Shown: positions 1 through 64,000 of the stretch, piece by piece
How positions within the stretch are numbered: the first letter of the stretch is position 1
Layout: the number at the start of each line of letters is the position of its first letter
NCBI GenBank assembly: GCA_035370505.1
Contig: DAOOVU010000001.1
Coordinates: forward strand, 17,109 to 81,108
Length of the DNA: 64,000 nt
Direction: 5' to 3'
Source: Candidatus Dojkabacteria bacterium
Lineage (GTDB): Bacteria; Patescibacteriota; Dojkabacteria; SC72
The notes under the pieces: model-generated
The model's database searches: none
What the model saw: the letters and a program-made list of their open reading frames with translations, nothing else
What the model was told of the DNA's origin: nothing
Made by a program: the position numbers and the translations under genes

Positions 1-1028
1 CTGATATTCTCAGGAATTTCAGAAGATGACATTATTACTAAGTCTCCTTTTTTTATCTTTATGGTTCTATGTTCATTGAGTGATATTCTATTTAATACTG
101 CAAATCTTTCTCCTTGACTTCCTGTGCATAGAATTAAGATTTTCTCATCAGGATATTTATTAAGATCCTTATCTTTAATGAAGATATCATCTTCAACATT
201 GATATAGCCATTATTTCTCGCAATGGTAATCGCTTGATCTAAACTTCTTCCTGCCAAAAGTACTTTTCTGTTTGTTTTTTTGGCTATCTCTATGACAGAG
301 TATAGTCTTGTTATTAGGGAAGAAAACGCCGAAAGGATTATTCTCCCAGGGTAATTGGATATGACCTCTTCTAAATTCTTTGAAACTTCAGTTTCAGACG
401 GTGCTTTTCCTGGAACAGTTGCATTAGTGCTTTCTATTAGTGCTAAATCTACTTTCCCTCTTAAACTGTGAAGCTTTTGATAGTCAGAAAGAGGCTCATT
501 CGCTGGTTTTACATCAAATTTAAAATCTCCTGAAAAAAACAGATTCCCTTTTGGACTCTCCAAAAATATAGAAAAAGCATCTGGAATACTATGGTTTATG
601 CCTATGAATGAAGCTTTGAAGTATTTTCCAATATTTATCTGAGAGTTTCTGTCTACTCCATATATTTTTACCTTGTCTTCCATTTTGTACTCTTTCATCT
701 TTAACTCTATGAGGGATTTCGCAAATCCTCCAGCATATATCGGAGGATATCCCAAATCAGGAAGCATCCATTTTAAGGCACCAATATGATCCAAATGTCC
801 ATGGGTTATCAATATTGCCTTAATATATTGCTTATTTTTTTTTAGATATCTTGTATTAGGAATTAAATAATCAATTCCATACATTTCCTGTCCAGGAAAT
901 GAATAACCAGCATCTACCACAACAATCTCATCTTTGTATTGGACAAAATTGCAATTTCTTCCTATTTCTGTAGTTCCTGATAGTGTGCATAGCTTCAGTA
1001 CATCTCTGTTATCTCTCTCTTCTTTCAT
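1..1028 (-). CDS. rnj: RNase J-like metallo-beta-lactamase / beta-CASP ribonuclease; C-terminus runs off the window edge
   Basis: Reverse-strand ORF with ATG at 1028-1026 (MKEERDNRDVLKLCTLSGTTEIGRNC...). It contains the MBL HxHxDH motif ITHGHLDHIGAL (reverse complement of ~785-815). It is absent from the ORF track, presumably because it is open at the window edge. Confidence 0.7.
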   Translation of the reverse strand, partial: MKEERDNRDVLKLCTLSGTTEIGRNCNFVQYKDEIVVVDAGYSFPGQEMYGIDYLIPNTRYLKKNKQYIKAILITHGHLDHIGALKWMLPDLGYPPIYAGGFAKSLIELKMKEYKMEDKVKIYGVDRNSQINIGKYFKASFIGINHSIPDAFSIFLESPKGNLFFSGDFKFDVKPANEPLSDYQKLHSLRGKVDLALIESTNATVPGKAPSETEVSKNLEEVISNYPGRIILSAFSSLITRLYSVIEIAKKTNRKVLLAGRSLDQAITIARNNGYINVEDDIFIKDKDLNKYPDEKILILCTGSQGERFAVLNRISLNEHRTIKIKKGDLVIMSSSEIPENI

Positions 1029-1104
1029 CTTTGTTAAATAATAATCAACTATTCAAATATCTGCAGATTATACCATAATCCAAAAATATGCTTTATGTTT
1101 TGCT

Positions 1105-1133
1105 TTGTAATAGCTATTTGTTATTGATATAAT
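1105..1133 (+). promoter_or_regulatory. Putative sigma70 promoter TTGTAA-N17-TATAAT upstream of valS
   Basis: TTGTAA at 1105-1110, 17-nt spacer, TATAAT at 1128-1133. The -10 overlaps the first in-frame ATG (1132), which argues that the true start is the ATG at 1150. Confidence 0.35.
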
Positions 1134-1149
1134 GCAAAAGATTTCAAAT

Positions 1150-3429
1150 ATGGAAAGAAATATACCAAAAACATTCGATTCAAAAGAAAATGAATCAAAA
1201 ATATATGAACTTTGGGAGAAATCTGGATATTGTAATCCAGATAATATGAGGGATTATTTAGAAAAGAATAATTTGGAAGTAAAACATTCTTTTACGATTA
1301 CTCTTCCTCCACCGAATGCTAATGGGAATCTTCACTTAGGGCATGTATGTGGATATTCTTTCCACGACTTAATTGGAAGGTATATGAGAATGACAGGGCA
1401 TCCGGTTCTGCTTCTCCCTGGGAAAGATCATGCTGGGATTCAAACAGAATCTGTTTTTACAAAAGTTTTAGAAAAAAGAGGATTGGACAAAAAGAAAATG
1501 GGAAGAGATGCATTCTATGAGGCTACATACAAATTTTGTATGGAAAATATTGAAAATGCTAGGGAGCAGGAAAAAAGGATAGGTTTGTCTGCTGACTATT
1601 CTAGGGAACTCTTTACGCTTGATCCTAAGCTCACAAAAATAGTGTATGAGACTTTCTACAAGATGTTTAAAGAAGGTTTGGTGTATAGAGATAAGAGGAT
1701 TATAAATCAATGTCCAAACTGTAAAACGGCTCTTGCAGATGTTGATACAGAGCATGAAGAAAGAAGAGGAATTTTTGCTTACATAGTGTATCCATTTGTT
1801 GATGAAAATGACAGGAAGCTTGCGAAGAAGATGTTTGGTGTAGAAGGTATAACTGTTGCCACAACAAGGCCTGAAACTATGCTTGGAGATACAGCTGTCG
1901 CAGTAAATAGTAAGGATGATCGATACAAGGATTTTGTTGGGAAGAAGGTTCTTCTACCAATTGCAAACAGGGAGATTCCAATAATTGCAGTTGATGATGT
2001 TGATATTAATCTAGGAACTGGAGCATTAAAGGTTACTCCTGCTCACTCTCCGATAGATTTTGAGATAGGGAGAAAAAATAATTTAGAAATAATTAATGTG
2101 ATAAACGAGGAAGGGAAGATGGATGGTAATATTCCAGAAAGATTTAAGGGTATGGGAACAGTAGAATGCTCTAAGGCATTATGCAGAGAGCTTGAGGGAC
2201 TTGGTTTGCTGGTAAAGATTGAAAATATTAAACATGATGTGGCAGTGTGTGAAAGATGTAAAACTCCTATCGAACCAATTATTTCCAATCAGTGGTTTTT
2301 GAATGTAGAACCTCTTGCAAAGGAAGCATTGAAAAGTATAAAAGAAGGTGAAGTCAAAGTTATTCCCTCTGGTCAGCAGAAGGCATTAGAATATTTCTAT
2401 GAAAATATTCAGCCTTGGTGTATCTCTAGACAGCTCTGGTGGGGTCAAAGAATTCCTGTCTGGTACAGTGGAGGGAAAAAATTGTATGACTGGATTCTTG
2501 AGAATAAAGGGAAAAGTGTTGAGGAATACGAGAAAGAAACAGGTTTGAAACCTAAGGGTACTGGAGAGATATTTTTGGGAGAGACTGTGCCTCAGTCGAA
2601 AAATGGAGAAATTTGGGAGCAAGAAGAAGATGTTTTTGATACTTGGTTCAGTTCTGGTCAGTGGCCTTTTTCCACGCTAGGAGGTGTTGATGGTGAAGAC
2701 TTTGCAAAGTATTACCCTACTCAACTGATGATTCATGGAAGAGATATTCTTTTTTGGTGGTCTGCAAGAATGATAATGATGGGGTTATATAGAACGGGAA
2801 AAGTACCCTTCTCTAAAGTATTTCTAACGGGAGTAATTTTGGCATCAGATGGATCTAAGATGTCAAAATCTAGAGGAAATGGAATTGAACCTGCACAGGT
2901 ATTTGAAAGATACGGGGCAGATGCTCTGAGGCTTTGGTACTACAGTGATGCTCTTCCAGGTTCTAATGCTCCTCTGCGTGAGGAAAAAATTAAGGGAAAC
3001 AGAAACTTCATAAACAAGATTTGGAATGCAAGTAGGTTTATACTAATGAATGTAGATGATTCTGAAATAGAGGCAATTGCATCGGTAAATGTGTTTAGTA
3101 GCGATAGAGTAAGAGAAAATCAAGAACATACAAAACAAGTTAAAAAATATATGGAGAAGTATAAGTTTAACCTTGGAGCAGAAAGTATTAGGGAGTTCTT
3201 CTGGCATACTTTTTGTGATAAGTGGATAGAGGAAATTAAAGTAGAAGTAAAAGATGAAGAAATAGGAAGTGAAAAAAGGATAAAGAAGCTTGCAGAACTT
3301 CTTTATCTATTAAAAGAGAATTTGAAGATAATGCATCCATTTGCTCCTTTTGTTACAGAAGCAGTTTGGCAAGAGTTGGTCAACTTGGGATTAGCAGATG
3401 GCCTTCTGTTTACGAAGCAGATTGATTAG
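1150..3429 (+). CDS. valS: Valine--tRNA ligase (class I aaRS)
   Basis: HIGH motif PPPNANGNLHLGH; KMSKS motif KMSKSRGN; DTWFSSGQWPFSTLG. The ORF is open from 1132, but MERNIPKTFDSKENESKIYELWEKSGY (from 1150) aligns with canonical ValRS N-termini. The product is shorter than typical ValRS. Confidence 0.8.
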   Translation: MERNIPKTFDSKENESKIYELWEKSGYCNPDNMRDYLEKNNLEVKHSFTITLPPPNANGNLHLGHVCGYSFHDLIGRYMRMTGHPVLLLPGKDHAGIQTESVFTKVLEKRGLDKKKMGRDAFYEATYKFCMENIENAREQEKRIGLSADYSRELFTLDPKLTKIVYETFYKMFKEGLVYRDKRIINQCPNCKTALADVDTEHEERRGIFAYIVYPFVDENDRKLAKKMFGVEGITVATTRPETMLGDTAVAVNSKDDRYKDFVGKKVLLPIANREIPIIAVDDVDINLGTGALKVTPAHSPIDFEIGRKNNLEIINVINEEGKMDGNIPERFKGMGTVECSKALCRELEGLGLLVKIENIKHDVAVCERCKTPIEPIISNQWFLNVEPLAKEALKSIKEGEVKVIPSGQQKALEYFYENIQPWCISRQLWWGQRIPVWYSGGKKLYDWILENKGKSVEEYEKETGLKPKGTGEIFLGETVPQSKNGEIWEQEEDVFDTWFSSGQWPFSTLGGVDGEDFAKYYPTQLMIHGRDILFWWSARMIMMGLYRTGKVPFSKVFLTGVILASDGSKMSKSRGNGIEPAQVFERYGADALRLWYYSDALPGSNAPLREEKIKGNRNFINKIWNASRFILMNVDDSEIEAIASVNVFSSDRVRENQEHTKQVKKYMEKYKFNLGAESIREFFWHTFCDKWIEEIKVEVKDEEIGSEKRIKKLAELLYLLKENLKIMHPFAPFVTEAVWQELVNLGLADGLLFTKQID

Positions 3430-3518
3430 AATCCTTTTGTATATTTACTTTTTTGAGTTTTTTTGATAGAATATCAGTGTAGGTCATTAAAAAAGCAAAA
3501 GAAAAGAGGAAAAATTGT

Positions 3519-3989
3519 ATGGACAGTGAAGTTATCAAAAACTTCCTGAAGACAGTGGAGGTTATCTCCCTGTTTTATCAGGTTGATCCTGAAATTAAGA
3601 ATCACAATTTTTTAAGGGATGATATTCGGATTAACCCTAATCATAGAACTTCAGAGGGTCTTTTCATTTATATGAATGATAGATTTCCAATTGAAGCGTA
3701 TACACTATGGGGAGGGATTAATTGCTTTGATCCGATTATTGAGTCCTTCAGGATAGGAAAAACATTTGATTTTACCCCAATATTTAAAAAAGGGAGGAAA
3801 GCACTTGTTTACTATAGCCTTAATGGTACTTTGAAAAAGGAAGAAAGTGCTTTCTTGGAATTTGATGTTTTTCCAAAAAACGCTATGTTTCCATCTTATG
3901 TCTACCGAGGAAGAATGAACGGATATGAGCATTTCCTTAAAGAATGGGATGACTTATTATCTTGGGGATATAAGGAGGGAATATACTAA
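3519..3989 (+). CDS. Hypothetical protein
   Basis: 156-aa ORF in the intergenic gap between valS and metG; no recognisable motif. Confidence 0.4.
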   Translation: MDSEVIKNFLKTVEVISLFYQVDPEIKNHNFLRDDIRINPNHRTSEGLFIYMNDRFPIEAYTLWGGINCFDPIIESFRIGKTFDFTPIFKKGRKALVYYSLNGTLKKEESAFLEFDVFPKNAMFPSYVYRGRMNGYEHFLKEWDDLLSWGYKEGIY

Positions 3990-4228
3990 ATTTGGATGAA
4001 TTTGATGAAAAATATTTTAGGAGTCTTTCTCCAAAGGATACCAAGTCCAATACAAATGAGTTTTGATTTTGATGAATCTAATGATAAATAATTGATATTT
4101 ATCATGGAAGAAGCTTGGTTGGTTTTTTACCAATTATTTTTATTGATAAGCCGAGCTTCTTCCTTCTTCTCTTTTGTTTTAACCTTCTATATATGTCCAT
4201 TTTGTGTACTGTTGTATAATACTTATGT

Positions 4229-5686
4229 ATGAATGATAAAAAAGTATATATAACTACGACTTTGCCGTATGTAAATGCAGAACCTCATATTGGTCATGCT
4301 TTAGAATTTGTTCAGGCAGATGCATCTGCTAGGTATTTTCGTCAAAAGTTAGGGAAGGAGAATGTTTTTTTTAATGTAGGCACTGATGAACATGGTTTGA
4401 AGATTTACAGGAAAGCTTTAGAAGAAAATATCTCTATTTATGATTTTGTTGATAAATATGCTCAAAGATTTGTTGATTATTGTAAATTATTTTTTGTTGA
4501 TTATGATTTTTTCTACAGAACTTCTTCCAAAGAGCATGTAAAGGTGGCTCAGGAATTTTGGAAGAGGTGTGCAGATCATGGAGATATTTACAAAAAGAAT
4601 TACAAGGGTTTGTACTGTGTTGGATGTGAGAGATTTATTACAGAAAAAGAATTAGTTGATGGAAAATGTCCAGATCATAATATTGAGCCAGAGCAAAGGG
4701 AGGAAGAAAATTACTTCTTCAGGTTGACATCATACAGAGAAAAACTTCTAAAATGGCTTAATGAAAATCCTGATTGTATCAAACCTAAATCTGCATTTGA
4801 TGAATTAAAGAAAATAATTTCTGAAATAGAGGATATAAGCATATCAAGAGTGAAAGAAAATCTTCCTTGGGGAATTGATGTCCCAGGAGATGATTCTCAA
4901 GTTATGTATGTTTGGTTTGATGCTTTAACGAATTATGTAGGAGCAGTAGGTTTTGGAGAGGATGAAAGGAAACTTATGGAATGGTGGAAAAATTCCGTTC
5001 AGTTTTTTGGGCCTGATAACCTTAGATTTCAGGGAGCTATATGGCAAGGCATGCTTATGTCAGGAAATCTTCCAAATACGAAGAAACTTCTTAGACATGG
5101 AATGGTTTTGGCATCAGATGGAAGAAAGATGTCAAAGTCTTTGGGTAATGTAGTTTCTCCGTTTGAAGAGGAGAAAAAATATGGAGCAGAAATAGTGAGA
5201 TTCTATTTGCTTGCAGGAATTTCAACATTTTTTGATTCTGCATACAGAGAAGAAGATCTTGTTAATATGTATAATGCAAGACTTGCTGATAATTATGGAA
5301 ATTTGCTTAATAGAGTAATACATTTAGCGAATTCTACAGGGGTAAAGATTAATGATGAAGAAAATGTAGAAAAAACTTTTCTTGATGAAGTTAACAAGTA
5401 TGAGTCTGAGATTAGTTCTTTGTATGAAGATTTCGAACTTTCTAGTGCGTTGGAAAAGGTAGATGAACTTGCTGATTTTGGGAATAAATACATTACGAAA
5501 GAGGAACCGTGGAGTAAGGGGTTAGAAAAAGGAAAGGTAGAAATAATACTAAACAATTTGAGTTATTTATTATCTGTTGTTACAAAGTTGTATTATCCTG
5601 CTATTCCAATCAGCAGTGCAAAAGCTGAAAAAGCGTTAAAGAATAGAGAAAAAATAATTCTTTTCAACAAACTTCAGCCTTTATGA
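4229..5686 (+). CDS. metG: Methionine--tRNA ligase
   Basis: N-terminal TTTLPYVNAEPHIGH (HIGH); Cys knuckle CVGCERF...CPDH; KMSKSLGN. Confidence 0.85.
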   Translation: MNDKKVYITTTLPYVNAEPHIGHALEFVQADASARYFRQKLGKENVFFNVGTDEHGLKIYRKALEENISIYDFVDKYAQRFVDYCKLFFVDYDFFYRTSSKEHVKVAQEFWKRCADHGDIYKKNYKGLYCVGCERFITEKELVDGKCPDHNIEPEQREEENYFFRLTSYREKLLKWLNENPDCIKPKSAFDELKKIISEIEDISISRVKENLPWGIDVPGDDSQVMYVWFDALTNYVGAVGFGEDERKLMEWWKNSVQFFGPDNLRFQGAIWQGMLMSGNLPNTKKLLRHGMVLASDGRKMSKSLGNVVSPFEEEKKYGAEIVRFYLLAGISTFFDSAYREEDLVNMYNARLADNYGNLLNRVIHLANSTGVKINDEENVEKTFLDEVNKYESEISSLYEDFELSSALEKVDELADFGNKYITKEEPWSKGLEKGKVEIILNNLSYLLSVVTKLYYPAIPISSAKAEKALKNREKIILFNKLQPL

Positions 5687-5718
5687 TATACTAAGATTGT
5701 ACAAACTAAAACTGCTCA

Positions 5719-6270
5719 ATGCTTACATCTAAAAAGGAACCACAATCAATAAACTTTTTGGAGCCTGTCTATTCTCCCTCGGATATTTGGTCGAAGGCCT
5801 ATATTTGGCTCACAGATGTTGGAAAGTATCTACTGATAGGTGTCGAGCTTGTCGTTTTGGGTGTGTTTTTTTCTAGGTTTATCCTTGATAAAAAGAATAA
5901 TGACTTAACAGAAGAAATAAATGATAAAACTGCTTTGCTATCAAATGAAAGTTGGAAGCAAAAAGATGCTTTATTTGGAAATTATCAATCTTTACTTACA
6001 GATGTTAGAAAAGTAAGAGAAAATCAAACAATAAATTCGACTATAATTAGTGACTTGATCAGTGGTATCCCCTCTCTTTTGTCTTTAGATAGTTTCTCTT
6101 TCACAGAAAATCGTGTATTTTTGAGCCTAACAAGTACGAGTTTCGAAACAGTGAAAAATTATGAAACAGCATTAAAGAATAATCCGGACTATAAAGATGT
6201 TACATTTAATATAGTAAAAGAAAAATCTGATATTGGAGTAAAGGTTACTTTTACTTTGACTGGTGAATAA
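5719..6270 (+). CDS. PilN-like bitopic membrane protein (type IV pilus/competence assembly)
   Basis: N-terminal SINFLEP resembles the conserved PilN INLLP motif, followed by a single TM (YLLIGVELVVLGVFF) and a periplasmic domain. Confidence 0.45.
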   Translation: MLTSKKEPQSINFLEPVYSPSDIWSKAYIWLTDVGKYLLIGVELVVLGVFFSRFILDKKNNDLTEEINDKTALLSNESWKQKDALFGNYQSLLTDVRKVRENQTINSTIISDLISGIPSLLSLDSFSFTENRVFLSLTSTSFETVKNYETALKNNPDYKDVTFNIVKEKSDIGVKVTFTLTGE

Positions 6271-6272
6271 AT

Positions 6273-6893
6273 ATGGAAAAGGAAAGTATTAATACAGTCG
6301 AATATATAAAAATAGTAAAGGAAGCTCCTGAGAAGAGAAAAGGGTATGGTTTTTTTGCGGTTACATTAATAGCTTCTATTCTTCTGATTGTATTTGCGAT
6401 AAGACCAACAATTCTAACTATTACAAGAATAAAAAAGGAGATTAAAGGAAAAGAGATTATGAATTCTCAACTTGATACAAAAATAACTACTTTATCATCA
6501 TTGGATAAGATATATCTTGAAAACAAGGAAAGTTTTGATAGTCTAAAATTGATCTTTCCTGCTGATGGGAATTTTAGTCTTTTTCTATCAAATGTTGATT
6601 CTATAGTTGCTAGAAATGGTTTCGCTTTAACTGGAATAATATTTGATGATTATAAAGGGGAGACTTACAAGGCTTCTTCTACTTCTGTTTTAAAACCAAA
6701 AACTGCAAGAGTTACAGTCAGTGGGAAGGTTGTTAATATTGTTAATTTATTGAAAGATTTTGAGGCTTTGCCAATGTATCCCGTTGTTGAGACTTTGTCT
6801 TTTACAAACCATGAAGATGATAATGGAATGATTACTTTTAGCATCGGGTTGAGAGTGTATGCTATAGATAATAATAATTTTTATAAAGAGTAG
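6273..6893 (+). CDS. PilO-like bitopic membrane protein
   Basis: Short cytoplasmic N-terminus, one TM (FFAVTLIASILLIVFAI), then a coiled-coil-like region and a C-terminal domain. It lies immediately downstream of the PilN-like gene (2-nt gap). Confidence 0.4.
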   Translation: MEKESINTVEYIKIVKEAPEKRKGYGFFAVTLIASILLIVFAIRPTILTITRIKKEIKGKEIMNSQLDTKITTLSSLDKIYLENKESFDSLKLIFPADGNFSLFLSNVDSIVARNGFALTGIIFDDYKGETYKASSTSVLKPKTARVTVSGKVVNIVNLLKDFEALPMYPVVETLSFTNHEDDNGMITFSIGLRVYAIDNNNFYKE

Positions 6894-6895
6894 CT

Positions 6896-7138
6896 ATGGA
6901 TATTGTTAAGAAATCTCTTCCTGCACTAATATTGTTATTTGTTGTAGTAATGGCTTGGGTTGGTCTATCAGCATATTTTGATGCTACTGGAAAGGTTGTT
7001 GATACGAAAGCAACAGGCTATACGAGAGCTTTGAAAACATCTTTTGACTTAGAAGAATTAAATAAGGTAATGGATAGATCTAAGAAAGCTTTTCCAGTAT
7101 CTCCTGATGAGTTTCTATCTTTAATGGAAAAGGATTAG
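6896..7138 (+). CDS. Small membrane protein (80 aa), possibly third component of the PilN/PilO-like set
   Basis: N-terminal TM ([17 protein letters not shown]); tightly spaced (2-nt gap) after the PilO-like gene. Confidence 0.35.
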
Positions 7139-8217
7139 TCTATGTAATCATCAAGCTTTTGTTGTGAGGATTTATCTTTAAGTTTCTTCAGGGCTTTTGC
7201 TTCTATTTGTCTTATTCTTTCTCTAGTTACTCCAAATTCTTTCCCTACTTCCTCTAAAGTTCTTGATACTCCATCATCCAAACCAAATCTTAATGAAAGG
7301 ACTCTTCTTTCTCTATCTTGCAGTGTATCTAAGATTCCATGTAATTGGTTCTTTAAATACTCTGATGTTGCATAATCTTCTGGAGATTGTGACCAATCAT
7401 CTGGGATAATGTCTTGAAGTTTACTGTCTTTTTCTTCACCAGTTGGTGTTGAAAGTGAAGTTGGATTTTGATTTATTTTCCTTATTTCAGCTATCTTTTC
7501 AACATCTATTTGCATTTCTTTTGCAATTTCTTCATCAGTAGCAGGTCTCCCAAGTTTGGTAGCAAGAGCATTGCTGACTTTCCCATATTTATTTATCGTT
7601 TCTATCATGTGAACTGGAACTCTGATGGTTCTTGCCTGATCTGCGATTGCCCTAGTAATAGCTTGTCTGATCCACCATGTTGCATACGTAGAAAACTTAA
7701 AGCCTTTTTTGTAATCGAATTTCTCAACAGCTCTCATTAAGCCGATATTTCCCTCTTGTATCAAATCCAAGAGTTCTAAATTACTTTTGCTATACTTTTT
7801 TGCAATGCTAACTACTAATCTAAGGTTTGCTGTTATTAAAAGTTGTTGTGCCTCTTTATCTCCTTTTTCTATTCTTTTAGCCAAAATCACCTCTTCTTCA
7901 CCTGTTAGAAGTGGAATTCTTCCTATTTCAAACAGATATGATCTTATTGCGTCTGTGGAGATAGTTGATTGGATACTTTTTAGAATTTTTATTTTCTTTT
8001 CAAGAGTCAATTCTTCTTTTGAAACATCAGTCTTTTGATTTTCTTCTGGTTCTAGTACTTCTATTTCGTTTTCCTGTAATTTCTCAAATATTTTGTCTAA
8101 GAGTTTTACATTGTCTTCTATTGTTGGAAAAACATCAAGCAAATCTTCTTGAGTCAAAAAACCTTGCTCTTTTCCTTTTTTAATTAAGAAATTGATTGCT
8201 TTTGTATTATTCGGCAT
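7135..8217 (-). CDS. rpoD: RNA polymerase sigma-70 factor RpoD
   Basis: Region 2 [41 protein letters not shown] and region 4 [27 protein letters not shown]. The ORF is open to 8271, but the ATG at 8217 ([10 protein letters not shown]...) avoids a 5'-5' overlap with the divergent gene at 8245. Confidence 0.9.
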
Positions 8218-8227
8218 ATTTAAATTA

Positions 8228-8236
8228 TGGTATAAT
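8228..8236 (+). promoter_or_regulatory. Extended -10 element TGGTATAAT, 8 nt before the ATG at 8245
   Basis: TGGTATAAT at 8228-8236 with the ATG at 8245 predicts a leaderless or near-leaderless transcript. The same TGGTATAAT occurs before the gene at 57015. Confidence 0.3.
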
Positions 8237-8244
8237 TTAGATAT

Positions 8245-8583
8245 ATGAATAGCAAAAATAATAGCACACAAGAAGAGAAGCAGTTTTTTATCGATTCAAT
8301 ATCGAGATTCTGTGATAAATGTGGCACTGCATATACTCCTGATGATGTTAATATCTTTCAAAACACCAGTACAACGACGATTATACACTTCTCATGTAGT
8401 CATTGTAAAGCAGAGCATATTGCTACCTTTATCAAAAGTCTGGGCTTGAGTCAAAGAGTTCCAGTAAGTACAGATCTTAATGTAGATGAGATTAAGAAAT
8501 TTGCTGAAATGAAGGAAATTTCTCTGCAAGAAGTATTAAACATGTATACTTTGCTAAAAAGGAGTTCAGCTACAGAGATTTAA
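8245..8583 (+). CDS. Small zinc-ribbon protein
   Basis: CDKCG...CSHCKAEH Cys4-type pattern; divergent from rpoD. Confidence 0.45.
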
Positions 8584-8601
8584 GGTTAATTTCTTCATTG
8601 T

Positions 8602-11600
8602 TTAGTTAGGTATATTCCATACTATGCTGTATGTTTTGTCGCTGTTTAATTCAAATCTTGAGGATAACTGATTGCTGATGTTGTTGAAATTTGATGAATT
8701 TTGTAATTTCCAAGTTACTGGATAGGTGATATCTAATTTGTATGCATAATTCTTTTCTCCTGCTTGTTTAAATATATTTATATCAAAAAATGCATTTGCT
8801 TTACTTTGTACCAAAGGGAAATTCCCTGAGTTGGCATTTTTTTGAAGTGTGTACTCTATTTTTAGAGTTGATATGGATTGTATTTTAGTATTGAACCAAC
8901 CACCTATTACTTTAAATCCATTTTCTTTGTATATATCGAACTTATTATTTTCAAATCCTTCTATTTTTGTTAAAACTGCATCAGAAGGAATATATACACG
9001 TTCATAGTTTATGTAGTCTCCATATGGATATGTCGTTGATGTTGATTTGTTCTCAACGGATAGTGTGTACGCAAAATCAATTGTTTTTTCATTCTTTATA
9101 TTTATTTTCAATGCATGGTTTTTGTCTAAGAAAAGATTTGCTTTGTTTCCTCCCCAATTCCAATCAACTACCGCAGGAGCACTGTTAAATTTGTCATCTA
9201 ATGAACCTGCCCAATTCCTTTTATTGAAGAATGCATATGCATCTGAATTCCTAAATGTTGCCTGTATGTGTTTTTCATCAAGAGATGATACAAAAACATC
9301 TTTGAGAGATATTAAATCTGAGATTTTCATTGAAAAGATTTTTTTTACAACTTCATTAGCTAAATTGGCTAAGAAAGAAGCCTTTTGAGTTGATCCAGGT
9401 TCAAATTCTTCATGCATTTCAAATATTTTTGGATATATGTTTTGACTTGTAATGATTTCATCTTCCCCAGGAACTTGTATACCACCCCATTTATCAAGTA
9501 ATTTTTGAAGAAATGCTATATCTATTGTAATTACCCCATCTATTCGTGATCCAATGCCTAAATCTTTTGTGAATTTTTCTAGTGAATCATGAGTATCTGA
9601 AAGATCTGGGTACCAATTAGCTAAAGAGAACGACCATTTTGTTAAATTAAGAGCTTTTGCCATGGAATCAGGAGGGTTGTATGTTTTGCCTTGTACCTTG
9701 AGTGTTCCATCTGCATTGTATATATCGTCGACGAAAATTTCTCGTATTTGTCCACCCTCTATTCCTAAAACTCCGTAACTTGTTGGCCATCCACCAGTGG
9801 CTCTCATTTCTGATTCGTTTTGTAAAAGTATCAGATATCTTTGTCTTTCGTCTTGCCCTAAGACAGCAGGAAGAAAAGAGGAAGCTTCTTTATATGCTTT
9901 TGCTACATCATCTATTTGTTTGACATAATCTTTTATATCTAGAATTTCACTTTGTATTGACTTTGGAAATACTGTAGTATCAACTTTTGTCATAATTTCT
10001 GATGCCAAGGACAACTTGTACGAGGCTTCGTTTAATTTGTATGAATTTTTCGACATTTCATCTAAATATTGTCTGTATTCTTTTGTAGTGGATGGAGTAT
10101 TGTCCTGAAAAGTAATTGCAGGCTCAAATTCTTTAATGTAGTGTGCAAAAGGAGTAACTGCTTCTGTAAGTTGTTTTGCGCCTTTAGAGGCATTTTCTCC
10201 TGCTTGTATCATTTGCATTAAATTGAGATACAGATCATCTTTGTTAAGCATAGTAAACAGCCATTTTATATTTGAAATTCCATCTGAAACTCTCTCTATA
10301 TTTTTGTCTATTGTTTCTATGCTTTTTAGATTTTGATCTTCATCAAGATCGAAGAAGGAATCTGAAAGTTGTTTTGATGTTTTGTTTATAATGTAGAGAC
10401 CTAAGGAAGAGGCTACAATTGGGTAGACAAGAAAATATGCAAAAAGTACAGTAAGTACCGATATTGCGATCCCTTTTATAAATGTTTTTCCAGTAAGTTT
10501 TTTTGCTGTTTCTTTGTTGAAAATTTTTTTGAATGGATTTGTTAGTTTTGATACAGCTTCTCCAAATTCTGTTTTACTGATTTTTACATTTTTTTCTTTT
10601 AATTGTTTTTCATCATTTTTGTCTTCTTTAGATACATTCCATTGTTTGTTTATTTGTCCATAATAGTTTTGAAGTTGAGCTATACATGATTCTTCCAATG
10701 ATACTTGTTGAGTCCATCCATATTTTCCTGCATGTGGAGCTGGTACATATACATCTTGTATTGTGAATTTTTCATTTGGGTTATCAACAAATCTTATACT
10801 TTGTGCTTCTGTATTAAGCTCAAGTAGTTTGTATGCTATTGAAAGGGTTGTATAGTTGTTTTTGTTTGCTAGGGTTATTACCTCTTTTTTTGTGGAATCT
10901 GAAAATGTTAGTTTCAAAAGTCCATATGCTGCGTCTTCTTCATTTATTAAATTGTGTATGTCTAATCCTTCTCCATATATTGTTATCTGGGGCTTTGAAA
11001 CAGCATCTCTAAACATTGTGTCTAATATCGGGACATCAATTTTGTCAATTCCTTTTCCAAGTAGTGTTCCTAATCTGATAATTCTCAAATTGGTGTCGGT
11101 TTTGTCTCCAAACTCTGCAACAAGATTTTCACAGTACTTTTGTAGTTCCACATTTGAGTAAGGAGATGGTGATGCTGTCTTTTCTGTTTGAATTCTGTTT
11201 GCTAGTTCTCTATTTAGTGCAAGTGAAGTTATCAACGTAAATTTTGCATTATTTTTCTTGGTGCTGAGTAGTGCTTGTTCTAAATATTTTGTTTGGGAAA
11301 GAAATTCTTTGCTATCAAATTCTGGTTCTTTTAATTTTTCATTTAGAAAATAGAAGAGATAATCAAATCTTTTTATATTTTTGAAAAGAGAATCAAATCC
11401 TTTGTAATCGAAGAAATCAACGAGTTCAGATTTTTTTAATTCTGAGATATATTTTTTGGTCGAGCTGTTGAATTTGTCTATTATTACAACATAGCTCCCT
11501 TGCTCTATGAGTGTTTTTGCTACCAGATAGCCTAGTCTATTTCCTCCTCCTACTAGGATAGTTATTGGTGTTTGACTTTTAATTTGATTTATTCGTAAAT

Positions 11601-11607
11601 TGCTCAT
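8602..11607 (-). CDS. Large envelope protein: N-terminal NAD(P)-binding Rossmann (epimerase/dehydratase-like) domain, one TM, C-terminal extracytoplasmic DUF4012-like domain
   Basis: ILVGGGNRLGYLVAKTL (GxxGxxG); a TM near residues 375-395 (IAISVLTVLFAYFLVYPIV); C-terminal region with ...RATGGWPTSYGVL...WNWGGNKANLFLD... The DUF4012 assignment is from memory. Confidence 0.55.
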   Translation of the reverse strand: MSNLRINQIKSQTPITILVGGGNRLGYLVAKTLIEQGSYVVIIDKFNSSTKKYISELKKSELVDFFDYKGFDSLFKNIKRFDYLFYFLNEKLKEPEFDSKEFLSQTKYLEQALLSTKKNNAKFTLITSLALNRELANRIQTEKTASPSPYSNVELQKYCENLVAEFGDKTDTNLRIIRLGTLLGKGIDKIDVPILDTMFRDAVSKPQITIYGEGLDIHNLINEEDAAYGLLKLTFSDSTKKEVITLANKNNYTTLSIAYKLLELNTEAQSIRFVDNPNEKFTIQDVYVPAPHAGKYGWTQQVSLEESCIAQLQNYYGQINKQWNVSKEDKNDEKQLKEKNVKISKTEFGEAVSKLTNPFKKIFNKETAKKLTGKTFIKGIAISVLTVLFAYFLVYPIVASSLGLYIINKTSKQLSDSFFDLDEDQNLKSIETIDKNIERVSDGISNIKWLFTMLNKDDLYLNLMQMIQAGENASKGAKQLTEAVTPFAHYIKEFEPAITFQDNTPSTTKEYRQYLDEMSKNSYKLNEASYKLSLASEIMTKVDTTVFPKSIQSEILDIKDYVKQIDDVAKAYKEASSFLPAVLGQDERQRYLILLQNESEMRATGGWPTSYGVLGIEGGQIREIFVDDIYNADGTLKVQGKTYNPPDSMAKALNLTKWSFSLANWYPDLSDTHDSLEKFTKDLGIGSRIDGVITIDIAFLQKLLDKWGGIQVPGEDEIITSQNIYPKIFEMHEEFEPGSTQKASFLANLANEVVKKIFSMKISDLISLKDVFVSSLDEKHIQATFRNSDAYAFFNKRNWAGSLDDKFNSAPAVVDWNWGGNKANLFLDKNHALKINIKNEKTIDFAYTLSVENKSTSTTYPYGDYINYERVYIPSDAVLTKIEGFENNKFDIYKENGFKVIGGWFNTKIQSISTLKIEYTLQKNANSGNFPLVQSKANAFFDINIFKQAGEKNYAYKLDITYPVTWKLQNSSNFNNISNQLSSRFELNSDKTYSIVWNIPN

Positions 11608-11618
11608 ATGTTTACTTT

Positions 11619-12257
11619 TTATTCTTCATTGGTGATTATTGGAATTGGAAAATGGAAGGTTTTCAAATTAAGTTGGTATCCTTCTCTTATCAGTACTGGG
11701 ATTTCAACAGTTTCATATCCTTCTGCGTATACCTTTACTTGGTATTGCCCTGTCTTTAGTGAGAGGTTTGCAACAGATTGTGTGTTCACAAGATCTTTAT
11801 CTATGTACACTTTTGGATTTTCAGCACTGCTAGTTACTGTAATATATCCGTGTTCTTTTTCAGTTGCCTTTGCAGGTGTGTAGTAGAGAATTGAACCATT
11901 TAGCGTGCCATCTGGTCCTATTTCAACATCAATTCTGGCTGATGTATTTTTCGATAGTTCTATATTGAAAGATTGCTTTTGATAGAAGGATTCTTGAGTA
12001 GTTATTCTTTCTAATTCTACAAGATATTCGCCTTCTGGTAGGTCTTGTATTGTTACTGGGGTTTCTCCATAGTCTTTTCCATTCACCCATACTCTTGTTT
12101 TACTATTGGGAGTAACTATTTCTATTGTTGTGTTGTTATAGAATTTGTTAACTAAAGGCAGTCTGCCAATGAGAGATTTTACTGGAAGAAAATAGAAGAT
12201 AATTGAGAGAACTATGACAGATACTATTATCAGCAGGGCAGTTTTTATGCTTTTCAT
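11619..12257 (-). CDS. PEGA-domain protein, membrane anchored
   Basis: N-terminal signal/TM; two PEGA-like repeats (IQDLPEGEYLVELE and YQVKVYAEGYETVEIPV). Confidence 0.55.
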   Translation of the reverse strand: MKSIKTALLIIVSVIVLSIIFYFLPVKSLIGRLPLVNKFYNNTTIEIVTPNSKTRVWVNGKDYGETPVTIQDLPEGEYLVELERITTQESFYQKQSFNIELSKNTSARIDVEIGPDGTLNGSILYYTPAKATEKEHGYITVTSSAENPKVYIDKDLVNTQSVANLSLKTGQYQVKVYAEGYETVEIPVLIREGYQLNLKTFHFPIPIITNEE

Positions 12258-12295
12258 ACTGCTAATTATAGTGAGAAGTTGTGCATATGTCTATC

Positions 12296-13507
12296 TTAGT
12301 AAGAATATTTTGATTCTGGAGATTTCTTTTTTTCTTCCATTTTCTTTTTTCTGGAGGAAAGTATATGCATTACAACAACTAATATTAATGCAAGACCAGT
12401 TGTTAGTATTAAAGCAAAGTATCTCATAGCGCCTGTTGAGAGAATTGCAAAGGAGCCAAGGAATAGTGTAATACCTGCTTCTAGCAGGACTATGTTTCTT
12501 CTTCCAATACCGAGTGCCATCAGCTGATGTTGAAAGTGGTCTGGTCCATTTATTTTCATTAAATCGAGTGGATTTTTAGGTTTGTATGTGATGTATCTTT
12601 TAATAATTACATAAGCGAAATCTATGAGAGGAACTATCAGCAACATAACTGTAGTTGAGAATTTTGCATCAGCAATTATTGACAGTAGACAAATCATAAA
12701 GCCATACACAGATTTTCCAGCTGATCCTGTCATTATTTTCTGAGGGGGCATTGCAAATACAAGAAAGATTAGCAGTCCTCCAGCCATGAAAATTGATATT
12801 GTCGAGGCAAATACAGAATTAAATCTTACACCGAGAATGAATATTAAAAGGAATATGATTAGGGAATTAGCCTCAATAATTCCGGGTGATCCTGCAGTCC
12901 ACTTAAACGCATTGGTGCAGATAATCATCCATATGATCAGTAGGATATCTCCCGGAAAAACTACTGACTGTTGTATTCCAAAGAGTGAGAAATTCCATGT
13001 ATACATATCTAGATTGATGTTTCCAAAAGACAAGTTTGTCAGATTTATAACTGAGAAGGCTATTATGACCGCAGATATAAATTGATAGAGGAATTGGGTC
13101 TTCGCTGGGAGGTTGAATATATCGTCAAGTGCTGATCCAATAATTAAAACGAGTAAGGCACATATTATCGGTATTGTGAAGCTGTCCATTTTGAAAAAAA
13201 GGCAGGTTATTATCAATGCTGGAACAGTAATGGCTAATCCTCCTAGTGCAGGAGTTATTCCTTCGTGCAAAGCTTTTTCTTCATTGTCAAAACTTTTTCC
13301 TTTCCTTTTAACTCCTGGTTTGTATGTTATGTCATATTTGAGTGCTAATTGTCCTACAATTGGTGTTAAAACTAGGGAGCATACAAACCCGATTAGAAAA
13401 ACATATAGATATTGAAAATATTTGAAGTATTGAGTTCCTTCAAAAAGTGCTAAATTAAATGAGCTCAGTATCTTATTCAATATTTCTGTTGCTGTGGACA
13501 TATCCAT
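12296..13507 (-). CDS. Glycosyltransferase family 4, MraY/WecA-like polyprenyl-phosphate sugar-1-phosphate transferase
   Basis: Polytopic membrane protein with a GSALDDIFNLPAKTQF motif (DDxxN/D loop of the MraY/WecA family). Confidence 0.5.
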   Translation of the reverse strand: MDMSTATEILNKILSSFNLALFEGTQYFKYFQYLYVFLIGFVCSLVLTPIVGQLALKYDITYKPGVKRKGKSFDNEEKALHEGITPALGGLAITVPALIITCLFFKMDSFTIPIICALLVLIIGSALDDIFNLPAKTQFLYQFISAVIIAFSVINLTNLSFGNINLDMYTWNFSLFGIQQSVVFPGDILLIIWMIICTNAFKWTAGSPGIIEANSLIIFLLIFILGVRFNSVFASTISIFMAGGLLIFLVFAMPPQKIMTGSAGKSVYGFMICLLSIIADAKFSTTVMLLIVPLIDFAYVIIKRYITYKPKNPLDLMKINGPDHFQHQLMALGIGRRNIVLLEAGITLFLGSFAILSTGAMRYFALILTTGLALILVVVMHILSSRKKKMEEKKKSPESKYSY

Positions 13508-13514
13508 ATTTGTT

Positions 13515-13982
13515 TTAGAGTATCAGTTCAATTAAGATAATGCTTTGAGAAATTATACATAAAAGTGTTGTAATCATAAGAAGTTTTACCAAACTCTTTT
13601 CTCTATTGTAACAGCGTGGAACAAGTATTAGTGAAAATAACATAGCACAAGCAGAAATTGCTGGATATATATATATGTATACCTTATCAGTGAGCTTGTT
13701 CTGTATTGCCATATTGTACTTGTATATTGGAAGATATTTTGGAAGTGAATCAAAGTTTTGGCGTATCAAGAATATTTGTTGAATTATTAAGATTGTCCCT
13801 ATAACAACAACTGCCCATAATAGAGGATCTTTAAGGAATTTTAATATTTCGAGTCTGGTAGTCGTTTTATCTATTTTTCCCTTAACTTTGTAGAATTTGT
13901 TGCTGAATGGCTCTTTTATATCAAGTCCGAGCTGTGTATACTCTTCTTCATCTTTGCCTCTTGATTTTTTTGTATCAGACAT
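13515..13982 (-). CDS. Hypothetical membrane protein
   Basis: 155-aa ORF with hydrophobic helices; no recognisable motif. Confidence 0.4.
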   Translation of the reverse strand: MSDTKKSRGKDEEEYTQLGLDIKEPFSNKFYKVKGKIDKTTTRLEILKFLKDPLLWAVVVIGTILIIQQIFLIRQNFDSLPKYLPIYKYNMAIQNKLTDKVYIYIYPAISACAMLFSLILVPRCYNREKSLVKLLMITTLLCIISQSIILIELIL

Positions 13983-14014
13983 ATGGTGAATTATATCACA
14001 GAGATAGTCTGTAT

Positions 14015-14764
14015 CTATTTTCGCTTGACTTCTGAAAACATTTGTAAGTACTGCTCTAGTGAAAGATGTTGTGCTCTTTTGGTCAAAAGCTCATTATACT
14101 GTGGAGGTACATAGTATTTCTGCCTTAAATTGCTGGAAAGAGTTTTTCTTGGGTGCTTAAAGCATTCTGTAAGAAAAGCAGAGAATTCTTCCGTATCTGT
14201 AATATCTTTTTTAGATGGTAAGAACTTTATGAGTGAACTCGTTACCTTTGGATGTGGATTAAATGATGCTCCAGAAATATCAAAAAGTTTTTTAGAATCA
14301 GCATAAAGTCTTGTCTGAATGGCGAGTAGATTGTTTTTTGGTTCAAGATTGGTATATTTTTGAGAGACCTCTTTTTGTATAATGAAGTATGATGCTGTAT
14401 TAAAATATTCCGAAGATATTACTTTCTTAATAATTTTTTTACATGTATTGTATGGAAGTGATCCGAAAAATAGTATTTTTTTGTCTTGCAAATTTTTTAA
14501 CTGTTCAAAATCCCAGTACAAAAAGTCTTCATTTACTACTGTAATTTGTGGAAAACGAATAGATAGGTCATTAGAAAGTTCATTATCTTTTTCCACTGCT
14601 ATGATGTTTTCCCTCTTCTCTACAAATATCTTTGTAAAATATCCTTGGCCCGGTCCTATTTCAACTAAAACATCGTGATGTTCTGAGAGAACTATATTTG
14701 CAATTTGTTCTGCGAGGTTTTTATTTACAAAGAAGTTTTGTCCTAAAGATTTTTTTGGTTTCAT
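14015..14764 (-). CDS. rsmA: 16S rRNA (adenine1518/1519-N6)-dimethyltransferase
   Basis: KKSLGQNFFVNKNLAEQIAN and VLVEIGPGQGYFT (SAM-binding motif I) are characteristic of KsgA/RsmA. Confidence 0.85.
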   Translation of the reverse strand: MKPKKSLGQNFFVNKNLAEQIANIVLSEHHDVLVEIGPGQGYFTKIFVEKRENIIAVEKDNELSNDLSIRFPQITVVNEDFLYWDFEQLKNLQDKKILFFGSLPYNTCKKIIKKVISSEYFNTASYFIIQKEVSQKYTNLEPKNNLLAIQTRLYADSKKLFDISGASFNPHPKVTSSLIKFLPSKKDITDTEEFSAFLTECFKHPRKTLSSNLRQKYYVPPQYNELLTKRAQHLSLEQYLQMFSEVKRK

Positions 14765-15700
14765 TTACATAGTTCTAAAATCCCATATATCTTCTTTCTT
14801 TGTATATACAGTTGAGCACTTTTTACAAATGGCTTTTGATTTTGATGAAAAGTCTAGATCTCCCTTACATTTTGGGCAGACAAGTACATCTTCTAATTTT
14901 AATGGAGAATCTAATTGTGGAGTATTTTTAGTTCTGCATACTAAAAATATACTTGGAGGAATATTGGTCCAAGAGAGAGAGTTTTGAAGCAATTTTTCAA
15001 AGAAAATCATAGTGCTAGGATTGAGGAATTTTTTCAATAGTGGGATTCTTAGAAATGAACAACCATACCTTTTCTCAATTGAAAAACCAGCAGTTTCTAA
15101 TTTCTTTTGAATGTCTTTTGGATGATAATTGTAGAATATACCCTTTAATCCTTGTGCTGTCCCTTGTGCATTATGCTCGGAAAGAGGATGTTCATAGGGA
15201 GTTTGATTAAAGAATTTAAAATTGAGATGAGCTATAGCTTTTAGAGATGCTTTTATATGTATTTTGTTTGGAATTTCTTGGATGTAGATGGCATTCCCAT
15301 TCATGACTTTGTGTACTTCTTCAAAATACTCAGGAATATTTTCAATGTGGTGTAGGACTCTAACCATCATTGCTCCATCGAATGTATTTTGCTTGAACGG
15401 CATCTTGTAAGCATTTCCTGCAATTAATTCCACATTAGGATATTTACTCAGTATGTTCTTCCTATTTTTTTGTAATGTCTTTATGGAGTAATCTAGGATT
15501 ATGGGATTTGAATATTTTTTATAGTAGGTTGATGTAAGTCTTCCATATGAACCTCCTATATCTAAAAACCATTTTCCACTTTCACCTTTTAATATTTTTT
15601 GCAGTACATTTCTTTCTGCAAGGTCTTCATATTGCCTAGCTTTCCAGTATTCTCTGTAGTCATAATCAAATAGATCGTAGTCTGTTACATCGTTAGTCAT
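14765..15700 (-). CDS. Class I SAM-dependent methyltransferase with C-terminal zinc-ribbon (Trm112-like) tail
   Basis: FLDIGGSYGRL motif I; FDGAMMVRVLHHI; C-terminal CPKCKGDL...CKKCSTVY. Confidence 0.55.
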   Translation of the reverse strand: MTNDVTDYDLFDYDYREYWKARQYEDLAERNVLQKILKGESGKWFLDIGGSYGRLTSTYYKKYSNPIILDYSIKTLQKNRKNILSKYPNVELIAGNAYKMPFKQNTFDGAMMVRVLHHIENIPEYFEEVHKVMNGNAIYIQEIPNKIHIKASLKAIAHLNFKFFNQTPYEHPLSEHNAQGTAQGLKGIFYNYHPKDIQKKLETAGFSIEKRYGCSFLRIPLLKKFLNPSTMIFFEKLLQNSLSWTNIPPSIFLVCRTKNTPQLDSPLKLEDVLVCPKCKGDLDFSSKSKAICKKCSTVYTKKEDIWDFRTM

Positions 15701-17426
15701 TTTTTAATTTGTTTATAATTTTAGCTGTATGTTCAAGTTGTTTGAGAAGTTCAGCTTGTTTTAGAGTATCTCCGATTTCTTCAGTCATTGCTATCTGTGA
15801 GGATATATTTTTCTGTAGGTTTGTATAATATCCAATTTTAATCTTTTTTATTAAATCTTTGAGTTGAGAATCTCTTTCTTCTGTTGTATCAGGAATTTCT
15901 CTTGCTTGAAATATTAAGTTTTCTACGAGTGTATGGAGTTGTTCTTCATTGTCAAATTGCTTAAAAAATTTTTCTTTATCAAAATTGTTAATTTGTTCAA
16001 GTAAGGATTTGTATATTTGTTCATACGGAGTATCTCTAAAAAAAATAGAGTCGATTATCAATTCTTTGGGAATATCATCATCGTAGAAAATCAGCATCTG
16101 TAAATACAAAAATTCGGGTGTTTTATATTTTTCAGTTTGTAATGACTTTGTAATCTGTTTGTGAGTTTTCGTTTCACGAATATCTATAGGTTTTACTGAA
16201 TTGTATCGAATCTTAGTTATCTTTGTATACTTAGAGATGTAAAGTGCTTTGGTCGAAGTGTCCTTAACGCTTTCTAGGAGAGGCTCAATGACTGCTCTTA
16301 TCTTATTAATATCCTCAAGTTTGTTAAGATCTTTTCCCCCTATAGTGTTAAATAAAATGATAGAGAAAGCCTCCTGTTTGTTTGACAAAGCCTCCTCCAT
16401 TTTCTGAGAACCAGACTGAAGCATTTCATCTATATCTTTGTAAGGAGAGGAAGTCGCTGCATATGGGTTTATTCCTATTTCAGAAGCAAGCTTGAAAGCT
16501 CTAATCAAAGCCATTTTTCCTGCATCATCATTATCAAAAAAGAAGATTATATTTTTAGTTAATGTTGATAATAGCTTTAGCTGTTCTATAGTTAAGCTTG
16601 TTCCAAGTGGAGCTACTATATTTTTAAAACCATGCTGATGAGATGATATTACATCCATAGATCCTTCACATACTATTGCTGAATCCAATTTCCTTATTTC
16701 TTGTTTTGACTCGTATTGTCCAAAAAGATTGTCTTTTTTATGAAAAATTGGTGTTTCAGGGGTATTCATATACTTTGGTCCTTTATCATCACCTGGCATA
16801 ATTCTAGCGGTAAATCCTATGACATCACCTTTTTTAGATCGTATTGGAAACATTATTCTGTTATAGAATTTCTCTTTTATGACTCCATTCTTTTCTGTAA
16901 ATAGCCCAGATTGTAGTAGTTCTTCTTTTGTATATTTTTTCTTGCTATTTAATTCATTTAGAAGATGAGGATATCTCGGAGCAAAACCTATTCCAAAGTT
17001 TTTTATTGTTTCTTTTGTTAAACCTCTTTTTTGTAGGTACTGAGAAGCTTCTTCACTTAATGCAAGTTGTCTGTAATAGTATTTTGTTGCCGTATAGTTA
17101 ATTTCTTCTAAAATCTTGTATTTGGGATTTGGTTCAAATTTTTTTAATTCCACTCCTGCTTCTTTTGCTAATTTTTCTAGTGTTTCTGGAAAATCTAAGT
17201 TCTCAATTTTTTGTATAAAGTTGAAAATATCCCCTGATTCCCCACATCCAAAACATTTGTATCTTTGCAGATCAGGGCTAACCATAAATGATGGTGTTTT
17301 TTCTTTGTGAAAAGGACATAATCCAGAAAAATTCTTTCCAGTCTGTTTAAGCTGGACATATCTGCCAATAACTTGAACAATATCAAGCCTATCTTTTATC
17401 TCTGAAACCTGATTGTTGTACTCCAT
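15693..17426 (-). CDS. dnaG: DNA primase
   Basis: CHC2 zinc finger CPFHKEKTPSFMVSPDLQRYKCFGCGESGD; Toprim region EGSMDVIS...FDNDDAG. Confidence 0.85.
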   Translation of the reverse strand: MEYNNQVSEIKDRLDIVQVIGRYVQLKQTGKNFSGLCPFHKEKTPSFMVSPDLQRYKCFGCGESGDIFNFIQKIENLDFPETLEKLAKEAGVELKKFEPNPKYKILEEINYTATKYYYRQLALSEEASQYLQKRGLTKETIKNFGIGFAPRYPHLLNELNSKKKYTKEELLQSGLFTEKNGVIKEKFYNRIMFPIRSKKGDVIGFTARIMPGDDKGPKYMNTPETPIFHKKDNLFGQYESKQEIRKLDSAIVCEGSMDVISSHQHGFKNIVAPLGTSLTIEQLKLLSTLTKNIIFFFDNDDAGKMALIRAFKLASEIGINPYAATSSPYKDIDEMLQSGSQKMEEALSNKQEAFSIILFNTIGGKDLNKLEDINKIRAVIEPLLESVKDTSTKALYISKYTKITKIRYNSVKPIDIRETKTHKQITKSLQTEKYKTPEFLYLQMLIFYDDDIPKELIIDSIFFRDTPYEQIYKSLLEQINNFDKEKFFKQFDNEEQLHTLVENLIFQAREIPDTTEERDSQLKDLIKKIKIGYYTNLQKNISSQIAMTEEIGDTLKQAELLKQLEHTAKIINKLKND

Positions 17427-17444
17427 TATATCAGTATTATACCA

Positions 17445-18380
17445 TTATTCGCATGATATCTTGTTCTCTTGTACAGTACATTGCATTTCTGCAACTCCTG
17501 TGCTGTTTGGGGTATTCCACTGTATTTCCTCTCCGTTGAAGAAAAGATGCGTACTGCTTAACTTTCCTGTTATTATGTGTAAGGTTTTTTCAATTTTAAA
17601 CTCTGTTTCTGATGGTTCGACTATATTTGCAATCTTGTTTACACTGTCGATATCAAGTTTTATCCAAGCAGAAGAATCAGTTACTTTCAGCTTAATGATA
17701 TTTTCTTTTGGTGCAACTTCTTGTTGAACTTGTGGTTTTTCATATGTAATTTTTCTGGTCTCAACCGTTTCGAGTACATTGTTATTATTCTTTCTCGCTT
17801 TGAAAGTGATAATATTCATTCCTTCATTTAATTTAATCTCTTTTTCAAATTCTCCTTGTTCATTCTGTTCTACTGCAACATCATTTATTTCTATATCTGT
17901 ATTATCTGAAACTTTTCCTTTTACCTTTATAGTCTCTTCAGTTGTAGTAATGTCCTGTTGAGGTTCTGTTATTATTAATTCTGGTGGTGTCTGAAATCTG
18001 TGTATTTGTACAAAAATATATGCAACTACACCCAAGGAAAAAAGCGTAAGTAACACGGTTATTAACAATTGTGGTGTCAACACATTTCTTTTATTGTTTA
18101 GAGCCTTTTGTTTAAATATTGGAGTATCTTGGGATTGAGCGATAGGAGTGTGGTTAGTTCTTCTGTATAGTGCTAAAACTTTTTTTACATCAAGTCCTAG
18201 ATATTCTGCATATATTTTTATGAATCCTCTCAGAAAAACTTCTGATTCAAATGGCGAAAACTCATCCTTTTCTATGTATTCAAGGAATCTCTTTTGTATC
18301 TTTGTATCTGCTGATACAACATCTAAGCTTTTCCCTAGCTGTAATCTCTTGTTTTTTATGACTTGTCCTACTGTCAGCAT
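17445..18380 (-). CDS. RodZ-like HTH membrane protein
   Basis: N-terminal HTH (MLTVGQVIKNKRLQLGKSLDVVSADTKIQKRFLEYIE); central TM (LLITVLLTLFSLGVVAYIF); C-terminal beta-rich domain. Confidence 0.5.
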   Translation of the reverse strand: MLTVGQVIKNKRLQLGKSLDVVSADTKIQKRFLEYIEKDEFSPFESEVFLRGFIKIYAEYLGLDVKKVLALYRRTNHTPIAQSQDTPIFKQKALNNKRNVLTPQLLITVLLTLFSLGVVAYIFVQIHRFQTPPELIITEPQQDITTTEETIKVKGKVSDNTDIEINDVAVEQNEQGEFEKEIKLNEGMNIITFKARKNNNNVLETVETRKITYEKPQVQQEVAPKENIIKLKVTDSSAWIKLDIDSVNKIANIVEPSETEFKIEKTLHIITGKLSSTHLFFNGEEIQWNTPNSTGVAEMQCTVQENKISCE

Positions 18381-18398
18381 TATGCATGTATTTTACTA

Positions 18399-20657
18399 CT
18401 ATGCACTTTGTTCGTCATCTTGTTCTCTTTTTATTATCTCATCAACTGAGTGAGCAAGTACTTTTCTTGGTTTAGAGCCTTCTTCTGGCCCTATTGCCCC
18501 AGCTTCATATAGCTCATCTATGAGTCGTGCAGCCTTATTGTAGCCTATCCTCATCTTTCTTTGTAAAAATGATGAAGATGCCTTCTGTGTGAGAATTACT
18601 ATTTCTAAAGCTTTCTCAAAATCTGGATCTCTCACGCCTGCTTCTTGGATAGATGATCCTTCCTTATTCTTTTCGATTGCTTTTGCCAGTTCCTCGGAGT
18701 ATTCAATATCTTCTTCTGTTATCTGTTCTTTTATCTTTTGAATAATGTTTTCAGTATCTTCTGTAGTTGTATATGTTCCTTGAATTCTCAGTGCTCTTGG
18801 TGTTGTTTGGTCTTTGTAAAGCATATCTCCATTACCAAGTAGTGTCTCTGCTCCTGATTCATCTAAAATTACTCTTGAATCAATGAGTGTAGAGACTGCA
18901 AATGCCATTCTTCCAGGAATGTTTGATTTTATGAGGCCAGTTATTACATTAACTGTTGGTTTTTGTGTTGCTAGAATTAAGTGGATACCAACTGCTCTTC
19001 CCATTTGGGCAAGTCTTTGAATTTTAGTTTCAACCTCTATTCCTGAAGTAAGCATCAAATCTGCCATTTCATCAACTACTACAACAATATATGGCATTGC
19101 TGTAAATCCCATTTTTGTATTGTATTCAGAAAGCTTCTTAACATGCATCTGCTTGAGTAGTCTATATCTTCGCATCATTTCATCAATTACCCAGTCGAAT
19201 GCGTTTGAAGTTAGAGAAACATCGGTGATAACTGGATTGAGGAGATGAGGAATACCATTGTATATTCCCATTTCAACGCCCATTTTAGGATCAACCATTA
19301 TGAATTTTACTTCATCAGGAGTTTTAGTCATTAGTAAACCTGCAAGAAGTGAATTGATTGCGACAGATTTTCCTGTTCCTGTTGCACCTGCAACGAGCAA
19401 ATGAGGAATTTTTGCTAGATCCTTTATAATTGTTTTGCCTGTAATATCTTTACCTAGGATTAATGGCAACTCATATTTATTAGGATCCTGTTTCATCTCT
19501 TGTCTTAGCTTTTTTACCATATCCTTTGTATAGACGAAATTCGGTGTAGGATTTGGTATTTCTACTCCTATAAATGAAGTTCCCGGAATAGGCGCCTCTA
19601 TTCTTATAGATGCTGTTTGTGATGCTAGAGCAAGTGCTAGATCATTGCTCAGATTTTTTACCTTTGAAACTTTTGTTCCTGTACTAATGCTTAAAGAGAA
19701 TCTTAGGACTGTTGGTCCTACAGCTATTGCAACAACTTTGGATTGAATACCAAAATTTCTTAAAGTTACTTCAATTATTTTTGCCTTCTCCTTGTATATC
19801 CTTTCATCTTGTTTTTGATGCTCTCTCTCTGGGAGGATATCTACTGAAGGAAATATCCAATTTGTAAATTTAGGTCTTTGAGGTTCATTGTTATCTGTTT
19901 CTAAATTAGCTCCTTGTGAATATTGTTGAGGATTTTCATCCTCCCCAAAATTTTCATCCTTAGGTGCTGAGTCTCCATGGAGAATCTCTTCTAACCTTCT
20001 TTCCTGTTCTTCTTCATCTGTCTGTTCCACATATGGTTCTGCTGTCTGTATTTCTTCTCCACTTATCTGAATGTCTCCTTCTTTTTTCTCAAAACCAATC
20101 TTTTTGAAAAAATCTTTCAAATTGAATCCTTTTTTCTCATTTCCATTTTCTTCAGGAATTTTGTTTTCTACGAAATCGCGAATCTGTTCCAAGGTTGTTC
20201 CAGTTATTAATGAGAAAGAAATAACGAGCATAAGTATTACAATGAGAATCTCAATGAAATTTCCAAATACTCCATTTAGAGATTGATGAAGAATTTTCCC
20301 TATTTCTCCACCTGCACCCTTAAGAGAATCTTGATTGTTAATTTGTTCTGGTGCTAGCCAAAAAGATAGTAGTACAGCTAGAGAAAGAGAAAAGAGGAAA
20401 AGGCCTAAGGCTTGTTTTTTTGATACAAATTTTTTATGTTTGAGTAGAAGAAAGAAGGAAGAATATATTAAAAGTGTTCCCCATGCTATTGATGAATATC
20501 CTAGTTTTAGTGATATGACATCAAATAGTTTGGTTTGTTCTACAAAAAAAGGAGAAAACAGCACTATTAAACCAAGTACAAAAACAATTAGACCAAAGAA
20601 TATTTTAGTTTCATTGCTTTTTATATTTATTTCTTTTGGTTTCTTTTTTCTGGACAT
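18399..20657 (-). CDS. ftsK: DNA translocase FtsK/SpoIIIE
   Basis: N-terminal TM segments; Walker A LLVAGATGTGKS; Walker B VVVDEMADL; C-terminal gamma-like winged helix ...FLQRKMRIGYNKAARLIDELYEAG. Confidence 0.85.
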   Translation of the reverse strand: MSRKKKPKEINIKSNETKIFFGLIVFVLGLIVLFSPFFVEQTKLFDVISLKLGYSSIAWGTLLIYSSFFLLLKHKKFVSKKQALGLFLFSLSLAVLLSFWLAPEQINNQDSLKGAGGEIGKILHQSLNGVFGNFIEILIVILMLVISFSLITGTTLEQIRDFVENKIPEENGNEKKGFNLKDFFKKIGFEKKEGDIQISGEEIQTAEPYVEQTDEEEQERRLEEILHGDSAPKDENFGEDENPQQYSQGANLETDNNEPQRPKFTNWIFPSVDILPEREHQKQDERIYKEKAKIIEVTLRNFGIQSKVVAIAVGPTVLRFSLSISTGTKVSKVKNLSNDLALALASQTASIRIEAPIPGTSFIGVEIPNPTPNFVYTKDMVKKLRQEMKQDPNKYELPLILGKDITGKTIIKDLAKIPHLLVAGATGTGKSVAINSLLAGLLMTKTPDEVKFIMVDPKMGVEMGIYNGIPHLLNPVITDVSLTSNAFDWVIDEMMRRYRLLKQMHVKKLSEYNTKMGFTAMPYIVVVVDEMADLMLTSGIEVETKIQRLAQMGRAVGIHLILATQKPTVNVITGLIKSNIPGRMAFAVSTLIDSRVILDESGAETLLGNGDMLYKDQTTPRALRIQGTYTTTEDTENIIQKIKEQITEEDIEYSEELAKAIEKNKEGSSIQEAGVRDPDFEKALEIVILTQKASSSFLQRKMRIGYNKAARLIDELYEAGAIGPEEGSKPRKVLAHSVDEIIKREQDDEQSA

Positions 20658-20874
20658 ACAGGCTATATGCTAAAAGATTAATGCAGATCGAACCAGTTAT
20701 ATCGTAAGTATAGCTAATGAGTGAATGAAAATACAGAGTGTGTAAGAAATTGACTTGAAATTTTCATTAAGGCTTATGGATACTAGATATTTTATGAATA
20801 TTATGATATAATTGTGGCGTATTAAAGAAAATTAAATACAGCATATTAAAAAATCAGAAAGAGGGGAATTCGTC

Positions 20875-21048
20875 ATGATATGGAAGTGTCTTTTATGTCT
20901 TTCAGGGATGTTGTTGGTGGGGACAATATTCTTTGCATGTATGGCAGTGTTTCAATATGGAACTATGCCATTATATACAAAGGTCCTGTTAATTATCTCC
21001 GGAATCGGCATTTTGTGCTCCTATGGATTCGGAGATTTTGAAGAATAG
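20875..21048 (+). CDS. Small two-helix membrane protein (57 aa)
   Basis: Strong SD GAAAGAGGGG 6-14 nt upstream of the ATG; MIWKCLLCLSGMLLVGTIFFACMAVFQYGTMPLYTKVLLIISGIGILCSYGFGDFEE. Below the ORF-track length cutoff. Confidence 0.35.
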   Translation: MIWKCLLCLSGMLLVGTIFFACMAVFQYGTMPLYTKVLLIISGIGILCSYGFGDFEE

Positions 21049-21183
21049 TGAATAGTAATCTTTCTGATTACAAAAAGAAGGGAAATGATCCTAATTACTA
21101 GCTTTCCTAGTATTTTATCGTTTCCCTTCGTTCTTTTTGTGTTATTTTATGTAAATAATTTCCTTTTAGTGGTACTATACTCT

Positions 21184-21212
21184 TTGACTATTCTTGATAA
21201 ATGTGTTAATAT
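21184..21212 (+). promoter_or_regulatory. Putative sigma70 promoter TTGACT-N17-TAATAT for rpoBC
   Basis: TTGACT at 21184-21189, 17-nt spacer, TAATAT at 21207-21212, about 110 nt upstream of the rpoB ATG. Confidence 0.35.
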
Positions 21213-21325
21213 CCCCCAAGTCCTTGGATTTTTGCTTAAAGAAGTGGTATCATACCATGCTTTGTTGGATATCGCTTCGGTCAAGTAACAAGTAATATGT
21301 TATAACATAACTAAATATTTACCCT

Positions 21326-24300
21326 ATGCTAAAACCTAAAAGTAATAGATCTGGGAGGTTGAACCTTGGCCTCGATTATTCAAAAGAGCTCGAATTCCCC
21401 AACCTCATAGAAGCTCAATTGACTTCTTTTGATAATTTTAAGAAGAATGGATTCCAAAATCTATTTGCGGATATAAATCCTGTGAAAGATACAATGGAGA
21501 GGATGTGGACTTTGGAATTCAAAGATTTTAGATGTGGAGATCCATATAGAAGTATAGAAGAGGCAACAAATAAGGGATTGTCATATGAAATTCCAGTCTA
21601 TGCAAAGGTTCAGTTAATGAACAACAAAACTGGTGAAATTAAAGAACAGGAAATATTTGTAACAGACCTTCCATGTATGACGGATGATGGTGTCTTTATC
21701 TTTAATGGAGAAAGAAGGGTTGTAACGCACCAGATTGTAAGAGCAGAAGGTGTTTTGTATGAAGAGTCAGAAAAACTTCCAACAAGAACTTTGTATAAGT
21801 GTAGGCTTATGCCTGAGAAAGGTCCTTGGTATGAAATTGACACAAACAGGCACAATGTCATATCAATGAGGGTTCTTCCTAAGAGACCAAAAGTGTTAAT
21901 AACAGAACTTTTGCGTGTATTTGGATGGGAAAGTGATGATGAAATTAGAAAGCTATTTGCTGATGTTGATACGAATGAAGAGAATAAATATATAGAGGCT
22001 ACTTTAGCAAGAGATTTTTCAAATAATAAGGAGGAGGCTGTAATCAGCATATATAACAAGCTTAGACCTGATGAATCAGTCACATTAGAGAGTGCTGAGA
22101 GGTACATTAAAAGTAATTTCTTTAATGTGAGAAAATTTAATCTGGGGAGAATTGGAAGGTATCAGTTAAATAGGAAGCTTGGAACCACATATGATATCAA
22201 TAATAAAGATGAAATTGTTTTGTATCCAAATGATATTGTACTTGCAGTTAAGAGATTAATTCAGACAAATAATGGAGAAGTTGAGCCTGATGATATTGAT
22301 CATCTTTGCAATAGAAGGATAAGGAGTGTTGGAGAAATAATTGAAAGACAACTCAATGGTGCAGTCAGAAGACTTGAGAAGAATATTAAAGACAAGATGA
22401 GTTTGTATGGACAAGATGCAAAGGTTACGCCATCAATGCTTGTTAGTACTAAGCCAATATCTGCAGCAATTCAGTCATTCTTCGGTACTAATGCTCTTTC
22501 TAGCTTTATGGATCAGACAAACATACTTTCTGAGCTTGAAAACAAAAGAAAAGTTACAGCAAGTGGTCCAGGTGGAATTACTAAAGAGAGAGCAACTTTT
22601 TCTGTGAGAGAAGTGCATAATTCTCACTATTCAAAATTTGATCCTGTAACAAGTCCGGAAAGTGCAAGTATTGGTGTTGTAACGCAGTTAGCAATGCTTG
22701 CAAGAATTAATGAATTTGGTTTCTTAGAAGCTCCATACTACAGAGTATTTCATACAGTGGAAAATACTAAGGCTAAATTAGTTCATAGAATAGCACTAGA
22801 GGATATTAAAATAGGGAAAACTGTATTAGTAAAGGCAGGTACTTTAATAGATGAAGAAACTGCAAAGAAGATAGAGAAGGAGAGCAAAATTAAAGAGATA
22901 AGTGTTAAACCATTCGTAGGAGAAGATATAGAATATCTAGATGCTATGGAGGAGGAAAAGTGTCACATATCATCTGCCACCATAACTAAAGATGAGTATG
23001 GAAATATAATTGATACACTTGTTCCAGTAAGGTACAAAGGAGATTTCTCTATTGAGGATTCTAGAATAGTTACACATGTTGATGTTGTTGCAAGCCAGCA
23101 AGCGGGATTAGGAATGTCCCTTATTCCATTCGTATCCCACGACGATGCAATGAGAGCTTTAATGGGTGCAAATCAACAAAGACAGGCTGTTCCACTTGTA
23201 AAACAGCAGGCTCCTCTTGTAGGTACTGGAATGGAAGAAGTTGTTGCAAGACAATCATCTTGGGGTATCTTTGCGGAAGAGGATGGGGAAGTTCTGTACT
23301 GTGATGCTAACAGTTTGTCTGTTAAATATTCAAAATCAGGAGTAAAAGAGTACAGAATAATATCTTTCTACAGAAGTAATGATAATCAATGCTTTACTCA
23401 AAAACCCATAGTTGAAGTAGGACAAAAATTTAAAAAAGGAGATGTTTTAGTAGATGGTCCTACCATGGTTGATGGTGAATTTTCAGCCGGAACAAATATT
23501 AGGGCGGCATTGATGTTTTATGAAGGCTACAACTATGAAGATTCTGCAGTTATTTCTGAAAGGATTGTTCGAGATGATATATTAACATCTGTGCATATTC
23601 GAGAATATTCTGTTGATATCCGAGATACTGAGCTTGGACCTGAAATGATAACTGCTGATATTCCACATATTAATGACAGGATTCTACACAAACTAGATGA
23701 AAGAGGAATAGTAATCCCAGGAGTCCAAGTTAAATCTGGAGATATTCTAGTTGGTGTAATAGCGCCTAGGGGCGAGAAGGAACTTACAGCTGAAGAACGA
23801 TTACTTCGAGCAATATTTGGAGAGTCAGCAAGTGATGTAAGAGATAATTCATTGAGAGTCCCTCATGGGGAGGAAGGAATAGTAATAAGGACGCAAATTC
23901 TTTCTACAGATAAAGGAGATAAACTTAGTCCAGGTGTTCTTCATCAGGTAAAAGTCTGGGTAGCAAGTACGAAGAAAATAGGTTTTGGAGACAAAATTGC
24001 AGGAAGACATGGAGACAAAAATACAATTGCTGCGATCAGACCTATTGAAGATATGCCATTTACAGAAGATGGAGAACCAGTAGATATTGTTCTCACTCCA
24101 ACATTCCTTAAAAGAATGAACATGGGGCAAGCTGAAGAAGTCCATTACGGACGATTTGCTGAACTTCTTAATGAGAAACTAGGTTTCCCGATTTTTGAAG
24201 GAGAAAATACAGAATGGATATCTGAAGAATTGAAAAAGAGAGGATTTTCAGATGAACAAAAAGTTGACTTGTATGATGGAAGAACCGGAGAGAAATTCCC

Positions 24301-24706
24301 AAATAAAGTTACCGTGGGAGTTAAATATGTGCTCAAGCTTCATCATATAGCTGATGAAAAAATGCATGCAAGGTCTACTGGTCCGTACACTGCTGTATCT
24401 CAGCAACCATTAAGAGGAAAAGCTCAAATGGGAGGACAGAGATTTGGAGAAATGGAAGTGTGGGCTCTTGAGTCTCATAGTGCCGCATATGCTTTGCAGG
24501 AAATGTTAACCATAAAGTCAGATGATGTAAAAGGAAGATCCGCAACGTATAAAGCAATAATCCATGGGGAAAAGATAGAGAATGTAAATATTCCAGAATC
24601 ATTCAAAGTGCTGGTTAAGGAATTAAATGCACTTTGCTTAAATATTGATTTAATTTCAACTAAAAGTAATCAGGAAGAGGAGGTTATAATTGATGAAGAA
24701 AAATAG
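21326..24706 (+). CDS. rpoB: DNA-directed RNA polymerase subunit beta
   Basis: 1126 aa with rifampicin-cluster-like FGTNALSSFMDQTN, GEMEVWALE and other beta-subunit hallmarks. Confidence 0.95.
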   Translation: MLKPKSNRSGRLNLGLDYSKELEFPNLIEAQLTSFDNFKKNGFQNLFADINPVKDTMERMWTLEFKDFRCGDPYRSIEEATNKGLSYEIPVYAKVQLMNNKTGEIKEQEIFVTDLPCMTDDGVFIFNGERRVVTHQIVRAEGVLYEESEKLPTRTLYKCRLMPEKGPWYEIDTNRHNVISMRVLPKRPKVLITELLRVFGWESDDEIRKLFADVDTNEENKYIEATLARDFSNNKEEAVISIYNKLRPDESVTLESAERYIKSNFFNVRKFNLGRIGRYQLNRKLGTTYDINNKDEIVLYPNDIVLAVKRLIQTNNGEVEPDDIDHLCNRRIRSVGEIIERQLNGAVRRLEKNIKDKMSLYGQDAKVTPSMLVSTKPISAAIQSFFGTNALSSFMDQTNILSELENKRKVTASGPGGITKERATFSVREVHNSHYSKFDPVTSPESASIGVVTQLAMLARINEFGFLEAPYYRVFHTVENTKAKLVHRIALEDIKIGKTVLVKAGTLIDEETAKKIEKESKIKEISVKPFVGEDIEYLDAMEEEKCHISSATITKDEYGNIIDTLVPVRYKGDFSIEDSRIVTHVDVVASQQAGLGMSLIPFVSHDDAMRALMGANQQRQAVPLVKQQAPLVGTGMEEVVARQSSWGIFAEEDGEVLYCDANSLSVKYSKSGVKEYRIISFYRSNDNQCFTQKPIVEVGQKFKKGDVLVDGPTMVDGEFSAGTNIRAALMFYEGYNYEDSAVISERIVRDDILTSVHIREYSVDIRDTELGPEMITADIPHINDRILHKLDERGIVIPGVQVKSGDILVGVIAPRGEKELTAEERLLRAIFGESASDVRDNSLRVPHGEEGIVIRTQILSTDKGDKLSPGVLHQVKVWVASTKKIGFGDKIAGRHGDKNTIAAIRPIEDMPFTEDGEPVDIVLTPTFLKRMNMGQAEEVHYGRFAELLNEKLGFPIFEGENTEWISEELKKRGFSDEQKVDLYDGRTGEKFPNKVTVGVKYVLKLHHIADEKMHARSTGPYTAVSQQPLRGKAQMGGQRFGEMEVWALESHSAAYALQEMLTIKSDDVKGRSATYKAIIHGEKIENVNIPESFKVLVKELNALCLNIDLISTKSNQEEEVIIDEEK

Positions 24707-27700
24707 TAAAACAAAAATGGGTGATTTTGATGCACTCAAGCTTACCCTTGCTTCTGCTGACCAGATTTTAGATTGGTCATATGGAGAAGTAACTAAAGCA
24801 GAAACAATAAACTACAGAACATTTAGAGCTGAACCTGATGGATTGTTTTGTGAGAAAATTTTTGGACCAACTAAAAACTATGAATGTTACTGTGGAAAAT
24901 ACAAGAAGATAAGGTACAAGGGTATTGTATGTGATAAATGTGGAGTTGAAGTTACATCGCAGGATGTGCGAAGAGAAAGGATGGGACATATAGAGCTTGC
25001 TATCCCAGTCGCACATGTTTGGTATGCATATGGCATTCCTAACAAAATGTCCATAGTTTTAGATATCCCTCACAAGAAGATACTTTCTGTCATCTACTAC
25101 ACAAGATATATGGTTGTTTCTGCAAATACAGAGGAGAGAGAAGCAACATTAGTAAAAGCAAGAGATTTGAAGGAAAAAGAAATTAAGGAATTGCATGAAC
25201 AGTTGGAAGAAGAGCTCAAAGCTACAACTGAGACATTTGAGCAGGAAATGAAGGCAGAAAAGAAGACAAAAGAGAAGAATAAGGAGTTCAAAGTAAGTCA
25301 GCTTGAACATAAAAGGAATCAAGCTCTTGCAAAAATTAGAAGAGACTATGCAGAAAAGGAAGAGGAGATTGAAAATTTCTATTCGAAGATAAATCAAACT
25401 CTTGAAAAATTAGAAGTTGGAACTGTTCTTTCTGAAGATGAATATTCTGATTTAGCTGATAGAGATTTAGTTTTCTTTGAAGCAATGATGGGAGCAGAGG
25501 CAATAGAAAAGCTTTTGGATAATCTGAACTTAGAAGAAGAAATTGCCAAACTAAAGAAAAGGTCAGAAAAGGAAAAGGGAGAAAAGAAATCTGCAACAGT
25601 AAGAAGGATGCAGTATCTAGAGGGATTCTTGAAGAATGGTATTAAGCCTTCAAGTATGGTTATTAGGATTCTTCCAGTACTTCCTCCTGAATTAAGACCA
25701 ATAATTCCTCTTTCTGGAGGAAAATTTGCTACTTCTGATTTGAATGATTTGTATAGGAGAATCATTAATAGAAATAACAGGCTCAAAAAGCTAATGGAAA
25801 TAGGAGCTCCTGATGTGATATTGAGAAATGAAAAAAGGATGCTTCAGGAAGCTGTAGATGCATTGATTGATAACTCGCATAGACCTTCCAAGGCAATGAT
25901 TAATAGTAAAAGACTTCCATATCAGTCTTTGACAGATGATTTAAGGGGAAAGAAAGGTATTTTCAGAAAGAATCTTCTAGGAAAGAGGGTTGATTACTCT
26001 GGGAGAGCCGTTATTGATGGTGATCCTAGTTTGAAATTTGATCAGTGTGGACTACCAAAGAGTATAGCTTTAGAAATATTTAAACCCTTTGTTATATATC
26101 AACTCTTGAATAGAGAATTAGCCCCAAATGTAAGGGTAGCAAAAGATATGATAGAGGAAGAGGAGGATGTTATCTGGGATCTTTTAGAGGAAGTAATAAA
26201 GAATAAACCAGTATTACTTAATAGAGCTCCTACCTTACATAAATATAGTGTACAGGCCTTTTATCCTAAACTTGTTGAAGGAGAGGCAATTAGAATTCAT
26301 CCACTTGTATGTAAAGCATTCAATGCAGACTTTGATGGAGATCAAATGGCAGTTCATGTGTTGTTAACAGATGAGGCTATTGAAGAGGCAAAAAAGGAAA
26401 TGATGTCCTCTCTCAACATTGTTAATATATCTAATGGAGAAGTTTTAGCATCACCAAGTAAAGAGATGCTTCTTGGATATTATTTGATGACAGATTTGAA
26501 AGAGCAGAAGAATCCTAAAATTTTTTGTGATGAAGATTCTGCAATAAAGGCATATGAAGAAGGAAAAATCTCAATAGATGAAGAAATTATAGTGAAAACA
26601 AAGGGACAGGTACTTCATACATCTGTAGGAAGAGTGATTTTCAATAATATTCTTCCTGAGGATTATCCATTTGTGAATGAGCAGATCAATATTAAGGGAT
26701 TGGGAAAAATAATAAACAAAATAAAGAACACGAGAGAACTTTCTGAGCTTGTCAGAATTTTAGATGATCTAAAGTCTCTTGGTTTTAAGTATGCTACGGA
26801 TTTAGGATTCTCATTTGCAATAAGTGATTGTGATGTTGATTTTGATTTGAAGTCAGAAATAAAGAAAATGGAAGAAAAAGATGAGCAGCTTCAGGAAAAT
26901 TACATTCAAGGTCTAATAACTCGAAAAGAGAAAACGAATATATCAATCAACATGTGGGACGATTTTGCAACAGAAATTGCGGATAAAGCATGGGAAAAAC
27001 TTGATAAACATAATCCTGTTCTTCAAATGGTAGAATCAGGAGCCAATGGAGGTAAAATACAGGCTGGACAGGTTCTTGCAATCAAAGGAGTTGTCAGAGA
27101 CTCTAGAGGAAACTTAGTAGCTATGCCAATCAAAGGAAACTACAGAGATGGTCTTAGTGCTTTTGAATATTTTGTTGCTGCTAAAGCAGGACGAAAAGGT
27201 GTAGCTGATAGATCTTTGAAGACTTCTTCATCTGGTTACTTAACTAGAAAACTTGTTGATGTTGCTCATGATGTAATAATCCGACACGATGATTGTGGAT
27301 ATGATGGGGAAGGATTAGCAATCAGAAGAGAAGACAACAGAAGGATAGAGTTTAAAGATAGGATATATGGAAGAGTATTAGCAAAGGATGTTACAGTTGG
27401 AAAGAAAGTTATTGGAAAAAAGAATGAGATCATAACACAAGATATAGCAGAACAAATAGATAGTGCGGGTATTAATGAGGTTTCAGTGAGGACGCCTTTG
27501 CTCTGTAAGTCTCCTATTGGAATTTGTAAAAAGTGCTATGGATTGAACTTAGAGAATGGAAAAGAAATAGATATGGGAAGGGCAGTTGGTGTAATTGCAG
27601 CACAATCAATTGGTGAGCCTAGCACTCAGATGACTATGCAGACATTCCATAAAGGAGGAGTTCAAAAGATAGATATAACACAGGGTCTTCCAAGAATAGA

Positions 27701-28577
27701 TGAGCTTTTTGAAGCAAGAACACCAAAAGCTGAAGCAAGTGTGTCCTCAATTGATGGAAAAGTTCATATTGATGTAGCAGAAGATGAGTCTGCCATAATT
27801 ACAATAACGGGAACTAGGAAACTAGTAAGATATAGTATTGTCTCTCGAGCAAAAAGTTTACTTGTTCAAAGTGGTCAGGAGGTAAAAAATGGTGAGGTGA
27901 TGTTTGTCGATGAATATGGAGATGAGAGACAAGCTCCGTTTGATGGAGTTGCAATGATTGATGGCGGAATATTAACCTTAACTGGTACTGTCAAAGCAGA
28001 AGAATCAATTCCTGTACTTCCAGGAGTTAGTATTTTGGTAGAAGATGGAAGTCTTGTAAAAGCTGGGACACAACTAACGGAAGGTTCTCTAGATCCGAAG
28101 AAGTTGGCAGAAGCTGTAGATATACTTTCTGCTCAAAAATATATTCTAGACGGTGTTCAGGAAGTATTTAACAAGAATGGAGTTTCTGTCGATGATATCC
28201 ATATTGAAATAATACTCCGACAAATGGCGAGATTAGGAAAAGTAGTTGAATCAGGAGATTCAAGTTATTTGATAGGATCATTTGTTAATAGATTTATGGG
28301 AGAAGTTAAGAATGAAATTCTGGTATCAGAAGGAAAGAATAAAGCATTGATACTTCCTGTCCTTTTGGGAATTAAGACATCATCTTTGAATACTGAGAGT
28401 TTCCTCTCCTCTATTTCATTCCAAGAGCAAGTTAGAGTCCTTACAAATGCCGCCATATTAGGGAAAACCGATTACCTAAGAGGTATGAAGGAGAATGTAA
28501 TAATTGGTAAATTAATTCCTGTTGGAGAAAGAGCTGAAGTGAAAGACTTTAAATCTCTGGAGGAGTTTAAAAATTAG
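24690..28577 (+). CDS. rpoC: DNA-directed RNA polymerase subunit beta'
   Basis: Zinc finger CYCGKYKK...CDKCGVEV; catalytic NADFDGDQMAVH; overlaps the rpoB stop by 17 nt. Carries a K/E-rich coiled-coil insertion at ~25100-25600. Confidence 0.95.
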   Translation: MMKKNSKTKMGDFDALKLTLASADQILDWSYGEVTKAETINYRTFRAEPDGLFCEKIFGPTKNYECYCGKYKKIRYKGIVCDKCGVEVTSQDVRRERMGHIELAIPVAHVWYAYGIPNKMSIVLDIPHKKILSVIYYTRYMVVSANTEEREATLVKARDLKEKEIKELHEQLEEELKATTETFEQEMKAEKKTKEKNKEFKVSQLEHKRNQALAKIRRDYAEKEEEIENFYSKINQTLEKLEVGTVLSEDEYSDLADRDLVFFEAMMGAEAIEKLLDNLNLEEEIAKLKKRSEKEKGEKKSATVRRMQYLEGFLKNGIKPSSMVIRILPVLPPELRPIIPLSGGKFATSDLNDLYRRIINRNNRLKKLMEIGAPDVILRNEKRMLQEAVDALIDNSHRPSKAMINSKRLPYQSLTDDLRGKKGIFRKNLLGKRVDYSGRAVIDGDPSLKFDQCGLPKSIALEIFKPFVIYQLLNRELAPNVRVAKDMIEEEEDVIWDLLEEVIKNKPVLLNRAPTLHKYSVQAFYPKLVEGEAIRIHPLVCKAFNADFDGDQMAVHVLLTDEAIEEAKKEMMSSLNIVNISNGEVLASPSKEMLLGYYLMTDLKEQKNPKIFCDEDSAIKAYEEGKISIDEEIIVKTKGQVLHTSVGRVIFNNILPEDYPFVNEQINIKGLGKIINKIKNTRELSELVRILDDLKSLGFKYATDLGFSFAISDCDVDFDLKSEIKKMEEKDEQLQENYIQGLITRKEKTNISINMWDDFATEIADKAWEKLDKHNPVLQMVESGANGGKIQAGQVLAIKGVVRDSRGNLVAMPIKGNYRDGLSAFEYFVAAKAGRKGVADRSLKTSSSGYLTRKLVDVAHDVIIRHDDCGYDGEGLAIRREDNRRIEFKDRIYGRVLAKDVTVGKKVIGKKNEIITQDIAEQIDSAGINEVSVRTPLLCKSPIGICKKCYGLNLENGKEIDMGRAVGVIAAQSIGEPSTQMTMQTFHKGGVQKIDITQGLPRIDELFEARTPKAEASVSSIDGKVHIDVAEDESAIITITGTRKLVRYSIVSRAKSLLVQSGQEVKNGEVMFVDEYGDERQAPFDGVAMIDGGILTLTGTVKAEESIPVLPGVSILVEDGSLVKAGTQLTEGSLDPKKLAEAVDILSAQKYILDGVQEVFNKNGVSVDDIHIEIILRQMARLGKVVESGDSSYLIGSFVNRFMGEVKNEILVSEGKNKALILPVLLGIKTSSLNTESFLSSISFQEQVRVLTNAAILGKTDYLRGMKENVIIGKLIPVGERAEVKDFKSLEEFKN

Positions 28578-28601
28578 TTGATTTTGTATATAATAAGCAC
28601 C

Positions 28602-29021
28602 ATGCCAACAATAAATCAGTTAGTAAGAAAACCTAGGAAATCAAGTCAAAAGAAAGCAAAGCATACTCAATTGGCTAGAGATTTCAATCCGTTGAAAAAT
28701 AGATACAAGAAGACACCAAATCCTTTCAAGAGAGGGGTATGTCTTCAGGTTAAAACAATGACACCTAAGAAGCCTAATTCAGCCTTAAGAAAAGTTGCCA
28801 AGGTTAGAATGTCTAACGGAATGGAAGTTACAGCATATATTCCAGGTGAAGGACATAACCTTCAGGAACACTCAGTTGTGCTACTCAAGGCTGGACGAAA
28901 AAGGGATCTTCCTGGTGTAAAATACATTGTAGTCAGAGGAAAATATGATGCAGGAGGAGTAAAAGGAAGGAAGAAAGCAAGATCTAAGTATGGGGTTAAG
29001 AAAGAGGATGTTGAAAAATAG
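28602..29021 (+). CDS. rpsL: 30S ribosomal protein S12
   Basis: [13 protein letters not shown]...[11 protein letters not shown]...; the ORF-track start at 28578 is a TTG-initiated extension and is rejected. Confidence 0.95.
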
Positions 29022-29049
29022 TTATTTTTAATTGTAATTTGATTTAATA

Positions 29050-29520
29050 ATGAGAGGAAAAAGAGCTAAAAGAAAGACGCAAAAAGTTGACAGGAAATAC
29101 GGTAGTCCAATAATTGGAAGATTTGTTACTAAGGTTATGCAGGATGGAAAAAAGAGTGTTGCAGAAGACCTAGTGTATTCTGCAGTTGAAAATGGAGCAA
29201 ATACCGTAAAAGAAAAGGACGTAGTTACATTTGTAAATAAAGCGGTTGACAATGTCAGACCATCTCTGGAAATAAAAGCTAGGAGAGTTGGTGGAGCAAA
29301 CTATCAAGTTCCTATGCCTGTTTCTCCAAGAAGACAGGAAACACTCGCAGTGAGGTGGATAGTTGAAGTTTCTAGAAATAAGGGTGGAAAGTCATTTGAT
29401 AAAATATTGATGGAAGAACTGGTTAGTGCATATAAGGGAGAGGGAGATGCCGTGAAAAAGAAGGAAGAAACTGAGAGAATGGCTGAAGCAAACAAGGCTT
29501 TTGCACATTTCAGGTGGTAA
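29050..29520 (+). CDS. rpsG: 30S ribosomal protein S7
   Basis: MRGKRAKRKTQKVDRKYGSPII...; typical S7 length and composition; follows rpsL. Confidence 0.95.
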   Translation: MRGKRAKRKTQKVDRKYGSPIIGRFVTKVMQDGKKSVAEDLVYSAVENGANTVKEKDVVTFVNKAVDNVRPSLEIKARRVGGANYQVPMPVSPRRQETLAVRWIVEVSRNKGGKSFDKILMEELVSAYKGEGDAVKKKEETERMAEANKAFAHFRW

Positions 29521-29528
29521 GATTAATC

Positions 29529-30470
29529 CTATTTTGTGCTTTCAATTCTTTCCCATCCACCCTTTGGCATACCTTTTCTAAGAATTTTTTGTTGCCACCA
29601 AATTACTATCCAAGTAATTAATCTCATAGGAAATAATTGCAGAGACCACCAGAACTGTTTGATACTTTTTGCATACCTTAAAACGAAGAAGGTATATTTT
29701 AATTCAATAAAGAAACTTCTTGATTGTTTATCCCTCTTAAATACTCCAATTCTCTTAAGTTGAGAAAATCCTCCAAGGGATCTTGCTTTCTGCTTGAGAT
29801 AATCTTTAAAGTTTGTGGGATATTTGACATAGCATACAGCTTCAGGTGCATATCCTATTTCTTTGCCAATGTTCCTTATGGCATATGAAATATATGCATC
29901 ATCAGACAGTACATCTCTTGGTATCTTAATGTCATAATTCCTCATGGCCATAATATATCCACTCATTGGGAAAAAAGTATCTTTGCTTACATAATAGTCC
30001 TTTCCTTCTACTTTATTCATAAGTTTTGTCCTTCTGTGATGTGCTGAGTCCGAGAGTAGATGTCCCCAATATGAATATTTATCAATTATTGGATCTCCCG
30101 ACATTGGTCTTCCACTTACTCCCCCAATGCTATCATTCTCAAATGGTTCTAGAAGTTTTTTTACAGCATTTCTTTCAAAATATGTATCTCCATCTGTTAG
30201 TATTACGATATCTCCTTTCGCCTTTTTTAAAGCCATTCTTAAAGCATATGGCTTTCCTTTTTTTGGATCCTTTATTTGTATAAATTGTTTTTTTGATAGC
30301 TTTAGCTTATTAGCCTCTTTTTTACCAGCTCTTAATGTAAGAGTATCAGGAGATACTTGAATGATCTCAAATGGTGATTTAATACCAGAATATTTTTTGT
30401 TGGCAACAGAAGAAATACACCTACCAATAGTTTTTGGCTCTTTGAAAGATACTATGATTACACTGACCAT
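29529..30470 (-). CDS. Glycosyltransferase family 2
   Basis: MVSVIIVSFKEPKTIGRCISS (GT-A N-terminus) and ILTDGDTYFE (DxD). The ORF is open to 30590, but that basic N-terminal extension overlaps rplY by 104 nt, so the internal ATG at 30470 is preferred. Confidence 0.6.
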   Translation of the reverse strand: MVSVIIVSFKEPKTIGRCISSVANKKYSGIKSPFEIIQVSPDTLTLRAGKKEANKLKLSKKQFIQIKDPKKGKPYALRMALKKAKGDIVILTDGDTYFERNAVKKLLEPFENDSIGGVSGRPMSGDPIIDKYSYWGHLLSDSAHHRRTKLMNKVEGKDYYVSKDTFFPMSGYIMAMRNYDIKIPRDVLSDDAYISYAIRNIGKEIGYAPEAVCYVKYPTNFKDYLKQKARSLGGFSQLKRIGVFKRDKQSRSFFIELKYTFFVLRYAKSIKQFWWSLQLFPMRLITWIVIWWQQKILRKGMPKGGWERIESTK

Positions 30471-30486
30471 AAGAAACGATAATATG

Positions 30487-31152
30487 TTATTCTTCTTTCT
30501 TTGCCTCTTCCTGAGTTCCCTCTGCAGGTGTTTCTGCTTCGGCTGTTTCTCCTTCTGCAGCTGTCTCCTCTTCAGGAGCTGTTTGTACAACTTCTTCTTC
30601 CTGCATCTCAGTTATTGTTACTACTGTAGCATTTTTAATTTCATCGTTTACAAAGGATATATTTTCAGGAATTTGCAGATTGGAAACGGTTATAGTTTGT
30701 CCAGGATGCTCCAATGAAGAAACATCAACCTCTATGTGTGGAACTAAATCTTTAACTTTGCACTTCACTTCTAAAGAGGGCATAACCTGTACGAGAACAC
30801 CCAAGTTATTCTTAACAGCAGGAGAGATACCAACGATATTGAAAGGAATTGAAAAAACCATCTCTTTAGTTTCATCTATTTCGAAGAATGATATGTGTCG
30901 AATTTCATCGGTTACAGGGTTCATATCTATATCTTTGACTATTACCTTCATATCTTTTCCATCAAGTTGTGCATCTAGAATAGTTGCTGAGGTAGCCTCT
31001 TTCAATATTTTTTTAGCAATTGAGGAGTCTATCATAATTGGTGTTGATTCAGTTTTTGAATTGTATACAACTGCAGGAGTTTTTCCCTCTTTTAGGAGGA
31101 CCTTAGCCTTCTTTTCCTTAGGATTTCTCTTTTCGAATGATATCTTTTCCAT
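30487..31152 (-). CDS. rplY: 50S ribosomal protein L25 / general stress protein Ctc
   Basis: MEKISFEKRNPKEKKAKVLLKEGKTPAVVYN...; L25/Ctc beta-barrel pattern plus an acidic C-terminal tail. Confidence 0.8.
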   Translation of the reverse strand: MEKISFEKRNPKEKKAKVLLKEGKTPAVVYNSKTESTPIMIDSSIAKKILKEATSATILDAQLDGKDMKVIVKDIDMNPVTDEIRHISFFEIDETKEMVFSIPFNIVGISPAVKNNLGVLVQVMPSLEVKCKVKDLVPHIEVDVSSLEHPGQTITVSNLQIPENISFVNDEIKNATVVTITEMQEEEVVQTAPEEETAAEGETAEAETPAEGTQEEAKKEE

Positions 31153-31276
31153 GAGTTATTCAGTAATAGTGATTATTTATGTGTGGTGAGTATACCAAAT
31201 TTGAAAGAGCAGAGCAAGACGTAGTAATAGCTAAGAAAGAAGTAAAGATCATTGTTAAAAATTTTAATTTTAGTAC

Positions 31277-31305
31277 TTGACAGTATGTTTTCTATTAAAT
31301 ATACT
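31277..31305 (+). promoter_or_regulatory. sigma70 promoter TTGACA-N17-TATACT for hrcA-grpE-dnaK
   Basis: Consensus -35 TTGACA at 31277-31282, 17-nt spacer, TATACT at 31300-31305. Confidence 0.5.
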
Positions 31306-31331
31306 TAGCAGATAATCTTATTCTCTGCTAA
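31305..31331 (+). promoter_or_regulatory. CIRCE operator (HrcA binding site)
   Basis: TTAGCAGAT-N9-CTCTGCTAA, a 9-N9-9 inverted repeat matching the CIRCE consensus TTAGCACTC-N9-GAGTGCTAA. It lies between the -10 box and the hrcA ATG at 31333. Confidence 0.6.
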
Positions 31332-31332
31332 T

Positions 31333-32058
31333 ATGGATCTTACAGAAAGACAGAAGGAGATACTTTTGGCCATAATCCATGAATTTATGGAAGAGCCAGA
31401 AGAAGTTGGTTCTTTATCGCTCGTTGAAAAGTATAATCTAGGAGTAAGTTCGGCCACGATACGAAATGAAATGGTAAAATTGATGAGATTGGGACTGTTG
31501 GAAAAAAGTCATGTATCATCAGGAAGACTTCCTACAGACCAAGCCATCAGATTCTATGTTTCCGAAGTTCTTCGTGACGGGAAGCTAAATCCATTGATAT
31601 CTGTTGAAATTCGTCAAGGAATTTTTCGAGATAGATTTTCTAAAGATACGGTGATTAACTCGATTTTGGAAATAGTTTCTAAAGAGGCAGAGTCATTGGT
31701 TTTCATAATTTTGGATGAGGAAGTTAGATACTATGGAATGTCAAATATATTGAAATATGACGAGTTTAAAGATGTAGACAAAATAGCAACGATATTTGAC
31801 ATACTCGAGGACAAAAGCTTCCTTTTAAATCTGGCTGAAAAGTATTCTAGTTCAGGTGTTTCCCTGCTCATTGGAAGTGAGCTTGGAGTTGAGAATATGT
31901 CAGAGTGTGCTTTGGCTTTCACAAAAATTCCCTTCTGGGACACTGAAAAAGCATATGTAGGAATAATAGGATCTAAGAGAATGGATTATTCGAAAATAAT
32001 ACCTATACTGGATGAGGTCAGAAATTCACTGGTATCATCCATGGCTGGGTGGAATTAA
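31333..32058 (+). CDS. hrcA: Heat-inducible transcription repressor HrcA (short form)
   Basis: N-terminal winged HTH MDLTERQKEILLAIIHEF...SSATIRNEMVKLMRLGLLEKSHVSSGRLPTDQAIRFYV. At 241 aa it is shorter than typical HrcA. Confidence 0.8.
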   Translation: MDLTERQKEILLAIIHEFMEEPEEVGSLSLVEKYNLGVSSATIRNEMVKLMRLGLLEKSHVSSGRLPTDQAIRFYVSEVLRDGKLNPLISVEIRQGIFRDRFSKDTVINSILEIVSKEAESLVFIILDEEVRYYGMSNILKYDEFKDVDKIATIFDILEDKSFLLNLAEKYSSSGVSLLIGSELGVENMSECALAFTKIPFWDTEKAYVGIIGSKRMDYSKIIPILDEVRNSLVSSMAGWN

Positions 32059-32075
32059 TTTAATAGTGTTTTAGT

Positions 32076-32606
32076 ATGACTAAAGATGGTCGAAAAAAAA
32101 TTGAAAAGAATTCAAAAGAGAAAGAGCTGGAGGAGAAACTAAGGCAGTTGGCATTGGATATAGATAAGGTTGAAGATGAGAAGCTGGAGATACAGAATCA
32201 ATTGAAGAAGGCTTTAGCGGATTACCATAACCTGCTTAGGGATGTTGGAAAGAGGCAGGAGTTACAGTTCTTTCAATTGAAGAAGACATTGTGTGAAGAT
32301 GTTATACCATCTCTTGATGCCATATATCTTGCGATAAAAAGCGGAGAAGAGATGAAGCTTGGTGAAAAAGAGAAGGCATGGATGGATGGGATAGCAGGAA
32401 TATTAGAAAATTTAGAAAAATCTTTTGAAAGGATAGGATTGAAACAATATTGGCCTCAAAAAGGCGAAAACTTTGATAGCTCTGTGCATGAGGCTGTCGC
32501 TGTTGTCGAGCAAGGAGAAAGCGGGAAAATATTTGATGTTTTACAACCTGGGTACACTCTTGATGACACAGTGATAAGACAGGCCAGAGTTGTGGTATCG
32601 AAATAA
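32076..32606 (+). CDS. grpE: Nucleotide exchange factor GrpE
   Basis: Coiled-coil N-terminus and C-terminal GYTLDDTVIRQARVVVSK beta-sheet domain typical of GrpE; sits between hrcA and dnaK. Confidence 0.8.
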   Translation: MTKDGRKKIEKNSKEKELEEKLRQLALDIDKVEDEKLEIQNQLKKALADYHNLLRDVGKRQELQFFQLKKTLCEDVIPSLDAIYLAIKSGEEMKLGEKEKAWMDGIAGILENLEKSFERIGLKQYWPQKGENFDSSVHEAVAVVEQGESGKIFDVLQPGYTLDDTVIRQARVVVSK

Positions 32607-32629
32607 TATAAATTTTTAATTGTACAAAT

Positions 32630-34531
32630 ATGGGAAAAATAATAGGAATAGATCTTGGAACAACAAATTCTGCGATGGCATATATGGAAGGCGGAAAGCC
32701 TAATATTATTGCTAATTCACAAGGAGGGAGATTAACTCCTTCTGTTGTTGCTGTAGATGATAAAGGAGAGATTTTGGTTGGAACTCCAGCCAAGAATCAG
32801 GCGATTATGAATCCTGAAGGAACTATCTACTCTGTGAAGAGATTGATAGGAAGAAGTTGGGATGATCCAGAAGTTGAAAAGGACAAGAAATTGCTTCCTT
32901 TTGAGATGAGAAAAGCATCTAACGGAGGAATTGAAGTGAAGATGGGTGATAAGTGGTACACTCCACAGGAGATTTCTGCAAAGATACTTGGAAAAATGAA
33001 GAAAGATGCTGAAGACTTTTTAGGAGAAAAAGTTACAGAGGCTGTGATAACGGTACCTGCATATTTTGATGATTCGCAGAGACAGGCTACAAAAGATGCT
33101 GGGAAAATAGCTGGACTTGATGTCAAGAGAATAGTCAATGAGCCTACTGCAGCTGCTTTAGCATATGGTATTGGTAAAGGTAAAGACGAGAAGGTTGCCG
33201 TTTTTGATCTAGGTGGAGGAACATTTGATATCTCAATACTAGAAATAGGAGATGGTGTTTTTGAGGTTCTGTCAACAAATGGAGATACACATCTTGGAGG
33301 TGATGACTTTGATCAAGTGATAATTGACTATCTTGCAGAGCAGTTTAAGAATAAGGAGGGATTTGATTTGAGGAGTGATAGAACAGCGTTGCAGAGGCTA
33401 AGAGAAGCCGCAGAAAAAGCTAAAATAGAGCTTTCAACAACAGAGGAAACAGAAGTAAATGTTCCGTACATAACTGCGACAGACAAAGGGCCTAAGCATC
33501 TGAAGGAAAAGTTAACAAGATCTCAGCTTGAGAAATTAACTGCTGATTTAATTGCAAAAACAGTTGAACCATGTGAAAAAGCATTGAAGGATGCAAAATT
33601 AAGTAAGAAAGATATTGATGAGGTTCTTTTAGTTGGAGGAATGACCAGAATGCCGGCTGTCCAGAAGAAAGTATCTGAAATATTTGGGAAAGAGCCAAGT
33701 AAAGGTGTTAACCCAGATGAAGTAGTTGCTTTAGGAGCGGCAATACAAGGAGGTGTTCTAGGTGGTGATGTAAAAGATATTACACTTCTTGATGTTACTC
33801 CATTGTCTTTAGGTTTAGAGACTCTAGGAGGTGTAATGACAAAACTCATAGAGAGAAATACAACAATACCTGTGGAGAAGAAGCAAATCTTTTCAACAGC
33901 TGCAGATAATCAACCCGCTGTAGAAATACATGTTCTTCAAGGAGAAAGGGAAATGGCTGATGACAATAAGACTCTTGGCAGATTCATACTTGATGGAATA
34001 GCACCAGCACCTCGAGGTGTTCCTCAGATTGAGGTAACATTTTCGATAGATGCAAATGGTATTTTGAATGTAAAAGCTGTTGACTTAGCTACGAAGAAGG
34101 AGCAGAAAATCACAATAACTGCATCTACAGGCTTAACAGAAGAGGAGATAAACAGAATGGTAGAGGAAGCTGCTAAGAATGCTGAAGAGGATAAAAAGAA
34201 GAAAGAAAGGGCTGAGAAGAGAAATAATGCAGATACTTTGTCGTTTAGTGCATTGAAATTTGTAGAGGAGAATGGTGATAAAATTGATGAGGCACAGAAG
34301 GAAGATATAAAGAAAAAGGCGGAGGAACTTAAAGAAATGATTTCGAAAGACGACTTTGATACTGAAGAAGTAGAGAAGAAATCTGAGGAATTAAGCAAAG
34401 TTATGCAGGAGGCAGGAAAGAAGATGTATGAAAATGCCTCTAAAGAGTCTGCTTCTCAATCAGATTCTTCTGGCAAATCAAAGGATGATGAAAAGAAAGA
34501 TGATGTGAAAGAAGGAGAAGTAGTCGAGTAA
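32630..34531 (+). CDS. dnaK: Molecular chaperone DnaK (Hsp70)
   Basis: [29 protein letters not shown] and other Hsp70 signatures. Confidence 0.95.
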
Positions 34532-34561
34532 ATTTCTTCTTGAGTCCTGACTTCTTTATGA

Positions 34562-34591
34562 CAAGGGAGGTATTGGCCTCCCTTGTTTTTT
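34562..34591 (+). terminator. Rho-independent terminator after dnaK
   Basis: CAAGGGAGG (34562-34570), 6-nt loop, CCTCCCTTG (34577-34585), then TTTTTT. Confidence 0.6.
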
Positions 34592-36929
34592 GTGTTACCA
34601 TTTACTGATTGTAAATAATATGTTGATCTGCCCTAACATGTCTGATAATCAGAAAAGAGGTTTTCTTAAGAACTTTAGTATAGTTAAAGCTGAAAGATTA
34701 TTGTTATGCATTCTCCTTTTTATACTTCCATTAGCGGTTGTTCCATTATCTTGGGATTGGAATGAGAGACCTATGTCTTTGTGTATTTTGCTATTTACTA
34801 CAATAATTGCAGGGCTGGAGATAATAAAGCTAATAAAGGAAGGTAAATTTTGTGTGATCAAAACTTCTGTAGATACTGCTGTTTTGCTGTTATGCGGATC
34901 CTATGTACTTTCTACAATTTTTTCACAGGATGTTAATACAAGTTTATGGGGAATAGATCATAGACTTGGAGGTGGATTGATAACTGTTATGTCAGTTGTT
35001 GCATTAACAGTTTTTTCAAGATCATTCATAACTGATGTTAAACATGTAAAAGAGTTGTTTTTTTCGTTTATGGCAGGTATGTTTATCAACAACATACTTA
35101 GTATTTTAGCTTTTCTTGGAGTAAATATTTGGTCTTCCGTGCCTGTCTACAAGAATATGTTTCAAGAAGGTCTACCAATACTTAGATCAGCAAGAATATA
35201 CATTCTTACAAATTTGATAACTCTGTTGCTTTCCTTTGGCTTTATTGGTGAATATTTGATTTTTAAGGGAAAGAAAAGTGTTTTCATGGCTTCCCTTATA
35301 ATTGCGTTGGTCTCAATTATTGGTATTTTAATGTTCTCAATAGTTCAGGGAACTGGTCTAGTTGTACTTTTCTTGGTTTTGTTTGTTCTTATGAATATGT
35401 TCATAATTAAAAAGTTTAAGCTTTCAGAAAAATCGTTTAAGAATATTCTTGTTGTGTTTCTGATTATTACTCTTTCAATATCTATCCCATTTGCATTGAT
35501 GCATATTCCATCATTTAGGGAAAGTAAAATTCCTGATGATTTTAGATTAGTGGGACAAGTATTTTTAGGGAGTGATCTTTCTTGGTCTGTTGCATCTTCT
35601 GTCTTTGTAAAATCATTGTCTACTGCACTACTTGGTCTTGGAATGGATACCTATTCCATTGCTTACAATATGTTTAAGCCAGTTAGTGAAAATCTTCTTG
35701 CATACAACAATGTGACATTTTATTCCGGAGGGAATGAGATCTATACTCAGTTTGCGAATGGAGGATTGGTGTGGCTTTTGTGCTGGGTGATATTTGGGTA
35801 TTCGATATTTAAGTCTGTGTTTTTGGATTTAAGAAAACTCAAATTAAATTCTGGAAAGATAAATACTTGGTATTTGATTGTTGTTGACTCAGTTATGGTC
35901 TTGATATTTTGTTCTTCTTTGTTTACTGCATTTTCTGTTATCAATTTGCTTATCTTATTCTTGATGGTGTCTTTAAGGGGTGTTTTGAAGGATATTTTGA
36001 ATGAAGGAAACGAGGAAAAAGTTGTCATGAGATTATGGGCAGGAAGTGTATCTGGTTCTCCAGAAAAAGGTAATGCAAAGGGAAATTTCCGTGTGTTGTT
36101 AGCCGTTATAGTTGCTGTTGTAGTGGTCCTTATTTCAAGAATTTGGGTTTACAAGGGCATTTCTACTGGATATATGCTAATGGCCGAGTCATACAGGATT
36201 TCTGAAGGAGCAAAATTGACTGATCAGAAGGTATCGTATGAAGATAAAAAGAGTACAGCTGATTCAATAATTAATCATTATACTAATGCTGTTAAATTTG
36301 ATAAAAATAACCCTCTTGCAAACAGGAAACTTGGATTGGCATATATGGATAAAATAGACATAGAGGTGAAAGAGTATCTTAGTGTAGAGGAAGATAAGAG
36401 GAGTCAAGATATAGTGAATGAAGTTAATAAATTAAAAAACTACGCAATAGATACTACGAAAAAAAGTACAGAAATTGCAGGATATGTATATTCCAATTGG
36501 GAAGCTATGTCCAATGTCTATATGGGATTGGTAGGTATGGGTTATGAGGGTTTTGTGTCTGATTGTGTATATTCAATAGAGAAGGCTATATCACTTAATC
36601 CTTCTAATTATGAATTGTATTTTAAAGAAGCACAAATGTATGTCATAGGGAAGGATACTGATAGTGCTTTATCATCGCTTACAAAAGTTTTAGGAATTAA
36701 TCCACAGTATATCCCAGCGTTATATTTGTCTGCCGAATTGAATAAAGAAAAAGGAAGGGAAGATGTTTATGAATCCTATCTTCGTGCTGCAAAGACTATT
36801 CTAGAAACAAATGATGCAACAAATAATGAGGTATACAACGATATTTCTAAAAAGCTTCAGGAACTTGAAAGTTCATCTGTAAACAAGAAACAAGAATCTG
36901 GTACTGAAAAGACAGAAAAAAGTGACTAA
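34590..36929 (+). CDS. Polytopic membrane protein with O-antigen-ligase-like (Wzy_C-type) core and C-terminal TPR repeats
   Basis: About 12 TM helices over the first ~480 aa, followed by TPR-like repeats (...KAISLNPSNYELYFKEAQMY...LGINPQYIPALYLSAEL...). The true start may be an internal Met. Confidence 0.5.
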   Translation: MCYHLLIVNNMLICPNMSDNQKRGFLKNFSIVKAERLLLCILLFILPLAVVPLSWDWNERPMSLCILLFTTIIAGLEIIKLIKEGKFCVIKTSVDTAVLLLCGSYVLSTIFSQDVNTSLWGIDHRLGGGLITVMSVVALTVFSRSFITDVKHVKELFFSFMAGMFINNILSILAFLGVNIWSSVPVYKNMFQEGLPILRSARIYILTNLITLLLSFGFIGEYLIFKGKKSVFMASLIIALVSIIGILMFSIVQGTGLVVLFLVLFVLMNMFIIKKFKLSEKSFKNILVVFLIITLSISIPFALMHIPSFRESKIPDDFRLVGQVFLGSDLSWSVASSVFVKSLSTALLGLGMDTYSIAYNMFKPVSENLLAYNNVTFYSGGNEIYTQFANGGLVWLLCWVIFGYSIFKSVFLDLRKLKLNSGKINTWYLIVVDSVMVLIFCSSLFTAFSVINLLILFLMVSLRGVLKDILNEGNEEKVVMRLWAGSVSGSPEKGNAKGNFRVLLAVIVAVVVVLISRIWVYKGISTGYMLMAESYRISEGAKLTDQKVSYEDKKSTADSIINHYTNAVKFDKNNPLANRKLGLAYMDKIDIEVKEYLSVEEDKRSQDIVNEVNKLKNYAIDTTKKSTEIAGYVYSNWEAMSNVYMGLVGMGYEGFVSDCVYSIEKAISLNPSNYELYFKEAQMYVIGKDTDSALSSLTKVLGINPQYIPALYLSAELNKEKGREDVYESYLRAAKTILETNDATNNEVYNDISKKLQELESSSVNKKQESGTEKTEKSD

Positions 36930-37630
36930 ACATAATTGGGTTTCCCTCTGAAAAGGCAAAATCCATGTATACTCGTTAATTCTTCGGAGCTATTTTTAAT
37001 GCATGCACCAACACTATTTAATGTACTACCTGTAGTAACAACGTCATCAACGATTATTACATTTTTGTAGCTATTAAGTTTTTCTTTATTTCCTACTGAA
37101 AATTTATCCTTTGAAATAAAATACCTACTTTCCCTATCTTTTAGCGATTGATGCTCATTTGAGAGATCGTTATTTTTAACAATGTCATCTGCATAATCAA
37201 AATTGAATTCCTCTGCCAATATTTCAGCTATGTACTCTGTTTGATTAAAACCCCTTTCTCTTAATCTCCTTTGAGAAATTGGCATGGGTATAACTAAAGT
37301 TCTTGAAAGTTCTTTTGTATAAGAAAAGTCTCTAGAGATTAAAGGGATTAAAACATCAAGAAGAATATTTATATCATATACTCCAGAGTACTTATATTTT
37401 TTTAGAAAAATAGATGATACCTTGTTATATTCCCATCCAGTAAAAACTGAGTCGAAAACAGCATCAGCTCTACACACATCATGAGTTTTGTAATTGCTTG
37501 AAATCCTTCTGCATACATAGCACTCAGGTAAATTCCTCTTAAGTAATTTTTGGCATTTATCACATAAATAACTTCCAGTTTTTCCACATATACAACATGA
37601 CCTTGGATAGAAAATATCTAAAATTCCCAT
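36926..37630 (-). CDS. comF: ComF-family protein (zinc ribbon + phosphoribosyltransferase domain)
   Basis: N-terminal CCICGKTGSYLCDKCQ...CYVCRR double zinc ribbon; PRTase motif VIIVDDVVTTGSTL. Confidence 0.65.
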   Translation of the reverse strand: MGILDIFYPRSCCICGKTGSYLCDKCQKLLKRNLPECYVCRRISSNYKTHDVCRADAVFDSVFTGWEYNKVSSIFLKKYKYSGVYDINILLDVLIPLISRDFSYTKELSRTLVIPMPISQRRLRERGFNQTEYIAEILAEEFNFDYADDIVKNNDLSNEHQSLKDRESRYFISKDKFSVGNKEKLNSYKNVIIVDDVVTTGSTLNSVGACIKNSSEELTSIHGFCLFRGKPNYV

Positions 37631-37721
37631 TAAAATATAGTACTGAAAAAATCTTAAAAAATAGTGAAATAAAGAAAATTTTGGTATAAACTATGAAGAC
37701 GATCCCAACCTAAATAATTCC

Positions 37722-39506
37722 GTGAAGAAAAGCATGTTTGAGTTTTTGAAGAAAAAAAACAGTGTCTATGTTGTAATGATTCTCCTTTTGATTACTAAGG
37801 TTTTGGGCTTTTTGAAACTTAGAACTATTGCCCAATTGTTTGGTGCAACACATGAATTAGATATCTTCTGGGCTGCCTTTACAATTCCAGATATGCTGTT
37901 TATGATTGTCGCTGCGGGATCTATCAATGCTGCTATTATTCCCATATTTAGTGAACTACTTCATAAAAAAGGGCAGGAAGCTTTGGACAAGTTTTTCAAT
38001 AATTTATGCTTGATTATGAGTTGGACAGTAATAATAATTGCTATTATTTTGTTTACTTTTACTCCGCAGTTAACCAGCCTAATAATTGGTTCTGAAAATA
38101 TACAGAACATGCTTAACTTTTCGAACAGGATAGAAGCAGAGGATTTTAATTTGTTTGTTCAATTGACGAGGATAATGATGATATCCCCAGTATTGTTGAG
38201 TATTAGTACACTGTTAACAGGTTACCTTCAGACTAGAAAAGAATTTTTTATAACATCACTCTCTCCACTTTTCTATGACTTAGCAATGATAATAGGACCA
38301 ATTGTTTTTGTTGCATACATGAAAAATGGAGTGTATGGAATAGCATGGTCTGCAGTATTAGGTTCTTTAGCACATTTTTTGGTGCAAGTTCCTACTTTCA
38401 GAAAGTTCTACAAAGGAAAGTTCTTCTTCTCTTTTAATACCATAAAAGAAGCTGTACACGACTCTCAAGTTTGGAGGACGATAAGACTTGCAGTTCCTAG
38501 GACTATATCAATAGTAGGAGAACAGATAAATGTTGTCGTAAACACATTGATAAGCTTTTCATTGGCACCTGGAGCTCTTAGTGCATATAAATTTGCATTA
38601 AGTCTGCACATGTTTCCAATCAACATTATTGGAAGTGCTGTAGCTCAGGTATCTCTTCCAAATCTTGCCGAAAATTGTGATGATTCTAAGAAGTTTGGAG
38701 AAATATTAAATGAAGCAGTGCAATTTTCTTTGTTTCTTGTTCTTCCGATAGTTGCTGTATTTTTAATATTGAGATTCCCAATAGTAAGACTGGCGTATGG
38801 AACTGGGGCATTTGACTGGAGAGCTACAATCATCACTGCATGGTGCTTAGTACTTCTCTCTCTCTCGATCATAGGGCAGACAATAACTCAAATTCTGCTT
38901 CGTGCATTTTATGCTATAAAAGAGACATGGCTTCCCCTTCTTGCTGTTGCAATTTGTATAGTTATAAATATAGTTCTCGCATTTTGGTTCACAAATTTTT
39001 TTAGCCATTATTACGATTGGAGACCGATTATTAGGCAGATGACTGTGCAGATTTCAGATGCTAATGGTCCTGAGTTTTTTAATGTACTGCATTCATTCTT
39101 TAAGGATGTTTCTGTTTGGTGTTCAACAAGAGGAGATTCAGATATGGCAGTAGGAGGTCTTTCTTTAAGCTTAAGTGTTACATACTTTGTTGAAAGTATA
39201 ATCCTCGGAATATTACTGAATAAAAAGATTAAGATAATTTCTTGGAAGGAGACGATACAACCTGCTCTAGTAAAATTTGTAAATGCAGGATTCATGGCTG
39301 TTGGTATGTATTTCTTGTACAGGTTGTTTGATTTTCAATTAGATACTAGTAGAACGATATCCATATTGATATTGACAGTATGCACGACTCTTTATGGGTG
39401 TGTGTCATATTGGATAGGATGCAAGGTGTTTAACATAAAGGAACTTGAATATTTTGAAAAGCACTTACATTCGCTTAAAAATAGATTATTAAGAAAGGCT
39501 GAATGA
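37722..39506 (+). CDS. murJ: Lipid II flippase MurJ (MviN)
   Basis: 14-TM MOP-family protein with N-terminal ...LGFLKLRTIAQLFGATHELDIFWAAFTIPD... typical of MurJ. Confidence 0.75.
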   Translation: MKKSMFEFLKKKNSVYVVMILLLITKVLGFLKLRTIAQLFGATHELDIFWAAFTIPDMLFMIVAAGSINAAIIPIFSELLHKKGQEALDKFFNNLCLIMSWTVIIIAIILFTFTPQLTSLIIGSENIQNMLNFSNRIEAEDFNLFVQLTRIMMISPVLLSISTLLTGYLQTRKEFFITSLSPLFYDLAMIIGPIVFVAYMKNGVYGIAWSAVLGSLAHFLVQVPTFRKFYKGKFFFSFNTIKEAVHDSQVWRTIRLAVPRTISIVGEQINVVVNTLISFSLAPGALSAYKFALSLHMFPINIIGSAVAQVSLPNLAENCDDSKKFGEILNEAVQFSLFLVLPIVAVFLILRFPIVRLAYGTGAFDWRATIITAWCLVLLSLSIIGQTITQILLRAFYAIKETWLPLLAVAICIVINIVLAFWFTNFFSHYYDWRPIIRQMTVQISDANGPEFFNVLHSFFKDVSVWCSTRGDSDMAVGGLSLSLSVTYFVESIILGILLNKKIKIISWKETIQPALVKFVNAGFMAVGMYFLYRLFDFQLDTSRTISILILTVCTTLYGCVSYWIGCKVFNIKELEYFEKHLHSLKNRLLRKAE

Positions 39507-40087
39507 AAAAATTTCTTTTGATATTTTTTGTGGGAATATTTGTAATAGCTATTATCTTTTGTGGAATTGTTCTCTTCAAATATAACTCTTGGAAGAAGGA
39601 ATTTAATAAAGAAGGTGATAATATTTCATGCTTTAGTAATATTCATCAGGATAGCAATATTGATACTTCAGAAAAAATTAAAGATTTTGTACTATCATCT
39701 TCTTCTGGGTATTTACAATTTTCAATAGATGAAACACTCTCTTTTCTTCATAATGATGTCAAAGTTTCAGAAGGTATGAATATTGAAGATATATGCATAA
39801 ATCCAAGTAAGGGTGAGTGGACAGTGTATATTAATACGAAGGTAGAGAATTTTGATCTTCCATGGATAAAATTAAATGTTATCAAAGATGAAAGAGAGAC
39901 AGTAGAACTTTATGTTAGTGAAATTTCATTCGGAGATATGAAAATACCAGATATTCTTGCAAATGGTATCCTAGATGAGATAAACAGAGGAATAAGCGAT
40001 GGTATTTTGATAGTAAATGAAAATAATTTCTTGGGGAAAAATATAACTAACATAGAACTGTTAAATGATGGTGTAGTAATACGCTGA
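39503..40087 (+). CDS. Hypothetical membrane-anchored protein
   Basis: N-terminal TM (FLLIFFVGIFVIAIIFCGIVLF) then a soluble domain; overlaps the murJ stop by 4 nt. Confidence 0.4.
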   Translation: MKKFLLIFFVGIFVIAIIFCGIVLFKYNSWKKEFNKEGDNISCFSNIHQDSNIDTSEKIKDFVLSSSSGYLQFSIDETLSFLHNDVKVSEGMNIEDICINPSKGEWTVYINTKVENFDLPWIKLNVIKDERETVELYVSEISFGDMKIPDILANGILDEINRGISDGILIVNENNFLGKNITNIELLNDGVVIR

Positions 40088-40093
40088 TGATTA

Positions 40094-40122
40094 TTGCCAA
40101 AATAAATCTCAGATGCTACAAT
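40094..40122 (+). promoter_or_regulatory. Putative sigma70 promoter TTGCCA-N17-TACAAT for groES-groEL
   Basis: TTGCCA at 40094-40099, 17-nt spacer, TACAAT at 40117-40122. Downstream is a degenerate CIRCE-like CTGGCAATT-N9-ATCTGCTAA (40126-40152). Confidence 0.4.
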
Positions 40123-40159
40123 ACTCTGGCAATTGATAAATTGATCTGCTAAATGTCAT

Positions 40160-40459
40160 ATGAGTAAAGATATAAAAATTAAGCCATTAGGCAAAAAAGT
40201 TCTTGTTAAACCAGATAAGGTTGAGGAAAAAACTGCTGGTGGTCTAGTTCTTCCGCCAAGCTCAACTGAAGGTGAAAAACCTGAAACTGGTGTAGTAATC
40301 AAGCTCGGAGAAGGTACTGTAAAAGGGAAAAAGGTTACTTTTGATGTCAAGGTTGGGGATAGAATATATTTTAAGAAATATTCTCCTGATGAAATAGAGG
40401 TTGATTCTGAAAAATATTTTATTCTTGATTCTGACGATATACTGGCTGTCTTGGAATAG
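40160..40459 (+). CDS. groES: Co-chaperonin GroES
   Basis: IKPLGKKVLVKP...GEGT...VKVGDRIYFKKYSPDEIEVD; 99 aa. Confidence 0.9.
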   Translation: MSKDIKIKPLGKKVLVKPDKVEEKTAGGLVLPPSSTEGEKPETGVVIKLGEGTVKGKKVTFDVKVGDRIYFKKYSPDEIEVDSEKYFILDSDDILAVLE

Positions 40460-40502
40460 CCTTTTTCTGTGTGAGCTATATTAATTTTTAGTACAAAAAA
40501 CT

Positions 40503-42128
40503 ATGGCAAAATCAATTATTTACAATGAAGAAGCTAGAAAAGCCTTAAAAGCTGGAGTAGATACAATCGGGAATGCTGTTAAAGTAACATTAGGACCAAA
40601 AGGGAGAAATATTGCATTGGCTAAGAGTTTTGGGAGTCAAGTTATTACTAAAGACGGTGTTACTGTTGCTAAAGAAATAGAAGATAAAGATCCTTTCAGG
40701 AATGTCGGTGTAGAAATGATAAAAGAGGCTTCAAACAAAGTGAATGATTTGGCAGGAGATGGTACAACAACCGTTACTGTACTTGCTCAAGCAATAGCAG
40801 CTGCTGGCTTTAAAAATGTAGCTGCAGGAGCAAATCCAATATCGTTAAAAAGGGGCTTGGATAAAGGAACAGAAGAAATAGTAAAGGAGCTTTCAAAAAT
40901 GGCTAAAAAAATAAGTGGAAAGGAAGAAATTTCACAAGTTGCAACAATTTCTACAAATAACGAAAAAGAACTAGGAGATATGATAGGCGGAGTTTTTGAA
41001 AAAGTTGGTAAAGATGGAGTTATCACTGTAGAAGAGGCTAAAGGCTTTAACGATGAAGTTGAATATACGGAAGGTATGGAGTTTGAGAATGGCTATGTAA
41101 GTGCATACTTCATAAATAGCCCAGAGACTTTAGAGACAATTATGGATAATCCATATATATTTATAACGGACAAAAAGTTGTCTAATTTGCAGGATATTCA
41201 AGCTATTGCAGAAAAAGTTTTGTCAGCTGCAAATAGACCTTTGGTAATCATAGCTGATGATATTGAGAATCAAGCGTTAGCAACATTAGTTGTTAATAAA
41301 CTGAGAGGAACTTTAGATGTTGTTGCAGTGAAAGCTCCTGGATTTGGGGATAGGAAGAAAGAAATGCTAAAAGATTTAGCAGTTTTGACTGGGGCGGAAT
41401 TCATATCGGAAGAGTTAGGCAGAACCCTAGATGCTGTTGAGTTAACTGATTTAGGGTCTGCTAAGAGAGTTATTGTAAACAAGGAGAAAACAATTATTGT
41501 TGAAGGAAAAGGAGAGAAAGAGGATATTGAAAATAGAATAAAAGAGATAAGAACACAAATAGAAAATACAACATCAGACTATGACAGAGAAAAACTTCAA
41601 GAAAGGTTAGCCAAACTAGCAGGAGGAGTTGCAGTTATAAAAGTAGGAGCTGCTTCAGAGGTAGAAGCTAAAGAAAAGAAAATGAGAATAGAAGATGCAA
41701 TAAATGCAACTAGAGCTGCAATAGAAGAGGGTGTTGTCGCAGGAGGTGGTCTTGCATTGCATAATGCTAAGGAAGTTTTAAACAAGATTAAACTTGATGA
41801 CAAAGATGAACAACTGGGAATAGATATATTGAAATCAATTCTAAGCGAACCATTGAAGCAAATTGCTGAGAATGCTGGAGAAGATGGTGCAGTTGTGGCA
41901 TCTAATTGTAAGGGAAACAAAGGATTTAATGCTAAAACAGGAGAATATGTTGATATGTTTGAGGCAGGAATAATAGATCCAGTTAAAGTTACAAGACTTG
42001 CTCTAGTTAATGCAGTATCTGTGGCGTCAATGTTGATAACAACAGAGGCAGTAGTCGCAGATATTCCAGAAGAAAAAGAGCATTCCCATGCAGGAGCAGA
42101 AATGGGAGATATGTCAGGAATGATGTAA
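40503..42128 (+). CDS. groEL: Chaperonin GroEL
   Basis: [16 protein letters not shown]; ITVEEAKG; C-terminal GDMSGMM. Confidence 0.95.
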
Positions 42129-42154
42129 TAAACTAAGTCCTTTATCCGCCGTCA

Positions 42155-42454
42155 ATGGGGAACTTTGTAAAGAGAACGGAGAATTTTGTATGTGAAAACT
42201 GTAAAACAGAGAATATTGGCGGTGGATACACGGACCATTGTTTTAAGTGTTTGTATTCAAAACATGTTGATATTAATCCAGGTGATAGGAACTGTAAGTG
42301 CCAAGGACTGATGAAGCCGGTATTTGTAGATATACATAATGGCAAGTATCGAATATATTATGAATGTGAAAAATGTGGCTACAAGCATAGAGTTATTGCT
42401 AGTAAGAATGATAATTTTGAAGAGATTGTAAAATTAACAGGATGTGGATATTAA
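42155..42454 (+). CDS. Cys-rich zinc-ribbon protein (four CxxC/CxC pairs)
   Basis: CENC...CFKC...CKC...CEKC; 99 aa; convergent with the XRE-S24 gene. Confidence 0.45.
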   Translation: MGNFVKRTENFVCENCKTENIGGGYTDHCFKCLYSKHVDINPGDRNCKCQGLMKPVFVDIHNGKYRIYYECEKCGYKHRVIASKNDNFEEIVKLTGCGY

Positions 42455-42993
42455 AACCTTATCTCTTGGGCAATGACTTTCCCAAGAAGTGTATCTTTCA
42501 TGCCTTTTGAAAATCTTTTGACAAAAAGTTTATTTTGATTCTGTACCAAAACTAGATCACCTGCAGAAATATGAGAATTTGGAGAGATATACAAACATCC
42601 AGCTTTAGTAAATTCGTAAGCCTCTGTGCTGTTGATTTCAATGATTGAAGTATCTATGACAAACGCATCTTGATCTTGCTGAATAATCCAGTCGGGACAT
42701 GAATAGAATAAATAAGTGTTTGATTTTGAAAATTTCTTCGGAATCTGGGTAAACAAAGGTACTCTGTTTCCATGAGAAAATGCAATATCATCAGAATCTC
42801 TCAACAAAGCTGACGGAGTTGTATCTAGAGCATCGGCTAAATTGTCTAATTGATTGAGTGGAGAGCTGACACCTCTTTCGTATCTAGATACCATTTCCCA
42901 TGTCTTCCCTATTTTATCAGCAAGCTCCTGTTGTGTAAGTTTCTTTTTCTGCCTATATATCTTTATATTCTCTCCAATATAATTATCTTTCAT
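42451..42993 (-). CDS. XRE-family HTH repressor with C-terminal S24 (LexA/CI-like) peptidase domain
   Basis: HTH IKIYRQKKKLTQQELADKIGKTWEMVSRYERG. The C-terminal region GDLVLVQNQNKLFVKRF matches the S24 Lys motif, with a candidate Ser in VIDTSII. Confidence 0.6.
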   Translation of the reverse strand: MKDNYIGENIKIYRQKKKLTQQELADKIGKTWEMVSRYERGVSSPLNQLDNLADALDTTPSALLRDSDDIAFSHGNRVPLFTQIPKKFSKSNTYLFYSCPDWIIQQDQDAFVIDTSIIEINSTEAYEFTKAGCLYISPNSHISAGDLVLVQNQNKLFVKRFSKGMKDTLLGKVIAQEIRF

Positions 42994-43007
42994 ATATTCA
43001 AATTCTA

Positions 43008-43021
43008 TTTACATATGTAAA
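43008..43021. promoter_or_regulatory. Perfect 14-bp palindrome TTTACATATGTAAA; candidate operator of the XRE-S24 repressor
   Basis: Located 15-28 nt upstream of the repressor start codon (42993, minus strand). Confidence 0.35.
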
Positions 43022-43113
43022 AGGATAGAATAGATTTTACTGTCATAAATAAGAAATATACTTTCTTGTTTTGCAATGATTTTGTAATTTAATAAGCCTA
43101 AAATATTCTGATT

Positions 43114-43251
43114 ATGAATGAAAAAGTCATAGTTTCTCAGATAGAAAAGCTACTCTCCAGCTATAACAAACTTATGGAATCAAACAGTTATAGTCATTCC
43201 AATATCAAAGAAATGAGAGAAATCCTAAAGAAAATACAAAAATCATTATGA
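43114..43251 (+). CDS. Possible small ORF (45 aa)
   Basis: MNEKVIVSQIEKLLSSYNKLMESNSYSHSNIKEMREILKKIQKSL; lies between the repressor and the metallopeptidase genes; no SD; weak. Confidence 0.2.
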   Translation: MNEKVIVSQIEKLLSSYNKLMESNSYSHSNIKEMREILKKIQKSL

Positions 43252-43701
43252 AATTACTTTTATCCAGTTCTCTTTAAGCCATTTGTCTGCTAATTTTTGC
43301 TCCTCGAGTAATCCTCTTTTTTTCAACTCTTTATTAATAATATTTCCCTTGTGTGGTTTGGAAAATTGCTTTTTCAATGGAGAATTAAAGCCATGAGTAT
43401 AATGACATAACTCATGAGCTATTGTTGCTTTTATTACATACTCTGGAACTACCTCATTTCGAAAATATCTAGTTATTGTTATTATAGAAATACTTTTGTT
43501 ATCTTGAACGATATATTCATCATATTTCTTTCTCATTAAACCCTTGATCTTACTTTCATTGTGAGCCAACGATATACATCCAAGCTGCCTTTTAGAATAT
43601 TTTCCAAACTTAATTAGCACAAAATTCTTCCTAGGAACATCACAGAAATAGTTGTCCCATAAGTCATAAAGTAGATTTTCTAAAAAATCATTATCTCTCA
43701 T
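43246..43701 (-). CDS. HExxH zinc metallopeptidase, SprT / DUF45(YgjP) / ImmA-like
   Basis: ATIAHELCHYTHG motif followed by a ...KWLKENW C-terminus; 151 aa. Confidence 0.5.
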   Translation of the reverse strand: MRDNDFLENLLYDLWDNYFCDVPRKNFVLIKFGKYSKRQLGCISLAHNESKIKGLMRKKYDEYIVQDNKSISIITITRYFRNEVVPEYVIKATIAHELCHYTHGFNSPLKKQFSKPHKGNIINKELKKRGLLEEQKLADKWLKENWIKVIS

Positions 43702-43715
43702 TTATTCAATATATT

Positions 43716-45524
43716 TTGACAGCATGTTATCATATTTCAATGAGTCTTAAGAAAACCACAGGCAATTTTACCACATTAAAAAAAGTTCTATCATTTATCT
43801 ATTCTAGATACGCAAAATATGCGGTCTCTAGAGATATTTTGTCTGTAATCTCCTCAATTGCAGAAATCTTGTCAATTACAGTATTTGGTAAATTCATAGA
43901 TGCGACGGTAGAAATATTTGCAGAATGGGACTCTTTTGATCTTACGACATACATAGCGTCTGAGTCTTTTGAATATCTTCTCTTCCTACTACTTCTTTGG
44001 ATATTTTCACAGGTATGTTCCCAAGGGAAATCATACCTATATACAGTAATATCCGAAAAGATTACAAAAGATTCTCAACATATGCTGATATCAAAAGTTG
44101 CAGAATCAAATATGGAAGACGTTGAGAAAGAAGATTTTCAAGATATGATTACATATGTTCCAGCACTTTCAATAGGCAAAATAGCCCCAATATATGATTA
44201 TTTATCAGTCATATTATCTAACATTATTCGTTTTGTAGGAGCGGTCATAATCATTTACAAAATAATGGGTGTTTCTGTATTTTTAATTGTACTATTTGTC
44301 ATTCCAGAAGCGGTAATTGTACACTTGAAAAGGAAGGAAATACTCAGATACCAAGATGAATCAGTAGGAAAATTAAAATTCCTAAATTACATACAAAATC
44401 TTTCCCTTACAATTTCAAACTTTCTTGAATTACGAGTAAACAATGTATATTCATATTTGAAAAGAAAATATGAATCAGAATATGATGAATATCAAACAGG
44501 GTATCTTAAAGCACTCTCTAGCTTGTATTCAGATGATACAGCAGCTGGTATTCTTGGACAGTGCATGAAATTTGGATATGTTCTATATGTACTGTCTGTT
44601 TCTATTGCTAAAAAAGTATCCTTTGGTACATTCAAAGCTTTATATGACTATATTGATTCTGCATATGCAGGAATTTTTAATATATTAAACTCAATCTCCC
44701 TTATAGGGTTTAACTTGGGATATGTTGAAAAATTTTTTGCCCTTGTAGAATACAACTGTTTCGGAGATAAATACCATGGAGATAGAAAACTTGGAAGTCA
44801 CACCCCTTTACTTGAATTTAAAAATTTGAGTTTTGCATACCCTGATGATCCAGAAACACTAATTTTGAAGAATTTAAATATTACAATTAGACCAGGAGAA
44901 AAAGTTGCTTTTCTAGGAGGAGATGGATCTGGAAAAAGTACTACTGTAAAGATATTAACTGGGCTGTATGCTGTTGAGATTGGAGATTATCTGTTAGATA
45001 ACATACCTACAAAAGAATTAGACCGAGGAGAATTGAAGAAAAAGCTTTCTGTAATTTTTCAAGACTACATTAACTATAATTTTAGTCTAAAAGAGAATGT
45101 AGTAATATCAGGACAACGAAAAAATGTAAACGAAGAGCTATACAAAAAGGTTACAAAAATAGCTGGAATAGAAGAATTGAAGAAAGTCGCCAATATTGAG
45201 GATAAAAGTATTCTTGGAAAAGTATTTCCATCAGGAAAAGATCTTTCTCCTGGTTATTGGCAGAGACTTGCGATAGCAAGAATGTTATACAGAAATAAAG
45301 ATATATTCATAATGGATGAACCTTTTACATATGTAGATGATATATCCGCAGAAAAAATTTTGAATGGAATATTTGAATTTGCTGGAGAAGATAGAACAAT
45401 TATATATATAACTAGGAGAACAAAGTTTTTGGAAAAATTTGATAGGATATATTACTTTGAAAAAGGTAAGATCATAAGGGAGGAAAAATGGAGTGAAATA
45501 CAAGATAAACTAGGAGTATTGTAA
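43716..45524 (+). CDS. ABC transporter, fused permease/ATP-binding protein (exporter type)
   Basis: N-terminal TM domain; Walker A GGDGSGKST; signature LSPGYWQRL; Walker B IFIMDEP. Confidence 0.75.
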   Translation: MTACYHISMSLKKTTGNFTTLKKVLSFIYSRYAKYAVSRDILSVISSIAEILSITVFGKFIDATVEIFAEWDSFDLTTYIASESFEYLLFLLLLWIFSQVCSQGKSYLYTVISEKITKDSQHMLISKVAESNMEDVEKEDFQDMITYVPALSIGKIAPIYDYLSVILSNIIRFVGAVIIIYKIMGVSVFLIVLFVIPEAVIVHLKRKEILRYQDESVGKLKFLNYIQNLSLTISNFLELRVNNVYSYLKRKYESEYDEYQTGYLKALSSLYSDDTAAGILGQCMKFGYVLYVLSVSIAKKVSFGTFKALYDYIDSAYAGIFNILNSISLIGFNLGYVEKFFALVEYNCFGDKYHGDRKLGSHTPLLEFKNLSFAYPDDPETLILKNLNITIRPGEKVAFLGGDGSGKSTTVKILTGLYAVEIGDYLLDNIPTKELDRGELKKKLSVIFQDYINYNFSLKENVVISGQRKNVNEELYKKVTKIAGIEELKKVANIEDKSILGKVFPSGKDLSPGYWQRLAIARMLYRNKDIFIMDEPFTYVDDISAEKILNGIFEFAGEDRTIIYITRRTKFLEKFDRIYYFEKGKIIREEKWSEIQDKLGVL

Positions 45525-45545
45525 GTGATGGTGTAAAATATAGGT

Positions 45546-46400
45546 ATGCAAATATTAGATGGAAAGAAGCTTTCTAAAAAAATACTAGAGAACATATCTG
45601 AAGAAATTCAAGGGTTAAAAGCGATGAAAAAACAAGTTCCAAGGCTTGATGTGATAATTGCTGGGGACGATTTTGGTAGCATGAAGTATGTTCAAATGAA
45701 GGAGAGAACTGCACAGGAAATAGGTTTAGAGGTGAAGGTTCATCATTTTTCTAGTGAGACGAAAACAGATGAAATCGTAAATTTGATAAATTCGTTGAAT
45801 AAAGATACAGAAGTAACTGGCATTATGGTTCAGCTTCCTCTCCCAAAAAATATTGATGATAATGTTGTTCTTGAAACAATTTCGTCAGAGAAAGATGTAG
45901 ATGGACTTACCGCAGTGAACTTAGGAAGACTTTTTCAAAATAGTAAGTTTGGAATAGCTCCTGCGACACCGCTTGGTATAATGAAATTGCTTAGTGAATA
46001 CAATATTGATATATCTGGAAAAAGAGCAGTAATAATTGGAACTAGTAATATTGTTGGAATTCCTCTAGGTGCTATGTTTCTTAATGAGCATGCGACTGTT
46101 ACTTTATGTAACTCAAAAACAAAAGGTCTAAAAGAAATTTGTAAAGAAGCTGATATATTAGTTAGTGCTACAGGAATTCCCTTGTTGATAAAAGGAGAAT
46201 ATCTTAAGAAGGGCTGTGTAGTTATCGATGTAGGATCAAACAAGCATCCTCGAACTGGGAAGGTTACTGGTGATGTTGATTGGGAATCTGTGAATGGAAT
46301 TCCATCTTATATAACTCCAGTTCCTGGAGGTGTTGGTCCAATGACTATAGCTTGTCTTATGTTAAATTTAATGACCTGCTGGAAAAATGCTAAGAGATGA
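45546..46400 (+). CDS. folD: Bifunctional methylenetetrahydrofolate dehydrogenase/cyclohydrolase
   Basis: MQILDGKKLSKKI..., VQLPLP, GTSNIVGIPLGAM (NADP binding), PVPGGVGPMTIA. Confidence 0.85.
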   Translation: MQILDGKKLSKKILENISEEIQGLKAMKKQVPRLDVIIAGDDFGSMKYVQMKERTAQEIGLEVKVHHFSSETKTDEIVNLINSLNKDTEVTGIMVQLPLPKNIDDNVVLETISSEKDVDGLTAVNLGRLFQNSKFGIAPATPLGIMKLLSEYNIDISGKRAVIIGTSNIVGIPLGAMFLNEHATVTLCNSKTKGLKEICKEADILVSATGIPLLIKGEYLKKGCVVIDVGSNKHPRTGKVTGDVDWESVNGIPSYITPVPGGVGPMTIACLMLNLMTCWKNAKR

Positions 46401-47613
46401 AAAAATAGAGAGTCTGATAGATTTAGAAAAGGAAAGGCAGAAGAGTGGAATAGAGTTAATAGCTTCTGAGAACTATACTTCTGAAGAGGTTTTAAAGTGT
46501 ATGGGCTCGATACTGACGAATAAATATTCGGAAGGTTATCCTGGGAAGAGATATTACAAAGGGAATCAATATGTAGATGAGATAGAGATAGAGGCTATTG
46601 AGAGAGCTAAGCAATTATTTGGTGCTGAGCATGTCAATGTTCAACCGTATTCAGGATGCAGTGCAAACTTAGCAGTACATTTTGCTTTGCTTAATCCTGG
46701 AGATAGAACTCTTGGAATGAGTTTAGATTCGGGTGGTCATTTAAGTCATGGTTTTAAGGTTTCTATAAGTGGAAAATATTTTAATTCTGCAAGTTATGGG
46801 GTAGATGAGAATGGGTATTTAGATTATGAAGAGGTTGAAAAAATAGCAAAGGAGCATCATCCTAAATTGATATGGGCTGGTTTTTCTGCATATTCTAGAA
46901 TCGTTGACTGGAAAAGATTTAAGGATATAGCTGACAGTGTGGGGGCATATTTGTGTGCTGATATATCACATGTTGCAGGTTTGGTTGCTGGAGGTGTTTA
47001 TCCTTCTCCTGTTGGTATAGCCGATGTGGTTACTACGACAACGCACAAGACACTGAGAGGACCACGAGGGGCCATAATCATGTGTAATGAAGAGTTGGCT
47101 TCTTTGATAGACAAGGCAGTGTTTCCAGGTCTTCAAGGAGGTCCTCACAATCATATTACGGCAGGTATGGCGGTTGCGTTTAAAGAGGCTATGTCTGACG
47201 AGTTTAAGGAATATGTTGCACAAGTAGTTAAAAATTCACAAGAATTGTGTAATTCCCTAAAAAGTATGGGTTATGACATTATATCTGGAGGTACTGATAA
47301 TCACATGTTCCTAGTAAATATTATGAGTTCATCAGGTATAGGAGGGGAGGAGGCATCTTCAATTCTTGAGAAAGTGAATATTACGGTTAACAAGAATGCT
47401 ATTCCGTATGATAACAGAAAACCATGGGATCCTTCTGGTATAAGGATAGGAACACCTGCTGTTACTACAAGGGGAATGAAGGAAAAAGATATGACTAAAA
47501 TAGCAGTATTTATAGATACTGCTATAAAGAATAGAGATAATGAAGAAGTTTTGAAAAGCTTAAAATTAGATGTGCAGGATTTTGCATCCAAATTTCCAAT
47601 ACCAGGTATTTAA
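46387..47613 (+). CDS. glyA: Serine hydroxymethyltransferase
   Basis: ELIASENYTS, TTTTHKTLRGPRG (PLP lysine region). Confidence 0.9.
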   Translation: MLRDEKIESLIDLEKERQKSGIELIASENYTSEEVLKCMGSILTNKYSEGYPGKRYYKGNQYVDEIEIEAIERAKQLFGAEHVNVQPYSGCSANLAVHFALLNPGDRTLGMSLDSGGHLSHGFKVSISGKYFNSASYGVDENGYLDYEEVEKIAKEHHPKLIWAGFSAYSRIVDWKRFKDIADSVGAYLCADISHVAGLVAGGVYPSPVGIADVVTTTTHKTLRGPRGAIIMCNEELASLIDKAVFPGLQGGPHNHITAGMAVAFKEAMSDEFKEYVAQVVKNSQELCNSLKSMGYDIISGGTDNHMFLVNIMSSSGIGGEEASSILEKVNITVNKNAIPYDNRKPWDPSGIRIGTPAVTTRGMKEKDMTKIAVFIDTAIKNRDNEEVLKSLKLDVQDFASKFPIPGI

Positions 47614-47629
47614 TTAATATAGTTTAGAT

Positions 47630-49225
47630 ATGAAAATAAGTTTTAGAAAAGATTTAGGAATTGCAACAATAAAATCTGAATCTAACTGGAATAGTATTAA
47701 TATACATACACTTTTGCAAAATGTGGGGGAGAAACGTCCTTCAATAAATGCATATCTTGCAGCAAGATACAGTAGGTCATCTGATTCCATTTTGGATATT
47801 GCTTCGGAGATAATTAAGGATAATAGGGATTCTGCAGAGAGACTCGAGAAGATATTTGCTGGGTATGGTCATAAATCAGTTGGTGATATGGCTGACCTAT
47901 TTGTGTGTCTTGAGAATATTCCAATGTTTTCTGCGATGAAAATATTTTATGCTAATTCAGTTATAGCTGGGCAGGAAAGATCTACAAGATATCAGAATTT
48001 TGAGAATCCAGAATTTATCAAGATACCAAGAGAGATTTGTGAGAATACTGATGTGAGGAAGGAGTATGAAAGGATTATGTTAAAGGAGATTTCTGATTAT
48101 AGAGAACTTCTTAAGCCTACAAGAGAGAGTTTAGGTAATTATTTCTCAATAAATCAGGAGAGTCCTCAGGAAACTTCGGCTTTGAAATCGAGAGCTTTTG
48201 ATACTGCTAGATATCTCTTGCCTTTTGGGCTTGCTACAAGTTCTGCATATTTGATGTCTGCAAGATGTTGGTCTGACGAGATTTCATATTTATCTGCAAG
48301 TGATTCTGTTGTTGATAATGAGATATCAGAATTACTTATTAATTTGCTTGGTGAGAGTGATTTGGATGCGAAGGGGTATATTCGTGAGGCTGATAATTTG
48401 ATAAGGCATACAGATGCTAATTGCAATAGAAAGAATTCAACAGAGGAAATAATTGAATATTTAAGTAAATTTATTTCGAAAGAGCAAATTAGGGATATTG
48501 CAGAGAATGAGAAGGATTCTGTCATAGTGTCGTATTGTCCAGATTGTACTGAAACATTGATTTCCCATTATGAATTATTAATAAATCCCTTAGGGTCTGC
48601 TGAGGAATTAGAGTTTTCTGAAGATGATCAGGAATACATAAGCAATGTATTGTTTGAGAGGCATGATCATAACAACACTATTGGAAATTTAGGACAGTCT
48701 GGTGCTATTAAAGTTTCTGGTTTTGCTTCTTTGGGGACGCTAAAGGATTTGAATAGGCATAGGAGTTTAGAAAGATTTATTCCTTTGCTACATGATGGTG
48801 TAGATATGGATCAGGAGTTAAGGAGAAGGAATGATCAGTGTTTTTATTTGTGTAACTATTTGGATATTCCAAATTTGAGCAGATTAAAGAAGGAGTATCA
48901 GGAGAGGCTAGAGGAGACATACGAGAGGATAAGGGGGTGGAGAAAATATGCAGAAGAATATATGCCAAAGGAAGTAGTTGATGAATTTACTAGGTATCTG
49001 CTTCCTCATGCTCATGCAACTAAGTATGTAATGTATGGGTCTTTTGATGATTTGCAATATGTAATTAATTTGAGGAGTAGGAATGGAGGACATATAGCGT
49101 ATAGAGTGCTAGTCTATGAATGGTTGAGACAGCTTAGTGCGAAGGATCCTATATGGAAAGCATTGCTTAAAAAAGTTATTACTCCAAGGGTTGATGATAA
49201 ATCTCAGTTTATAGATAGGAGTTAA
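47630..49225 (+). CDS. Putative flavin-dependent thymidylate synthase (ThyX-like), unusually long / tandem form
   Basis: First half has GYGHKSVGDMADLF (ThyX GHxSVxE-like) and ...QERSTRY (the ThyX SxRY element) but ANS in place of RHR. Second half has NRHRSLERF (RHR) without SxRY. It sits between glyA and dcd. Confidence 0.4.
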   Translation: MKISFRKDLGIATIKSESNWNSINIHTLLQNVGEKRPSINAYLAARYSRSSDSILDIASEIIKDNRDSAERLEKIFAGYGHKSVGDMADLFVCLENIPMFSAMKIFYANSVIAGQERSTRYQNFENPEFIKIPREICENTDVRKEYERIMLKEISDYRELLKPTRESLGNYFSINQESPQETSALKSRAFDTARYLLPFGLATSSAYLMSARCWSDEISYLSASDSVVDNEISELLINLLGESDLDAKGYIREADNLIRHTDANCNRKNSTEEIIEYLSKFISKEQIRDIAENEKDSVIVSYCPDCTETLISHYELLINPLGSAEELEFSEDDQEYISNVLFERHDHNNTIGNLGQSGAIKVSGFASLGTLKDLNRHRSLERFIPLLHDGVDMDQELRRRNDQCFYLCNYLDIPNLSRLKKEYQERLEETYERIRGWRKYAEEYMPKEVVDEFTRYLLPHAHATKYVMYGSFDDLQYVINLRSRNGGHIAYRVLVYEWLRQLSAKDPIWKALLKKVITPRVDDKSQFIDRS

Positions 49226-49243
49226 TTTTAATTTTGTTTTGAT

Positions 49244-49828
49244 ATGATTCTCTCAGATGTTTCTATTAAGGAGAAGATGAAGAATGGCGAGATTATTATT
49301 GATCCTTTCCATGATGAATTTTTACAGCCTGCATCATATGATCTTCACCTAGATAGATATTTTTTAGTTTTTAATAAAGAAAATGTAGGGGTTATTGATG
49401 TGAAGAATCGTTGTGATAATTTAATGAGGGAGATTGATATTGGGGAAAATGGATTTTTTATAATTCATCCGGGGGAACTTGTTCTTGCTAATGTAAAAGA
49501 GGTAATAGGTGTTGATGATAAGCATGTTGGGCGATTAGAGGGAAAGAGTTCTTTAGGAAGAATTGGTTTGATAGTACATGCCACGGCTGGTTTTCTTGAT
49601 CCTGGGAATAAGTTGAGGATGACGTTAGAGTTATCAAATTTATCGTCTCTTCCCATTAAGGTATATGAGGGAATGGGGATTTCTCAGATAGCTTTTGAAG
49701 AGTTAGACCGTCCATGCAGAAGAGTATATGGTGATAAGGCTTTACATAGTAAATATGTTGGCGATTCAAAGGTAAAAGAAAGCCAAATGTGGAGAAACTT
49801 CAAAGATAGCAAAAACACACTCCATTAG
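49244..49828 (+). CDS. dcd: dCTP deaminase
   Basis: MILSDVSIKEKMKNGEIIIDPF...SYDLHL...GKSSLGRIGLIVHATAGFLDPG; typical dCTP deaminase/dUTPase-fold motifs. Confidence 0.85.
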   Translation: MILSDVSIKEKMKNGEIIIDPFHDEFLQPASYDLHLDRYFLVFNKENVGVIDVKNRCDNLMREIDIGENGFFIIHPGELVLANVKEVIGVDDKHVGRLEGKSSLGRIGLIVHATAGFLDPGNKLRMTLELSNLSSLPIKVYEGMGISQIAFEELDRPCRRVYGDKALHSKYVGDSKVKESQMWRNFKDSKNTLH

Positions 49829-50947
49829 TTACATTGTAGGTGGAACTTGAGGAAGTTCACCTGATGGAGTTTCATCAATTTTGGGCTGTATTGGTTGTCC
49901 AGCAGGTTGTTGAGGAATTTTGCTTATTTCACTATTAATCATATTCTGAAAATCATCTTGAGCTGGTATCTCTCCTGTAGTGTCAGGAATAGTAACTGCT
50001 GGTTCTGTTTGCATTGGCTGTGGTTGTTGTGGAAACTGAGAACTATTATCTGGAGACAAAAAATCGCTCGCAACAGATTGATCTAATGTGGGTTGACCAA
50101 ATGAAAGAGTATTGTTATTTTGAAATGTATTAATATCACTTGCACCGTAATTCTGTGCTTGGACTGGATTCTGAGCGACAGGTTGTACTGGTTGAGTCAT
50201 GTCTATGTTTGAAGAGAAAGGTTGCTGAGTTTGTTCCTGTTGTTGTGTCTGGTATGGATAAGGTTGATTTTCTGTTTGTGTTTGTACAGGGGTTGATGCA
50301 GTCTGTCCAATTGTAAAGTTAGGTTGCACTGAGGATTGCATATCATTGCCAGATTGAGGGATTGTTTGTTGAGTATCCATAGAACTGGGTACAGTAGTCT
50401 GATTAACTATATCAGCAAGTGTAGGTTTCGTTTCTTCAGTTTGGGTCTGAGGAGTTGAAACAGCTTGATTATTTGAATCGTTGTTAGGTGCAGAATTGAT
50501 ATCTTCTGGAGCAGATGTAGGCTGTGGAGTTACCTGTACGAGTTCCTGTGCTCCTCCTTTCTTCTTACTACTTATCAAAATCCCAATTATGCTAACAAGA
50601 AGGATAACTGATCCAACGATTAGTACATATGGAAGATAATCCATGTAACTGCTGGATGTACTTTTCGTAGACTTGCTTGTAGTTGTAGTAGTAGTTGTTG
50701 TTGTAACGGGTGTCGTTGTGGTTTCTGCTGTTGTTCCATCAGTTTGTGTTGTTGCATCAGTAGTTTGAGTAGTAGATTGGGTTGTATTTGCATCGTTTGT
50801 ATTTGATGTTGAGGTATCGTCAGAAGTGGTAGTAAATGATGATTCACTTGATGATACTGATACTCCAGAATCTGTTTGAGCAAAAACAGCCATTGGTAAA
50901 ACACAAACTAAAGATACAATAAAAATATACTTAGATAAATTTTTCAT
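49829..50947 (-). CDS. Bitopic surface protein with Thr-rich mucin-like segment and Gln/Pro-rich low-complexity domain
   Basis: Signal peptide, T-rich run (...TTTPVTTTTTTTTTSKST...), TM (LPYVLIVGSVILLVSIIGILI), then a Q/P/T-rich domain. Confidence 0.5.
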   Translation of the reverse strand: MKNLSKYIFIVSLVCVLPMAVFAQTDSGVSVSSSESSFTTTSDDTSTSNTNDANTTQSTTQTTDATTQTDGTTAETTTTPVTTTTTTTTTSKSTKSTSSSYMDYLPYVLIVGSVILLVSIIGILISSKKKGGAQELVQVTPQPTSAPEDINSAPNNDSNNQAVSTPQTQTEETKPTLADIVNQTTVPSSMDTQQTIPQSGNDMQSSVQPNFTIGQTASTPVQTQTENQPYPYQTQQQEQTQQPFSSNIDMTQPVQPVAQNPVQAQNYGASDINTFQNNNTLSFGQPTLDQSVASDFLSPDNSSQFPQQPQPMQTEPAVTIPDTTGEIPAQDDFQNMINSEISKIPQQPAGQPIQPKIDETPSGELPQVPPTM

Positions 50948-51029
50948 TCTGCAGACAGTTTTATATTATTTCTAATCAAAATTACCACAATGATAATGGG
51001 ATGTCAAAGGAAGCAGTAATGCTTTAATT

Positions 51030-52307
51030 ATGTATTTGACTTGGCATCTTACAAAATATACACTTAGTGAGAATATGAATTACCAAGATTTGAACATTAT
51101 TCAAAACGGAATGCAAGGTGAAGCACAGAATGCTGTTGTTGGTGTGTCTGCTATGGATGAAAGTTTGAATGAGATAAAAGAGCTTGAAGAGAAGCTTCTG
51201 AATTCTGGGTGTCCAGATGGATTGAAAGAAGAAACTATGAGGTCAATAGCACGACTTCGAAGGATGGTGAAAATGGGTGGATATAGCAGTGAATTTGAGA
51301 ATGTAAGTAAATATGTTGATTGGGTAGTAAGAATTCCATGGGGAATGATTTCCGCGGATAACTTAGATATTAGCAATGCTAAAACTGTAATGGATCAGAC
51401 TCACTATGGAATGGATGATATAAAGAAGTTAATAATTGATTATCTTGCTGCAATGCAACTCCAAAGTGGGATAGGGATACCATCTAGTCAAGCAAGTATT
51501 CCTACGCAGTTAGGTACTCCTTATTCTCCAGAAGCAGATCATGTATCTGAAATGGTTAAATTGAAAGGGTCTTCAGCAAATGCTCCTGTTTTCCTTTTTG
51601 TTGGATTACAAGGTGTAGGAAAGACTTCTATTGCGAAATCGATAGCTGTTGCGATGAACAGAAAATTTGCAAGGGTGTCTCTTGGTGCAATAGGTGACGT
51701 AAGAACTTTAAGGGGTACTCCAAGATATTCAATAGATGGGGAGCCAGGACAGATTATTAAGGCGCTTATTCGTTGTGGAACTATGAATCCAGTGATCCTT
51801 TTAGATGAAATTGAGAAATCAAGTGGAAATTCAGGTCTACTTAATGATGTTATGGCAACTCTTCTGGAAATTCTTGATCCAGAGCAGAATTCAACATTTA
51901 TAGATCATTACATAGATTATCCTGTTGATTTATCAAAAGTATTTTTTATATGTACTGCGAATAATTTAGGAGGGTTATCTGCTGCACTGCTAGATAGGGT
52001 GGAGGTCATAAGGTTTACTAGTTATTCTGATGCAGAAAAAGAGGTCATTGCTAAGGAATATATTCTTCCTAAGGTTTATGAAAATCTGCATATATCTCCA
52101 GAGTATGTAACAATAGATGAAGATGTTTGGCCCAATTTAATAAGGCCTGTTGGTTTTGATGCAGGTATCAGGCAACTTGAGAGGAATATTGCGACAATGA
52201 TGAGAAGTGCGGCCAGAATGATAGTCGAAGGTCATCCTCTGCCTATTAGTATTACAAAAGATAATTTGAATCAGTTTGTTTTGTCTGATCAAGGGCCTTT
52301 GAGTTAG
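51030..52307 (+). CDS. Lon-type AAA+ ATPase module lacking the S16 protease domain
   Basis: Pre-AAA motif VDWVVRIPWGM...DQTHYGMDDIKKLIIDYLAAMQLQ; Walker A GLQGVGKTS; LLDEIEKS; LDPEQNSTFIDHYIDYPVDLSKVFFICTANN; LDRVEVIRFTSYSDAEKEVIAKEYILPK. The ORF ends where the Lon protease domain would begin. Confidence 0.7.
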   Translation: MYLTWHLTKYTLSENMNYQDLNIIQNGMQGEAQNAVVGVSAMDESLNEIKELEEKLLNSGCPDGLKEETMRSIARLRRMVKMGGYSSEFENVSKYVDWVVRIPWGMISADNLDISNAKTVMDQTHYGMDDIKKLIIDYLAAMQLQSGIGIPSSQASIPTQLGTPYSPEADHVSEMVKLKGSSANAPVFLFVGLQGVGKTSIAKSIAVAMNRKFARVSLGAIGDVRTLRGTPRYSIDGEPGQIIKALIRCGTMNPVILLDEIEKSSGNSGLLNDVMATLLEILDPEQNSTFIDHYIDYPVDLSKVFFICTANNLGGLSAALLDRVEVIRFTSYSDAEKEVIAKEYILPKVYENLHISPEYVTIDEDVWPNLIRPVGFDAGIRQLERNIATMMRSAARMIVEGHPLPISITKDNLNQFVLSDQGPLS

Positions 52308-52573
52308 TATCCCTTAAATGGGTTTTCTAATTTTAGAGCTGATATAGCTGCTTCCATCTGTGGAGATTGTATTCCCCTAGCTATAGCTCTATGCATTCTT
52401 TTTTGTTCTGCCTTGTTAAGGAGATATAGATCACTCTCCTTTTTTTGTTGTGGTATTGAATTTGTATCTATAGCATGTGTTATGAGGTAGTTTTCTTCTT
52501 GAATTGTATTTGTGTTATTGTTCTGCTGATTGTCCATTATCGTCATTATTATTCTCTTCTGGATAGCTTTCAA
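52304..52573 (-). CDS. Small hypothetical protein (89 aa) at the distal end of the VirB4 operon
   Basis: Overlaps the VirB4 3' end by 59 nt; N/Q-rich; no motif. Confidence 0.3.
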   Translation of the reverse strand: MKAIQKRIIMTIMDNQQNNNTNTIQEENYLITHAIDTNSIPQQKKESDLYLLNKAEQKRMHRAIARGIQSPQMEAAISALKLENPFKGY

Positions 52574-55145
52574 CTATTCCCTGAGGAGTTAAATGTCCTT
52601 TCCCTTTTTGTATCTTCATTCTGTCTGATACGACCTGTCCAGAGATTGTGCTGTCTTCGATCTTTTGAAGAAAATCTTTTTGTTGTTGGTATCCTCCTGA
52701 ATTCAATTGCATCTCTTGTTGCTTTAGTCTTTCCTCAAGTTCTTTCTGATATTGTTCTCTTTCCTCTTCTAAGAATGTTTTTTCTGTTTCTTTCTTTTCT
52801 ACTGCATGTTTTATAATTTCTTCTTGTCTTGCAATCTTTCCGTCTTTCATAGGTTTTTGTTGTGTTGGAGTATCAAATACTTGTGCTAATTCCTCCATAG
52901 TTCTTGTGTCAGGCTGTCCCTTTCTTTCAGCAAGTTTTTCAAGGTCTCTTGGATCTGAGGTTATCAACTCATGTTCTGATGTGCTAGAGAGGACTTGGAT
53001 TCCAACATGGTTTGATCCTGCGAAGAATAGTCCTTGTCCTTTATCACAGTTCAAAAGGAAATTTTTTTCTCCATCAGAGAGATTAAAGACTTGCTGTAGT
53101 TTATCTGCGGCGGTAGGGCTTTGCATCATAAGCATTTGCAGAGAGGAGTTGGCAATAATTGCCTTCCCCATGTCATTGTTTAGGAAGTCATTTACATCCT
53201 GTGTAATCGTTGATAGGCCAAGATAGTATTTCCTTGCTCTTTTTGCTATGGAGTACATAAATTTTGCAGAATCTTCAGATTGCATCATATACCATGCCTC
53301 ATCTACTATAAGTATTCTTCTTTTTCTGTCTTTTCTTACTTTTGTCCATATAAAATCGAGCATGAGATACATTGCTAATGGTTTTAGTTCTTCCTGCAGG
53401 TCACGAATACTAAAAACAGTAAGAGGGTTGTCAATTTCAAAATTACTTGCTTCGTTGAATACTCCTGCCCCGCTTCCTATGATGTATCTTTCTAGTCTTC
53501 TTGCCAATCCGTGTGCCTCTTCTTCTGCCATTCCTTTTAATACTTTGTAGAGATCTTCTAAAAGTGGAGGCTGTTTACTTTGTGTAGCTGGATCGTATGT
53601 TATGCCTTTCTCTCTGTAAGTTAGTATGAGAGCTCTGTCAAGTATGGATTCTTCTATATTAGTGAGATTTCTGTATAGTACTTTGAAGAAGCCATGTAGA
53701 GAAAGTAATTTCATTCTTAGCTCGTCATCTCCCTCTTCTGTAGATGATGCCAATTCGAATGGGTTCATTTTATTTCCCTTATCCTGTGAGAATGATATAT
53801 ATGAACCATTAACAGCAGATGCTAGGTTTTCGTATTCTCTTTCTGGGTCAATAATAATTATTTCGGTTCCGAGCATTAAACTTCTCAAAGCTTCTAACTT
53901 TACAAAATAACTTTTTCCAGCTCCTGACTTTGCAAACACAACGGTATTTGCATTCTCAAGTTCAAACCTATCAAAAATCACAAGGCTTTTGTTATGCATA
54001 TTTAATCCGTACATTATTCCATGATCCATAGTTAATTCTGATGTGACGAATGGGAATGTAGTTGCTAAGGATGTCGTATCCATATTTCTTGTAATGTACA
54101 AGTTGTCAATTCCAAGAGGTTGTGTGCTTATAAATCCTTGCTCCTGTTGAAGGGTTGCTGGTTTTGCTGTCACATTTATAGCTGCTAGAGTGGATACTAC
54201 ATTCCTAGATATTTTTTCTAGTTCATCCTTACTTTTTGCATATATTGTAATGTACATCGTGAAATGGAAGAATTTTTCTGTACCTTCAGCTATTGAATCT
54301 TGCAACTGTTGTGCATCGGAGAGAGCAACTTTTAGTGATGGATCTATTACTTTCCTTTCTTCCATTTGTGTATACATTGTTGCTTCCATTTCACCTATTT
54401 TCTTTTTTAATTTCTCAAGTATTGTTTTAGAATCAACTGGGTAATAGAAAGTACTTATTCTGAGGGAATGTTCAAAATTAATAATAGGAGAAAGCCAATT
54501 TGGCCCAACAAATCTAGGATACCCACTTACAAACAGGGTTCTAAAATAGTAATCTCCCATTTGAAGGTGGTTGAAATCGACTTCTAGATCTATTGGAGCA
54601 ATGATATCTTGTAAAGAGATATTAACATCTTCACCAATTATAGATGGAATTACTGAAGAATCTTCTTGAGGAGCTTCTTCTTGTGTTTTATTCTCAGGTG
54701 TTGGAGTCGTGGATTTACTATCCTTGTTTACTTGTGTGGAGATTGTATCAAGAAACTGAAAGAGTGGATTTTTGTTTTGTTTTGCAGGTGTACTAGTTTG
54801 TTGTGTTGTTTGTGAGGAAGTAGTATTTTCCTTTTCGTCCTTGTTTTGTGTCGGCTGTGGAGTAACCTTTATGTTGTTTTTCTTGTTATATTGACCTGCA
54901 AAATAATCAAGAATCTTTAGAAGTGGATTCTTTTTTGGTTTTGTTTTCTCTTCATCAGCAGGGAATGGATCTAAATATTTAGCCCTATTATCATTTGGGT
55001 CTTTTTGCTGTGAAGTTTTTATTGGGTTATTGATAGGATTTTTCTGTAAAGTTGATATTGGGTCTTTATTTAATGTTTTAGTTAAGTCATTCTCAAATGT
55101 TCTGTTGTAATTATTTTTGCTTATGTCTTCCATACTATTCTTCAT
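52515..55145 (-). CDS. virB4: VirB4/TrbE-family type IV secretion ATPase (Gram-positive type) with N-terminal low-complexity extension
   Basis: Walker A VVFAKSGAGKSYFVKL; Walker B ILIVDEAWYMM; a CagE/TrbE-type N-domain (...YYFRTLFVSGYPRFVGPNWL...) preceded by ~170 aa of T/Q/P/N-rich sequence with two copies of a K(K/N)NPL(L/F)x(I/F)LD motif. Confidence 0.85.
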   Translation of the reverse strand: MKNSMEDISKNNYNRTFENDLTKTLNKDPISTLQKNPINNPIKTSQQKDPNDNRAKYLDPFPADEEKTKPKKNPLLKILDYFAGQYNKKNNIKVTPQPTQNKDEKENTTSSQTTQQTSTPAKQNKNPLFQFLDTISTQVNKDSKSTTPTPENKTQEEAPQEDSSVIPSIIGEDVNISLQDIIAPIDLEVDFNHLQMGDYYFRTLFVSGYPRFVGPNWLSPIINFEHSLRISTFYYPVDSKTILEKLKKKIGEMEATMYTQMEERKVIDPSLKVALSDAQQLQDSIAEGTEKFFHFTMYITIYAKSKDELEKISRNVVSTLAAINVTAKPATLQQEQGFISTQPLGIDNLYITRNMDTTSLATTFPFVTSELTMDHGIMYGLNMHNKSLVIFDRFELENANTVVFAKSGAGKSYFVKLEALRSLMLGTEIIIIDPEREYENLASAVNGSYISFSQDKGNKMNPFELASSTEEGDDELRMKLLSLHGFFKVLYRNLTNIEESILDRALILTYREKGITYDPATQSKQPPLLEDLYKVLKGMAEEEAHGLARRLERYIIGSGAGVFNEASNFEIDNPLTVFSIRDLQEELKPLAMYLMLDFIWTKVRKDRKRRILIVDEAWYMMQSEDSAKFMYSIAKRARKYYLGLSTITQDVNDFLNNDMGKAIIANSSLQMLMMQSPTAADKLQQVFNLSDGEKNFLLNCDKGQGLFFAGSNHVGIQVLSSTSEHELITSDPRDLEKLAERKGQPDTRTMEELAQVFDTPTQQKPMKDGKIARQEEIIKHAVEKKETEKTFLEEEREQYQKELEERLKQQEMQLNSGGYQQQKDFLQKIEDSTISGQVVSDRMKIQKGKGHLTPQGIVESYPEENNNDDNGQSAEQ

Positions 55146-55770
55146 CAGGGTTATATATAGTGTAGAACTCAGATATCAACTCTTTGTCTGTTAATTGATG
55201 CCCAAATAATCCCATTCTTCCTAATTGCTTTAGAATATGGTCTCTCTTTGGATACAGAAAGATTTTTGCCTTTTCAATCACTTGAGATGTGTCCATATCT
55301 TCTATTTGTTGCTGCTCTTCTTTGGATTTTTTCTTCTTTAGTGGAGAGACATTTGGAAGTTGACCACCTGGATAGTATGGGATAACTATAAAGAAGCTTT
55401 TATCAAGCACATCATTTTCTACTATCAAATTCTTAACAAACAGTGTATAGATATCAAGCTGTTTTCTTAATCCTTCTGTCATAGGTCTTTCTTTTTGTAT
55501 ATTTAGATAGTCAAGATAGTTAGTAATATCAACTCTCTTTGTCCTTATCAATATTTGAATTTTGAAATTTAGAGAGTTTAATAGGCCTGCAAAAGCATAA
55601 ATTTTATTGTCTTGTTCATAGTCAGCTAAAAGCTCAAAGTTTATGGAAGATGTTTGTAATACCAATGCCACACTCCCATTTTTATTTATAACCAAGTCGT
55701 CGGTTATTTGTTTTATAGCAAGATGGTCTTGTGTTGATGCTGTCGCTCTTGCTCGCGCATTTTTATCCAT
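55135..55770 (-). CDS. VirB4-associated protein resembling the extreme N-terminal segment of Gram-positive VirB4 homologues (possible split VirB4)
   Basis: ...LVINKNGSVALVLQTSSINFELLADYEQDNKIYAFAGLLNSLNFKIQILIRTKRVDITNYLDYL... pattern; ends 11 nt inside the start of the VirB4 ORF. Confidence 0.45.
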   Translation of the reverse strand: MDKNARARATASTQDHLAIKQITDDLVINKNGSVALVLQTSSINFELLADYEQDNKIYAFAGLLNSLNFKIQILIRTKRVDITNYLDYLNIQKERPMTEGLRKQLDIYTLFVKNLIVENDVLDKSFFIVIPYYPGGQLPNVSPLKKKKSKEEQQQIEDMDTSQVIEKAKIFLYPKRDHILKQLGRMGLFGHQLTDKELISEFYTIYNPDEE

Positions 55771-55775
55771 TTTTT

Positions 55776-56600
55776 CTACAAAGCATTAATCTTAATTGGT
55801 AATCTATTATTTATTTTATTCATTATTATTTCAACAGAGGGAAATTCATATTGAGGGTGCTGGAAATCTATTGTGTAAGTTCCTGGCTCCCACTCCTTGT
55901 TAGTTAGGAAATAGCCGTTTGGGCCAGTTTTGCTTGCATAAAGGATTTTTCCGTTGGAATCCCTTAGATATGCTACAACATTTGGGATAGGTTTAAAATC
56001 TTTAGTACAGAGCCAGCAGTTAATATTGCCGGGAAGGTTTTCTAAACCTTTTGTTGAGAATTGATAATTTGCTAGGTTTTCATCGGTAATAATCAGTTTT
56101 GTTGGATCAATTTGTGTGGTCTGCTGAGGAGCAGTCTGCAGAATGTCTAAATTATCTTCAGTTTTTTCATCAGCTTTCTCAGTGGTTATTGTATCTAAAC
56201 CTCCTCCTATTATCTTTTTTGTATTTTCTTTCTGATCTTTATTAATTAATTGACCATCTTTTGTTGGTTTCAGAAGTGGCTTTGTTCTCGCTTCCTTCAT
56301 TTGTTTGTTTAGCCATGTTCTTTGTGTTGGATTATTTATAGCGGTTATATAACTTTGTATGAATTTATCAGCATCTTGTCCATTTATTGGGACAAGTCCA
56401 AGAACAATTCCTATGATTGAGCTGACTATACATATTGGGATACCTAAAATTGCAGGCATAATGTCTGATACCACTAAATACACCATTAGTCCGCCGAATC
56501 CAACTCCTATGGCGAGGTATGTAAACTCTTTTAATGTGAATTTAGTAAATAACTTAAATTCAACATCTAAAACATTTTGCGGTATAGCATGTTGTCTCAT
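55776..56600 (-). CDS. PrgI/VirB3-like two-TM protein with C-terminal beta-rich extracytoplasmic domain
   Basis: N-terminal ...VEFKLFTKFTLKEFTYLAIGVGFGGLMVYLVV... (PrgI-family pattern), a second TM, then a C-terminal domain with PGTYTI-type beta-sandwich signature; first gene of the minus-strand operon. Confidence 0.5.
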   Translation of the reverse strand: MRQHAIPQNVLDVEFKLFTKFTLKEFTYLAIGVGFGGLMVYLVVSDIMPAILGIPICIVSSIIGIVLGLVPINGQDADKFIQSYITAINNPTQRTWLNKQMKEARTKPLLKPTKDGQLINKDQKENTKKIIGGGLDTITTEKADEKTEDNLDILQTAPQQTTQIDPTKLIITDENLANYQFSTKGLENLPGNINCWLCTKDFKPIPNVVAYLRDSNGKILYASKTGPNGYFLTNKEWEPGTYTIDFQHPQYEFPSVEIIMNKINNRLPIKINAL

Positions 56601-56666
56601 ATAGGCAGATTCTACTAAAGTTTAGCAGAATATTAAAGGAAAGAGTATAAGGATTATAATTAGTAA

Positions 56667-56685
56667 GGTTCTGCCTAGGTAGAAG
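56667..56685. repeat. Palindromic repeat copy 1: GGTTCTGCCTAGGTAGAAG
   Basis: CCTAGG core flanked by inverted GTTCT/AGAAC arms. Confidence 0.5.
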
Positions 56686-56816
56686 ATGGAAGAAAAAAAT
56701 AAAGAAATGGAGCAATTAATTTATATTTTCTGTGATTTTCGATCATATTAGCATCACATACTTAATATGTGTTTTTGTTCTAAATAAGTGCTTTCTTTGT
56801 GATTATCCATGTATTA

Positions 56817-56834
56817 GGTAGAACCTAGGTTAAG
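56817..56834. repeat. Palindromic repeat copy 2: GGTAGAACCTAGGTTAAG
   Basis: CCTAGG core with AGAAC/GTT arms (AACCTAGGTT is a perfect palindrome). Confidence 0.5.
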
Positions 56835-56967
56835 CCTTGTATTAAACTTGGGTGCATTTCTGCTAGAAATTTTGTTTCTAAAGGTTCTATTTTAGAAGTA
56901 CAACTAAATGTTTTTGTATACTCAAAAAACTTCAAGCCAAGAGGTTTTCTTTATGTTTTGTAGATTG

Positions 56968-56994
56968 TGGGTTCTACCTAGGCTGAACCTAGCC
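56968..56994. repeat. Palindromic repeat copy 3: TGGGTTCTACCTAGGCTGAACCTAGCC
   Basis: GTTCTACCTAGG half-site plus a second GAACCTAG copy; ends 6 nt before the -10 box at 57000-57008. Confidence 0.5.
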
Positions 56995-56999
56995 TTACT

Positions 57000-57008
57000 T
57001 GGTATAAT
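57000..57008 (+). promoter_or_regulatory. Extended -10 element TGGTATAAT, 6 nt before the ATG at 57015
   Basis: TGGTATAAT at 57000-57008 with the ATG at 57015 implies a leaderless or near-leaderless transcript. Confidence 0.3.
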
Positions 57009-57014
57009 CAATAT

Positions 57015-57797
57015 ATGAATATATCGGAGAGAATAGAGGAGCTTAGAGTTTTTCGATCGTTGATGGGTATCGATTTATCCGCCTCTGATATTAGCAGAAT
57101 TTGGGGTTCTCAGTACTCTAAAAAAGCGAGAAATCAACCACCTGATAGATGTAATCCTGTAATTGAAGAAAAAATTCAAATTTTACAAAAAAATCTAAAC
57201 CACTTCCTCCTTTTGGATAAAGTCAAGTTTATAGGTATTTCAGGCTCTGTAGGTGCCGGTTTTGCTAAAAGGGAGGATGATATTGATCTCTTCATAGTAG
57301 TTGAAGATGACTTTATGTGGGTGTATAGGTTGTACTTAGAATTATCAAATTTATTTAATGGGAAAGTTCGTCAAAAGAAACATAAAAATGATGTAAAAGA
57401 TAAATTTTGTGTAAATCTAATAGCTGAGGAACGTGGGGTTGTATTTGATAATGACATCTTTAATTTTCATGAATTAATGTTTTTGAAACCTGTGTATAAC
57501 AAAGAGTATATCTATCAGATTTACCTTAAAAATGAATGGTTGTTTGATGATTGGGGAATTAAGCCGTGTTCAAAACAAGAGAAATATGTGAAAAAGAATA
57601 ATGTAATTAAAAAAGTATTTAATGAAACCTGCTTCTTAATACAGTTGTCATTCATGTTTATCTCAAATCATGCTCCAGATCTCCATAGATTAGTGAGAAA
57701 CAACAATATCGGTAGGATAGAATTTTTCCCATGTGAATTCAAATTGAAGAAAATAAAGGAATACAAAAGAAAATTGGCATCAGCCCAAATTGTTTAA
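57015..57797 (+). CDS. Pol-beta-superfamily nucleotidyltransferase domain protein (260 aa)
   Basis: GISGSVGAGFAKREDDIDLFIVVEDD matches the GS...DxD minimal NTase motif; the C-terminal ~150 aa are of unknown fold. Confidence 0.5.
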   Translation: MNISERIEELRVFRSLMGIDLSASDISRIWGSQYSKKARNQPPDRCNPVIEEKIQILQKNLNHFLLLDKVKFIGISGSVGAGFAKREDDIDLFIVVEDDFMWVYRLYLELSNLFNGKVRQKKHKNDVKDKFCVNLIAEERGVVFDNDIFNFHELMFLKPVYNKEYIYQIYLKNEWLFDDWGIKPCSKQEKYVKKNNVIKKVFNETCFLIQLSFMFISNHAPDLHRLVRNNNIGRIEFFPCEFKLKKIKEYKRKLASAQIV

Positions 57798-58823
57798 ATC
57801 TATAAATTGAGCATCTTTAATAATTGCTTTTGGAAGATCCTTCTTGTCTATTATTGTTATGAATGTTTGTTGTTTATCTAATTCTTTTTTATTGAATATT
57901 GATTTTGTATTTTCTTCATCTAGCTCAGACGCAATATCATCTAATAGTAGAATAGGATAGTAATCAAGCCTATTTTTAATGACATCCTGTGTCTTAAAGA
58001 CTAATTTTCCTATGGATATCCTTTTTTCTCCTCTAGATCCAAACTGTCTAATATTTTTTCCGTTAATTAACTGCCAATCATCTCGATGGGGACCGATATT
58101 CGTATATCCAGTAGCAATATCTCTCCTTTTAGAATTCTCAATAGCATCTGCTAACGAGGTATCTCCGTTTGATTTTGTATATTCAATATGAATATCGTCT
58201 GAATACATTTCATCTATGATACGAACCCTTTCTGTTTGTATTATTTCGGACAATCTTAAAAACTCTGCAGTCCAGAAGTTCAGTTGAACATCATTTATAG
58301 CGACTATTCCATAATCATAAAACTTTTTTGCTAATTTTTTTAAATATGCATTCCTTTGTCTTAGAACTTTCCTAAACAATGTAAGCGTTTCTATATATTC
58401 GTAGTCCACTGTAGAAATTATTTCGTCTAGGAACTTTCTTCTAGCAGAGGCTGAGATCATTAAAATTTCTATTTGTTCTGGGTTGAATATTGTAGATGCA
58501 TTTTGGTCAAAAAATTTTCTTGGTGAAACTTTTTGGTCATCTATTTTTAATACTCTTGTTCCAGCATTTTTATACAAAGAATAGACTTTATCATTATTTG
58601 TCATTTCAATTCTTGTGAATTTTTCACTCATATTTTGATCTGTATTTATGAATTCATCACTAATAGCCCATGGAGATTTTCCATTTGTAAGAAGGTATAT
58701 TGCTTCCAGTACTGTGCTTTTGCCTTTCGCATTGTTGCCATGCAGTACTATAAGTTTGCTTTGTATATTCAAATCTAAGTTTTTAAACTTTCTGAAATTT
58801 GTTAGTTTTATATTTGTTATCAT
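57780..58823 (-). CDS. recF: DNA replication and repair protein RecF
   Basis: MITNIKLTNFRKFKNLDL..., Walker A GNNAKGKSTVLEAIYLL, C-terminal LLLDDIASELDE. Confidence 0.8.
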   Translation of the reverse strand: MITNIKLTNFRKFKNLDLNIQSKLIVLHGNNAKGKSTVLEAIYLLTNGKSPWAISDEFINTDQNMSEKFTRIEMTNNDKVYSLYKNAGTRVLKIDDQKVSPRKFFDQNASTIFNPEQIEILMISASARRKFLDEIISTVDYEYIETLTLFRKVLRQRNAYLKKLAKKFYDYGIVAINDVQLNFWTAEFLRLSEIIQTERVRIIDEMYSDDIHIEYTKSNGDTSLADAIENSKRRDIATGYTNIGPHRDDWQLINGKNIRQFGSRGEKRISIGKLVFKTQDVIKNRLDYYPILLLDDIASELDEENTKSIFNKKELDKQQTFITIIDKKDLPKAIIKDAQFIDLNNLG

Positions 58824-60631
58824 TATGTCTTTAATATAGCAAGAAAAGCATCTTGAGGTATATTTACTTGTCCTATTTGTTTTAATCTCTTTTTGCCTTT
58901 TTTCTGTTTTTCTAGGAGTTTCTTTTTTCTCGAGTAATCTCCTCCGTATAGTTTAGCAGTAACATCTTTTCTAAAGGCTTTTACATCTTCTCTGGCTATT
59001 ATTTGAGATCCTATTGCTGCTTGAAGTGGCACAGAAAATTGTTGTCTTGGTATTACATCTTTCATTATTTCTAGAAGTTTCAATGCTTTTGTTCTTGCAT
59101 TTTGTCTTACTTCTAAAAAGTCTAATGCTGATATTTCTTCATGATTAACAAGCACAGAAACTTTTACTATGTCAGAAGGAAAATAATCTATGAATTCATA
59201 TTCCATAGAGGCGTATCCGCTGGATATATTCTTAATTTGATCAAAGAAATTTGAAATTAAAGAGGCTAAAGGCATGTCATATTCTAAAATAATATAGCGA
59301 TTTGAGGAATTTTTATCATTAGCATTCAAATATTTAGTATTGACATATTGTCCTCGTTTGTTTTGACATAATTCCATTAGGTCTCCGATATATTTATCTG
59401 GTGTCATTATTTCAACTCGGACCCATGGTTCTCTGATTTCTTTTATTTGTTCTGCATTTGGTAACTCTTGTGGTGTTTGTATAACAATCTCAGTTCCATC
59501 TGTTTTTGTAACTTGATATTCTACTGTTGGTGCGGTAACTATCAGGTTAACACCATATTCTCTTTCTAATCTTTCTTGAACAATTTCCATATGGAGTAGT
59601 CCAAGGAATCCACATCTAAATCCGGATCCTAAGAGGTTTGATCTTTGTGATGTGAAGGATAGTGAAGCGTCGTTTAGAGAGAGTTTAGTTAGTGATATTC
59701 TGAGATTTTCGTAATCTTCTGTATCTATTGGGAAGAATGTTGCAAACATATTTGGTTTTGGAATTTTATATCCAGGGAGTGGCTTTGTAGTTGTTTTGTC
59801 AGAGATTGTGTCGCCAACTGTAAAACAGCTAATATCCTTCATTCCTGTGGCTATATACCCTACTTCTCCAGCACTTAATGAGTTAGTTGGCTGTAAATCT
59901 GGATTAAATACTCCTATTTCAGTAGGTTTAAATTGCAGGTGTTTTTGTATCATATATAGGGGAGTTGTTTTTCCAGCTTCAAAGGTTATTTTCCCATCAA
60001 AAAGTCTAACTGCTATGACTACTCCTCTGTGTTCATCGTAAAATGAATCAAACACCAGTCCACTTAGAGGTTTATTGGAATCTCCTAATGGAGGAGGAGA
60101 TTCTTTAATAATTGCATCTAAGAGTATTTGTACATTTTCTCCTGTTTTTCCAGAGACTTTAATTATTTTGTCTTTTGAAAATCCTAGAAGTGATTCCATT
60201 TCATTTTCTATCTGTGGAATATTAATATCTGGTAGATCTATTTTGTTTATTACTGGAATTAGTTTTAATCCTAAATCAGTGGCTTTTCTTGCATTCGAAA
60301 TTGTTTGTGCTTGTATTCCTTGACTTGCATCTACTAGTAGTATTGCTGATTCACATGCGGCGAGAGATCTTGAGACTTCGTATGAAAAATCTACATGTCC
60401 GGGAGTATCTATAAGGTTGAGTTCATGTCCTTTCCAATTCATTTTACATGCCTGAAGTTTAATAGTTATTCCTTTTTCTTGTTCTAAATCTAGTTTATCC
60501 AGTAGTCTTTCTTTTCCTTTTTCTCTTATTGCTGTCCCATTGGCTATTTCAAGCATTCTGTCTGCAAGTGTTGATTTGCCATGATCTATGTGGGCGATTA
60601 TCGAAAAGTTCCTTATTTTTTCTTGTGTCAT
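58823..60631 (-). CDS. lepA: Elongation factor 4 (LepA)
   Basis: NFSIIAHIDHGKSTLADRMLE, DTPGHVDF, and LepA-specific C-terminal domain (...KKLLEKQKKGKKRLKQIGQVNIPQDAFLAILK). Confidence 0.9.
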   Translation of the reverse strand: MTQEKIRNFSIIAHIDHGKSTLADRMLEIANGTAIREKGKERLLDKLDLEQEKGITIKLQACKMNWKGHELNLIDTPGHVDFSYEVSRSLAACESAILLVDASQGIQAQTISNARKATDLGLKLIPVINKIDLPDINIPQIENEMESLLGFSKDKIIKVSGKTGENVQILLDAIIKESPPPLGDSNKPLSGLVFDSFYDEHRGVVIAVRLFDGKITFEAGKTTPLYMIQKHLQFKPTEIGVFNPDLQPTNSLSAGEVGYIATGMKDISCFTVGDTISDKTTTKPLPGYKIPKPNMFATFFPIDTEDYENLRISLTKLSLNDASLSFTSQRSNLLGSGFRCGFLGLLHMEIVQERLEREYGVNLIVTAPTVEYQVTKTDGTEIVIQTPQELPNAEQIKEIREPWVRVEIMTPDKYIGDLMELCQNKRGQYVNTKYLNANDKNSSNRYIILEYDMPLASLISNFFDQIKNISSGYASMEYEFIDYFPSDIVKVSVLVNHEEISALDFLEVRQNARTKALKLLEIMKDVIPRQQFSVPLQAAIGSQIIAREDVKAFRKDVTAKLYGGDYSRKKKLLEKQKKGKKRLKQIGQVNIPQDAFLAILKT

Positions 60632-60692
60632 GGGGAGTATTATACATCTAGGACTGATTATTTAGCCATTTTTTATGAGGGCTGATGAATTT

Positions 60693-61301
60693 TTATTCAA
60701 TGCTTATGGTCATTTTGAAAATTTCTGAAAATTGTACATTAGCAGAATTTTCAACAGCTAGAAATATGATTTTTTCTTCATTTGGGTTGAAAGTTAATTT
60801 TTCAGTGTGTGTAATACCAGTGCTATTTTGTAAGATGTATGAATTATTTCCACTTAGAAGAAAGATGTCAGATTTGGTATTTATAGCTGTTTGTCCATCA
60901 AATATGATGGTTTTTTGCTGGTCTGTTTTGTTTTTTATTCTCAATATTGGTTTTGAATATCTACCAGCGGATCTTTTTCCTATTGTAACAGTGTATTCAA
61001 ACATGCCAATGCCTTCAGTTTGAGTTAATTTCTCTGATGAGAATATTTTGTGCTGTCCTCCAATTAAATCTACGGTACAACCAGACTGTGTAGAAGCTCC
61101 TAGTATGTCTGATTTCTTAATTTCTCCAGTCTTTGGGCTTAAATTTATAACAGAGAGAATTGGTAAAACAAAAATAGTTATCAAAGCAACTATGAGTAAG
61201 GGTTCAGCTAACTTTGAAAGTATTGTTTTTGTTTTAAAGCTGTATACTGCCATTTGACTAATAGTATATATTTTCTCTTGGGTATATCTTATCAGTTTCA
61301 A
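60693..61301 (-). CDS. Hypothetical membrane-anchored beta-rich protein
   Basis: N-terminal hydrophobic anchor (LLIVALITIFVLPILSVI) then a ~150-aa soluble domain. Confidence 0.4.
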   Translation of the reverse strand: MKLIRYTQEKIYTISQMAVYSFKTKTILSKLAEPLLIVALITIFVLPILSVINLSPKTGEIKKSDILGASTQSGCTVDLIGGQHKIFSSEKLTQTEGIGMFEYTVTIGKRSAGRYSKPILRIKNKTDQQKTIIFDGQTAINTKSDIFLLSGNNSYILQNSTGITHTEKLTFNPNEEKIIFLAVENSANVQFSEIFKMTISIE

Positions 61302-61806
61302 GTTGATATGTCTTTATCATTCCCCAAATTGATAATATTCCGATTATCATAGCTGTTATTCCAACCCAGCTATATGCATTTCCTTGTACAGAATGTGCAA
61401 TGGCTATTGCAGAACTTGTTGTTAAGAATGCACTCCATATGAATATTTGTAGAAATGTCGTTCCTTTCTTTGTAATCCATTTTAGAATATTGAGTTCAGT
61501 AATTTTGACTATGGTTCTTGGATTTTGAAATGAAGTTTCATACAACAGCGTTTTTATCGTGAAGTAAAATGTTGGGAGTGCCAATGCAACAATCATTATG
61601 ATATCCGATAGGGAATTTACAAGAATGGTAGAAGATGGATCTGTATAGCAGATCTGTACAGAATAGATTCCTTCTATTTGATTATCAATATAGTAATCAA
61701 GATTGTACAGAGCATTTATACCTAAAATTCCTAGAACTTTGGCAGCAATCATTATTATTGCCGGCCATACAGCTATTTTAAGTGCTCTTTTTAGAAGTTT
61801 TGACAT
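61258..61806 (-). CDS. Hypothetical polytopic membrane protein
   Basis: Four predicted TM helices; no motif. Confidence 0.4.
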   Translation of the reverse strand: MSKLLKRALKIAVWPAIIMIAAKVLGILGINALYNLDYYIDNQIEGIYSVQICYTDPSSTILVNSLSDIIMIVALALPTFYFTIKTLLYETSFQNPRTIVKITELNILKWITKKGTTFLQIFIWSAFLTTSSAIAIAHSVQGNAYSWVGITAMIIGILSIWGMIKTYQLETDKIYPRENIYY

Positions 61807-62074
61807 TATCTTTGGACAGTTTGTTTAAATCTTTAGTAAGCCTCGATTTTAATCTATCGGCTTTACCTTTTTTGATAACATTTTTCTTTGCGGATTTGTC
61901 TAATATTTTGTATACATTTTTAAGATTTTTCTGTGCCGCAGAAATATCTTCCTTTTTGACCAAAGTTTTCTGTTTTTTTACAGCTCTTTTTAGTCTTTTT
62001 CTAGTTCTGTTGTTTATCTCATTTTTTCTTTTATTTTTTCTTAGATCTTTGATTGATGTTTTTAAGTTAGGCAT
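61778..62074 (-). CDS. rpsT: 30S ribosomal protein S20
   Basis: MPNLKTSIKDLRKNKRKNEINNRTRKRLKRAVKK...; the internal ATG at 62074 is preferred over the ORF-track start at 62116. Confidence 0.75.
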   Translation of the reverse strand: MPNLKTSIKDLRKNKRKNEINNRTRKRLKRAVKKQKTLVKKEDISAAQKNLKNVYKILDKSAKKNVIKKGKADRLKSRLTKDLNKLSKDNVKTSKKST

Positions 62075-62171
62075 CTGATTTTCTGAGTTAATATAATTAG
62101 TTGTTAAGTCAAGCAATTATATACATATTAGAAAAGTTTGTAAACATATTCTTTTATGCTAAACTTTTATT

Positions 62172-62591
62172 ATGTTAAGAAGCAAAAAATTTAAGCTTAT
62201 TATATCCTCTATCTTTGTATTTGTTTTTCTTAGTTTTTCAATAACATATATGCTTTTAGAAGAAAGCAGGAAGGATGTTAAGGGATTGTCTGATAGTAGA
62301 AATACAAGTAGTATTAGCGGTGTACCTTTTATTGTTTCTTTAGCTCCGATTTCGGTAGTTGCAGGAGAAGAGTATATATATATTCCATTACTGTCAGATA
62401 TGGATACTCCGTTAGAAGATCTTGAATTGTCTTTGAAAGAATCACCATATTGGTTGTTTTTGGAGAATGGGCGTGTGAAAGGGAAGGCTCCGATTGATAG
62501 TGGATCTAAAACATACAAGTTTGTGCTTAGAGTGTCTGATGGGTATAATTCGTCCGAGCAGGAAAATTATATTGTTGTTTTAGATAGATGA
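62172..62591 (+). CDS. Membrane-anchored protein with putative Ig-like (cadherin/dystroglycan-type) domain
   Basis: N-terminal TM; ...PFIVSLAPISVVAGEEYIYIPLLSDMDT...YKFVLRVSDGYNSS... Confidence 0.4.
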   Translation: MLRSKKFKLIISSIFVFVFLSFSITYMLLEESRKDVKGLSDSRNTSSISGVPFIVSLAPISVVAGEEYIYIPLLSDMDTPLEDLELSLKESPYWLFLENGRVKGKAPIDSGSKTYKFVLRVSDGYNSSEQENYIVVLDR

Positions 62592-62992
62592 CCAAAAATA
62601 TCTTTGTGATTACAAGTATTGTTTCGTTTTGTGTTGTTGTGGCATGTTCAATATTGCTCTTGACGAGGAAAGCAGGTGGTTTTAGTTTGTTTTCTTCAGA
62701 TAACAGTTGTACACCGTATAATGTGTTTGTATCGAAAGGTGCTGAAGATTATTCTGTAGTTGTTGAATGGTATACAAAGGGTAAGTGTGTAGGGTTTGTT
62801 AGATATGGGAAGGATATGAATAGCATGGAAAATATTTCTCTAGATTCTTTGGGAGGGAATAGGGGGAATTTTCATAGGGTTGTGATAGACAAGGTGGTAA
62901 CTTCTAAAAAATATTACTATTTGATTATTTCTGGGGGGCAGAGTTATGGAAATAATGGATCTCCCTTGGAGTTTGTACTTGATGAACTTTAA
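62588..62992 (+). CDS. Membrane-anchored protein with FN3-like beta-sandwich domain
   Basis: N-terminal TM; ...YSVVVEWYTKGKCVGFVRYGKD... reminiscent of FN3 / purple-acid-phosphatase N-domains; overlaps the previous gene by 4 nt. Confidence 0.35.
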   Translation: MTKNIFVITSIVSFCVVVACSILLLTRKAGGFSLFSSDNSCTPYNVFVSKGAEDYSVVVEWYTKGKCVGFVRYGKDMNSMENISLDSLGGNRGNFHRVVIDKVVTSKKYYYLIISGGQSYGNNGSPLEFVLDEL

Positions 62993-63939
62993 TCCCTTTT
63001 TGATATTTTCTTTATGGTTTTCTTTTCAAAATACTTCTTTGGTTCAAAAATCCTAAGGGATGTCATTTCTGCATTTTTGTAGATATCTGAATCAGTTAGT
63101 TTTTTGGCTACTACTCTTCCGAATGGTCTGTTTAGAATGAACCATCCAAGTATTAAGATTATGAATCCAATGAAGATGCGAATAATTGATGAATCAAAGA
63201 TACCAGTTTGTGGTTGATTTCCTGAAGGCTCTGATGGTTGTGGGATACTCGCTTCTGGGTTAGAGCAGTCCTGAGCTACTAAAATAATTGATTCTGCTCT
63301 AAGCTGACTTGGATCTACTGGGATTTGTTGTGGTGTTATTATTACCTCATTTTGATTATTTCCCGTAAGTGCATTTGGTCCTGCCTGTGCTGTAAATACT
63401 ATTATGAGGGATTGAGTTGGAGATAGCGTCCAGCCTTGTGTTTTACTCCAGACGAGTTCATGAGTATCTCCTATGGTTGTATCTGTTAGGTAATCAGCAT
63501 CTTTTACTAAAGCACCATTGATTTTCGTTGTATTTTCAGAATATATAAATCCAAGAGGAAGTTTGTTTTTGATTGAATTAATAGTCTGTGCTGAACTACT
63601 ATTATTTACTATAGTTATTGTAATTTCTACTTTATTTGTAGGCTCAACTCTTTCTACGCATGATAGATTGGCGTTATTAGTTACTTGGAAGTCAGATTCT
63701 TGTTCCTCTTGTGGAGTTTGTTGCACTTCAGGTTGTATATATGTGACAACTTTTGATGTTTTACCTATTTCTTGATTTTTGGTTATGTCAGTTATGCTTG
63801 CAGTTATAGTTACATCTCCTTCATATCCATCAAGTTGAGAAAATGTTACACCATCAGCGAAATTTGTTTGATTATATAGATCTTGTCCTAGTATGGATAT
63901 CTCTCCCTTAGAAGAGTTTAATGTAAAGCCTTTTGTCAT
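62989..63939 (-). CDS. Secreted/cell-surface protein with C-terminal sorting-signal-like tail
   Basis: C-terminus ...NQPQTGIFDSSIIRIFIGFIILILGWFILNRPFGRVVAKK is an LPxTG-like QPQTG motif followed by a hydrophobic helix and a basic tail; the rest is T/S/Q-rich with beta repeats. Confidence 0.45.
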   Translation of the reverse strand: MTKGFTLNSSKGEISILGQDLYNQTNFADGVTFSQLDGYEGDVTITASITDITKNQEIGKTSKVVTYIQPEVQQTPQEEQESDFQVTNNANLSCVERVEPTNKVEITITIVNNSSSAQTINSIKNKLPLGFIYSENTTKINGALVKDADYLTDTTIGDTHELVWSKTQGWTLSPTQSLIIVFTAQAGPNALTGNNQNEVIITPQQIPVDPSQLRAESIILVAQDCSNPEASIPQPSEPSGNQPQTGIFDSSIIRIFIGFIILILGWFILNRPFGRVVAKKLTDSDIYKNAEMTSLRIFEPKKYFEKKTIKKISKRD

Positions 63940-64000
63940 TGTTATATTCTGATGCTTCTTTGTATCAAATGAGAAAGTTATTTCCAGTTTATCTTCTTCT

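Follow-up and report, generated by a model that had tools for sequence, protein, structure and literature searches.

The locus lies on the chromosome of Candidatus Dojkabacteria (WS6, CPR), within a stretch of 64,000 nucleotides that was analysed as a whole and is called the window here. Its core gene set comprises a cI-like repressor, a small divergent gene and a SprT-type protease; it is chromosomal and is retained throughout the candidate phylum. We are confident of the identities assigned to these parts. The components listed by the first-pass annotation, i.e. a Cys-rich zinc-ribbon gene, a repressor converging on it, a 45-aa ORF, a metallopeptidase with the motif ATIAHELCH and a perfect 14-bp palindrome upstream of the repressor, were all found (Table 1), and the zinc-ribbon protein carries an RNHCP domain. 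The RNHCP gene overlaps the repressor gene by 4 nt. It is confined to the closest relatives (L007–L009), apart from the distant L077–L079, where it recurs close to the repressor, and it stands outside the core module. The 3' ends of the small ORF and the protease gene overlap by 6 nt.

Table 1. Genes and sequence elements of the locus (positions are those of the window).
Feature	Position	Strand	Remarks
RNHCP-domain zinc-ribbon protein, 99 aa	42155..42454	+	PF12647 E 3.4e-21, 75.5 bits vs cut-off 24
cI-like repressor, 180 aa	42451..42993	-	HTH_3 E 2.7e-10; S24 E 0.11
-10 box TAGAAT of repressor promoter (predicted)	43002..43007	-	8 nt before ATG
Perfect 14-bp palindrome TTTACATATGTAAA	43008..43021		Abuts -10 box, 14 nt 5' of repressor ATG
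Lineage-wide upstream element TT.C.TA....A.GAA-N6-tTCTATwC (candidate operator)	43027..43056 (-63..-34)	-	From alignment of 69 distinct sequences
Imperfect second palindrome copy TTTACTGTCATAAA	43036..43049		Inverted-repeat pair, 28 bp centre-to-centre from first
Direct repeats TTGCAA-N5-TTGTAA, 5' of small ORF	43071..43087	+	TTACA...TTAC on repressor strand
-10-like TAAAAT of small ORF	43099..43104	+	9 nt before ATG
Small helical protein, 45 aa	43114..43251	+	Divergent from repressor
Divergent SprT-like zinc metalloprotease, 151 aa	43246..43701	-	HELCH 43402-43416; putative third ligand H117 43351-43353
Protease promoter (predicted)	43702..43734	-	-10 TATGAT 43729-43734

The repressor is built of an XRE HTH domain (residues ~1–65), a flexible linker (~64–76) and an S24-like beta domain (76–180) that is shortened by about 30 residues. 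Residues 61–80 had low pLDDT in the AF2 model (overall pLDDT 87), and the sequence is variable there. When the model was compared with known structures by Foldseek, the top matches were lambda repressor (3bdn, E 1.9e-7), a lambda-186 hybrid (TM 0.51), 8gmu, 2hnf and LexA 3k2z; HppE cupin proteins also scored. The phrog_4 repressor family of PHROG was matched over residues 3–162 (E 2.7e-12), and the PDB sequence matches included P22 C2, SinR, the ICEBs1 regulator 7t8i and DdrO 6jq1. Profile evidence for the C-terminal half was weak: Pfam Peptidase_S24 (PF00717) covered residues 129–165 only, with E 0.11 and 12.6 bits (cut-off 23.3), it matched 0 of the 120 repressor homologues listed, and hhalign against LexA/cI/UmuD gave a probability of just 25%. 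Full-length homologues numbered 177; the source is named for part of them only, and these are mostly Dojkabacteria. As judged from the predicted structure, the C-terminal domain is an S24/cI-like beta fold.

The repressor had been described earlier as an XRE-S24 protein with retained candidates for the catalytic Ser and Lys. The convergent XRE HTH gene and the S24-like fold were borne out, but the Ser and Lys columns vary in an alignment of 34 orthologues, in which the C-terminal domain has no invariant Ser, Thr or Cys, and the S24 profile stays below its cut-off. The position of LexA S119 is a Glu in the window repressor and that of LexA K156 is a Lys, each in a column that is variable across the orthologues. 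The Ala-Gly cleavage site is replaced by IP/KK (xxIPxx in the orthologues, with VPLFxxIPxxxxF in place of LPLVGRVAAGEP). The recognition helix, WEM[IV]SRYE, is invariant among the aligned orthologues. Thus, as none of Ser, Lys and the Ala-Gly site is conserved across the 34 orthologues, LexA-type self-cleavage is very unlikely on sequence grounds, and the protein is a lambda-cI-type repressor that has lost its cleavage site together with the Ser/Lys dyad.

The repressor has its own predicted promoter, which would give a leaderless mRNA. In about 70 species, positions -14..-9 hold a conserved TAnAAT hexamer. The same -10-to-ATG geometry precedes 18 of the 45 window genes, whereas an SD-like motif was found at just one of the 45. 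The lambda cI promoter PRM also yields a leaderless mRNA, and the promoter arrangement suggests that the present repressor is autoregulated as lambda cI is. Further upstream, the alignment revealed the lineage-wide element of Table 1. TCTAT was fixed as the anchor of this alignment; among the other columns, A(-12) is kept in 66/69 sequences, G(-10) in 56/69 and C(-19) in 53/69. The element is kept whether 55 nt or 250 nt separate the repressor from the protease gene. The window species carries a weak version of it, with the TCTAT core at 43030–43034. The lineage-conserved elements are thus the A.GAA-N6-TTCTAT box and the leaderless promoter, and the box region is our best candidate operator, a putative assignment. 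No regulon was found; few additional sites turned up when the window and 1.16 Mb of related loci were scanned for the motifs. The second, imperfect copy of the palindrome is species-specific and its meaning is uncertain.

The 45-aa ORF is probably a real gene. About 21 species have an opposite-strand ORF of 37–67 aa whose ATG lies at a fixed distance of 115–120 nt from the repressor ATG, and similar ORFs are present in clades further away. The similarity between their sequences is weak (8 bits, a score reached by approximately 3/200 shuffles), and the 45-aa protein had no Pfam or PHROG match. A TA..AT block is conserved at the -10 position of the small ORF in the clade alignment, and the repeats upstream of it, read on the repressor strand as cTTACA-N6-7-TTAC, are conserved in 23 clade species.

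The metallopeptidase is a SprT-like zincin with an intact HExxH...H and not a member of the M78/ImmA/IrrE group; its activity is predicted. By itself the window protein matched SprT-like PF10263 below the cut-off (E 0.03, 14.6 bits vs 25.6). Among 50 family members, however, 39 matched PF10263 (best 6.2e-7), against six for YgjP-like, three for WLM and two, weakly, for M78, and some relatives are annotated as PF10263/SprT-like by their sources. H96, E97, H100, G104 and H117 are invariant in these 50 diverse members. The AF2 model (pLDDT 90, pTM 0.87) gave SPRTN 6mdw/6mdx (E 4.9e-3, TM 0.49) and abylysin 4jiu as top Foldseek matches; the scores are weak, and these were the sole matches with a probability of 1.0. 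The window protease had no M78 profile match, and IrrE/ImmA structures were absent from its fold matches.

The family is small, with 167 cluster representatives among 1.84 billion. In other phyla, the orthologues adjoin DNA-repair genes in 7/7 distinct contexts inspected (AddA/UvrD-like PDDEXK nuclease, RmuC, RecR-RecO), and none of these seven contexts has an XRE gene beside the protease. Saccharibacteria-type and Chloroflexota genomes show such repair neighbourhoods. The primary role of the protease therefore needs no repressor, because the family occurs without an XRE partner in other phyla. It had been proposed that a lack of further operator copies at repair genes, together with a housekeeping YgjP without a link to the repressor, would reduce the pair to coincidental neighbours. 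The classification gave neither YgjP nor M78, but it did place the enzyme in a housekeeping, repair-associated family that is free of the repressor elsewhere.

The protease gene also has its own predicted promoter. A 7-codon leaderless uORF (ATG 43723–43725, TAA 43702–43704) ends at the protease ATG, and in the related species that were inspected in frame TATAAT-N3-ATG is followed by uORFs with a TAA-ATG or ATGA overlap. The promoter overlaps the divergent -10 box TATCAT (43728–43733, +) of the neighbouring ABC gene. The ATG of the latter is at 43740, a shorter start that is also the one called in L002.

About 70 Dojkabacteria species have the locus in the same setting, with an ABC/folD/glyA/thyX/dcd block at one end and groESL/murJ at the other. 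This common housekeeping position agrees with the earlier suggestion of a domesticated chromosomal module, and the comparison of related genomes showed the HExxH metallopeptidase to be a conserved neighbour of the repressor. In 69 of the 77 species-level loci it lies immediately 5' of the repressor gene and in the same orientation, in many species with a gap of just 55 nt. This is a higher proportion than for the ABC gene (62/72 loci) or groEL (49/66), and the adjacency survives in five loci without the ABC neighbour and in 11 without groEL. As gene order is well conserved over the entire region, an adjacency of 90% is only modestly informative. In the remaining eight of the 77 loci, all having enough upstream sequence, the repressor has no adjoining protease; the deepest branches are among them, and some retain the small ORF. 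In the mirror-tree analysis, repressor and protease had a partial correlation of 0.34, not above that of unrelated pairs.

We propose, on balance, that the repressor and the small gene belong to an autoregulatory switch. The repressor would dimerise via its dead S24 domain and bind the conserved A.GAA-N6-TTCTAT region and perhaps, in the window species, the TTTAC-N4-GTAAA palindromes too; once bound, it would shut down the small divergent gene as well as its own. Because the repressor cannot cleave itself, any signal to it must be external, and the most economical source of such a signal would be the protease encoded next to it. SprT-type proteases of eukaryotes are activated by DNA and cut flexible regions of DNA-bound proteins, and the flexible linker of the repressor would be a potential target for such an enzyme. 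In ImmR/ImmA (ICEBs1), DdrO/IrrE (PprI, Deinococcus) and CapH/CapP (CBASS operons), a protease cuts the repressor after DNA damage; by analogy, the present module would act like these systems, except that its protease belongs to another family and its repressor is a pseudo-S24 protein. That the repressor is in fact inactivated by its neighbour we regard as rather unlikely. Still less likely is the full circuit, independent of RecA and LexA, in which the minimal, DNA-activated protease senses damaged DNA and cuts the repressor linker, so that a small effector gene, possibly with others, is de-repressed.

There is a sizeable chance, although short of even, that the two proteins are neighbours that work independently. 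The SprT-like enzyme would then be a stand-alone repair protease (acting, for example, on DNA-protein crosslinks), the XRE protein and the small gene would form a separate autoregulated factor, and the adjacency would be due only to the very stable gene order of these small genomes. The repair contexts of the protease in other phyla, at AddA, RmuC and RecO and without an XRE partner, point in this direction, as do the separate promoters, the repressor and small-ORF units that lack the protease in deep branches, the synteny of the entire ABC-to-groESL block and the lack of a specific co-evolution signal in the mirror-tree analysis. Against independence, the protease is the most conserved neighbour of the repressor and outlasts rearrangements that remove the others, a repressor incapable of self-cleavage needs an external input, and pairs of an XRE protein with a metalloprotease are a recurrent functional unit, as ImmR/ImmA, DdrO/IrrE and CapH/CapP illustrate.

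Whether the repressor acts through the 14-bp palindrome in this species is a separate matter, and we consider it doubtful. The palindrome abuts the -10 box, a classic position for promoter occlusion, the imperfect second copy lies 28 bp away, L007 retains the palindrome with one mismatch, and TTACA-like half-sites recur across the intergenic region of the clade. As an operator, however, it fails phylogenetic footprinting: conservation within the clade is limited to the right half, ATATGTAA, which may be mere promoter core. The left half is kept only in L007 and is lost in L008/L009, the relatives without it being 59%-identical, and the 55-nt-gap clade lacks the motif, although the recognition helix does not vary among the aligned orthologues. 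Palindromes of this size are no commoner than expected by chance, with four perfect 14-bp examples in the window against 6.7 expected. The first-pass annotation had looked to copies upstream of DNA-repair genes as a sign of an SOS box. Within the window, near-copies are weak or lie in coding sequence (the one at 45324 falls on the codons for FTYVD, the Walker-B segment of the ABC protein), no credible extra copies were found outside coding sequence, and there is none at recF (57780–58823).

Two readings put forward at first fare far worse. It is highly improbable that the protein is a non-canonical LexA-type SOS repressor of the Bacteroidetes kind, whose RecA-stimulated S24 self-cleavage would free a palindromic SOS box: the HTH_3 and S24-like fold match the HTH_3 + S24 architecture of the Bacteroidetes proteins (PMC8565304), a Lys is aligned to K156, and canonical LexA was not seen in the 1.46 Mb searched (less than whole genomes), but LexA-type control is contradicted at the catalytic residues and the cleavage site, with Glu at S119, a variable K156 column, IP/KK for Ala-Gly, no invariant Ser/Thr/Cys and an S24 match below the Pfam cut-off, as well as by a palindrome that is unconserved beside an invariant recognition helix and has no further non-coding copies, at recF or elsewhere in the window. 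There is just as little chance of an ImmR/ImmA-type immunity module left by an ICE or prophage: the XRE repressor does adjoin a HExxH peptidase and a small divergent gene as with immR/xis, its HTH resembles phage repressors, and a VirB4/TraG-like ATPase (52515–55145) and a PrgI-family gene (55776–56600) lie 9–13 kb off, so that the earlier statement that no ICE genes are nearby holds within ~8 kb only, but the family is SprT-like (39/50 PF10263 vs 2/50 M78), the gene order is reversed to protease -> repressor, there is no integrase or other mobile-element gene beside the module, and the housekeeping position is the same in about 70 species. The viral contigs searched contained HTH-domain matches only and no full-length relatives of the repressor, and PADLOC found no defence system beyond the HTH. 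With the pair conserved lineage-wide, the locus does not look like the relic of a lost element.

The overall reading that we prefer, tentatively and at slightly under even chances, is that of a lineage-specific housekeeping regulatory module of Dojkabacteria. To our knowledge, almost nothing is known about gene regulation and DNA-damage sensing in CPR/Patescibacteria, and a cI-like repressor incapable of self-cleavage, paired throughout the lineage with a SprT-type protease, offers a concrete hypothesis that is testable in vitro. If the two are coupled, they would bring a third, unrelated protease family into repressor-protease switches, after S24 self-cleavage and the M78 enzymes ImmA, IrrE and CapP, and would provide a first function for a small family of bacterial SprT-like proteins whose other links are to AddA, RmuC and RecO. 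If they are uncoupled, the outcome is useful nonetheless: the locus is then a case of ordinary housekeeping synteny, and the palindrome is not to be used as an SOS box.

With lambda cI, P22 C2 and the Bacteroidetes LexA proteins (PMC8565304), the repressor shares the two-domain architecture and the predicted fold, and its C-terminal strand GKVIAQEIRF resembles GKVIASQW of lambda cI. It differs from them in its shorter C-terminal domain and in the lack of conserved Ser, Lys and Ala-Gly, and from LexA in that no SOS-box regulon was found in the window and the 1.16 Mb of related loci. The protease, like the DNA-dependent proteases SPRTN/Wss1 (PF10263) and like E. coli SprT, has HExxH followed by a downstream His-Gly, and in structure it comes closest to the SPRTN protease domain. 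Unlike them, it has just 151 aa, lacks a zinc-ribbon or other DNA-binding tail, stays below the Pfam cut-off for PF10263 and is a protease by prediction.

Gram-positive lexA genes have a small, divergently transcribed SOS gene beside them (yneA, divS, chiZ). The back-to-back arrangement of a damage-type repressor and a small gene is similar here, which is a lead only, as the small protein is predicted to be a soluble helical hairpin without a transmembrane or LysM segment, and no evidence links it to cell division. Compared with ImmR/ImmA, DdrO/IrrE and CapH/CapP, the present protease is SprT-like instead of M78/COG2856, the order is protease -> repressor with separate promoters, the repressor carries a degenerate S24-like domain and its cleavage is hypothetical, and the pair belongs to the core of a whole lineage and not to a mobile element or defence operon. 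What the locus has in common with these systems is a non-self-cleaving XRE-type repressor beside a small HExxH zinc protease and, as in immR/xis, a small gene divergent from the repressor.

We found that the repressor of the module is cI-like and cannot self-cleave. It has its own leaderless promoter, which a conserved element precedes; a probable small gene is oriented divergently from it, and its neighbour is an intact SprT-like protease of a repair-linked family. All five items named in the first-pass annotation (the Cys-rich RNHCP gene, the XRE gene, the palindrome, the 45-aa ORF, and the HExxH gene) were present. The window comes from the chromosome of a Candidatus Dojkabacteria bacterium (WS6, Patescibacteria/CPR): among the repressor homologues, source names were given for part only, and most named ones were Dojkabacteria; of the 80 related genome loci, the majority were named Dojkabacteria or WS6. 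Contigs of up to 100 kb, their gene order unchanged, carried identical copies of the repressor. The flanks consist of housekeeping genes, with murJ, a hypothetical gene, groES, and groEL on one side and an ABC transporter gene, folD, glyA, thyX, and dcd on the other.

Coordinates of the module and associated features (L, related genome loci, relative to the repressor start for the RNHCP region; P, protease homologues)
Feature	Position	Strand	Remarks
CIRCE-like inverted repeat	31305-31331
HrcA gene, 241 aa	31333-32058		first gene of grpE-dnaK operon
RNHCP-domain zinc-ribbon gene	42155-42454		PF12647, E 3.4e-21
XRE protein, 180 aa	42451-42993	-	HTH_3, E 2.7e-10
Repressor -10 box TAGAAT	43002-43007		conserved in ~70 species
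Perfect palindrome TTTACATATGTAAA	43008-43021
Small ORF, 45 aa	43114-43251
HExxH protein, 151 aa	43246-43701	-
Seven-codon uORF	ATG 43723-43725; TAA 43702-43704	-
ABC-gene -10 TATCAT	43728-43733	+
uORF/protease -10 TATGAT	43729-43734	-
ABC gene ATG	43740		divergent from protease promoter; -10 boxes overlap almost base for base
Palindrome copy TTTACATATGTAGA	45324-45337		1 mismatch
VirB4/TraG-like P-loop ATPase gene	52515-55145		PF19044, E 1e-26
PrgI-family protein gene	55776-56600
RecF-like SMC_N protein gene	57780-58823		1-base overlap with lepA end
RNHCP/neighbour-gene region	L077 +1725..+2803; L078 +1653..+3021; L079 +579..+1580; L080 +1514..+2203
M(A/R)RL(T/S)VWNPW gene	L066 -728..-309; L077 -1119..-706; L078 -1898..-1485; L079 -3838..-3425
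Two-stretch protease-family members			P0287, P0293, P0294, P0337-P0342, P0345, P0348, P0353, P0370, P0382

In 69 of 77 species-level loci, the protease gene was, as in the window, the repressor's immediate upstream neighbour and shared its strand. The ABC gene neighboured the repressor less often (62 of 72 loci), as did groEL (49 of 66). Five loci that lack the ABC neighbour and 11 that lack groEL still have the pair; the gap between its two genes is 55 nt in many species and ~250 nt in the clade of the window. The repressor occurred without an adjacent protease in 8 of the 77 loci, the deepest branches included. Thus, since the pair belongs to the core of the lineage, no integrase was present at the module, and viral contigs gave HTH-domain matches only, the module is not the relic of a lost element that had been suggested. 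The accompanying remark that ICE genes are lacking nearby is true for the immediate flanks only, as the VirB4/TraG-like and PrgI genes, which are type-IV-secretion-like, are situated 9-13 kb from the module.

In a distant Dojkabacteria clade (L077-L079), an RNHCP gene again followed immediately downstream of the repressor, on the opposite strand, adjoined by a conserved gene of 200-310 aa with the N-terminus MIVKNK.QRVAVLVDVQNLYYSARN (putative, possibly NYN/LabA-like). A further locus, L080, had this second gene but no RNHCP ORF; RNHCP could have been next to the repressor ancestrally and then lost in most lineages. Upstream of the protease/repressor pair, several distant loci carried on the opposite strand a gene of 137-139 aa starting with M(A/R)RL(T/S)VWNPW, the product of which was judged by eye to be putatively Hsp20-like. 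Together with groESL on the downstream side, this would place the module between stress genes in repeated cases. The CIRCE-like repeat TTAGCAGAT-N9-CTCTGCTAA directly precedes the short HrcA gene, and no copy as clear was found in the groES upstream region (40160).

The AlphaFold model of the repressor (pLDDT 87, alignment of 34 orthologues) best matched the full-length lambda repressor (3bdn, E 1.9e-7), with further matches to a lambda-186 hybrid, lambda C-terminal fragments, and Thermotoga LexA; HTH-cupin proteins also scored, and Pfam S24 stayed under the cut-off (E 0.11). The alignment to PHROG family 4 (cI-type repressors) spanned residues 3-162 and, together with the lambda/LexA fold matches, indicates that the predicted cI-like architecture is real. 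Profile alignment to LexA, cI, and UmuD placed a Glu opposite LexA S119, a Lys that this species has but that varies across the family opposite K156, and xxIPxx opposite the Ala-Gly cleavage site, the domain being shorter by ~30 residues of the LexA C-terminus. In the orthologue alignment, the invariant C-terminal residues (P79, F81, F88, Y97, P100, W102, G132, G171, and E177) included no Ser, Thr, or Cys. These alignments indicate that the peptidase machinery has been lost from the repressor, and LexA-type self-cleavage is very unlikely. Since the catalytic columns vary across orthologues, the 'retained Ser/Lys' described earlier is peculiar to one sequence and not a family feature.

The window protease matched no Pfam family above threshold (SprT-like at E 0.03), and only 167 relatives came up when 1.84 billion cluster representatives were searched with a profile. 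Among 50 diverse family members, the matches were to SprT-like PF10263 in 39 (best 6.2e-7), YgjP-like in 6, WLM in 3, and M78 in 2, and H96, E97, H100, G104, and H117 were invariant in the family. The protease model (pLDDT 90) was closest to the SPRTN protease domain (6mdw, E 4.9e-3, TM 0.49), with the minigluzincin abylysin next. The family's profile matches and the model both point to a divergent SprT-like zincin. An M78 anti-repressor protease was excluded by the profile counts and by the lack of ImmA/IrrE structures among the fold matches, and the housekeeping YgjP identity that the first-pass annotation had considered was rejected as well.

Seven look-ups of protease orthologues outside Dojkabacteria covered eight loci, representing seven distinct contexts; in each of these, DNA-repair genes lay beside the protease, and none had an XRE neighbour. 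An AddA/UvrD-PD-(D/E)XK helicase-nuclease gene lay immediately upstream in 5 of the 8 loci, with gene overlap in 4 of these 5 and RmuC near in 4; one locus had RmuC alone near the protease, and two Chloroflexota loci had dnaX-ybaB-recR-recO upstream. Many non-Dojkabacteria relatives (P0243-P0297) carried an Arg/Lys-rich C-terminal tail of 20-45 aa (e.g. ...RRRRKRR...), and of the tails of at least 12 aa (n=59), 20 contained at least 30% Lys/Arg. The Dojkabacteria proteases (P0121-P0240) stop at most 12 aa past the W..NW motif, and this presumptive nucleic-acid-binding tail is absent in the lineage with the XRE neighbour. Family members of ~280-300 aa from G+C-rich genomes showed two profile stretches, the second a degenerate domain repeat. 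In the window, a leaderless uORF terminates exactly at the protease ATG, and uORFs of this kind, overlapping by ATGA, occur in the related species read in frame.

Eukaryotic SprT proteases are DNA-activated and act on DNA-bound proteins, which they cleave within flexible segments. The repressor would dimerise through its dead S24 domain and repress its own gene and the small divergent gene, and an inducing signal would have to come from outside the repressor protein, the neighbouring protease being the obvious candidate source. The linker (residues 64-76), variable in sequence and of low model confidence, would be the kind of region such proteases cut. By this analogy, inactivation of the repressor by the protease is conceivable but rather unlikely, the evidence for coupling being adjacency only. 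That the two are independent neighbours has a substantial chance, short of even: the protease family elsewhere manages without a repressor, and each gene has its own promoter. In a mirror-tree test, the partial correlation of the pair (0.34) did not exceed that of unrelated pairs.

With the 45-aa ORF, tblastn gave matches in the nearest species only. About 21 species of the clade have, on the opposite strand, an ORF of 37-67 aa whose start is 115-120 nt away from the repressor ATG, and these ORFs have a helix-loop-helix pattern in common. Comparable ORFs occurred in more distant clades, also in loci without the protease, and the small ORF was lost in clades with a 55-75-nt protease-repressor gap. 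As sequence support is weak, the case rests on position, and the 45-aa ORF is probably a real gene divergent from the repressor.

A TAnnAT (TAnAAT-type) hexamer preceded the start codon by 5-10 nt in 18 of 45 genes versus ~4% of random positions, and an SD-like motif was found in 1 of 45; translation in this organism seems to start largely on leaderless or SD-less mRNAs. Such a box preceded most genes that stand first in their operon (e.g. 4215-4231, 57001-57017, and upstream of 15693-17426 and 58823-60631). The palindrome abuts the repressor -10 box, a position plausibly suited to promoter occlusion, but it is the less likely operator, as perfect 14-bp palindromes are at chance level in the window (4 observed versus 6.7 expected), its right half falls within the conserved promoter-proximal block ATATGTAAnTAGAA, and its left half, kept in the nearest species only, is gone at 59% protein identity although all aligned orthologues share the recognition helix WEM[IV]SRYE. 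A lineage-conserved element, TT.C.TA....A.GAA-N6-tTCTATwC at -63..-34 of the repressor, seems the better candidate; the window species has a weak version of it. A second box, TCTAT/TTCTTA, lies between the repressor -10 and the ATG.

Near-copies of the palindrome in the window were in coding sequence or just overlapped a start codon, and neither the palindrome nor a TCTAT-type site was found upstream of the RecF-like gene, the only recognisable recombination/repair gene in the window. The sole 1-mismatch copy lies in the ABC ATPase gene, where it codes FTYVD just behind the Walker-B MDEP; relatives differ there at third codon positions, which marks the copy as a coincidence of coding sequence and rules it out as an operator. 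Motif scans of the window and related loci turned up no regulon.

The first-pass annotation had likened the module to LexA-type and ImmR/ImmA systems. It does not belong to the self-cleaving LexA/S24 class, because the catalytic dyad and cleavage site of LexA are not kept, nor to the ImmR/ImmA class, because its protease is of another family and the locus is not in a mobile element. The XRE-plus-S24 'non-canonical LexA' of Bacteroidetes keeps its catalytic residues (PMC8565304). No paper pairing SprT-like proteases with XRE repressors was found in the literature. If the coupling holds, the logic of a repressor and a neighbouring protease would be like that of ImmR/ImmA, DdrO/IrrE, and CapH/CapP, and, by analogy, the module may work like ImmR/ImmA though it is not a member of that class.

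Follow-up and report, generated by a model that had tools for sequence, protein, structure and literature searches.

A candidate double-length flavin-dependent thymidylate synthase with its active-site residues divided between two ThyX domains in Candidatus Dojkabacteria

The gene at positions 47630..49225 of the window (the whole 64,000-nucleotide stretch of Candidatus Dojkabacteria DNA that was analysed) encodes a ThyX-like protein of 531 aa, and a sequence-only reading of this DNA had placed some of the catalytic motifs in its first half and the others in its second half. The question raised by the locus is whether a chain of this kind is a thymidylate synthase and, if so, how residues lying in two different domains would come together in one active site.

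The gene and its genomic setting

The gene lies on the forward strand among genes of folate and deoxynucleotide metabolism, as follows (window coordinates):

45546..46400, + strand: folD (methylene-THF dehydrogenase/cyclohydrolase; PF00763 plus PF02882), found upstream in related loci too
46387..47613, + strand: glyA (serine hydroxymethyltransferase, which makes CH2-THF; PF00464, E 8e-162)
47630..49225, + strand: double-length thyX gene (open reading frame from ATG to stop, 531 aa plus stop; Pfam Thy1 in two stretches, E 1.4e-24)
49244..49828, + strand: dcd (dCTP deaminase, which supplies dUTP/dUMP; PF22769; TIGR02274 at 173.9 bits, cut-off 92.8)

The description of a double-length ThyX-like protein given in the sequence-only reading held for the 531-aa reading frame, since each half separately passes the Thy1 threshold and the ThyX fold is found in both. 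The whole protein scores 87.4 bits against Pfam Thy1 (PF02511; E 1.4e-24, cut-off 24.8), the N-terminal half scanned separately scores 56.1 bits and the C-terminal half 36.0 bits, and either half compared with canonical ThyX by hhalign gives a probability of 92–93% (E ~5e-7); the ThyX similarity of both halves is thus far beyond chance. The score against the NCBIfam thyX equivalog TIGR02170 is 45 bits, under the cut-off of 87.9. In the alignment, the RHR-x7-S(-x-RY) signature is contained in neither single domain and is present only split across the two halves, and the full active-site set (RHR and R174; S/T55 and R165; E86, S88, R90, and Y91) is present, 80–100% conserved and spread over the two domains. 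On its Thy1 domain, fold, residue set, and gene context, the protein is assigned to the ThyX family (PF02511, EC 2.1.1.148).

The gene order folD, glyA, thyX, dcd that had been read from the sequence was confirmed with Pfam and NCBIfam; glyA overlaps folD by 14 nt, thyX begins 16 nt from the end of glyA, and dcd starts 18 nt past the thyX stop. Scanning for promoters and terminators yielded no signal in excess of the shuffled expectation, and no obvious Shine-Dalgarno sequence was seen upstream of thyX or dcd. Of 79 related CPR loci, 45 preserve the same four-gene order unbroken; among the remaining 34, many are short or truncated where a contig stops. In a Daviesbacteria genome the arrangement is pyrG-kinase-dcd-dut followed by a tmk::thyXX fusion, i.e., a double-length ThyX fused to Tmk, and in Woesebacteria it is dcd...thyXX-NDT-tmk-tdk-glyA-folD. 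Similarly, a dUTPase and a dCMP deaminase adjoin the homologue in jumbo phage Tunturi_5, and expression of the cyanophage homologue Ma-LMM01 gp020 coincides with that of RNR and dUTPase (PMC5780444). The earlier argument that the gene order speaks for thymidylate synthesis was upheld in this way even among relatives at 23–30% identity. The other neighbours in the window are an ABC transporter and housekeeping genes, with no nucleoside-antibiotic cluster among them.

A canonical thyA or thyX elsewhere, which would have made a role of this gene in dTMP synthesis less compelling, was also sought. The window has 49 ORFs with a length of 150 aa or more, and none of the 46 that were scanned with Pfam is ThyA or a second ThyX. 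With E. coli ThyA and canonical ThyX as tblastn queries, the 64-kb window yielded no match at E ≤ 10, and the 79 related loci, searched over ~12 kb around each, yielded none below E 0.01. The conserved gene order, the dcd, dut, tmk, and tdk neighbours in distant relatives, and the fusion to Tmk support a probable role in dTMP synthesis.

Two ThyX domains and the partition of active-site residues

Residues were placed by profile-profile alignment to Thermotoga maritima TM0449 (Tm) and Mycobacterium tuberculosis (Mtb) ThyX, the sequences of which were checked to be 100% identical to the PDB chains; conservation was counted over 132 family sequences. All motif strings quoted in the sequence-only reading were found, and the features of the protein are as follows:

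47630..48415, + strand: N-terminal ThyX domain, residues 1–262 (Thy1 56.1 bits; hhalign to TM0449 92%, colinear 1–219)
47867..47881, + strand: GHKSV, residues 80–84 (by alignment, H81 = Tm H53 and S83 = Tm T55 / Mtb S71)
47951..47959, + strand: A108-N109-S110 in place of canonical R78-H79-R80 (by alignment; no RHR at 107–110)
47972..47992, + strand: QERSTRY, residues 115–121 (by alignment, E116 = E86, S118 = S88, R120 = R90, Y121 = Y91)
48209..48265, + strand: R194 (= Tm R147) to R212 (= Tm R165 / Mtb R190), by alignment
48440..49222, + strand: C-terminal ThyX domain, residues 271–531 (Thy1 36.0 bits; hhalign 93%; separate AF2 model)
48752..48778, + strand: NRHRSLERF, residues 375–383 (by alignment, R376-H377-R378 = R78-H79-R80, the RHR motif)
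49067..49105, + strand: NLRSRNGGHIAYR, residues 480–492 (by alignment, R482 = Tm R174 / Mtb R199)
49205..49222, + strand: conserved C-terminal tail QFIDRS (F527 87% and R530 99% conserved over the 132 sequences)

Tandem duplication of the ThyX fold, as had been proposed, agrees with both profile comparison and predicted structure. The two halves align with each other by hhalign at 83% probability (E 8e-6), a weak but detectable relation that is visible by profile-profile comparison only, BLASTP of one half against the other being non-significant (E 0.05). The AF2 model of the full-length protein (pLDDT 84.6, pTM 0.88) has ThyX as all of its top Foldseek matches in the PDB, with PolB (4p5a/4p5b) ranking below true ThyX. 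A separate model of the C-terminal half, for which the alignment was built from slices of the homologue sequences, reached pLDDT 88.1 and pTM 0.84 and gave 91 PDB matches at E ≤ 1e-3, the best 50 of these 91 being ThyX or PolB (best E 1.4e-5, TMt up to 0.62). When the PDB was searched by sequence, starting from either the protein or its family profile, the matches were weak and confined to C-terminal helices in canonical ThyX (E 0.04–0.5), and no double-length member was present among the solved structures.

The canonical ThyX active site is composed from three subunits, with subunit A supplying RHR and R199, subunit B S71 and R190, and subunit C S105, R107, and Y108 in Mtb numbering (PMC6514825), and catalytic roles have been described for R174, S88, R90, and Y91 (PMC8316439). 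The N-terminal half retains the residues of subunits B and C and is without RHR and the R174 equivalent. Within GHKSV, the His at the H53 position and the Ser at the S/T55 position are each 99% conserved, the latter corresponding to the Mtb S71 position, an FAD phosphate contact supplied by subunit B (PMC6514825). Within QERSTRY, the conservation is 80% for the Glu (E86), 100% for the Ser (S88), 99% for the Arg (R90), and 100% for Tyr or Phe (Y91), in the loop that has a dUMP-binding and catalytic function in the subunit C role (PMC6514825, PMC8316439). R212 is 89% conserved, and its counterpart Mtb R190 / Tm R165 is an FAD contact from subunit B (PMC6514825). The A108-N109-S110 columns are unconserved, and the N-terminal half family-wide has Leu, Phe, or Met at the R174 position and no RHR. 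R194 is 97% conserved and aligns with R147, which we take to belong with the C-role subunit of the T. maritima structure.

In the C-terminal half, RHR and the R174 equivalent R482 are retained, and the S88 loop, R147, and R165 are gone family-wide. The three RHR residues are 99, 88, and 95% conserved, with D373 at the Q75 position at 98%, and in the canonical enzyme this motif provides FAD and dUMP contacts in the subunit A role (PMC6514825). R482 (99%) is accompanied by G486 (95%), G487 (92%), Y491 (95%), and R492 (90%), and its counterpart R174 / R199 is the dUMP-activating arginine, also in the subunit A role (PMC8316439). The claim that SxRY is missing from the second half was correct for the serine, since a deletion of six residues after RHR removes the Ser88 loop in the alignment, and needed amending for the remainder, since an Arg-Phe remnant (R382-F383) stays aligned with R90-Y91. 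Across the family, this half has Arg or Lys at the R90 position in 93% and Phe or Tyr at the Y91 position in 78% of sequences, with a His near the H53 position in ~50%, and sites that appear dead may for this reason keep some function.

The complementary loss of motifs is not peculiar to this protein: an alignment of orthologues, which the sequence-only reading had suggested, gave the same split in 132 diverse double-length homologues at 23–100% identity. RHR and SxRY are divided as that reading had it; the division is wider than these two motifs and tracks the three subunit roles. As placed by the alignment, the residue partition matches the published three-subunit composition of the ThyX active site.

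Proposed assembly and alternative explanations

We consider it probable, at about 0.65, that the product of this gene is a functional flavin-dependent thymidylate synthase that arose long ago by tandem duplication and fusion of the ThyX domain, and that the protein acts as a dimer with two complete sites. Two ThyX domains, a family-wide residue partition, and a genomic tie to dTMP metabolism are what is observed; from these, the dimeric assembly, the count of two sites out of four, one FAD per chain, and the enzymatic activity itself are predicted. The reaction catalysed would be dUMP + CH2-THF + NADPH → dTMP + THF, with folD and glyA providing and recycling the one-carbon folate and dcd providing the deoxyuridine nucleotide. 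The C-terminal domain would be restricted to the A-role residues, with the B- and C-role residues held by the N-terminal domain, so that a homodimer would rebuild a ThyX-like pseudo-tetramer. A homodimer of the 61-kDa chain may mimic the ThyX tetramer, with A and D occupied by the C-terminal domains and B and C by the N-terminal domains, each of the two complete sites being made by one C-terminal domain and both N-terminal domains. The remaining two sites would be without all three residue sets and presumably dead, and one FAD would be bound per chain. When the D2 arrangements were enumerated by reasoning, complete sites (exactly two) arose only with the C-terminal domains at A and D, which agrees with one domain having kept both the B and the C roles.

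An artefactual origin of the long reading frame, by a sequencing or assembly error joining two adjacent thyX genes or by chance motif matches, has nothing but the unusual length in its favour and is extremely improbable. Close homologues number 292, come from independent assemblies, and are nearly all exactly 531 aa among the 120 listed; 1098 cluster representatives at E < 1e-10, mostly of 480–640 aa, are matched full-length; and both halves are significant Thy1 domains, on which grounds an artefactual gene fusion was rejected. The protein is not unique and belongs to a very large family that already carries the ThyX annotation; the double-length architecture is present in CPR, Ktedonobacteria, cyanobacteria, and cyanophage Ma-LMM01 (gp020). 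It carries the marks of the subfamily, namely a length in the range of about 490–640 aa, two Thy1 domains, GQxxS(T)RY without RHR in the N-terminal half, and (D)xNRHR, LRxRxGGHIxYR, and a C-terminal FxDR(S) in the C-terminal half. The one half-length representative looked up as a possible stand-alone half gene (P0176) proved to be a fragment, truncated by the end of its 976-bp contig. Viral contigs scanned with clade-specific patterns gave no match, and tblastn against phage records found homologues. Other homologues occur on a plasmid of Parabacteroides distasonis beside ATP-binding and HIT proteins, in a mobile-element-like region of one cyanobacterium, and in large-genome Dictyobacter with neighbours unrelated to nucleotide metabolism. 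In the COG table, ThyA is present in 53 of 55 Bacteroides-group genomes and ThyX in none. Some hosts of homologues would thus be expected to have ThyA, and not every member need be a housekeeping enzyme.

This scattered distribution in phages and mobile or unrelated settings is also what can be said for a different chemistry, in which the protein, a ThyX-like flavin enzyme, would take a different pyrimidine nucleotide as its substrate (e.g., as a C5-methylase or hydroxymethylase of UMP or dCMP, similar to PolB or to phage base-modifying enzymes) and would not be the dTMP synthase of the cell; the presence of PolB among the structural matches and the TIGR02170 score under the cut-off point the same way. 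We regard this as unlikely, however, because the residues that contact or activate dUMP (S88, R90, Y91, R147, R174, and RHR) are all conserved in trans, the PolB matches rank under true ThyX, the gene has dcd, dut, tmk, tdk, glyA, and folD as neighbours in CPR and exists there as a fusion with thymidylate kinase, and neither the window nor the 79 loci yielded another thymidylate synthase. Slightly less unlikely, though still improbable, is that the partition does not reflect shared sites at all, either because one half is a structural pseudo-enzyme scaffold or because all four pseudo-sites work through non-canonical residues. The Arg-Phe retained by the C-terminal half at R90-Y91, the Lys or Arg at its R74 equivalent, and the additional arginine R530, 99% conserved in the C-terminal tail, are compatible with such a scheme, but neither half is complete: RHR and the R174 equivalent are 88–99% conserved in the C-terminal half only, and S88, R90, Y91, S/T55, and R165 are 89–100% conserved in the N-terminal half only. 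Moreover, the three role sets that would form the other type of site have all decayed jointly, as the loss of whole sites predicts.

Beyond the fused synthase with two shared sites proposed here for this gene, a broader proposal is held tentatively, at a little under even odds: that double-length ThyX is an obligatorily asymmetric and so far undescribed form, with its roles hard-wired on two domains and a dimer that replaces the homotetramer and has, per ThyX domain, half as many sites as usual, and that it is the thymidylate synthase of much of CPR, of some Chloroflexota and cyanobacteria, and of several large phages. Active sites shared by three identical subunits are essential to the mechanism of ThyX, which is an antibiotic target; mutagenesis of a single role is impossible in the homotetramer because its identical subunits share the sites. 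If the proposal is true, A-role residues and B/C-role residues could be mutated independently in one chain, which would provide a ready-made tool for the study of three-subunit cooperation, and the family would be an example of an oligomeric enzyme losing half its sites after duplication. In addition, many members (Woesebacteria, Daviesbacteria, Dictyobacter, and Ktedonobacteraceae) carry the label "hypothetical protein", and this, together with the failure of the family to reach the TIGR02170 cut-off, suggests that dTMP synthesis may be under-called in CPR metabolic reconstructions. In the literature on fused, tandem, or pseudo-dimeric ThyX, no description of the residue partition was found; the novelty is tempered by the abundance of the family in databases, where it is often named ThyX, and by a characterised Chlamydia enzyme that may belong to it.

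Comparison with known systems

The canonical homotetrameric ThyX/FDTS (TM0449, PDB 1O26; Mtb, PDB 3GWC) has the same fold as both halves, the same catalytic residues, and the same link to folate and dUMP supply. It differs in being a protein of ~220–250 aa, compared with one 531-aa chain of two diverged domains that scores under the TIGR02170 cut-off and ends in an FxDRS tail (QFIDRS) absent from canonical ThyX. The split of the residues by subunit role predicts a dimer with two sites, in contrast to the four sites of the canonical tetramer.

Ma-LMM01 gp020 (YP_851034, 491 aa), a cyanophage "thymidylate synthase", has the same architecture over its full length, at 29% identity and 99% coverage, and is matched by Foldseek with E 5.5e-30, TMq 0.76, and TMt 0.82. 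Together with the homologues of MaMV, a Microcoleus phage, and Tunturi_5, it shares the partition (GQERSTRY without RHR in the N-terminal half; NRHR plus RSR..GGHINYR in the C-terminal half), the phage proteins differing in being viral and 30–40 residues shorter than the Dojkabacteria protein. They have been described simply as a "ThyX homolog" (PMC5780444), and no comment on duplication of Ma-LMM01-type phage ThyX was found in the literature.

For Chlamydia trachomatis ThyX (CT632), we assume a length of ~529 aa, in which case it probably has the same fused architecture. If that length is right, its activity would be experimental proof that the double-length class makes dTMP. Its enzymatic characterisation is reportedly the subject of a paper by Griffin et al. 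in J Biol Chem in 2005. Literature searches on how long the Chlamydia enzyme is gave nothing relevant, and no Chlamydia protein is among the homologue matches listed. The C. trachomatis enzyme has been expressed and was active in assays (PMC3498832).

PolB, the UMP/dUMP methylase of polyoxin biosynthesis (PDB 4P5A/4P5B), shares the ThyX fold; it has one domain per subunit, forms a homotetramer, and is the product of an antibiotic gene cluster, unlike the two-domain protein encoded here in a dTMP/folate operon. An analogy, and only that, is offered by the monomeric dUTPase of herpesviruses, a double-length enzyme that arose from a duplicated subunit with inter-subunit active sites and in which motifs were lost in a complementary manner between the halves; its fold and reaction are unrelated, its parent is a trimer, and its fused form has one active site.

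Gene block and metabolic context

The ORF at 47630-49225 (+) is genuine, its product has 531 amino acids, and it lies within a compact block of five co-directional genes, in which the neighbours were identified with Pfam/NCBIfam.

Genes of the block (coordinates in the window, strand, assignment)
43716-45524, +, ABC transporter
45546-46400, +, folD
46387-47613, +, glyA, overlapping folD by 14 nt
47630-49225, +, double-length thyX, 16 nt past the end of glyA
49244-49828, +, dcd, 18 nt past thyX

A terminator scan predicted no terminator between folD and dcd, and no recognisable Shine-Dalgarno sequence precedes thyX (47594-47629) or dcd (49226-49243), the spacers upstream of both being AT-rich and 16-18 nt long. 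The window is a low-GC (∼33%) housekeeping region containing genes for an rRNA dimethylase, hrcA-grpE-dnaK, groEL, lepA, ftsK, murJ, and aminoacyl-tRNA synthetases. The nearest homologues of thyX belong to Candidatus Dojkabacteria (WS6, Candidate Phyla Radiation, CPR), metagenomic proteins sharing 100% identity with its product and a homologue from a Dojkabacteria MAG sharing 87%. Beyond dcd, a gene on the opposite strand (49829-50947, -) encodes a 372-aa Ser/Thr/Gln/Pro-rich protein with a signal-like N-terminal segment and one hydrophobic stretch; it is convergent with dcd, ends directly against the stop codon of dcd, and was found in only one of 79 related CPR loci. A 425-aa Lon-like protein with an AAA+ module and Lon lid domain and without a protease domain (51030-52307, +) is encoded shortly after dcd, a position conserved in the majority of Dojkabacteria loci. 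The cluster at 52515-56600 (-), with a TraG/VirB4-like P-loop ATPase (876 aa) near a PrgI-family protein and one 211-aa ORF between them, is type IV secretion/conjugation-like and of the monoderm type that Patescibacteria are reported to have.

The assignment of the protein as a dTMP synthase rests on genomic context. The folD-glyA-thyX-dcd order noticed in the sequence-only reading holds in the window and is intact in 45 of the 79 CPR loci, many of the remaining 34 being short or ended by a contig boundary. ThyX gives back THF rather than DHF, and the glyA/folD/thyX trio therefore forms a self-contained one-carbon loop by established pathway knowledge. In a Daviesbacteria genome (GCA_028687915.1), pyrG, a kinase gene, dcd, and dut are followed by a fusion of tmk with double-length thyX; this 758-aa protein (P0290; 8001-10277 of locus L081) carries thymidylate kinase (PF02223) N-terminal to the double-length ThyX, and in this row the fusion provides a Rosetta-stone link between double-length ThyX and dTMP metabolism. 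A Woesebacteria contig carries dcd and, farther along, double-length thyX, nucleoside deoxyribosyltransferase, tmk, tdk, glyA, and folD, and a further CPR contig has a dNK-like kinase gene and dcd and then double-length thyX. The homologue in phage Tunturi_5 adjoins dUTPase and dCMP deaminase genes, and gp020 of phage Ma-LMM01 is a middle gene expressed with those for RNR and dUTPase (PMC5780444). Neither the 64-kb window nor the 79 loci yielded a ThyA-like or canonical ThyX-like sequence.

Two ThyX domains with complementary residues

The whole protein matches the Pfam family Thy1 (PF02511) in two stretches (E 1.4e-24), and residues 1-270 and 271-531, scanned alone, score 56.1 and 36.0 bits, each above the gathering score of 24.8. 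For profile comparison, a family alignment of the query and 131 diverse double-length homologues (132 sequences) was set against T. maritima (Tm) TM0449 and M. tuberculosis (Mtb) ThyX, the sequences of which are identical to PDB chains. With hhalign, the N-half (92.1% probability, E 6e-7) and the C-half (92.9%, E 4e-7) both matched canonical ThyX and, under relaxed settings, each was colinear over almost all of the 220-residue enzyme; the halves also matched each other (83%, E 8e-6), a similarity undetected by plain BLASTP. The full-length AF2 model (pLDDT 84.6, pTM 0.88) has ThyX throughout its top PDB matches, and a separate C-half model (pLDDT 88.1, pTM 0.84) gave 91 PDB matches at E≤1e-3, the best 50 of which are ThyX or the ThyX-like nucleotide methylase PolB. 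ThyX-fold similarity is thus found in both halves by profile scores, hhalign, and structural matches, and the earlier proposal of a double-length protein arising from a tandem ThyX duplication is supported and sharpened.

Residue equivalences from hhalign (T. maritima numbering)
N-half H81, S83: Tm H53, T55
N-half Y107-S110 (contains A108-N109-S110): at Tm R78-H79-R80, RHR lost
N-half E116, S118, R120, Y121: Tm E86, S88, R90, Y91
N-half R194, R212: Tm R147, R165
N-half L221: at Tm R174, Arg lost
C-half R376-H377-R378: Tm R78-H79-R80
C-half 6-residue deletion: at the Tm S88 loop, loop lost
C-half R382-F383: Tm R90-Y91
C-half D473: at Tm R165, Arg lost
C-half R482: Tm R174

The alignment agrees with the sequence-only reading that the first half has ANS in place of RHR and keeps GHKSV and QERSTRY; the second half was described as having RHR without SxRY, which stands for the retained RHR and the deleted S88 loop and is refined by the Arg-Phe remnant of "RY" that persists. 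The complementary motif loss extends across the 132 double-length sequences, down to 23% identity. The retained N-half residues are conserved (H 99%, S 99%, E 80%, S 100%, R 99%, Y/F 100%; R147 and R165 equivalents 97 and 89%), while its RHR columns are unconserved and the R174 equivalent is L/F/M; in the C-half, RHR (99, 88, and 95%) and the R174 equivalent (99%) are conserved, as are the R382/F383 positions, and the R147 and R165 equivalents are not. The C-terminal end QFIDRS (49205-49222, residues 526-531) is strongly conserved family-wide (F527 87%, R530 99%); canonical ThyX lacks an equivalent segment.

Proposed active-site assembly

The canonical ThyX active site is built from three subunits, with RHR and Mtb R199 (Tm R174) supplied by subunit A, Mtb S71 and R190 (Tm T55, R165) by subunit B, and Mtb S105, R107, Y108, and the Q103 backbone (Tm S88, R90, Y91, E86) by subunit C (PMC6514825). 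R174 activates dUMP, and S88, R90, and Y91 aid methylene transfer (PMC8316439). As judged from the aligned residues, those retained by the C-half are precisely the A-role set, and those retained by the N-half are precisely the B- and C-role sets. Enumerated by reasoning, the sites of a D2 tetramer by role are (A,B,C), (B,A,D), (C,D,A), and (D,C,B); with two C-type and two N-type domains, complete sites arise only when the C-domains occupy A and D, which gives exactly two complete sites and leaves the other two without any of the three residue sets. This enumeration fits the observation that the three role sets needed to build a second kind of site have all degenerated jointly. The 61-kDa chain would then form a homodimer that binds two FAD and has two active sites, one C-domain and both N-domains making up each of them.

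Spread of the family and comparison with known ThyX

When 1.8 billion cluster representatives were scanned in full with HMMER, 1833 matches resulted (1098 below 1e-10, 198 below 1e-30), and nearly all of the best 150 are 480-640 aa long and matched end to end. Named bacterial members come from Dojkabacteria, Microgenomates, Pacebacteria, Woesebacteria, and Daviesbacteria; cultured Ktedonobacteria (four Dictyobacter species) and a Leptolyngbyaceae cyanobacterium also carry double-length ThyX, and such large-genome bacteria probably have ThyA too. In Leptolyngbyaceae cyanobacterium JSC-12, the homologue (L083:8001-9572) lies among genes for FtsK/SpoIIIE, ParA-like, M23 peptidase, and XisA-like recombinase proteins and many hypothetical genes, surroundings suggestive of a prophage or another integrated mobile element. 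With tblastn, full-length homologues were found in Ma-LMM01 and its relatives, other phages, and plasmids.

Phage and plasmid copies (coordinates within each retrieved locus)
L088:3992-5467, gp020 of the cultured Microcystis cyanophage Ma-LMM01, full-length double ThyX, same motif partition
L090:2938-4494, gp50 of Tunturi_5, a 309-kb jumbo phage of Acidobacteria, full-length double ThyX, same motif partition
L092:3001-4512, cultured Microcoleus cyanophage, annotated "hypothetical protein", full-length double ThyX, same motif partition
L089:2881-4500, Parabacteroides distasonis plasmid NZ_OY725790.1
L091:2845-4431, Paenibacillus urinalis plasmid

The motif partition is common to all of these homologues and is weakened in the two plasmid proteins, which are very distant (20-22% identity) and encoded on large plasmids. 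GDDS replaces GHxS in the P. distasonis copy, downstream of which lie genes for an ATP-binding protein and then a HIT-domain protein, and RHN replaces RHR in the P. urinalis copy; the plasmid proteins may serve a purpose different from housekeeping dTMP synthesis.

Many family members are annotated as "FAD-dependent thymidylate synthase" or "ThyX" and others as "hypothetical protein," and the gene at 47630-49225 belongs, as an ordinary member, to a large subfamily that has already been catalogued. No solved structure was found within the double-length family, and no description of ThyX duplication or complementary residue loss was found in the literature searched, in which this mechanistically interesting ThyX variant appears to be undescribed. 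Among known proteins, that of Ma-LMM01 is a structural match to the full-length model (E 5.5e-30, TMt 0.82). The ThyX of Chlamydia trachomatis (∼529 aa) is enzymatically characterised and, if it belongs to the double-length family, the class would be experimentally validated.

Follow-up and report, generated by a model that had tools for sequence, protein, structure and literature searches.

The window, a stretch of 64 kb of DNA from a Candidatus Dojkabacteria bacterium, carries an open reading frame (51030..52307, plus strand) that resembles Lon, but stops where the serine-lysine protease domain of Lon should begin. Is this gene the remnant of a decaying lon, or does it encode a maintained protein and, if so, what may a Lon ATPase do without its protease? 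The mechanical reading frame is 425 aa long, and all the Lon motifs quoted earlier occur in its translation. The stop and the frame of the original prediction stand, but its start at 51030 probably does not: Met at 51075 (M16) is the first residue in 64 of 64 aligned orthologues, and is probably the true start, giving a protein of 410 aa. The upstream 15 codons are probably promoter or 5' region and not coding. The promoter-like site therein may act as a promoter; the number of such sites in the scan did not exceed shuffle expectation, and TTGACT...TATACACT is also aligned 5' of the orthologue in L001, one of the three relatives aligned. The features of the locus are as follows.

51030..51074, plus strand: upstream extension of 15 codons, absent from every orthologue and containing the promoter-like site
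51036..51064, plus strand: sigma-70-like promoter candidate TTGACT-N17-TACACT (consensus scan, 9/12 matches)
51075..52307, plus strand: most likely CDS for the Lon-type AAA+ ATPase without protease (410 codons and the stop), from the common start and C-terminus and the Lon matches
51141..51473, plus strand: LonA-type pre-AAA helical domain with the motifs DWVVRIPWG and HYGMDDIKKLIIDYLA (aa 23-133 of 410; MtaLonA 232-344)
51474..51581, plus strand: variable linker, predicted to be disordered, with a P-(T/S)-Q motif (aa 134-169; pLDDT < 50)
51582..52022, plus strand: AAA+ alpha/beta subdomain (aa 170-316; Pfam AAA, invariant catalytic residues)
51603..51626, plus strand: Walker A, GLQGVGKT, from alignments (GPPG[VT]GKT in canonical LonA)
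51711..51749, plus strand: pore-loop-1 region RGTPRYSIDGEPG, with Ser at the position of MtaLonA Tyr397 and Tyr one residue before it
51798..51818, plus strand: Walker B, LLDEIEK (D244 and E245 invariant in the wide family alignment)
51951..52004, plus strand: sensor-1, CTANN (N296), and arginine finger, LLDRVE (R308), both invariant in alignments
52023..52280, plus strand: Lon-type lid, the AAA+ alpha subdomain, with sensor-2 GIRQLER (aa 317-402; Pfam Lon_lid; R366 invariant)
52287..52307, plus strand: C-terminal tail DQGPLS and stop, at the position of the LonA protease-domain linker
52304..56600, minus strand: convergent T4SS-like operon (89-aa ORF, VirB4/TraG-P-loop ATPase, TraC-like, PrgI-like) from Pfam, given as context only
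52304..52573, minus strand: 89-aa ORF of this operon, kept in relatives
52515..55145, minus strand: VirB4-like gene of this operon, kept in relatives

Pfam search of the 425-aa protein revealed AAA (PF00004) at aa 189-330 and Lon_lid (PF22667) at aa 355-402 in 425-aa numbering, and no match to Lon_C (PF05362) or LON_substr_bdg (PF02190). The NCBIfam model TIGR00763 (endopeptidase La) was matched with E=3e-96 over model positions 249-567 of 795 only, and the score of 323.6 bits was below the cut-off of 608.05, as was that against PRK10787 (222.9 vs 891). The closest solved structures are those of LonA and LONP1 (E about 1e-70), where query aa 35-150 correspond to residues 232-344, and aa 184-401 to residues 347-561, of the Lon of M. 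taiwanensis (MtaLonA). By these alignment limits, the protein comprises the C-terminal portion of the helical region of LonA together with the entire AAA+ module, and stops at the linker that precedes the protease domain. When the AF2 model was searched with Foldseek, LONP1, MtaLonA and EcLon were matched at TMq 0.58-0.69; the pre-AAA domain of the model, with helices at 20-131 and pLDDT of about 75-88, itself matched LonA and LONP1. Four S16 domains and two Lon N-domains, used as tblastn queries against all frames of the 64-kb window, gave nothing below E=0.38, and the DNA 3' of the stop is occupied by minus-strand genes, themselves kept in relatives. The Lon pre-AAA and AAA+ modules and the absence of the S16 domain, all proposed from the sequence earlier, were thus confirmed, as was the loss of the LonN substrate-binding domain, most of which had been noted as missing, and no in-frame continuation restoring S16 exists in the window.

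Among Lon proteins, the nearest relative is LonA (TIGR00763; MEROPS S16, subfamily A; M. taiwanensis LonA, E. coli Lon and human LONP1), with which the protein shares the pre-AAA bundle, the AAA+ alpha/beta subdomain and the Lon lid, along with Walker A and B, sensor-1, the arginine finger, sensor-2 and the fold (TMq up to 0.69). Over the AAA module, tblastn gives 34-39% identity; the mean in the trimmed AAA alignment is about 41%. However, LonA has a globular N-domain and an S16 Ser-Lys protease, both of which the window protein lacks, and its Walker A reads GPPG in place of GLQG. The extra disordered linker before Walker A also sets the window protein apart: in the 60 orthologues measured it is for the most part 22-60 aa long, but reaches 140 aa in two of them, and it retains its P and Q in at least 90% of orthologues, whereas the corresponding linker in MtaLonA is much shorter. 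ClpA/ClpB are only marginally similar in sequence (E about 1e-9 to 1e-5). Identification as an anti-phage defence ATPase was tried with PADLOC and rejected, as it yielded generic AAA matches only (DolB, 37.5 bits vs 323.6 bits for the Lon model).

LonB, the archaeal membrane Lon and Bacillus LonB/LonBA, likewise has no LonA-type N-domain. LonB keeps the protease domain, and archaeal LonB carries a transmembrane insertion in its AAA+ module; Pfam analysis found neither of these in the window protein. LonC (MtaLonC) is characterised as a 'Lon-like protease with no ATP-powered unfolding activity', with the protease kept and the AAA-like module inactive (PMC3391209). Like the window protein, LonC is a natural Lon relative that has given up one of the two Lon activities, but it is the mirror image: in LonC the protease is kept and the ATPase lost, whereas the window protein has an intact ATPase site and no protease. 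Stand-alone, non-proteolytic ATP-driven rings are established in proteostasis, namely ClpB/Hsp104, and ClpX without ClpP, and these chaperones rely on conserved aromatic pore loops. Lon/Pim1 too has reportedly a protease-independent chaperone activity.

The truncated architecture is not confined to the window. Comparison of orthologues for the same truncation, as had been suggested, revealed at least 120 Dojkabacteria protein clusters with the same architecture among the matches listed, all of 382-425 aa and 66-100% identity. A wider protease-less family, with 36-65% identity, is present in other Patescibacteria, mainly Microgenomates, where clusters of 345-386 aa labelled Roizman-, Woesebacteria or Microgenomates again number at least 120 among the matches listed. 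Short representatives of the wider family were seen at 42-65% identity. The family thus comprises several hundred sequence clusters in two major Patescibacteria lineages, a Dojkabacteria-type clade and Microgenomates. Its members stop 0-20 aa past the lid in 36 protease-less loci, with no Lon_C or LonN in the flanks. Both these domains were detected in the canonical loci (42), except for nine which have Lon_C and a long N-terminal extension and in which the single LonN query gave no match. In the NJ tree, the protease-less family separates from canonical LonA as a monophyletic group (bootstrap 100/100). Its C-termini differ by lineage: DQGPLS in the Dojkabacteria-type clade (58/65 aligned sequences, the remaining 7 differing by one residue), and in most Microgenomates members a tail of the form hydrophobic-Pro-x-Trp/Tyr, for example LPTW or LPQY. 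The family has no dedicated Pfam or NCBIfam model, and our literature search on Lon in Patescibacteria/CPR/Dojkabacteria or on loss of its protease domain returned nothing relevant. In public annotation its members are named 'AAA family ATPase', or mistakenly 'ATP-dependent Lon protease'.

One of the two earlier readings of the protein was that of an unfoldase. In 65 close orthologues, as in a wide alignment of 18 sequences, there is no variation in the Walker A Lys, Walker B Asp-Glu, sensor-1 Asn, arginine finger or sensor-2 Arg. The protein is predicted to be an active AAA+ ATPase, all residues for ATP binding and hydrolysis being kept. In MtaLonA, Tyr397 and Trp431 touch the substrate and are needed for degradation (PMC8503904). 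The pore-loop-1 Tyr was present, as TY, in 43/43 sampled canonical LonA sequences, where the loop reads RRTY(I/V)G, as against F/Y in 12 of the 44 protease-less members, where it reads xPRYSID/xSRxxxD-AEPG with a conserved acidic (D/E)-(A/S/G)-E-P-G stretch; the window protein has Ser at the Tyr397-equivalent position. A pore-loop-2 aromatic residue was seen in only 1/43 protease-less members. The term unfoldase therefore fits in so far as the ATPase site is intact, but the Tyr and Trp with which LonA grips its substrate are not kept in the family.

This combination of an intact ATPase site with a lost pore-loop Tyr leads us to read the protein as a non-proteolytic Lon paralogue, which probably acts in remodelling or as a chaperone and does not thread polypeptide as a classical unfoldase would. 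With moderate confidence we propose a maintained LonA paralogue, made up of a partial helical region, the AAA+ module and the lid, that would serve as an ATP-driven, non-proteolytic remodeller, chaperone or assembly factor and not as a processive threader. By homology, it would form a Lon-like hexameric ring that uses ATP; the ring would remodel, chaperone or assemble its clients without proteolysis and without processive threading of the polypeptide, and the client or partner may differ from lineage to lineage. More tentatively, the family may descend from a single ancient LonA paralogue of Patescibacteria that discarded the protease chamber and the aromatic paddles, kept a competent ATPase site and took up a new non-degradative, non-threading job, and which is possibly the only Lon-type protein remaining in Dojkabacteria.

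A classical unfoldase or disaggregase, still threading polypeptide by means of non-canonical loop residues like free ClpX or ClpB, seems unlikely to us. The intact ATPase site and the retained Lon pre-AAA helical bundle would suit such an activity, and so would the position of some protease-less members near groESL or clpB. In 56/65 sequences of the subclade of the window protein, the residue just before the canonical position is a Tyr, so that some grip on polypeptide is possible. Other members of the subclade, however, have Gln, His or Phe in place of this neighbouring Tyr, and in the family at large the loop is free of constraint. Also against threading, the loop carries two fixed acidic residues and the pore-loop-2 aromatic is missing; the protease-less family lacks the conserved aromatic pore loops of the stand-alone AAA+ chaperones.

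If the protein is a non-threading remodeller, its gene neighbourhood could point to a client. The original prediction had placed the ATPase gene convergent with a VirB4-like operon, and a minus-strand operon indeed follows its stop, with an overlap of 4 nt between the stops of the ATPase gene and the 89-aa ORF, which recurs in the relatives L001 and L003. No intrinsic terminator was found between the ATPase gene and the convergent minus-strand gene. The VirB4 operon is adjacent in 7/7 loci of the Dojkabacteria-type (DQGPLS) clade, representing 6 distinct contigs, but VirB4 is present within 10 kb in 0 of 38 other protease-less loci. The order of genes is also kept more broadly in the clade: from folD to LepA in L001 and L003, with LepA and RecF shared by L010 and L012 too.

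That the protein might work with the secretion-like machinery, as was suggested, is only weakly supported by these data, and it appears decidedly unlikely that in Dojkabacteria it is an ATPase or chaperone dedicated to the T4SS-like (VirB4/TraC-like/PrgI) apparatus. The adjacency holds in every locus of the DQGPLS clade, including L006, L011 and L012 where the upstream neighbourhood is altered, and the conserved tail-to-tail overlap involves the last gene of the operon; both speak for such a role. The same tail-to-tail orientation means, however, that the ATPase gene and the operon are not co-transcribed, and in L006 and L011 the two are separated by 1-3 kb of inserted genes. Given the absence of VirB4 from the other protease-less loci, and the broad synteny in the clade because of which the adjacency may be historical, the position next to the VirB4 operon is at most a lineage-specific association.

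Elsewhere in the family, the ATPase gene lies between pnp and rnj or adjoins groES-groEL. The latter pair is head-to-head with the ATPase gene in 7/7 loci of one subfamily, a point of likeness to the stand-alone chaperones, and GroEL was encoded within 10 kb in 10/44 protease-less as against 0/43 canonical loci. Even when up to 3 mismatches were allowed, no HrcA/CIRCE operator was detected close to the gene or in the intergenic regions between groES and the ATPase. The pnp...rnj...ftsK neighbourhood may be merely inherited gene order. Context thus varies among subfamilies and provides no single functional pointer. Under the more tentative reading of a new non-degradative job, a candidate is an ATP-dependent assembly or remodelling factor recruited to different systems in different lineages: to the T4SS-like apparatus in Dojkabacteria, and in Microgenomates to the GroES/EL regulon or the RNA-decay block of PNPase and RNase J.

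A split Lon, in which an S16 peptidase from another gene elsewhere in the genome would join the ATPase in trans and rebuild an ATP-dependent protease, is in our view improbable. The conserved C-terminal tails could be docking motifs, and canonical Lon occurs as two adjacent ORFs in some metagenomic lineages (L093-L095), which indicates that Lon can be split. However, the flanks of about 10 kb at all 44 protease-less loci, like the 64 kb of the window, contained no Lon_C, and tblastn with three S16 domains over 89 loci detected no S16 near any protease-less gene. In a database search with the S16 domain of a Woesebacteria Lon, the 120 matches listed were all short fragments, none of them with a Dojkabacteria label or from a contig equal in length to the long Dojkabacteria contigs. 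The only apparent stand-alone S16 lying inside its contig, P0287, is a scaffold-gap artefact. Loss of the threading Tyr also argues against feeding of a protease chamber. On inspection, this P0287 (Roizmanbacteria), taken for a stand-alone lid-plus-S16 protein, is a full-length Lon interrupted by a run of N in the scaffold, and P0365 is a contig-end fragment. P0405 and P0336, each with a longest contig of 17,845 bp, had suggested a single contig with both Lon forms, but belong to two different contigs.

The strength of selection was assessed from dN/dS, which was at most 0.07-0.17, a value to be taken as an upper bound because dS is saturated at the available divergences. The ATPase showed identities of 74% and 71% to its orthologues in L001 and L003, as compared to 75% and 69% for GlyA; its conservation exceeds that of FolD, ThyX and RecF, is similar to that of GlyA and Dcd, and is slightly below that of LepA. 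The claim of a decaying lon pseudogene, or of truncation by a sequencing or assembly error, is hardly credible and is rejected here: in its favour, the protein is roughly half as long as LonA and its TIGR00763 score does not reach the cut-off; against it, at least 120 independent Dojkabacteria clusters from many assemblies share start, end and length, the truncation is kept in at least 120 Microgenomates clusters, the C-terminus is near-invariant, dN/dS is at most 0.17 with conservation like that of housekeeping genes, the downstream DNA holds conserved minus-strand genes with no S16 remnant in any frame, and the protease-less family is monophyletic and old. Judged by this conservation, the gene is a real, functional and selectively maintained LonA paralogue.

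Lon proteases are described as single-chain proteins which always combine ATPase and protease (PMC9569914). LonC, having lost ATPase activity, is the known exception; the protease-less family is the opposite case, and an abundant one. The label 'Lon protease' given by automatic annotation in these tiny genomes should therefore be read cautiously. The family constitutes a natural experiment, in which a Lon ATPase ring is without its chamber and without the pore-loop tyrosine. Since its conservation in gene-poor organisms is similar to that of core metabolic genes, the ATPase gene is probably important for the biology of these bacteria.

The ORF predicted at 51030-52307 was present, and its translation contained all the motifs quoted in the original prediction. 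However, its start is probably at 51075, giving a real product of 410 aa, as Met at 51075 is the first residue in 64/64 aligned orthologues. The 45 nt before 51075 hold a promoter-like TTGACT-N17-TACACT, common to L001 (one of three relatives' loci aligned). The genes around it are as follows:

47630-49225, forward strand: ThyX, 531 aa, two Thy1 stretches
49829-50947, reverse strand: protein rich in Ser, Thr and Gln; N-terminus hydrophobic and signal-peptide-like, a further hydrophobic stretch inside the protein
51030-52307, forward strand: ORF of the protease-less Lon-type ATPase, 425 aa
52304-52573, reverse strand: 89-aa ORF with no family match, last gene of a VirB4-like operon

The slot immediately upstream of the ATPase gene (49829-50947) is variable; its protein is weakly conserved in L001 (44% over 81 aa), and an Aminotran_5 gene stands in its place in L003, another relative's locus. 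ThyX, at 531 aa about twice the usual size, has the same length in L001 and L003.

Pfam analysis of the ATPase revealed an AAA domain (aa 189-330) and a Lon-specific lid (aa 355-402), and gave no match to Lon_C or to the Lon substrate-binding N-domain. The NCBIfam endopeptidase La model matched (E=3e-96), but only positions 249-567 of its 795 were covered, and the score of 323.6 bits was far under the 608-bit family cut-off. The best solved-structure matches were LonA and LONP1 (E about 1e-70), and in alignment with Meiothermus LonA, aa 35-150 and 184-401 corresponded to 232-344 and 347-561, respectively. The AlphaFold2 model (mean pLDDT 72.6) had helical-bundle, alpha/beta and lid elements as expected, and its best Foldseek matches were LONP1, Meiothermus taiwanensis LonA (MtaLonA) and the E. 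coli and Yersinia Lon proteins, with query-normalised TM-scores of at most 0.69. Thus, the protein comprises the final part of LonA's helical region and a complete AAA+ module, and ends at the linker which in Lon runs into the protease domain. When four S16 domains and two Lon N-domains were searched by tblastn against all frames of the 64-kb window, the best E was 0.38. Minus-strand genes do occupy the DNA past the stop, as had been claimed, and are conserved in relatives; the truncation is therefore genuine.

The chromosome is of low GC (about 34%) and carries ordinary housekeeping genes, namely leuS, metG, rpoD, dnaG, ftsK, dnaK, groEL, murJ, folD, glyA, thyX, dcd, lepA and recF. Homologues of the ATPase formed at least 120 clusters at 90% identity, all those listed being 382-425 aa long and 66-100% identical to it; where names were given they were almost always 'Candidatus Dojkabacteria', and some were on contigs 0.67-0.76 Mb long. 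Across 65 aligned sequences the start was common, the end was DQGPLS in 58/65 with a one-residue difference in the others, and about a third of positions were invariant. Between the window ATPase and three relatives dN was 0.21-0.34 with synonymous sites saturated, so that dN/dS could be bounded only, at ≤0.07-0.17. Identity to L001 and L003 (74% and 71%) was comparable to that of GlyA (75%, 69%), Dcd (74%, 64%) and LepA (78%, 73%), and higher than that of FolD, ThyX, RecF and an ABC transporter. The gene is thus under strong purifying selection. A decaying lon pseudogene, one of the readings originally offered for the truncation, is ruled out by the shared architecture, common start and end, dN/dS bound and housekeeping-level identity.

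An exhaustive HMMER search over 50%-identity representatives retrieved further short proteins (343-507 aa, 42-65% identity), also ending at the lid; with a Roizmanbacteria member as query, at least 120 additional clusters (345-386 aa) were retrieved. In GTDB species genomes, two groups of loci were distinguished among the matches listed. At 36 protease-less loci the gene stopped 0-20 aa past the lid (0-3 aa in 35/36), and at none of the 36 was an S16 or Lon N-domain present within some 10 kb. Complete canonical LonA genes had Lon_C in 42/42; a single LonN query matched 33 of these, and the other 9 kept an open frame of 218-250 aa upstream of the AAA match. Two further loci were cut by contig ends. 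A neighbour-joining tree built on the AAA module split 44 protease-less from 41 canonical sequences with bootstrap 100/100, and the Dojkabacteria-type (DQGPLS) clade that includes the window gene had the same support. The protease-less ATPases thus form a wider family of single origin. Canonical LonA is also present in Microgenomates, for example on Woesebacteria contig L051 and Roizmanbacteria scaffold L090, the latter interrupted only by a run of N. Since both forms coexist at lineage level, the short form is a paralogue and not a degraded orthologue.

The MAGs of the 36 loci were labelled Shapiro-, Ames-, Levy-, Davies-, Roizmanbacteria or 'Patescibacteria group'. Some assemblies auto-labelled 'Gammaproteobacteria' had the same gene content as Patescibacteria-type MAGs. 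Among L018-L042, many TPA_asm MAGs titled 'uncultured Gammaproteobacteria' or 'Pseudomonadales', and one 'Methanoperedens', carried the Patescibacteria-type ATPase gene; many share the same gene order, and the labels look unreliable.

Unusual Lon architectures were also seen. In three independent assemblies canonical LonA was divided between two neighbouring ORFs separated by about 140 bp, of 454 aa (N-domain and AAA alpha/beta) and 286 aa (lid and S16), with a CIRCE-like element, TTAGCAGAG-N9-GAGTGCTAA, about 45 bp upstream; these may be naturally split or frameshifted Lon:

L093, 237-2603: two-ORF LonA
L094, 151-2517: two-ORF LonA
L095, 237-2603: two-ORF LonA

Two Lon proteins from the search of 50%-identity representatives, P0123 (1113 aa) and P0126 (997 aa), carried three and two tandem Lon-type AAA+ modules, respectively, followed by a single S16, and had a hydrophobic N-terminal segment.

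The catalytic motifs are invariant in close orthologues and in the wide family:

Walker A, G-x-x-G-x-G-K-T: GLQGVGKT in the window ATPase, GPPG[VT]GKT in canonical LonA
Walker B: LLDEIEK
Sensor-1 Asn: CTANN
Arginine finger: LLDRVE
Sensor-2 Arg: GIRQLER

The protein has therefore almost certainly retained the ability to bind and hydrolyse ATP, and assembly into a Lon-like ring would be a natural inference. Degradation by MtaLonA needs both Tyr397 (pore-loop 1) and Trp431 (pore-loop 2), which touch the translocating chain (PMC8503904). The R-R-T-Y-(I/V)-G motif was present in 43/43 sampled canonical LonA, whereas the Tyr397-equivalent in the protease-less family was S, F, H, E, R, K, Y or others, with F/Y in 12/44 only, and the pore-loop-2 segment had an aromatic residue in 1/43. 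The window ATPase has Ser at this site and Tyr one position before, a Tyr shared by 56/65 close orthologues (Gln, His or Phe in the rest); in pore loop 1 an acidic stretch, (D/E)-(A/S/G)-E-P-G, has been gained instead and is conserved. Where the protease domain was lost, constraint on the threading paddle was thus relaxed as well, as expected if the protein no longer feeds polypeptide into a chamber. An ATP-driven, non-proteolytic remodeller or chaperone would be the best reading of these sequences. The protease-less Lon-like unfoldase of the original prediction stands as to the missing protease, but a classical threading unfoldase is less likely, as the pore-loop Tyr and Trp equivalents are not conserved. 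Family-specific features include a conserved P-(T/S)-Q motif within a predicted-disordered insert that separates the helical bundle from Walker A (22-60 aa in most sequences, 140 in two outliers), and conserved tails at the C-terminus, which read DQGPLS in the Dojkabacteria-type clade and hydrophobic-Pro-x-Trp/Tyr in most Microgenomates members.

The ATPase gene does converge on the VirB4 operon, a T4SS-like set of the 89-aa ORF, a VirB4/TraG-P-loop ATPase, TraC-like and PrgI-like genes. The stops of the ATPase gene and the 89-aa ORF (52% and 45% identity in relatives) overlap by 4 nt, likewise in L001 and L003. The tail-to-tail arrangement was found at 7/7 DQGPLS-clade loci, on six different contigs (L001 being nearly identical to L002); three keep it despite different upstream neighbours, and two have 1-3 kb of other genes in between. 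The proposal that the ATPase works with this secretion-like machinery is in keeping with such adjacency within the clade, but contexts differ elsewhere and the link is weak.

At 23/33 Microgenomates-type loci (L013-L045) the gene is flanked by pnp (PNPase), at a median gap of 78 bp, and by rnj (RNase J), in a same-strand block of infB, unknown gene, rpsO, pnp, ATPase, (udg), rnj and ftsK:

L013, 4033-16064: example of the pnp-ATPase-rnj block

In a subfamily whose Walker A reads GLAGTGKT, the ATPase gene and groES-groEL are head-to-head in 7/7 loci (L007, L018, L031, L032, L042, L044, L092), with 350-670 bp to groEL; no CIRCE operator was found in between. In another lineage the gene follows rplY, 4 kb from groES-groEL-clpB. 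GroEL lay within 10 kb at 10/44 protease-less as compared to 0/43 canonical loci, which are not phylogenetically independent. Gene context thus hints faintly at a proteostasis role, and gives no support to a neighbouring protease partner.

LonA is the closest family, but the window ATPase differs from it in four of its defining features (S16 domain, N-domain, pore-loop Tyr and curated score), and it should be neither classified nor annotated as a Lon protease. LonB retains the protease; so does LonC (PMC9569914, PMC3391209), which however no longer has ATPase activity, a mirror image of the present protein. No dedicated Pfam or NCBIfam model matched the window ATPase, source annotations of the family read 'AAA family ATPase' or 'ATP-dependent Lon protease', and no description of a protease-less Lon-type ATPase was found in the literature. 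This abundant and highly conserved family is so far uncharacterised; its proposed function is inferential, and its existence contradicts the textbook definition of Lon as 'ATPase plus protease in one chain'.

Follow-up and report, generated by a model that had tools for sequence, protein, structure and literature searches.

Among type IV secretion system (T4SS) components, TrsD is reported to be the most abundant in Patescibacteria, where 1,664 homologues were counted in association with virB4. It is a remote homologue of the VirB4 N-terminus (PMC12102498). A TrsD homologue is listed as essential in S. epibionticum, and T4SS genes are reported to be essential for the epibiotic life of a cultivated patescibacterium (PMC12102498), so the build of this minimal motor is of real interest. 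In that paper, leader and tail segments and their motifs are not mentioned; neither "disordered" nor "low complexity" appears in it. The main text of Guglielmini et al. 2014 (PMC4027160) has 0 occurrences of "TrsD".

On Gram-positive plasmids of the pGO1/pSK41/pIP501 type (MPF-FATA, pGO1 subclass; NF041427), TrsD/TraD is paired with TrsE/TraE and is likewise a protein of about 200 aa encoded between the VirB3-like and ATPase genes. This TrsD/TraD, as the protein described here, is also remotely homologous to the VirB4 N-terminus. TraE of pIP501, which had earlier been cited as a fused type for comparison with this locus, appears to belong to the split TraD + TraE type.

We analyzed a stretch of 64,000 nucleotides (the window) from a Candidatus Dojkabacteria bacterium (Patescibacteria). 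With a probability of about 85%, the locus described here is a chromosomal type IV secretion ATPase module in which VirB4 is made as two polypeptides by design. As shown in Table 1, the module consists of four co-oriented genes, encoding a PrgI/VirB3-like protein, a TrsD-like protein, VirB4 and a small conserved ORF. The PrgI-family protein matched Pfam PF12666 over residues 6–87 of its 274 aa (33.4 bits against a cut-off of 27) and has about 150 additional residues at the C-terminus. In 77 of 80 related loci its gene likewise precedes that of the TrsD-like protein. The 89-aa ORF gave tblastn matches in 56 of 80 Dojkabacteria loci, with about 47–73% identity for the best matches shown, and no match in a Pfam scan. 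We also screened ORFs of the window for VirB6, pilin, coupling protein and relaxase genes. Those scanned were housekeeping genes or had no Pfam match; the scan covered ten ORFs of at least 180 aa from 1–40 kb and ORFs flanking the locus at 45.5–64 kb.

Table 1. Positions of the features of the module in the window.
Feature	Position	Strand	Remark
PrgI-family (VirB3-like) membrane protein, 274 aa	55776–56600	-	first gene of the module
TrsD-like protein, 211 aa	55135–55770	-	free-standing; homologous to the first half of the N-terminal domain of VirB4
Large VirB4 ORF (longest-ORF call), 876 aa	52515–55145	-	
Gene junction	55131–55145	-	TAG stop 55137–55135; longest-ORF ATG 55145–55143; conserved-start ATG 55133–55131
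VirB4 N-terminal leader, 171 aa from M5	54621–55133	-	from composition, pLDDT and divergence
Amphipathic motif copy 1, KNPLLKILDYFAGQYNKK	54879–54932	-	position kept in orthologues
Amphipathic motif copy 2, KNPLFQFLDTISTQVNKD	54720–54773	-	attributed to 159-nt duplication
Motif peptide sequence of the VirB4 leader, KPKKNPLLKILDYFAGQYNKK			
VirB4 body, second half of N-terminal domain and ATPase domain	52998–54620	-	CD1110 profile positions 185–734
Walker A, AKSGAGKS	53910–53933	-	from translation
Walker B, ILIVDEA	53295–53315	-	from translation
VirB4 C-terminal charged tail, about 124 aa and stop codon	52515–52889	-	from alignment of orthologues and predicted helices
Conserved 89-aa ORF	52304–52573	-	3′ end of the module; from tblastn

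To compare the two ORFs with a VirB4 in one chain, we used the natural fused homologue P0345 (787 aa), which together with the 810-aa TraC of Brevibacillus makes up the fused homologues known here. Residues 7–199 of P0345 aligned to the 211-aa ORF with 42% identity (6e-47), and residues 213–782 aligned to the 876-aa ORF with 58% identity. The large ORF thus picks up VirB4 exactly where the small one ends. When compared with the NCBIfam profile for CD1110-type VirB4 (NF045971), residues 176–716 of the 876-aa ORF matched positions 185–734 of 752 (E = 1.4e-119) with 400.5 bits, above the curated cut-off of 325. It does not cover the full length of the profile in one polypeptide, as about 184 N-terminal positions are absent. 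P0345 covers positions 3–735 in one stretch and its N-terminus aligns to the 211-aa ORF, so the part absent from the large ORF is supplied by the upstream ORF, and the two ORFs jointly cover positions ~3–734. The 876-aa ORF also matched the Pfam families P-loop_TraG, AAA_10 and DUF87, and, as in the CD1110 family, it has Walker A and Walker B motifs and adjoins a VirB3/PrgI-like gene. On these alignments, the 211-aa ORF is homologous to the N-terminal ~185 positions of CD1110-type VirB4.

The preliminary description had proposed that VirB4 is split over a 211-aa ORF and an ATPase ORF, the former resembling the VirB4 N-terminus and the latter resuming with the next block of the N-terminal domain. 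Both halves of this proposal were borne out. The two ORFs tile one domain when aligned to the VirB4 profile and to P0345, and the resemblance of the upstream ORF was seen not only with P0345 but also with the VirB4_plasma profile (positions 99–195) and in weak structural matches to TrwK/VirB4. Since the window ORFs tile a natural fused homologue exactly, the comparison provides clean evidence for TrsD as a detached part of VirB4, namely the first half of its N-terminal domain.

The TrsD-like protein matched the NCBIfam TrsD profile (NF041427) with 31.3 bits (E = 1.7e-7), residues 11–90 corresponding to profile positions 13–97 of 201. This is far under the curated cut-off (31 against 200 bits), so by profile score the protein is a distant relative of TrsD/TraD and not a member of NF041427 by the NCBI threshold. 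Its context is that of the NF041427 type, a free-standing protein of about 200 aa directly upstream of a VirB4-like ATPase and downstream of a VirB3-like gene, and homology to the VirB4 N-terminus was likewise found, with VirB4_plasma, P0345 and Foldseek. A search gave 623 homologues, the best 120 of which are all 210–219 aa long, and the mean column identity of the alignment is 78%. The AF2 model of the protein is poor (pLDDT 63). With this model, the top 10 Foldseek matches were all TrwK/VirB4, at weak scores (E ~5e-3, TM-score 0.3–0.4); a PDB sequence search with the profile of the protein found nothing. For Pfam PF26593 (TraC-like), precomputed matches are listed for most orthologues and distant relatives. 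When the window protein and two orthologues were run by hmmscan against a local Pfam copy, no match was obtained even at E = 10, including PF26593.

We scored the junction of the two genes in 62 related loci and the window. The split was present in 63 of 63 Candidatus Dojkabacteria junctions, so the comparison with orthologues returned the same split in related genomes. In each case a gene for 207–241 aa abuts a VirB4 of about 680–880 aa, and the stop codon of the first gene either overlaps the start codon of the second or is separated from it by a few bases. The commonest stop-to-start distance is -1 (24/63, TAATG), followed by -8 (11/63). The relative frame varies between loci, with classes 1 and 2 about equal, and in one Dojkabacteria locus both genes are in frame with a stop codon between them. 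The TrsD-like gene is next to virB4 in every Dojkabacteria locus where both could be scored. VirB4 core sequences of the window and its closest relative (L003) are 97% identical, with 227 synonymous-only and 15 amino-acid-changing codon differences.

In longest-ORF coordinates, the two window ORFs overlap by 11 nt in different frames, as the preliminary description had stated. In orthologues, however, the protein begins at the position of M5 in the window ORF (MED(I/L)SKNNYNRTFEN...). VirB4 therefore probably starts at the conserved-start ATG of Table 1, one nucleotide past the stop, and ORF calling probably created the 11-nt overlap. If the conserved start is used, the junction in the window reads TAG-T-ATG.

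VirB4 begins with a leader of about 171–175 residues in which K, N, T, P and Q are abundant. It had been described as a low-complexity insertion with a repeated motif. The motif does occur twice, but the leader is not an insertion, as all Dojkabacteria VirB4 orthologues carry one of ~95–180 aa. The AF2 model of VirB4 (872 aa, 58 orthologues) was poor (pLDDT 49, pTM 0.27); we took from it only the confidence and the secondary structure along the leader and left it out of fold searches. In this poor model the leader has a pLDDT of 25–50 and is mostly coil, and it is predicted to be disordered. The leader spacer is 33% identical to that of the closest relative, compared with 97% for the VirB4 core, and by this measure the leader is fast-evolving. 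At the other end of the protein, a C-terminal tail is conserved across the Dojkabacteria alignment, with helices predicted at 768–842, and is absent from the fused P0345; on this alignment the tail is Dojkabacteria-specific.

Within the leader there is a conserved amphipathic motif, KKNP-h-h-K-h-LD-K-h. Most Dojkabacteria orthologues have one copy or a recognisable variant, and the genome analyzed here and its closest relative have two, copy 2 being shared only between them. The DNA of copies 1 and 2 is 79% identical over 38 nt at a spacing of 159 nt; judged from this, the pair arose by an old 159-nt duplication. Copy 2 is conserved in the closest relative although the spacer diverged, and copy 1 differs from its counterpart there by 8 synonymous and 3 amino-acid-changing codon differences. 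The motifs are among the highest hydrophobic moments of the leader and are its sole net-hydrophobic segments. Motif 1 was predicted by AF2 as the only leader helix of at least 8 residues (residues 71–82 in M5 numbering); copy 2 was not predicted to be helical. N-P and Asp are near-invariant in most copies, and some orthologues carry variants without them; such replacement is compatible with a physico-chemical role and with specific binding alike. The motif islands are conserved and the spacers are not. Because the motif is a conserved island within a fast-evolving leader, a role as interaction peptide is plausible.

Besides a genuine two-polypeptide VirB4, a sequencing error and a frameshift had been offered at the outset as readings of the split. 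An accident would be an error of sequencing or assembly, or else a frameshift that recently inactivated a virB4 once encoded as a single gene. This reading agrees with two ORFs in different frames that tile one VirB4, and with the existence of fused homologues. Its probability is close to nil. The 211-aa protein was seen in identical form on 21 contigs of several sources and databases, each of the 63 Dojkabacteria junctions is split and has a junction sequence of its own, the C-terminus of the small protein is a conserved ...FYTIYNP(D/E)EE, both products are under strong purifying selection, and among the 120 best VirB4 orthologues none exceeds 876 aa. Sequencing error and recent inactivation are refuted by these comparative data. 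A programmed ribosomal frameshift at the junction, which would give a fused full-length VirB4 alongside or instead of the two products, is very improbable as well. It would suit adjoining genes in different frames with at most a few bases of overlap, but the relative frame is not conserved among the loci, the one in-frame pair is separated by a stop, and the junction sequences have no slippery motif in common. Moreover, VirB4 begins with a conserved Met-Glu/Asp directly at the stop, and TAATG, the commonest junction, is the usual signature of translational coupling. As the split is kept in every junction scored and the junction geometry is varied, we excluded both the error and the frameshift, and of the three readings the evidence supports the genuine two-polypeptide VirB4.

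It is unlikely, but less so than either of these, that the TrsD-like protein is an independent accessory factor derived from the VirB4 N-terminus, such as an adaptor or regulator, and that the motif is a membrane-targeting helix serving as the ATPase's own anchor. The motif is amphipathic and preceded by a lysine cluster, a combination that resembles membrane-targeting helices of the MinD/FtsA type. The near-invariant N-P and Asp, however, are seen more typically where a peptide makes a specific contact with a protein than where it binds lipid. The Pontibacillus homologue of the TrsD-like protein has an N-terminal transmembrane helix, and the proteins of other Patescibacteria bear tails of 30–500 aa, often with their own conserved C-terminal LPP(I/L)(A/P)EI. 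No function is assigned to TrsD in any system, and in some Gracilibacteria its gene lies apart from virB4 (PMC12102498). Against an independent factor stand the constant adjacency to virB4 in Dojkabacteria and the natural fusion P0345, in which only a 13-residue linker joins the two parts; such a short linker argues that both still fit together as in a single VirB4.

For a VirB4 in two polypeptides, the tight abutment of the genes suggests that the TrsD-like protein and VirB4 are most likely co-translated in similar amounts. The two products would then re-associate non-covalently into a functional VirB4 at the PrgI-like membrane platform. The predicted-disordered leader of about 170 residues may be a flexible tether on the ATPase polypeptide. 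We infer that the conserved amphipathic helix, duplicated here, would dock the ATPase body to the TrsD-like or PrgI-like partner or to the membrane surface. The peptide is a concrete candidate for holding the halves, or the ATPase and the membrane platform, together.

A wider reading, which we put forward only tentatively and consider rather doubtful, is that the constant feature of the patescibacterial TrsD/VirB4 pair is not the position of the split but a long disordered linker bearing a short conserved hydrophobic peptide. The linker may join both halves of the VirB4 N-terminal domain. In Dojkabacteria, stop and start may lie at its beginning, so that the ATPase carries the linker together with the KKNPLLKLLDKI helix. 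In other classes, the two codons may lie near the end of the linker, which then rides on TrsD and ends in LPP(I/L)(A/P)EI, with VirB4 beginning ...LPxPFLNKK. If this were true, either fission would have taken place more than once independently or the gene boundary would have migrated. The short peptides would be the "glue" or membrane anchor that reassembles the split motor, and the duplicated motif would be a two-handed tether. To see whether the Dojkabacteria leader is related to the disordered C-terminal tails of TrsD-like proteins in other Patescibacteria, we compared HMMs of the leader and of its first block with 150 cluster representatives and found nothing significant; the best E-value was ~0.03–0.09, at inconsistent positions.

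Compared with known systems, the split VirB4 is the usual two-gene form of TrsD and VirB4 in Patescibacteria, which is conserved and has been published before. The locus reveals no new kind of system and its value is modest; the helix-forming leader motif, present twice in this genome, is apparently the only detail not yet described. In the patescibacterial chromosomal T4SS (Quinonero-Coronel et al. 2025, PMC12102498; Ca. Southlakia epibionticum ML1), PrgI/VirB3, TrsD and VirB4 are clustered without a relaxase, and the window locus is an instance of this. Among other Patescibacteria, we found the split with an upstream PrgI/VirB3-like gene in L088 and TrsD-like/VirB4 pairs in L083 and L089. 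In the other Patescibacteria examined, a long disordered segment is at the C-terminus of TrsD and VirB4 has 628–693 aa, whereas in Dojkabacteria TrsD is bare and the segment is the VirB4 leader.

The same split occurs on Firmicute plasmids of Pontibacillus, B. subtilis and C. difficile, and the B. subtilis plasmid has an annotated trsD at the equivalent position in the same gene order. Unlike these Gram-positive plasmid systems, the window locus is chromosomal and lies among housekeeping genes, with no relaxase or coupling protein in the scanned ORFs. Its VirB4 has a 171-aa leader and a 124-aa C-terminal tail, whereas the leaders of the Firmicute split partners (Pontibacillus, B. subtilis) are about 35 residues long. 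The single-polypeptide VirB4 of the CD1110 type (NF045971; patescibacterial P0345 and TraC of Brevibacillus pBbsI) has the same domain content and order. In that type one chain holds both parts through a linker of about 13 residues, whereas in the window a stop and a start separate two chains, and the leader has about 175 residues.

The ORF scan reproduced exactly the two minus-strand ORFs that the preliminary description had assigned to VirB4. Its profile matches identify the large ORF as a VirB4-type ATPase, with 400.5 bits against NCBIfam conju_CD1110 (NF045971; cut-off 325) and the Pfam domains P-loop_TraG, AAA_10 and DUF87. The CD1110 match is limited to residues 176–716 (profile positions 185–734 of 752). 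The first ~184 profile positions have no counterpart in this ORF, and their place is taken by a leader of ~171–175 residues (K 12%, N 12%, T 11%, P 9%, Q 8.5%).

Pfam gave no match for the small ORF. NCBIfam TrsD/TraD (NF041427) matched it at E = 1.7e-7 (residues 11–90 to profile positions 13–97 of 201) and VirB4_plasma at E = 2.3e-5 (residues 8–100 to positions 99–195 of 894). With a TrsD-like score of 31 bits against the NCBI cut-off of 200, the protein is, by sequence, a distant TrsD relative below the threshold for membership, and putatively works like TrsD. An exhaustive profile search with alignment A1 (28 orthologues) returned 2,073 relatives. In the best 150 of these the shared domain is N-terminal or nearly so; one, a 115-aa fragment, matches only in the second half of the domain. 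The AlphaFold2 model was mediocre (pLDDT 63). Its best ten Foldseek matches in the PDB were all TrwK/VirB4 chains of the R388 T4SS (probability 0.57–0.95, ≥0.8 in 9/10; E 5e-3 to 5e-2), with low TM-scores, so that this model-based support is weak, yet VirB4-specific.

Among the best 150 cluster representatives of the TrsD-like family there is a single natural fusion, the 787-aa patescibacterial protein P0345. It is present on at least 3 contigs from independent samples, flanked 5' by a 273-aa PrgI gene and 3' by an M23 peptidase gene, and matches CD1110 in one unbroken stretch (residues 12–749 to positions 3–735). The 211-aa ORF aligned to P0345 residues 7–199 (42% identity, 6e-47), and residues 182–752 of the 876-aa ORF to P0345 residues 213–782 (58% identity), leaving only 13 residues in between. 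Read together, the CD1110 and P0345 alignments show the window ORFs to tile one VirB4. The proposed likeness of the small ORF to the VirB4 N-terminus is borne out by VirB4_plasma and P0345, and the resumption of the N-domain downstream by P0345. A charged C-terminal tail of ~124 aa is conserved across Dojkabacteria and not found in P0345; it is predicted as long helices (residues 768–842), and no other part outside the ATPase core is predicted better.

Features of the VirB4 locus (window coordinates)
Feature	Position	Strand	Basis or remark
PrgI-like gene, 274 aa	55776-56600	-	PF12666
TrsD-like ORF, 211 aa	55135-55770	-	ORF scan
Stop TAG of TrsD-like ORF	55137-55135	-	sequence
First ATG of longest VirB4 ORF	55145-43	-	sequence
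Likely VirB4 start, ATG	55133-55131	-	orthologue starts
VirB4 ORF, 876 aa	52515-55145	-	ORF scan
Leader tandem repeat	55003-55027, 55039-55063		36 nt, 84% identical
Motif 1, KNPLLKILDYFAGQYNKK	54879-54932	-	translation
Motif 2, KNPLFQFLDTISTQVNKD	54720-54773	-	translation
VirB4 C-terminal tail	52515-52889	-	
89-aa ORF	52304-52573	-	overlaps virB4 3' end; conserved in 56/80 loci
Lon-like AAA+ protein, 425 aa	51030-52307	+	AAA and Lon_lid domains
372-aa protein	49829-50947	-	signal peptide, Thr-rich stretch, transmembrane segment, Q/P-rich tail

The preliminary description had left the choice between a genuine two-polypeptide VirB4, a frameshift and a sequencing error. The identical 211-aa protein occurs on 21 contigs (NCBI, JGI, Logan, ENA). 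The best 120 homologues of the small ORF are all 210–219 aa long, sharing the C-terminus ...FYTIYNP(D/E)EE, and the best 120 VirB4 homologues (702–876 aa) include none of fused length. We then compared 80 species-level genome loci, all of Candidatus Dojkabacteria/WS6 type, in 62 of which both genes could be scored. Every one of these, like the window, has a TrsD-like gene of 207–241 aa directly 5' of VirB4 (63/63). Measured from the TrsD-like stop, the VirB4 ORF has its first start anywhere between -86 and +12 nt, with -1 (TAATG, 24/63) and -8 (11/63) the commonest distances; 32 junctions have relative frame class 1, 30 have class 2 and a single one has class 0. Such varied geometry rules out a shared sequencing artefact and speaks against any frameshift signal being conserved; translationally coupled genes usually look like this. 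Together these observations point to design, not accident. The preliminary description is accurate, and its main reading, a genuine two-polypeptide VirB4, was right. The 11-nt overlap that it gives exists in longest-ORF coordinates. Orthologues begin MED(L/I)SKNNYNRTFEN..., equivalent to M5, the fifth residue of the window ORF; the true start is therefore likely the ATG one base past the TrsD-like stop, and the overlap is probably an artefact of choosing the longest ORF.

The low-complexity "insertion" of ~170 aa is present but not peculiar to this gene: all Dojkabacteria orthologues carry a leader of about 95–180 aa ahead of ...QDI(I/V)APID(L/M)E(V/I)DFNH.... In its conserved layout it opens with M-E/D-x-NNYNRTFE-SKT..., followed by NRYxDP, an acidic run, a lysine run, the motif N-P-h-h-K-h-L-D-K-h and a variable K/E-rich stretch. 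In the window the tandem repeat, encoding NKDPISTLQKNP / INNPIKTSQQKDP, has remodelled the first block, replacing ...LQTxGEKYxxFQE... conserved in orthologues. The motif was located twice, as described; in the DNA it corresponds to a 38-nt repeat whose copies share 79% identity at a distance of 159 nt (53 codons). Among the best 120 orthologues, 32 have a single strict-pattern copy and most others recognisable variants, including KKNFLFTFLD and KKTLPEMILKNLKEIF; a second copy occurs only in the window and in L003, its closest relative. Between these two, motif 1 shows 88% amino-acid identity (8 synonymous-only, 3 amino-acid-changing codon differences), motif 2 75% (7 and 5) and the spacer between them 33% (5 and 18). 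By these segment-wise differences the leader is translated, with the motifs as islands under selection. Across the VirB4 core, the window and L003 show 227 synonymous-only codon differences against only 15 amino-acid changes.

Few leader segments are as amphipathic as the motifs (hydrophobic moment ~0.5–0.57), and no others are net-hydrophobic. In the AlphaFold2 model, poor overall, the sole leader helix of ≥8 residues coincides with motif 1, where confidence is otherwise low (pLDDT 25–50). Our model builds on two abutting conserved genes, their exact tiling of a fused homologue, and purifying selection on both genes and the motif. Translation of the two genes would be coupled, the VirB4 N-terminal domain would be reassembled non-covalently at the PrgI platform, and the leader would be a flexible tether, docking through its amphipathic helix to a partner or the membrane. 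A membrane anchor is the slightly less favoured alternative, in keeping with the lysine cluster beside the motif and the existence of divergent variants. However, N-P and Asp are near-invariant in most copies, and docking to a protein partner is therefore slightly favoured.

The module order is PrgI-like, TrsD-like, VirB4 and the 89-aa ORF. The last has no Pfam match; with about 47–73% amino-acid identity over the best matches listed in Dojkabacteria loci, it probably represents a genuine fourth gene. The Lon-like gene is convergent to the module, a position kept in 65/80 related loci, and no protease domain was detected in its product. The 372-aa protein, possibly located at the cell surface, is partly conserved 3' of the module in 18 related loci. 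Because housekeeping genes (LepA, RecF, SHMT, FolD, ThyX, Dcd, DnaG, FtsK, KsgA) flank the module, it is chromosomal. Among the window ORFs scanned, there was neither a relaxase nor a coupling protein. PrgI of Gram-positive conjugation systems is ~100 aa, whereas the window protein has 274 aa. Weak beta-sandwich matches (SdrD_B, CarboxypepD_reg) come from its additional C-terminal part; versions elsewhere in Patescibacteria have 273–464 aa (L084 4183-5004, L088 2548-3942), and one of these has a precomputed CarboxypepD_reg domain.

Of the 150 TrsD-like representatives, 1 is fused, 27 have ≤240 aa and 122 carry C-terminal tails of ~30–500 aa (P0280–P0349 and similar; loci L083, L088, L089). Profiling of 56 tails showed almost all to be P-, Q-, T-, S- or A-rich, and 30/150 representatives end in LPP(I/L)(A/P)EI. 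In three such loci the VirB4 immediately 3' of the tailed gene is shorter (628 aa in L088, 693 aa in L089; cut off by the contig end in L083), and its N-terminal peptide is rich in Pro and Leu: MALSFKLPAISIPFLNKK, MDLPLNLPLPFLNKK or MNLPKLIPTPKNLKFPTLPGLGKK. A disordered segment thus lies at the split junction in all lineages compared, the side of the gene boundary differing. Across the 150 representatives, no sequence homology between these tails and the Dojkabacteria leader was shown. These segments are not mentioned in PMC12102498; the conserved amphipathic motif in a leader predicted to be disordered, the presence of two motif copies in this genome and the class-specific linker side are the small part that is apparently undescribed.

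Split forms occur on a B. subtilis plasmid (VirB3-like gene, annotated trsD of 199 aa, DUF87 ATPase of 656 aa), in C. difficile BI1 (PrgI, 322-aa protein, 640-aa ATPase) and on a Pontibacillus plasmid, where a 274-aa homologue (33% identity, 7e-20) overlaps a 621-aa CD1110 VirB4 by 11 nt; Brevibacillus pBbsI has a fused 810-aa TraC. The Pontibacillus homologue (L001 5884-6708, NZ_CP062975) has an N-terminal transmembrane helix, which suggests that the detached half is membrane-located. According to Quinonero-Coronel et al. 2025 (PMC12102498), TrsD was the most abundant T4SS component in Patescibacteria: of 2,272 homologues, 1,664 are virB4-associated, and the one in Ca. Southlakia epibionticum is listed there as essential. 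Given this association and the split forms elsewhere, the split as such is already known: the window locus has the TrsD + VirB4 arrangement, widespread among Patescibacteria and also found in Gram-positive conjugation systems.
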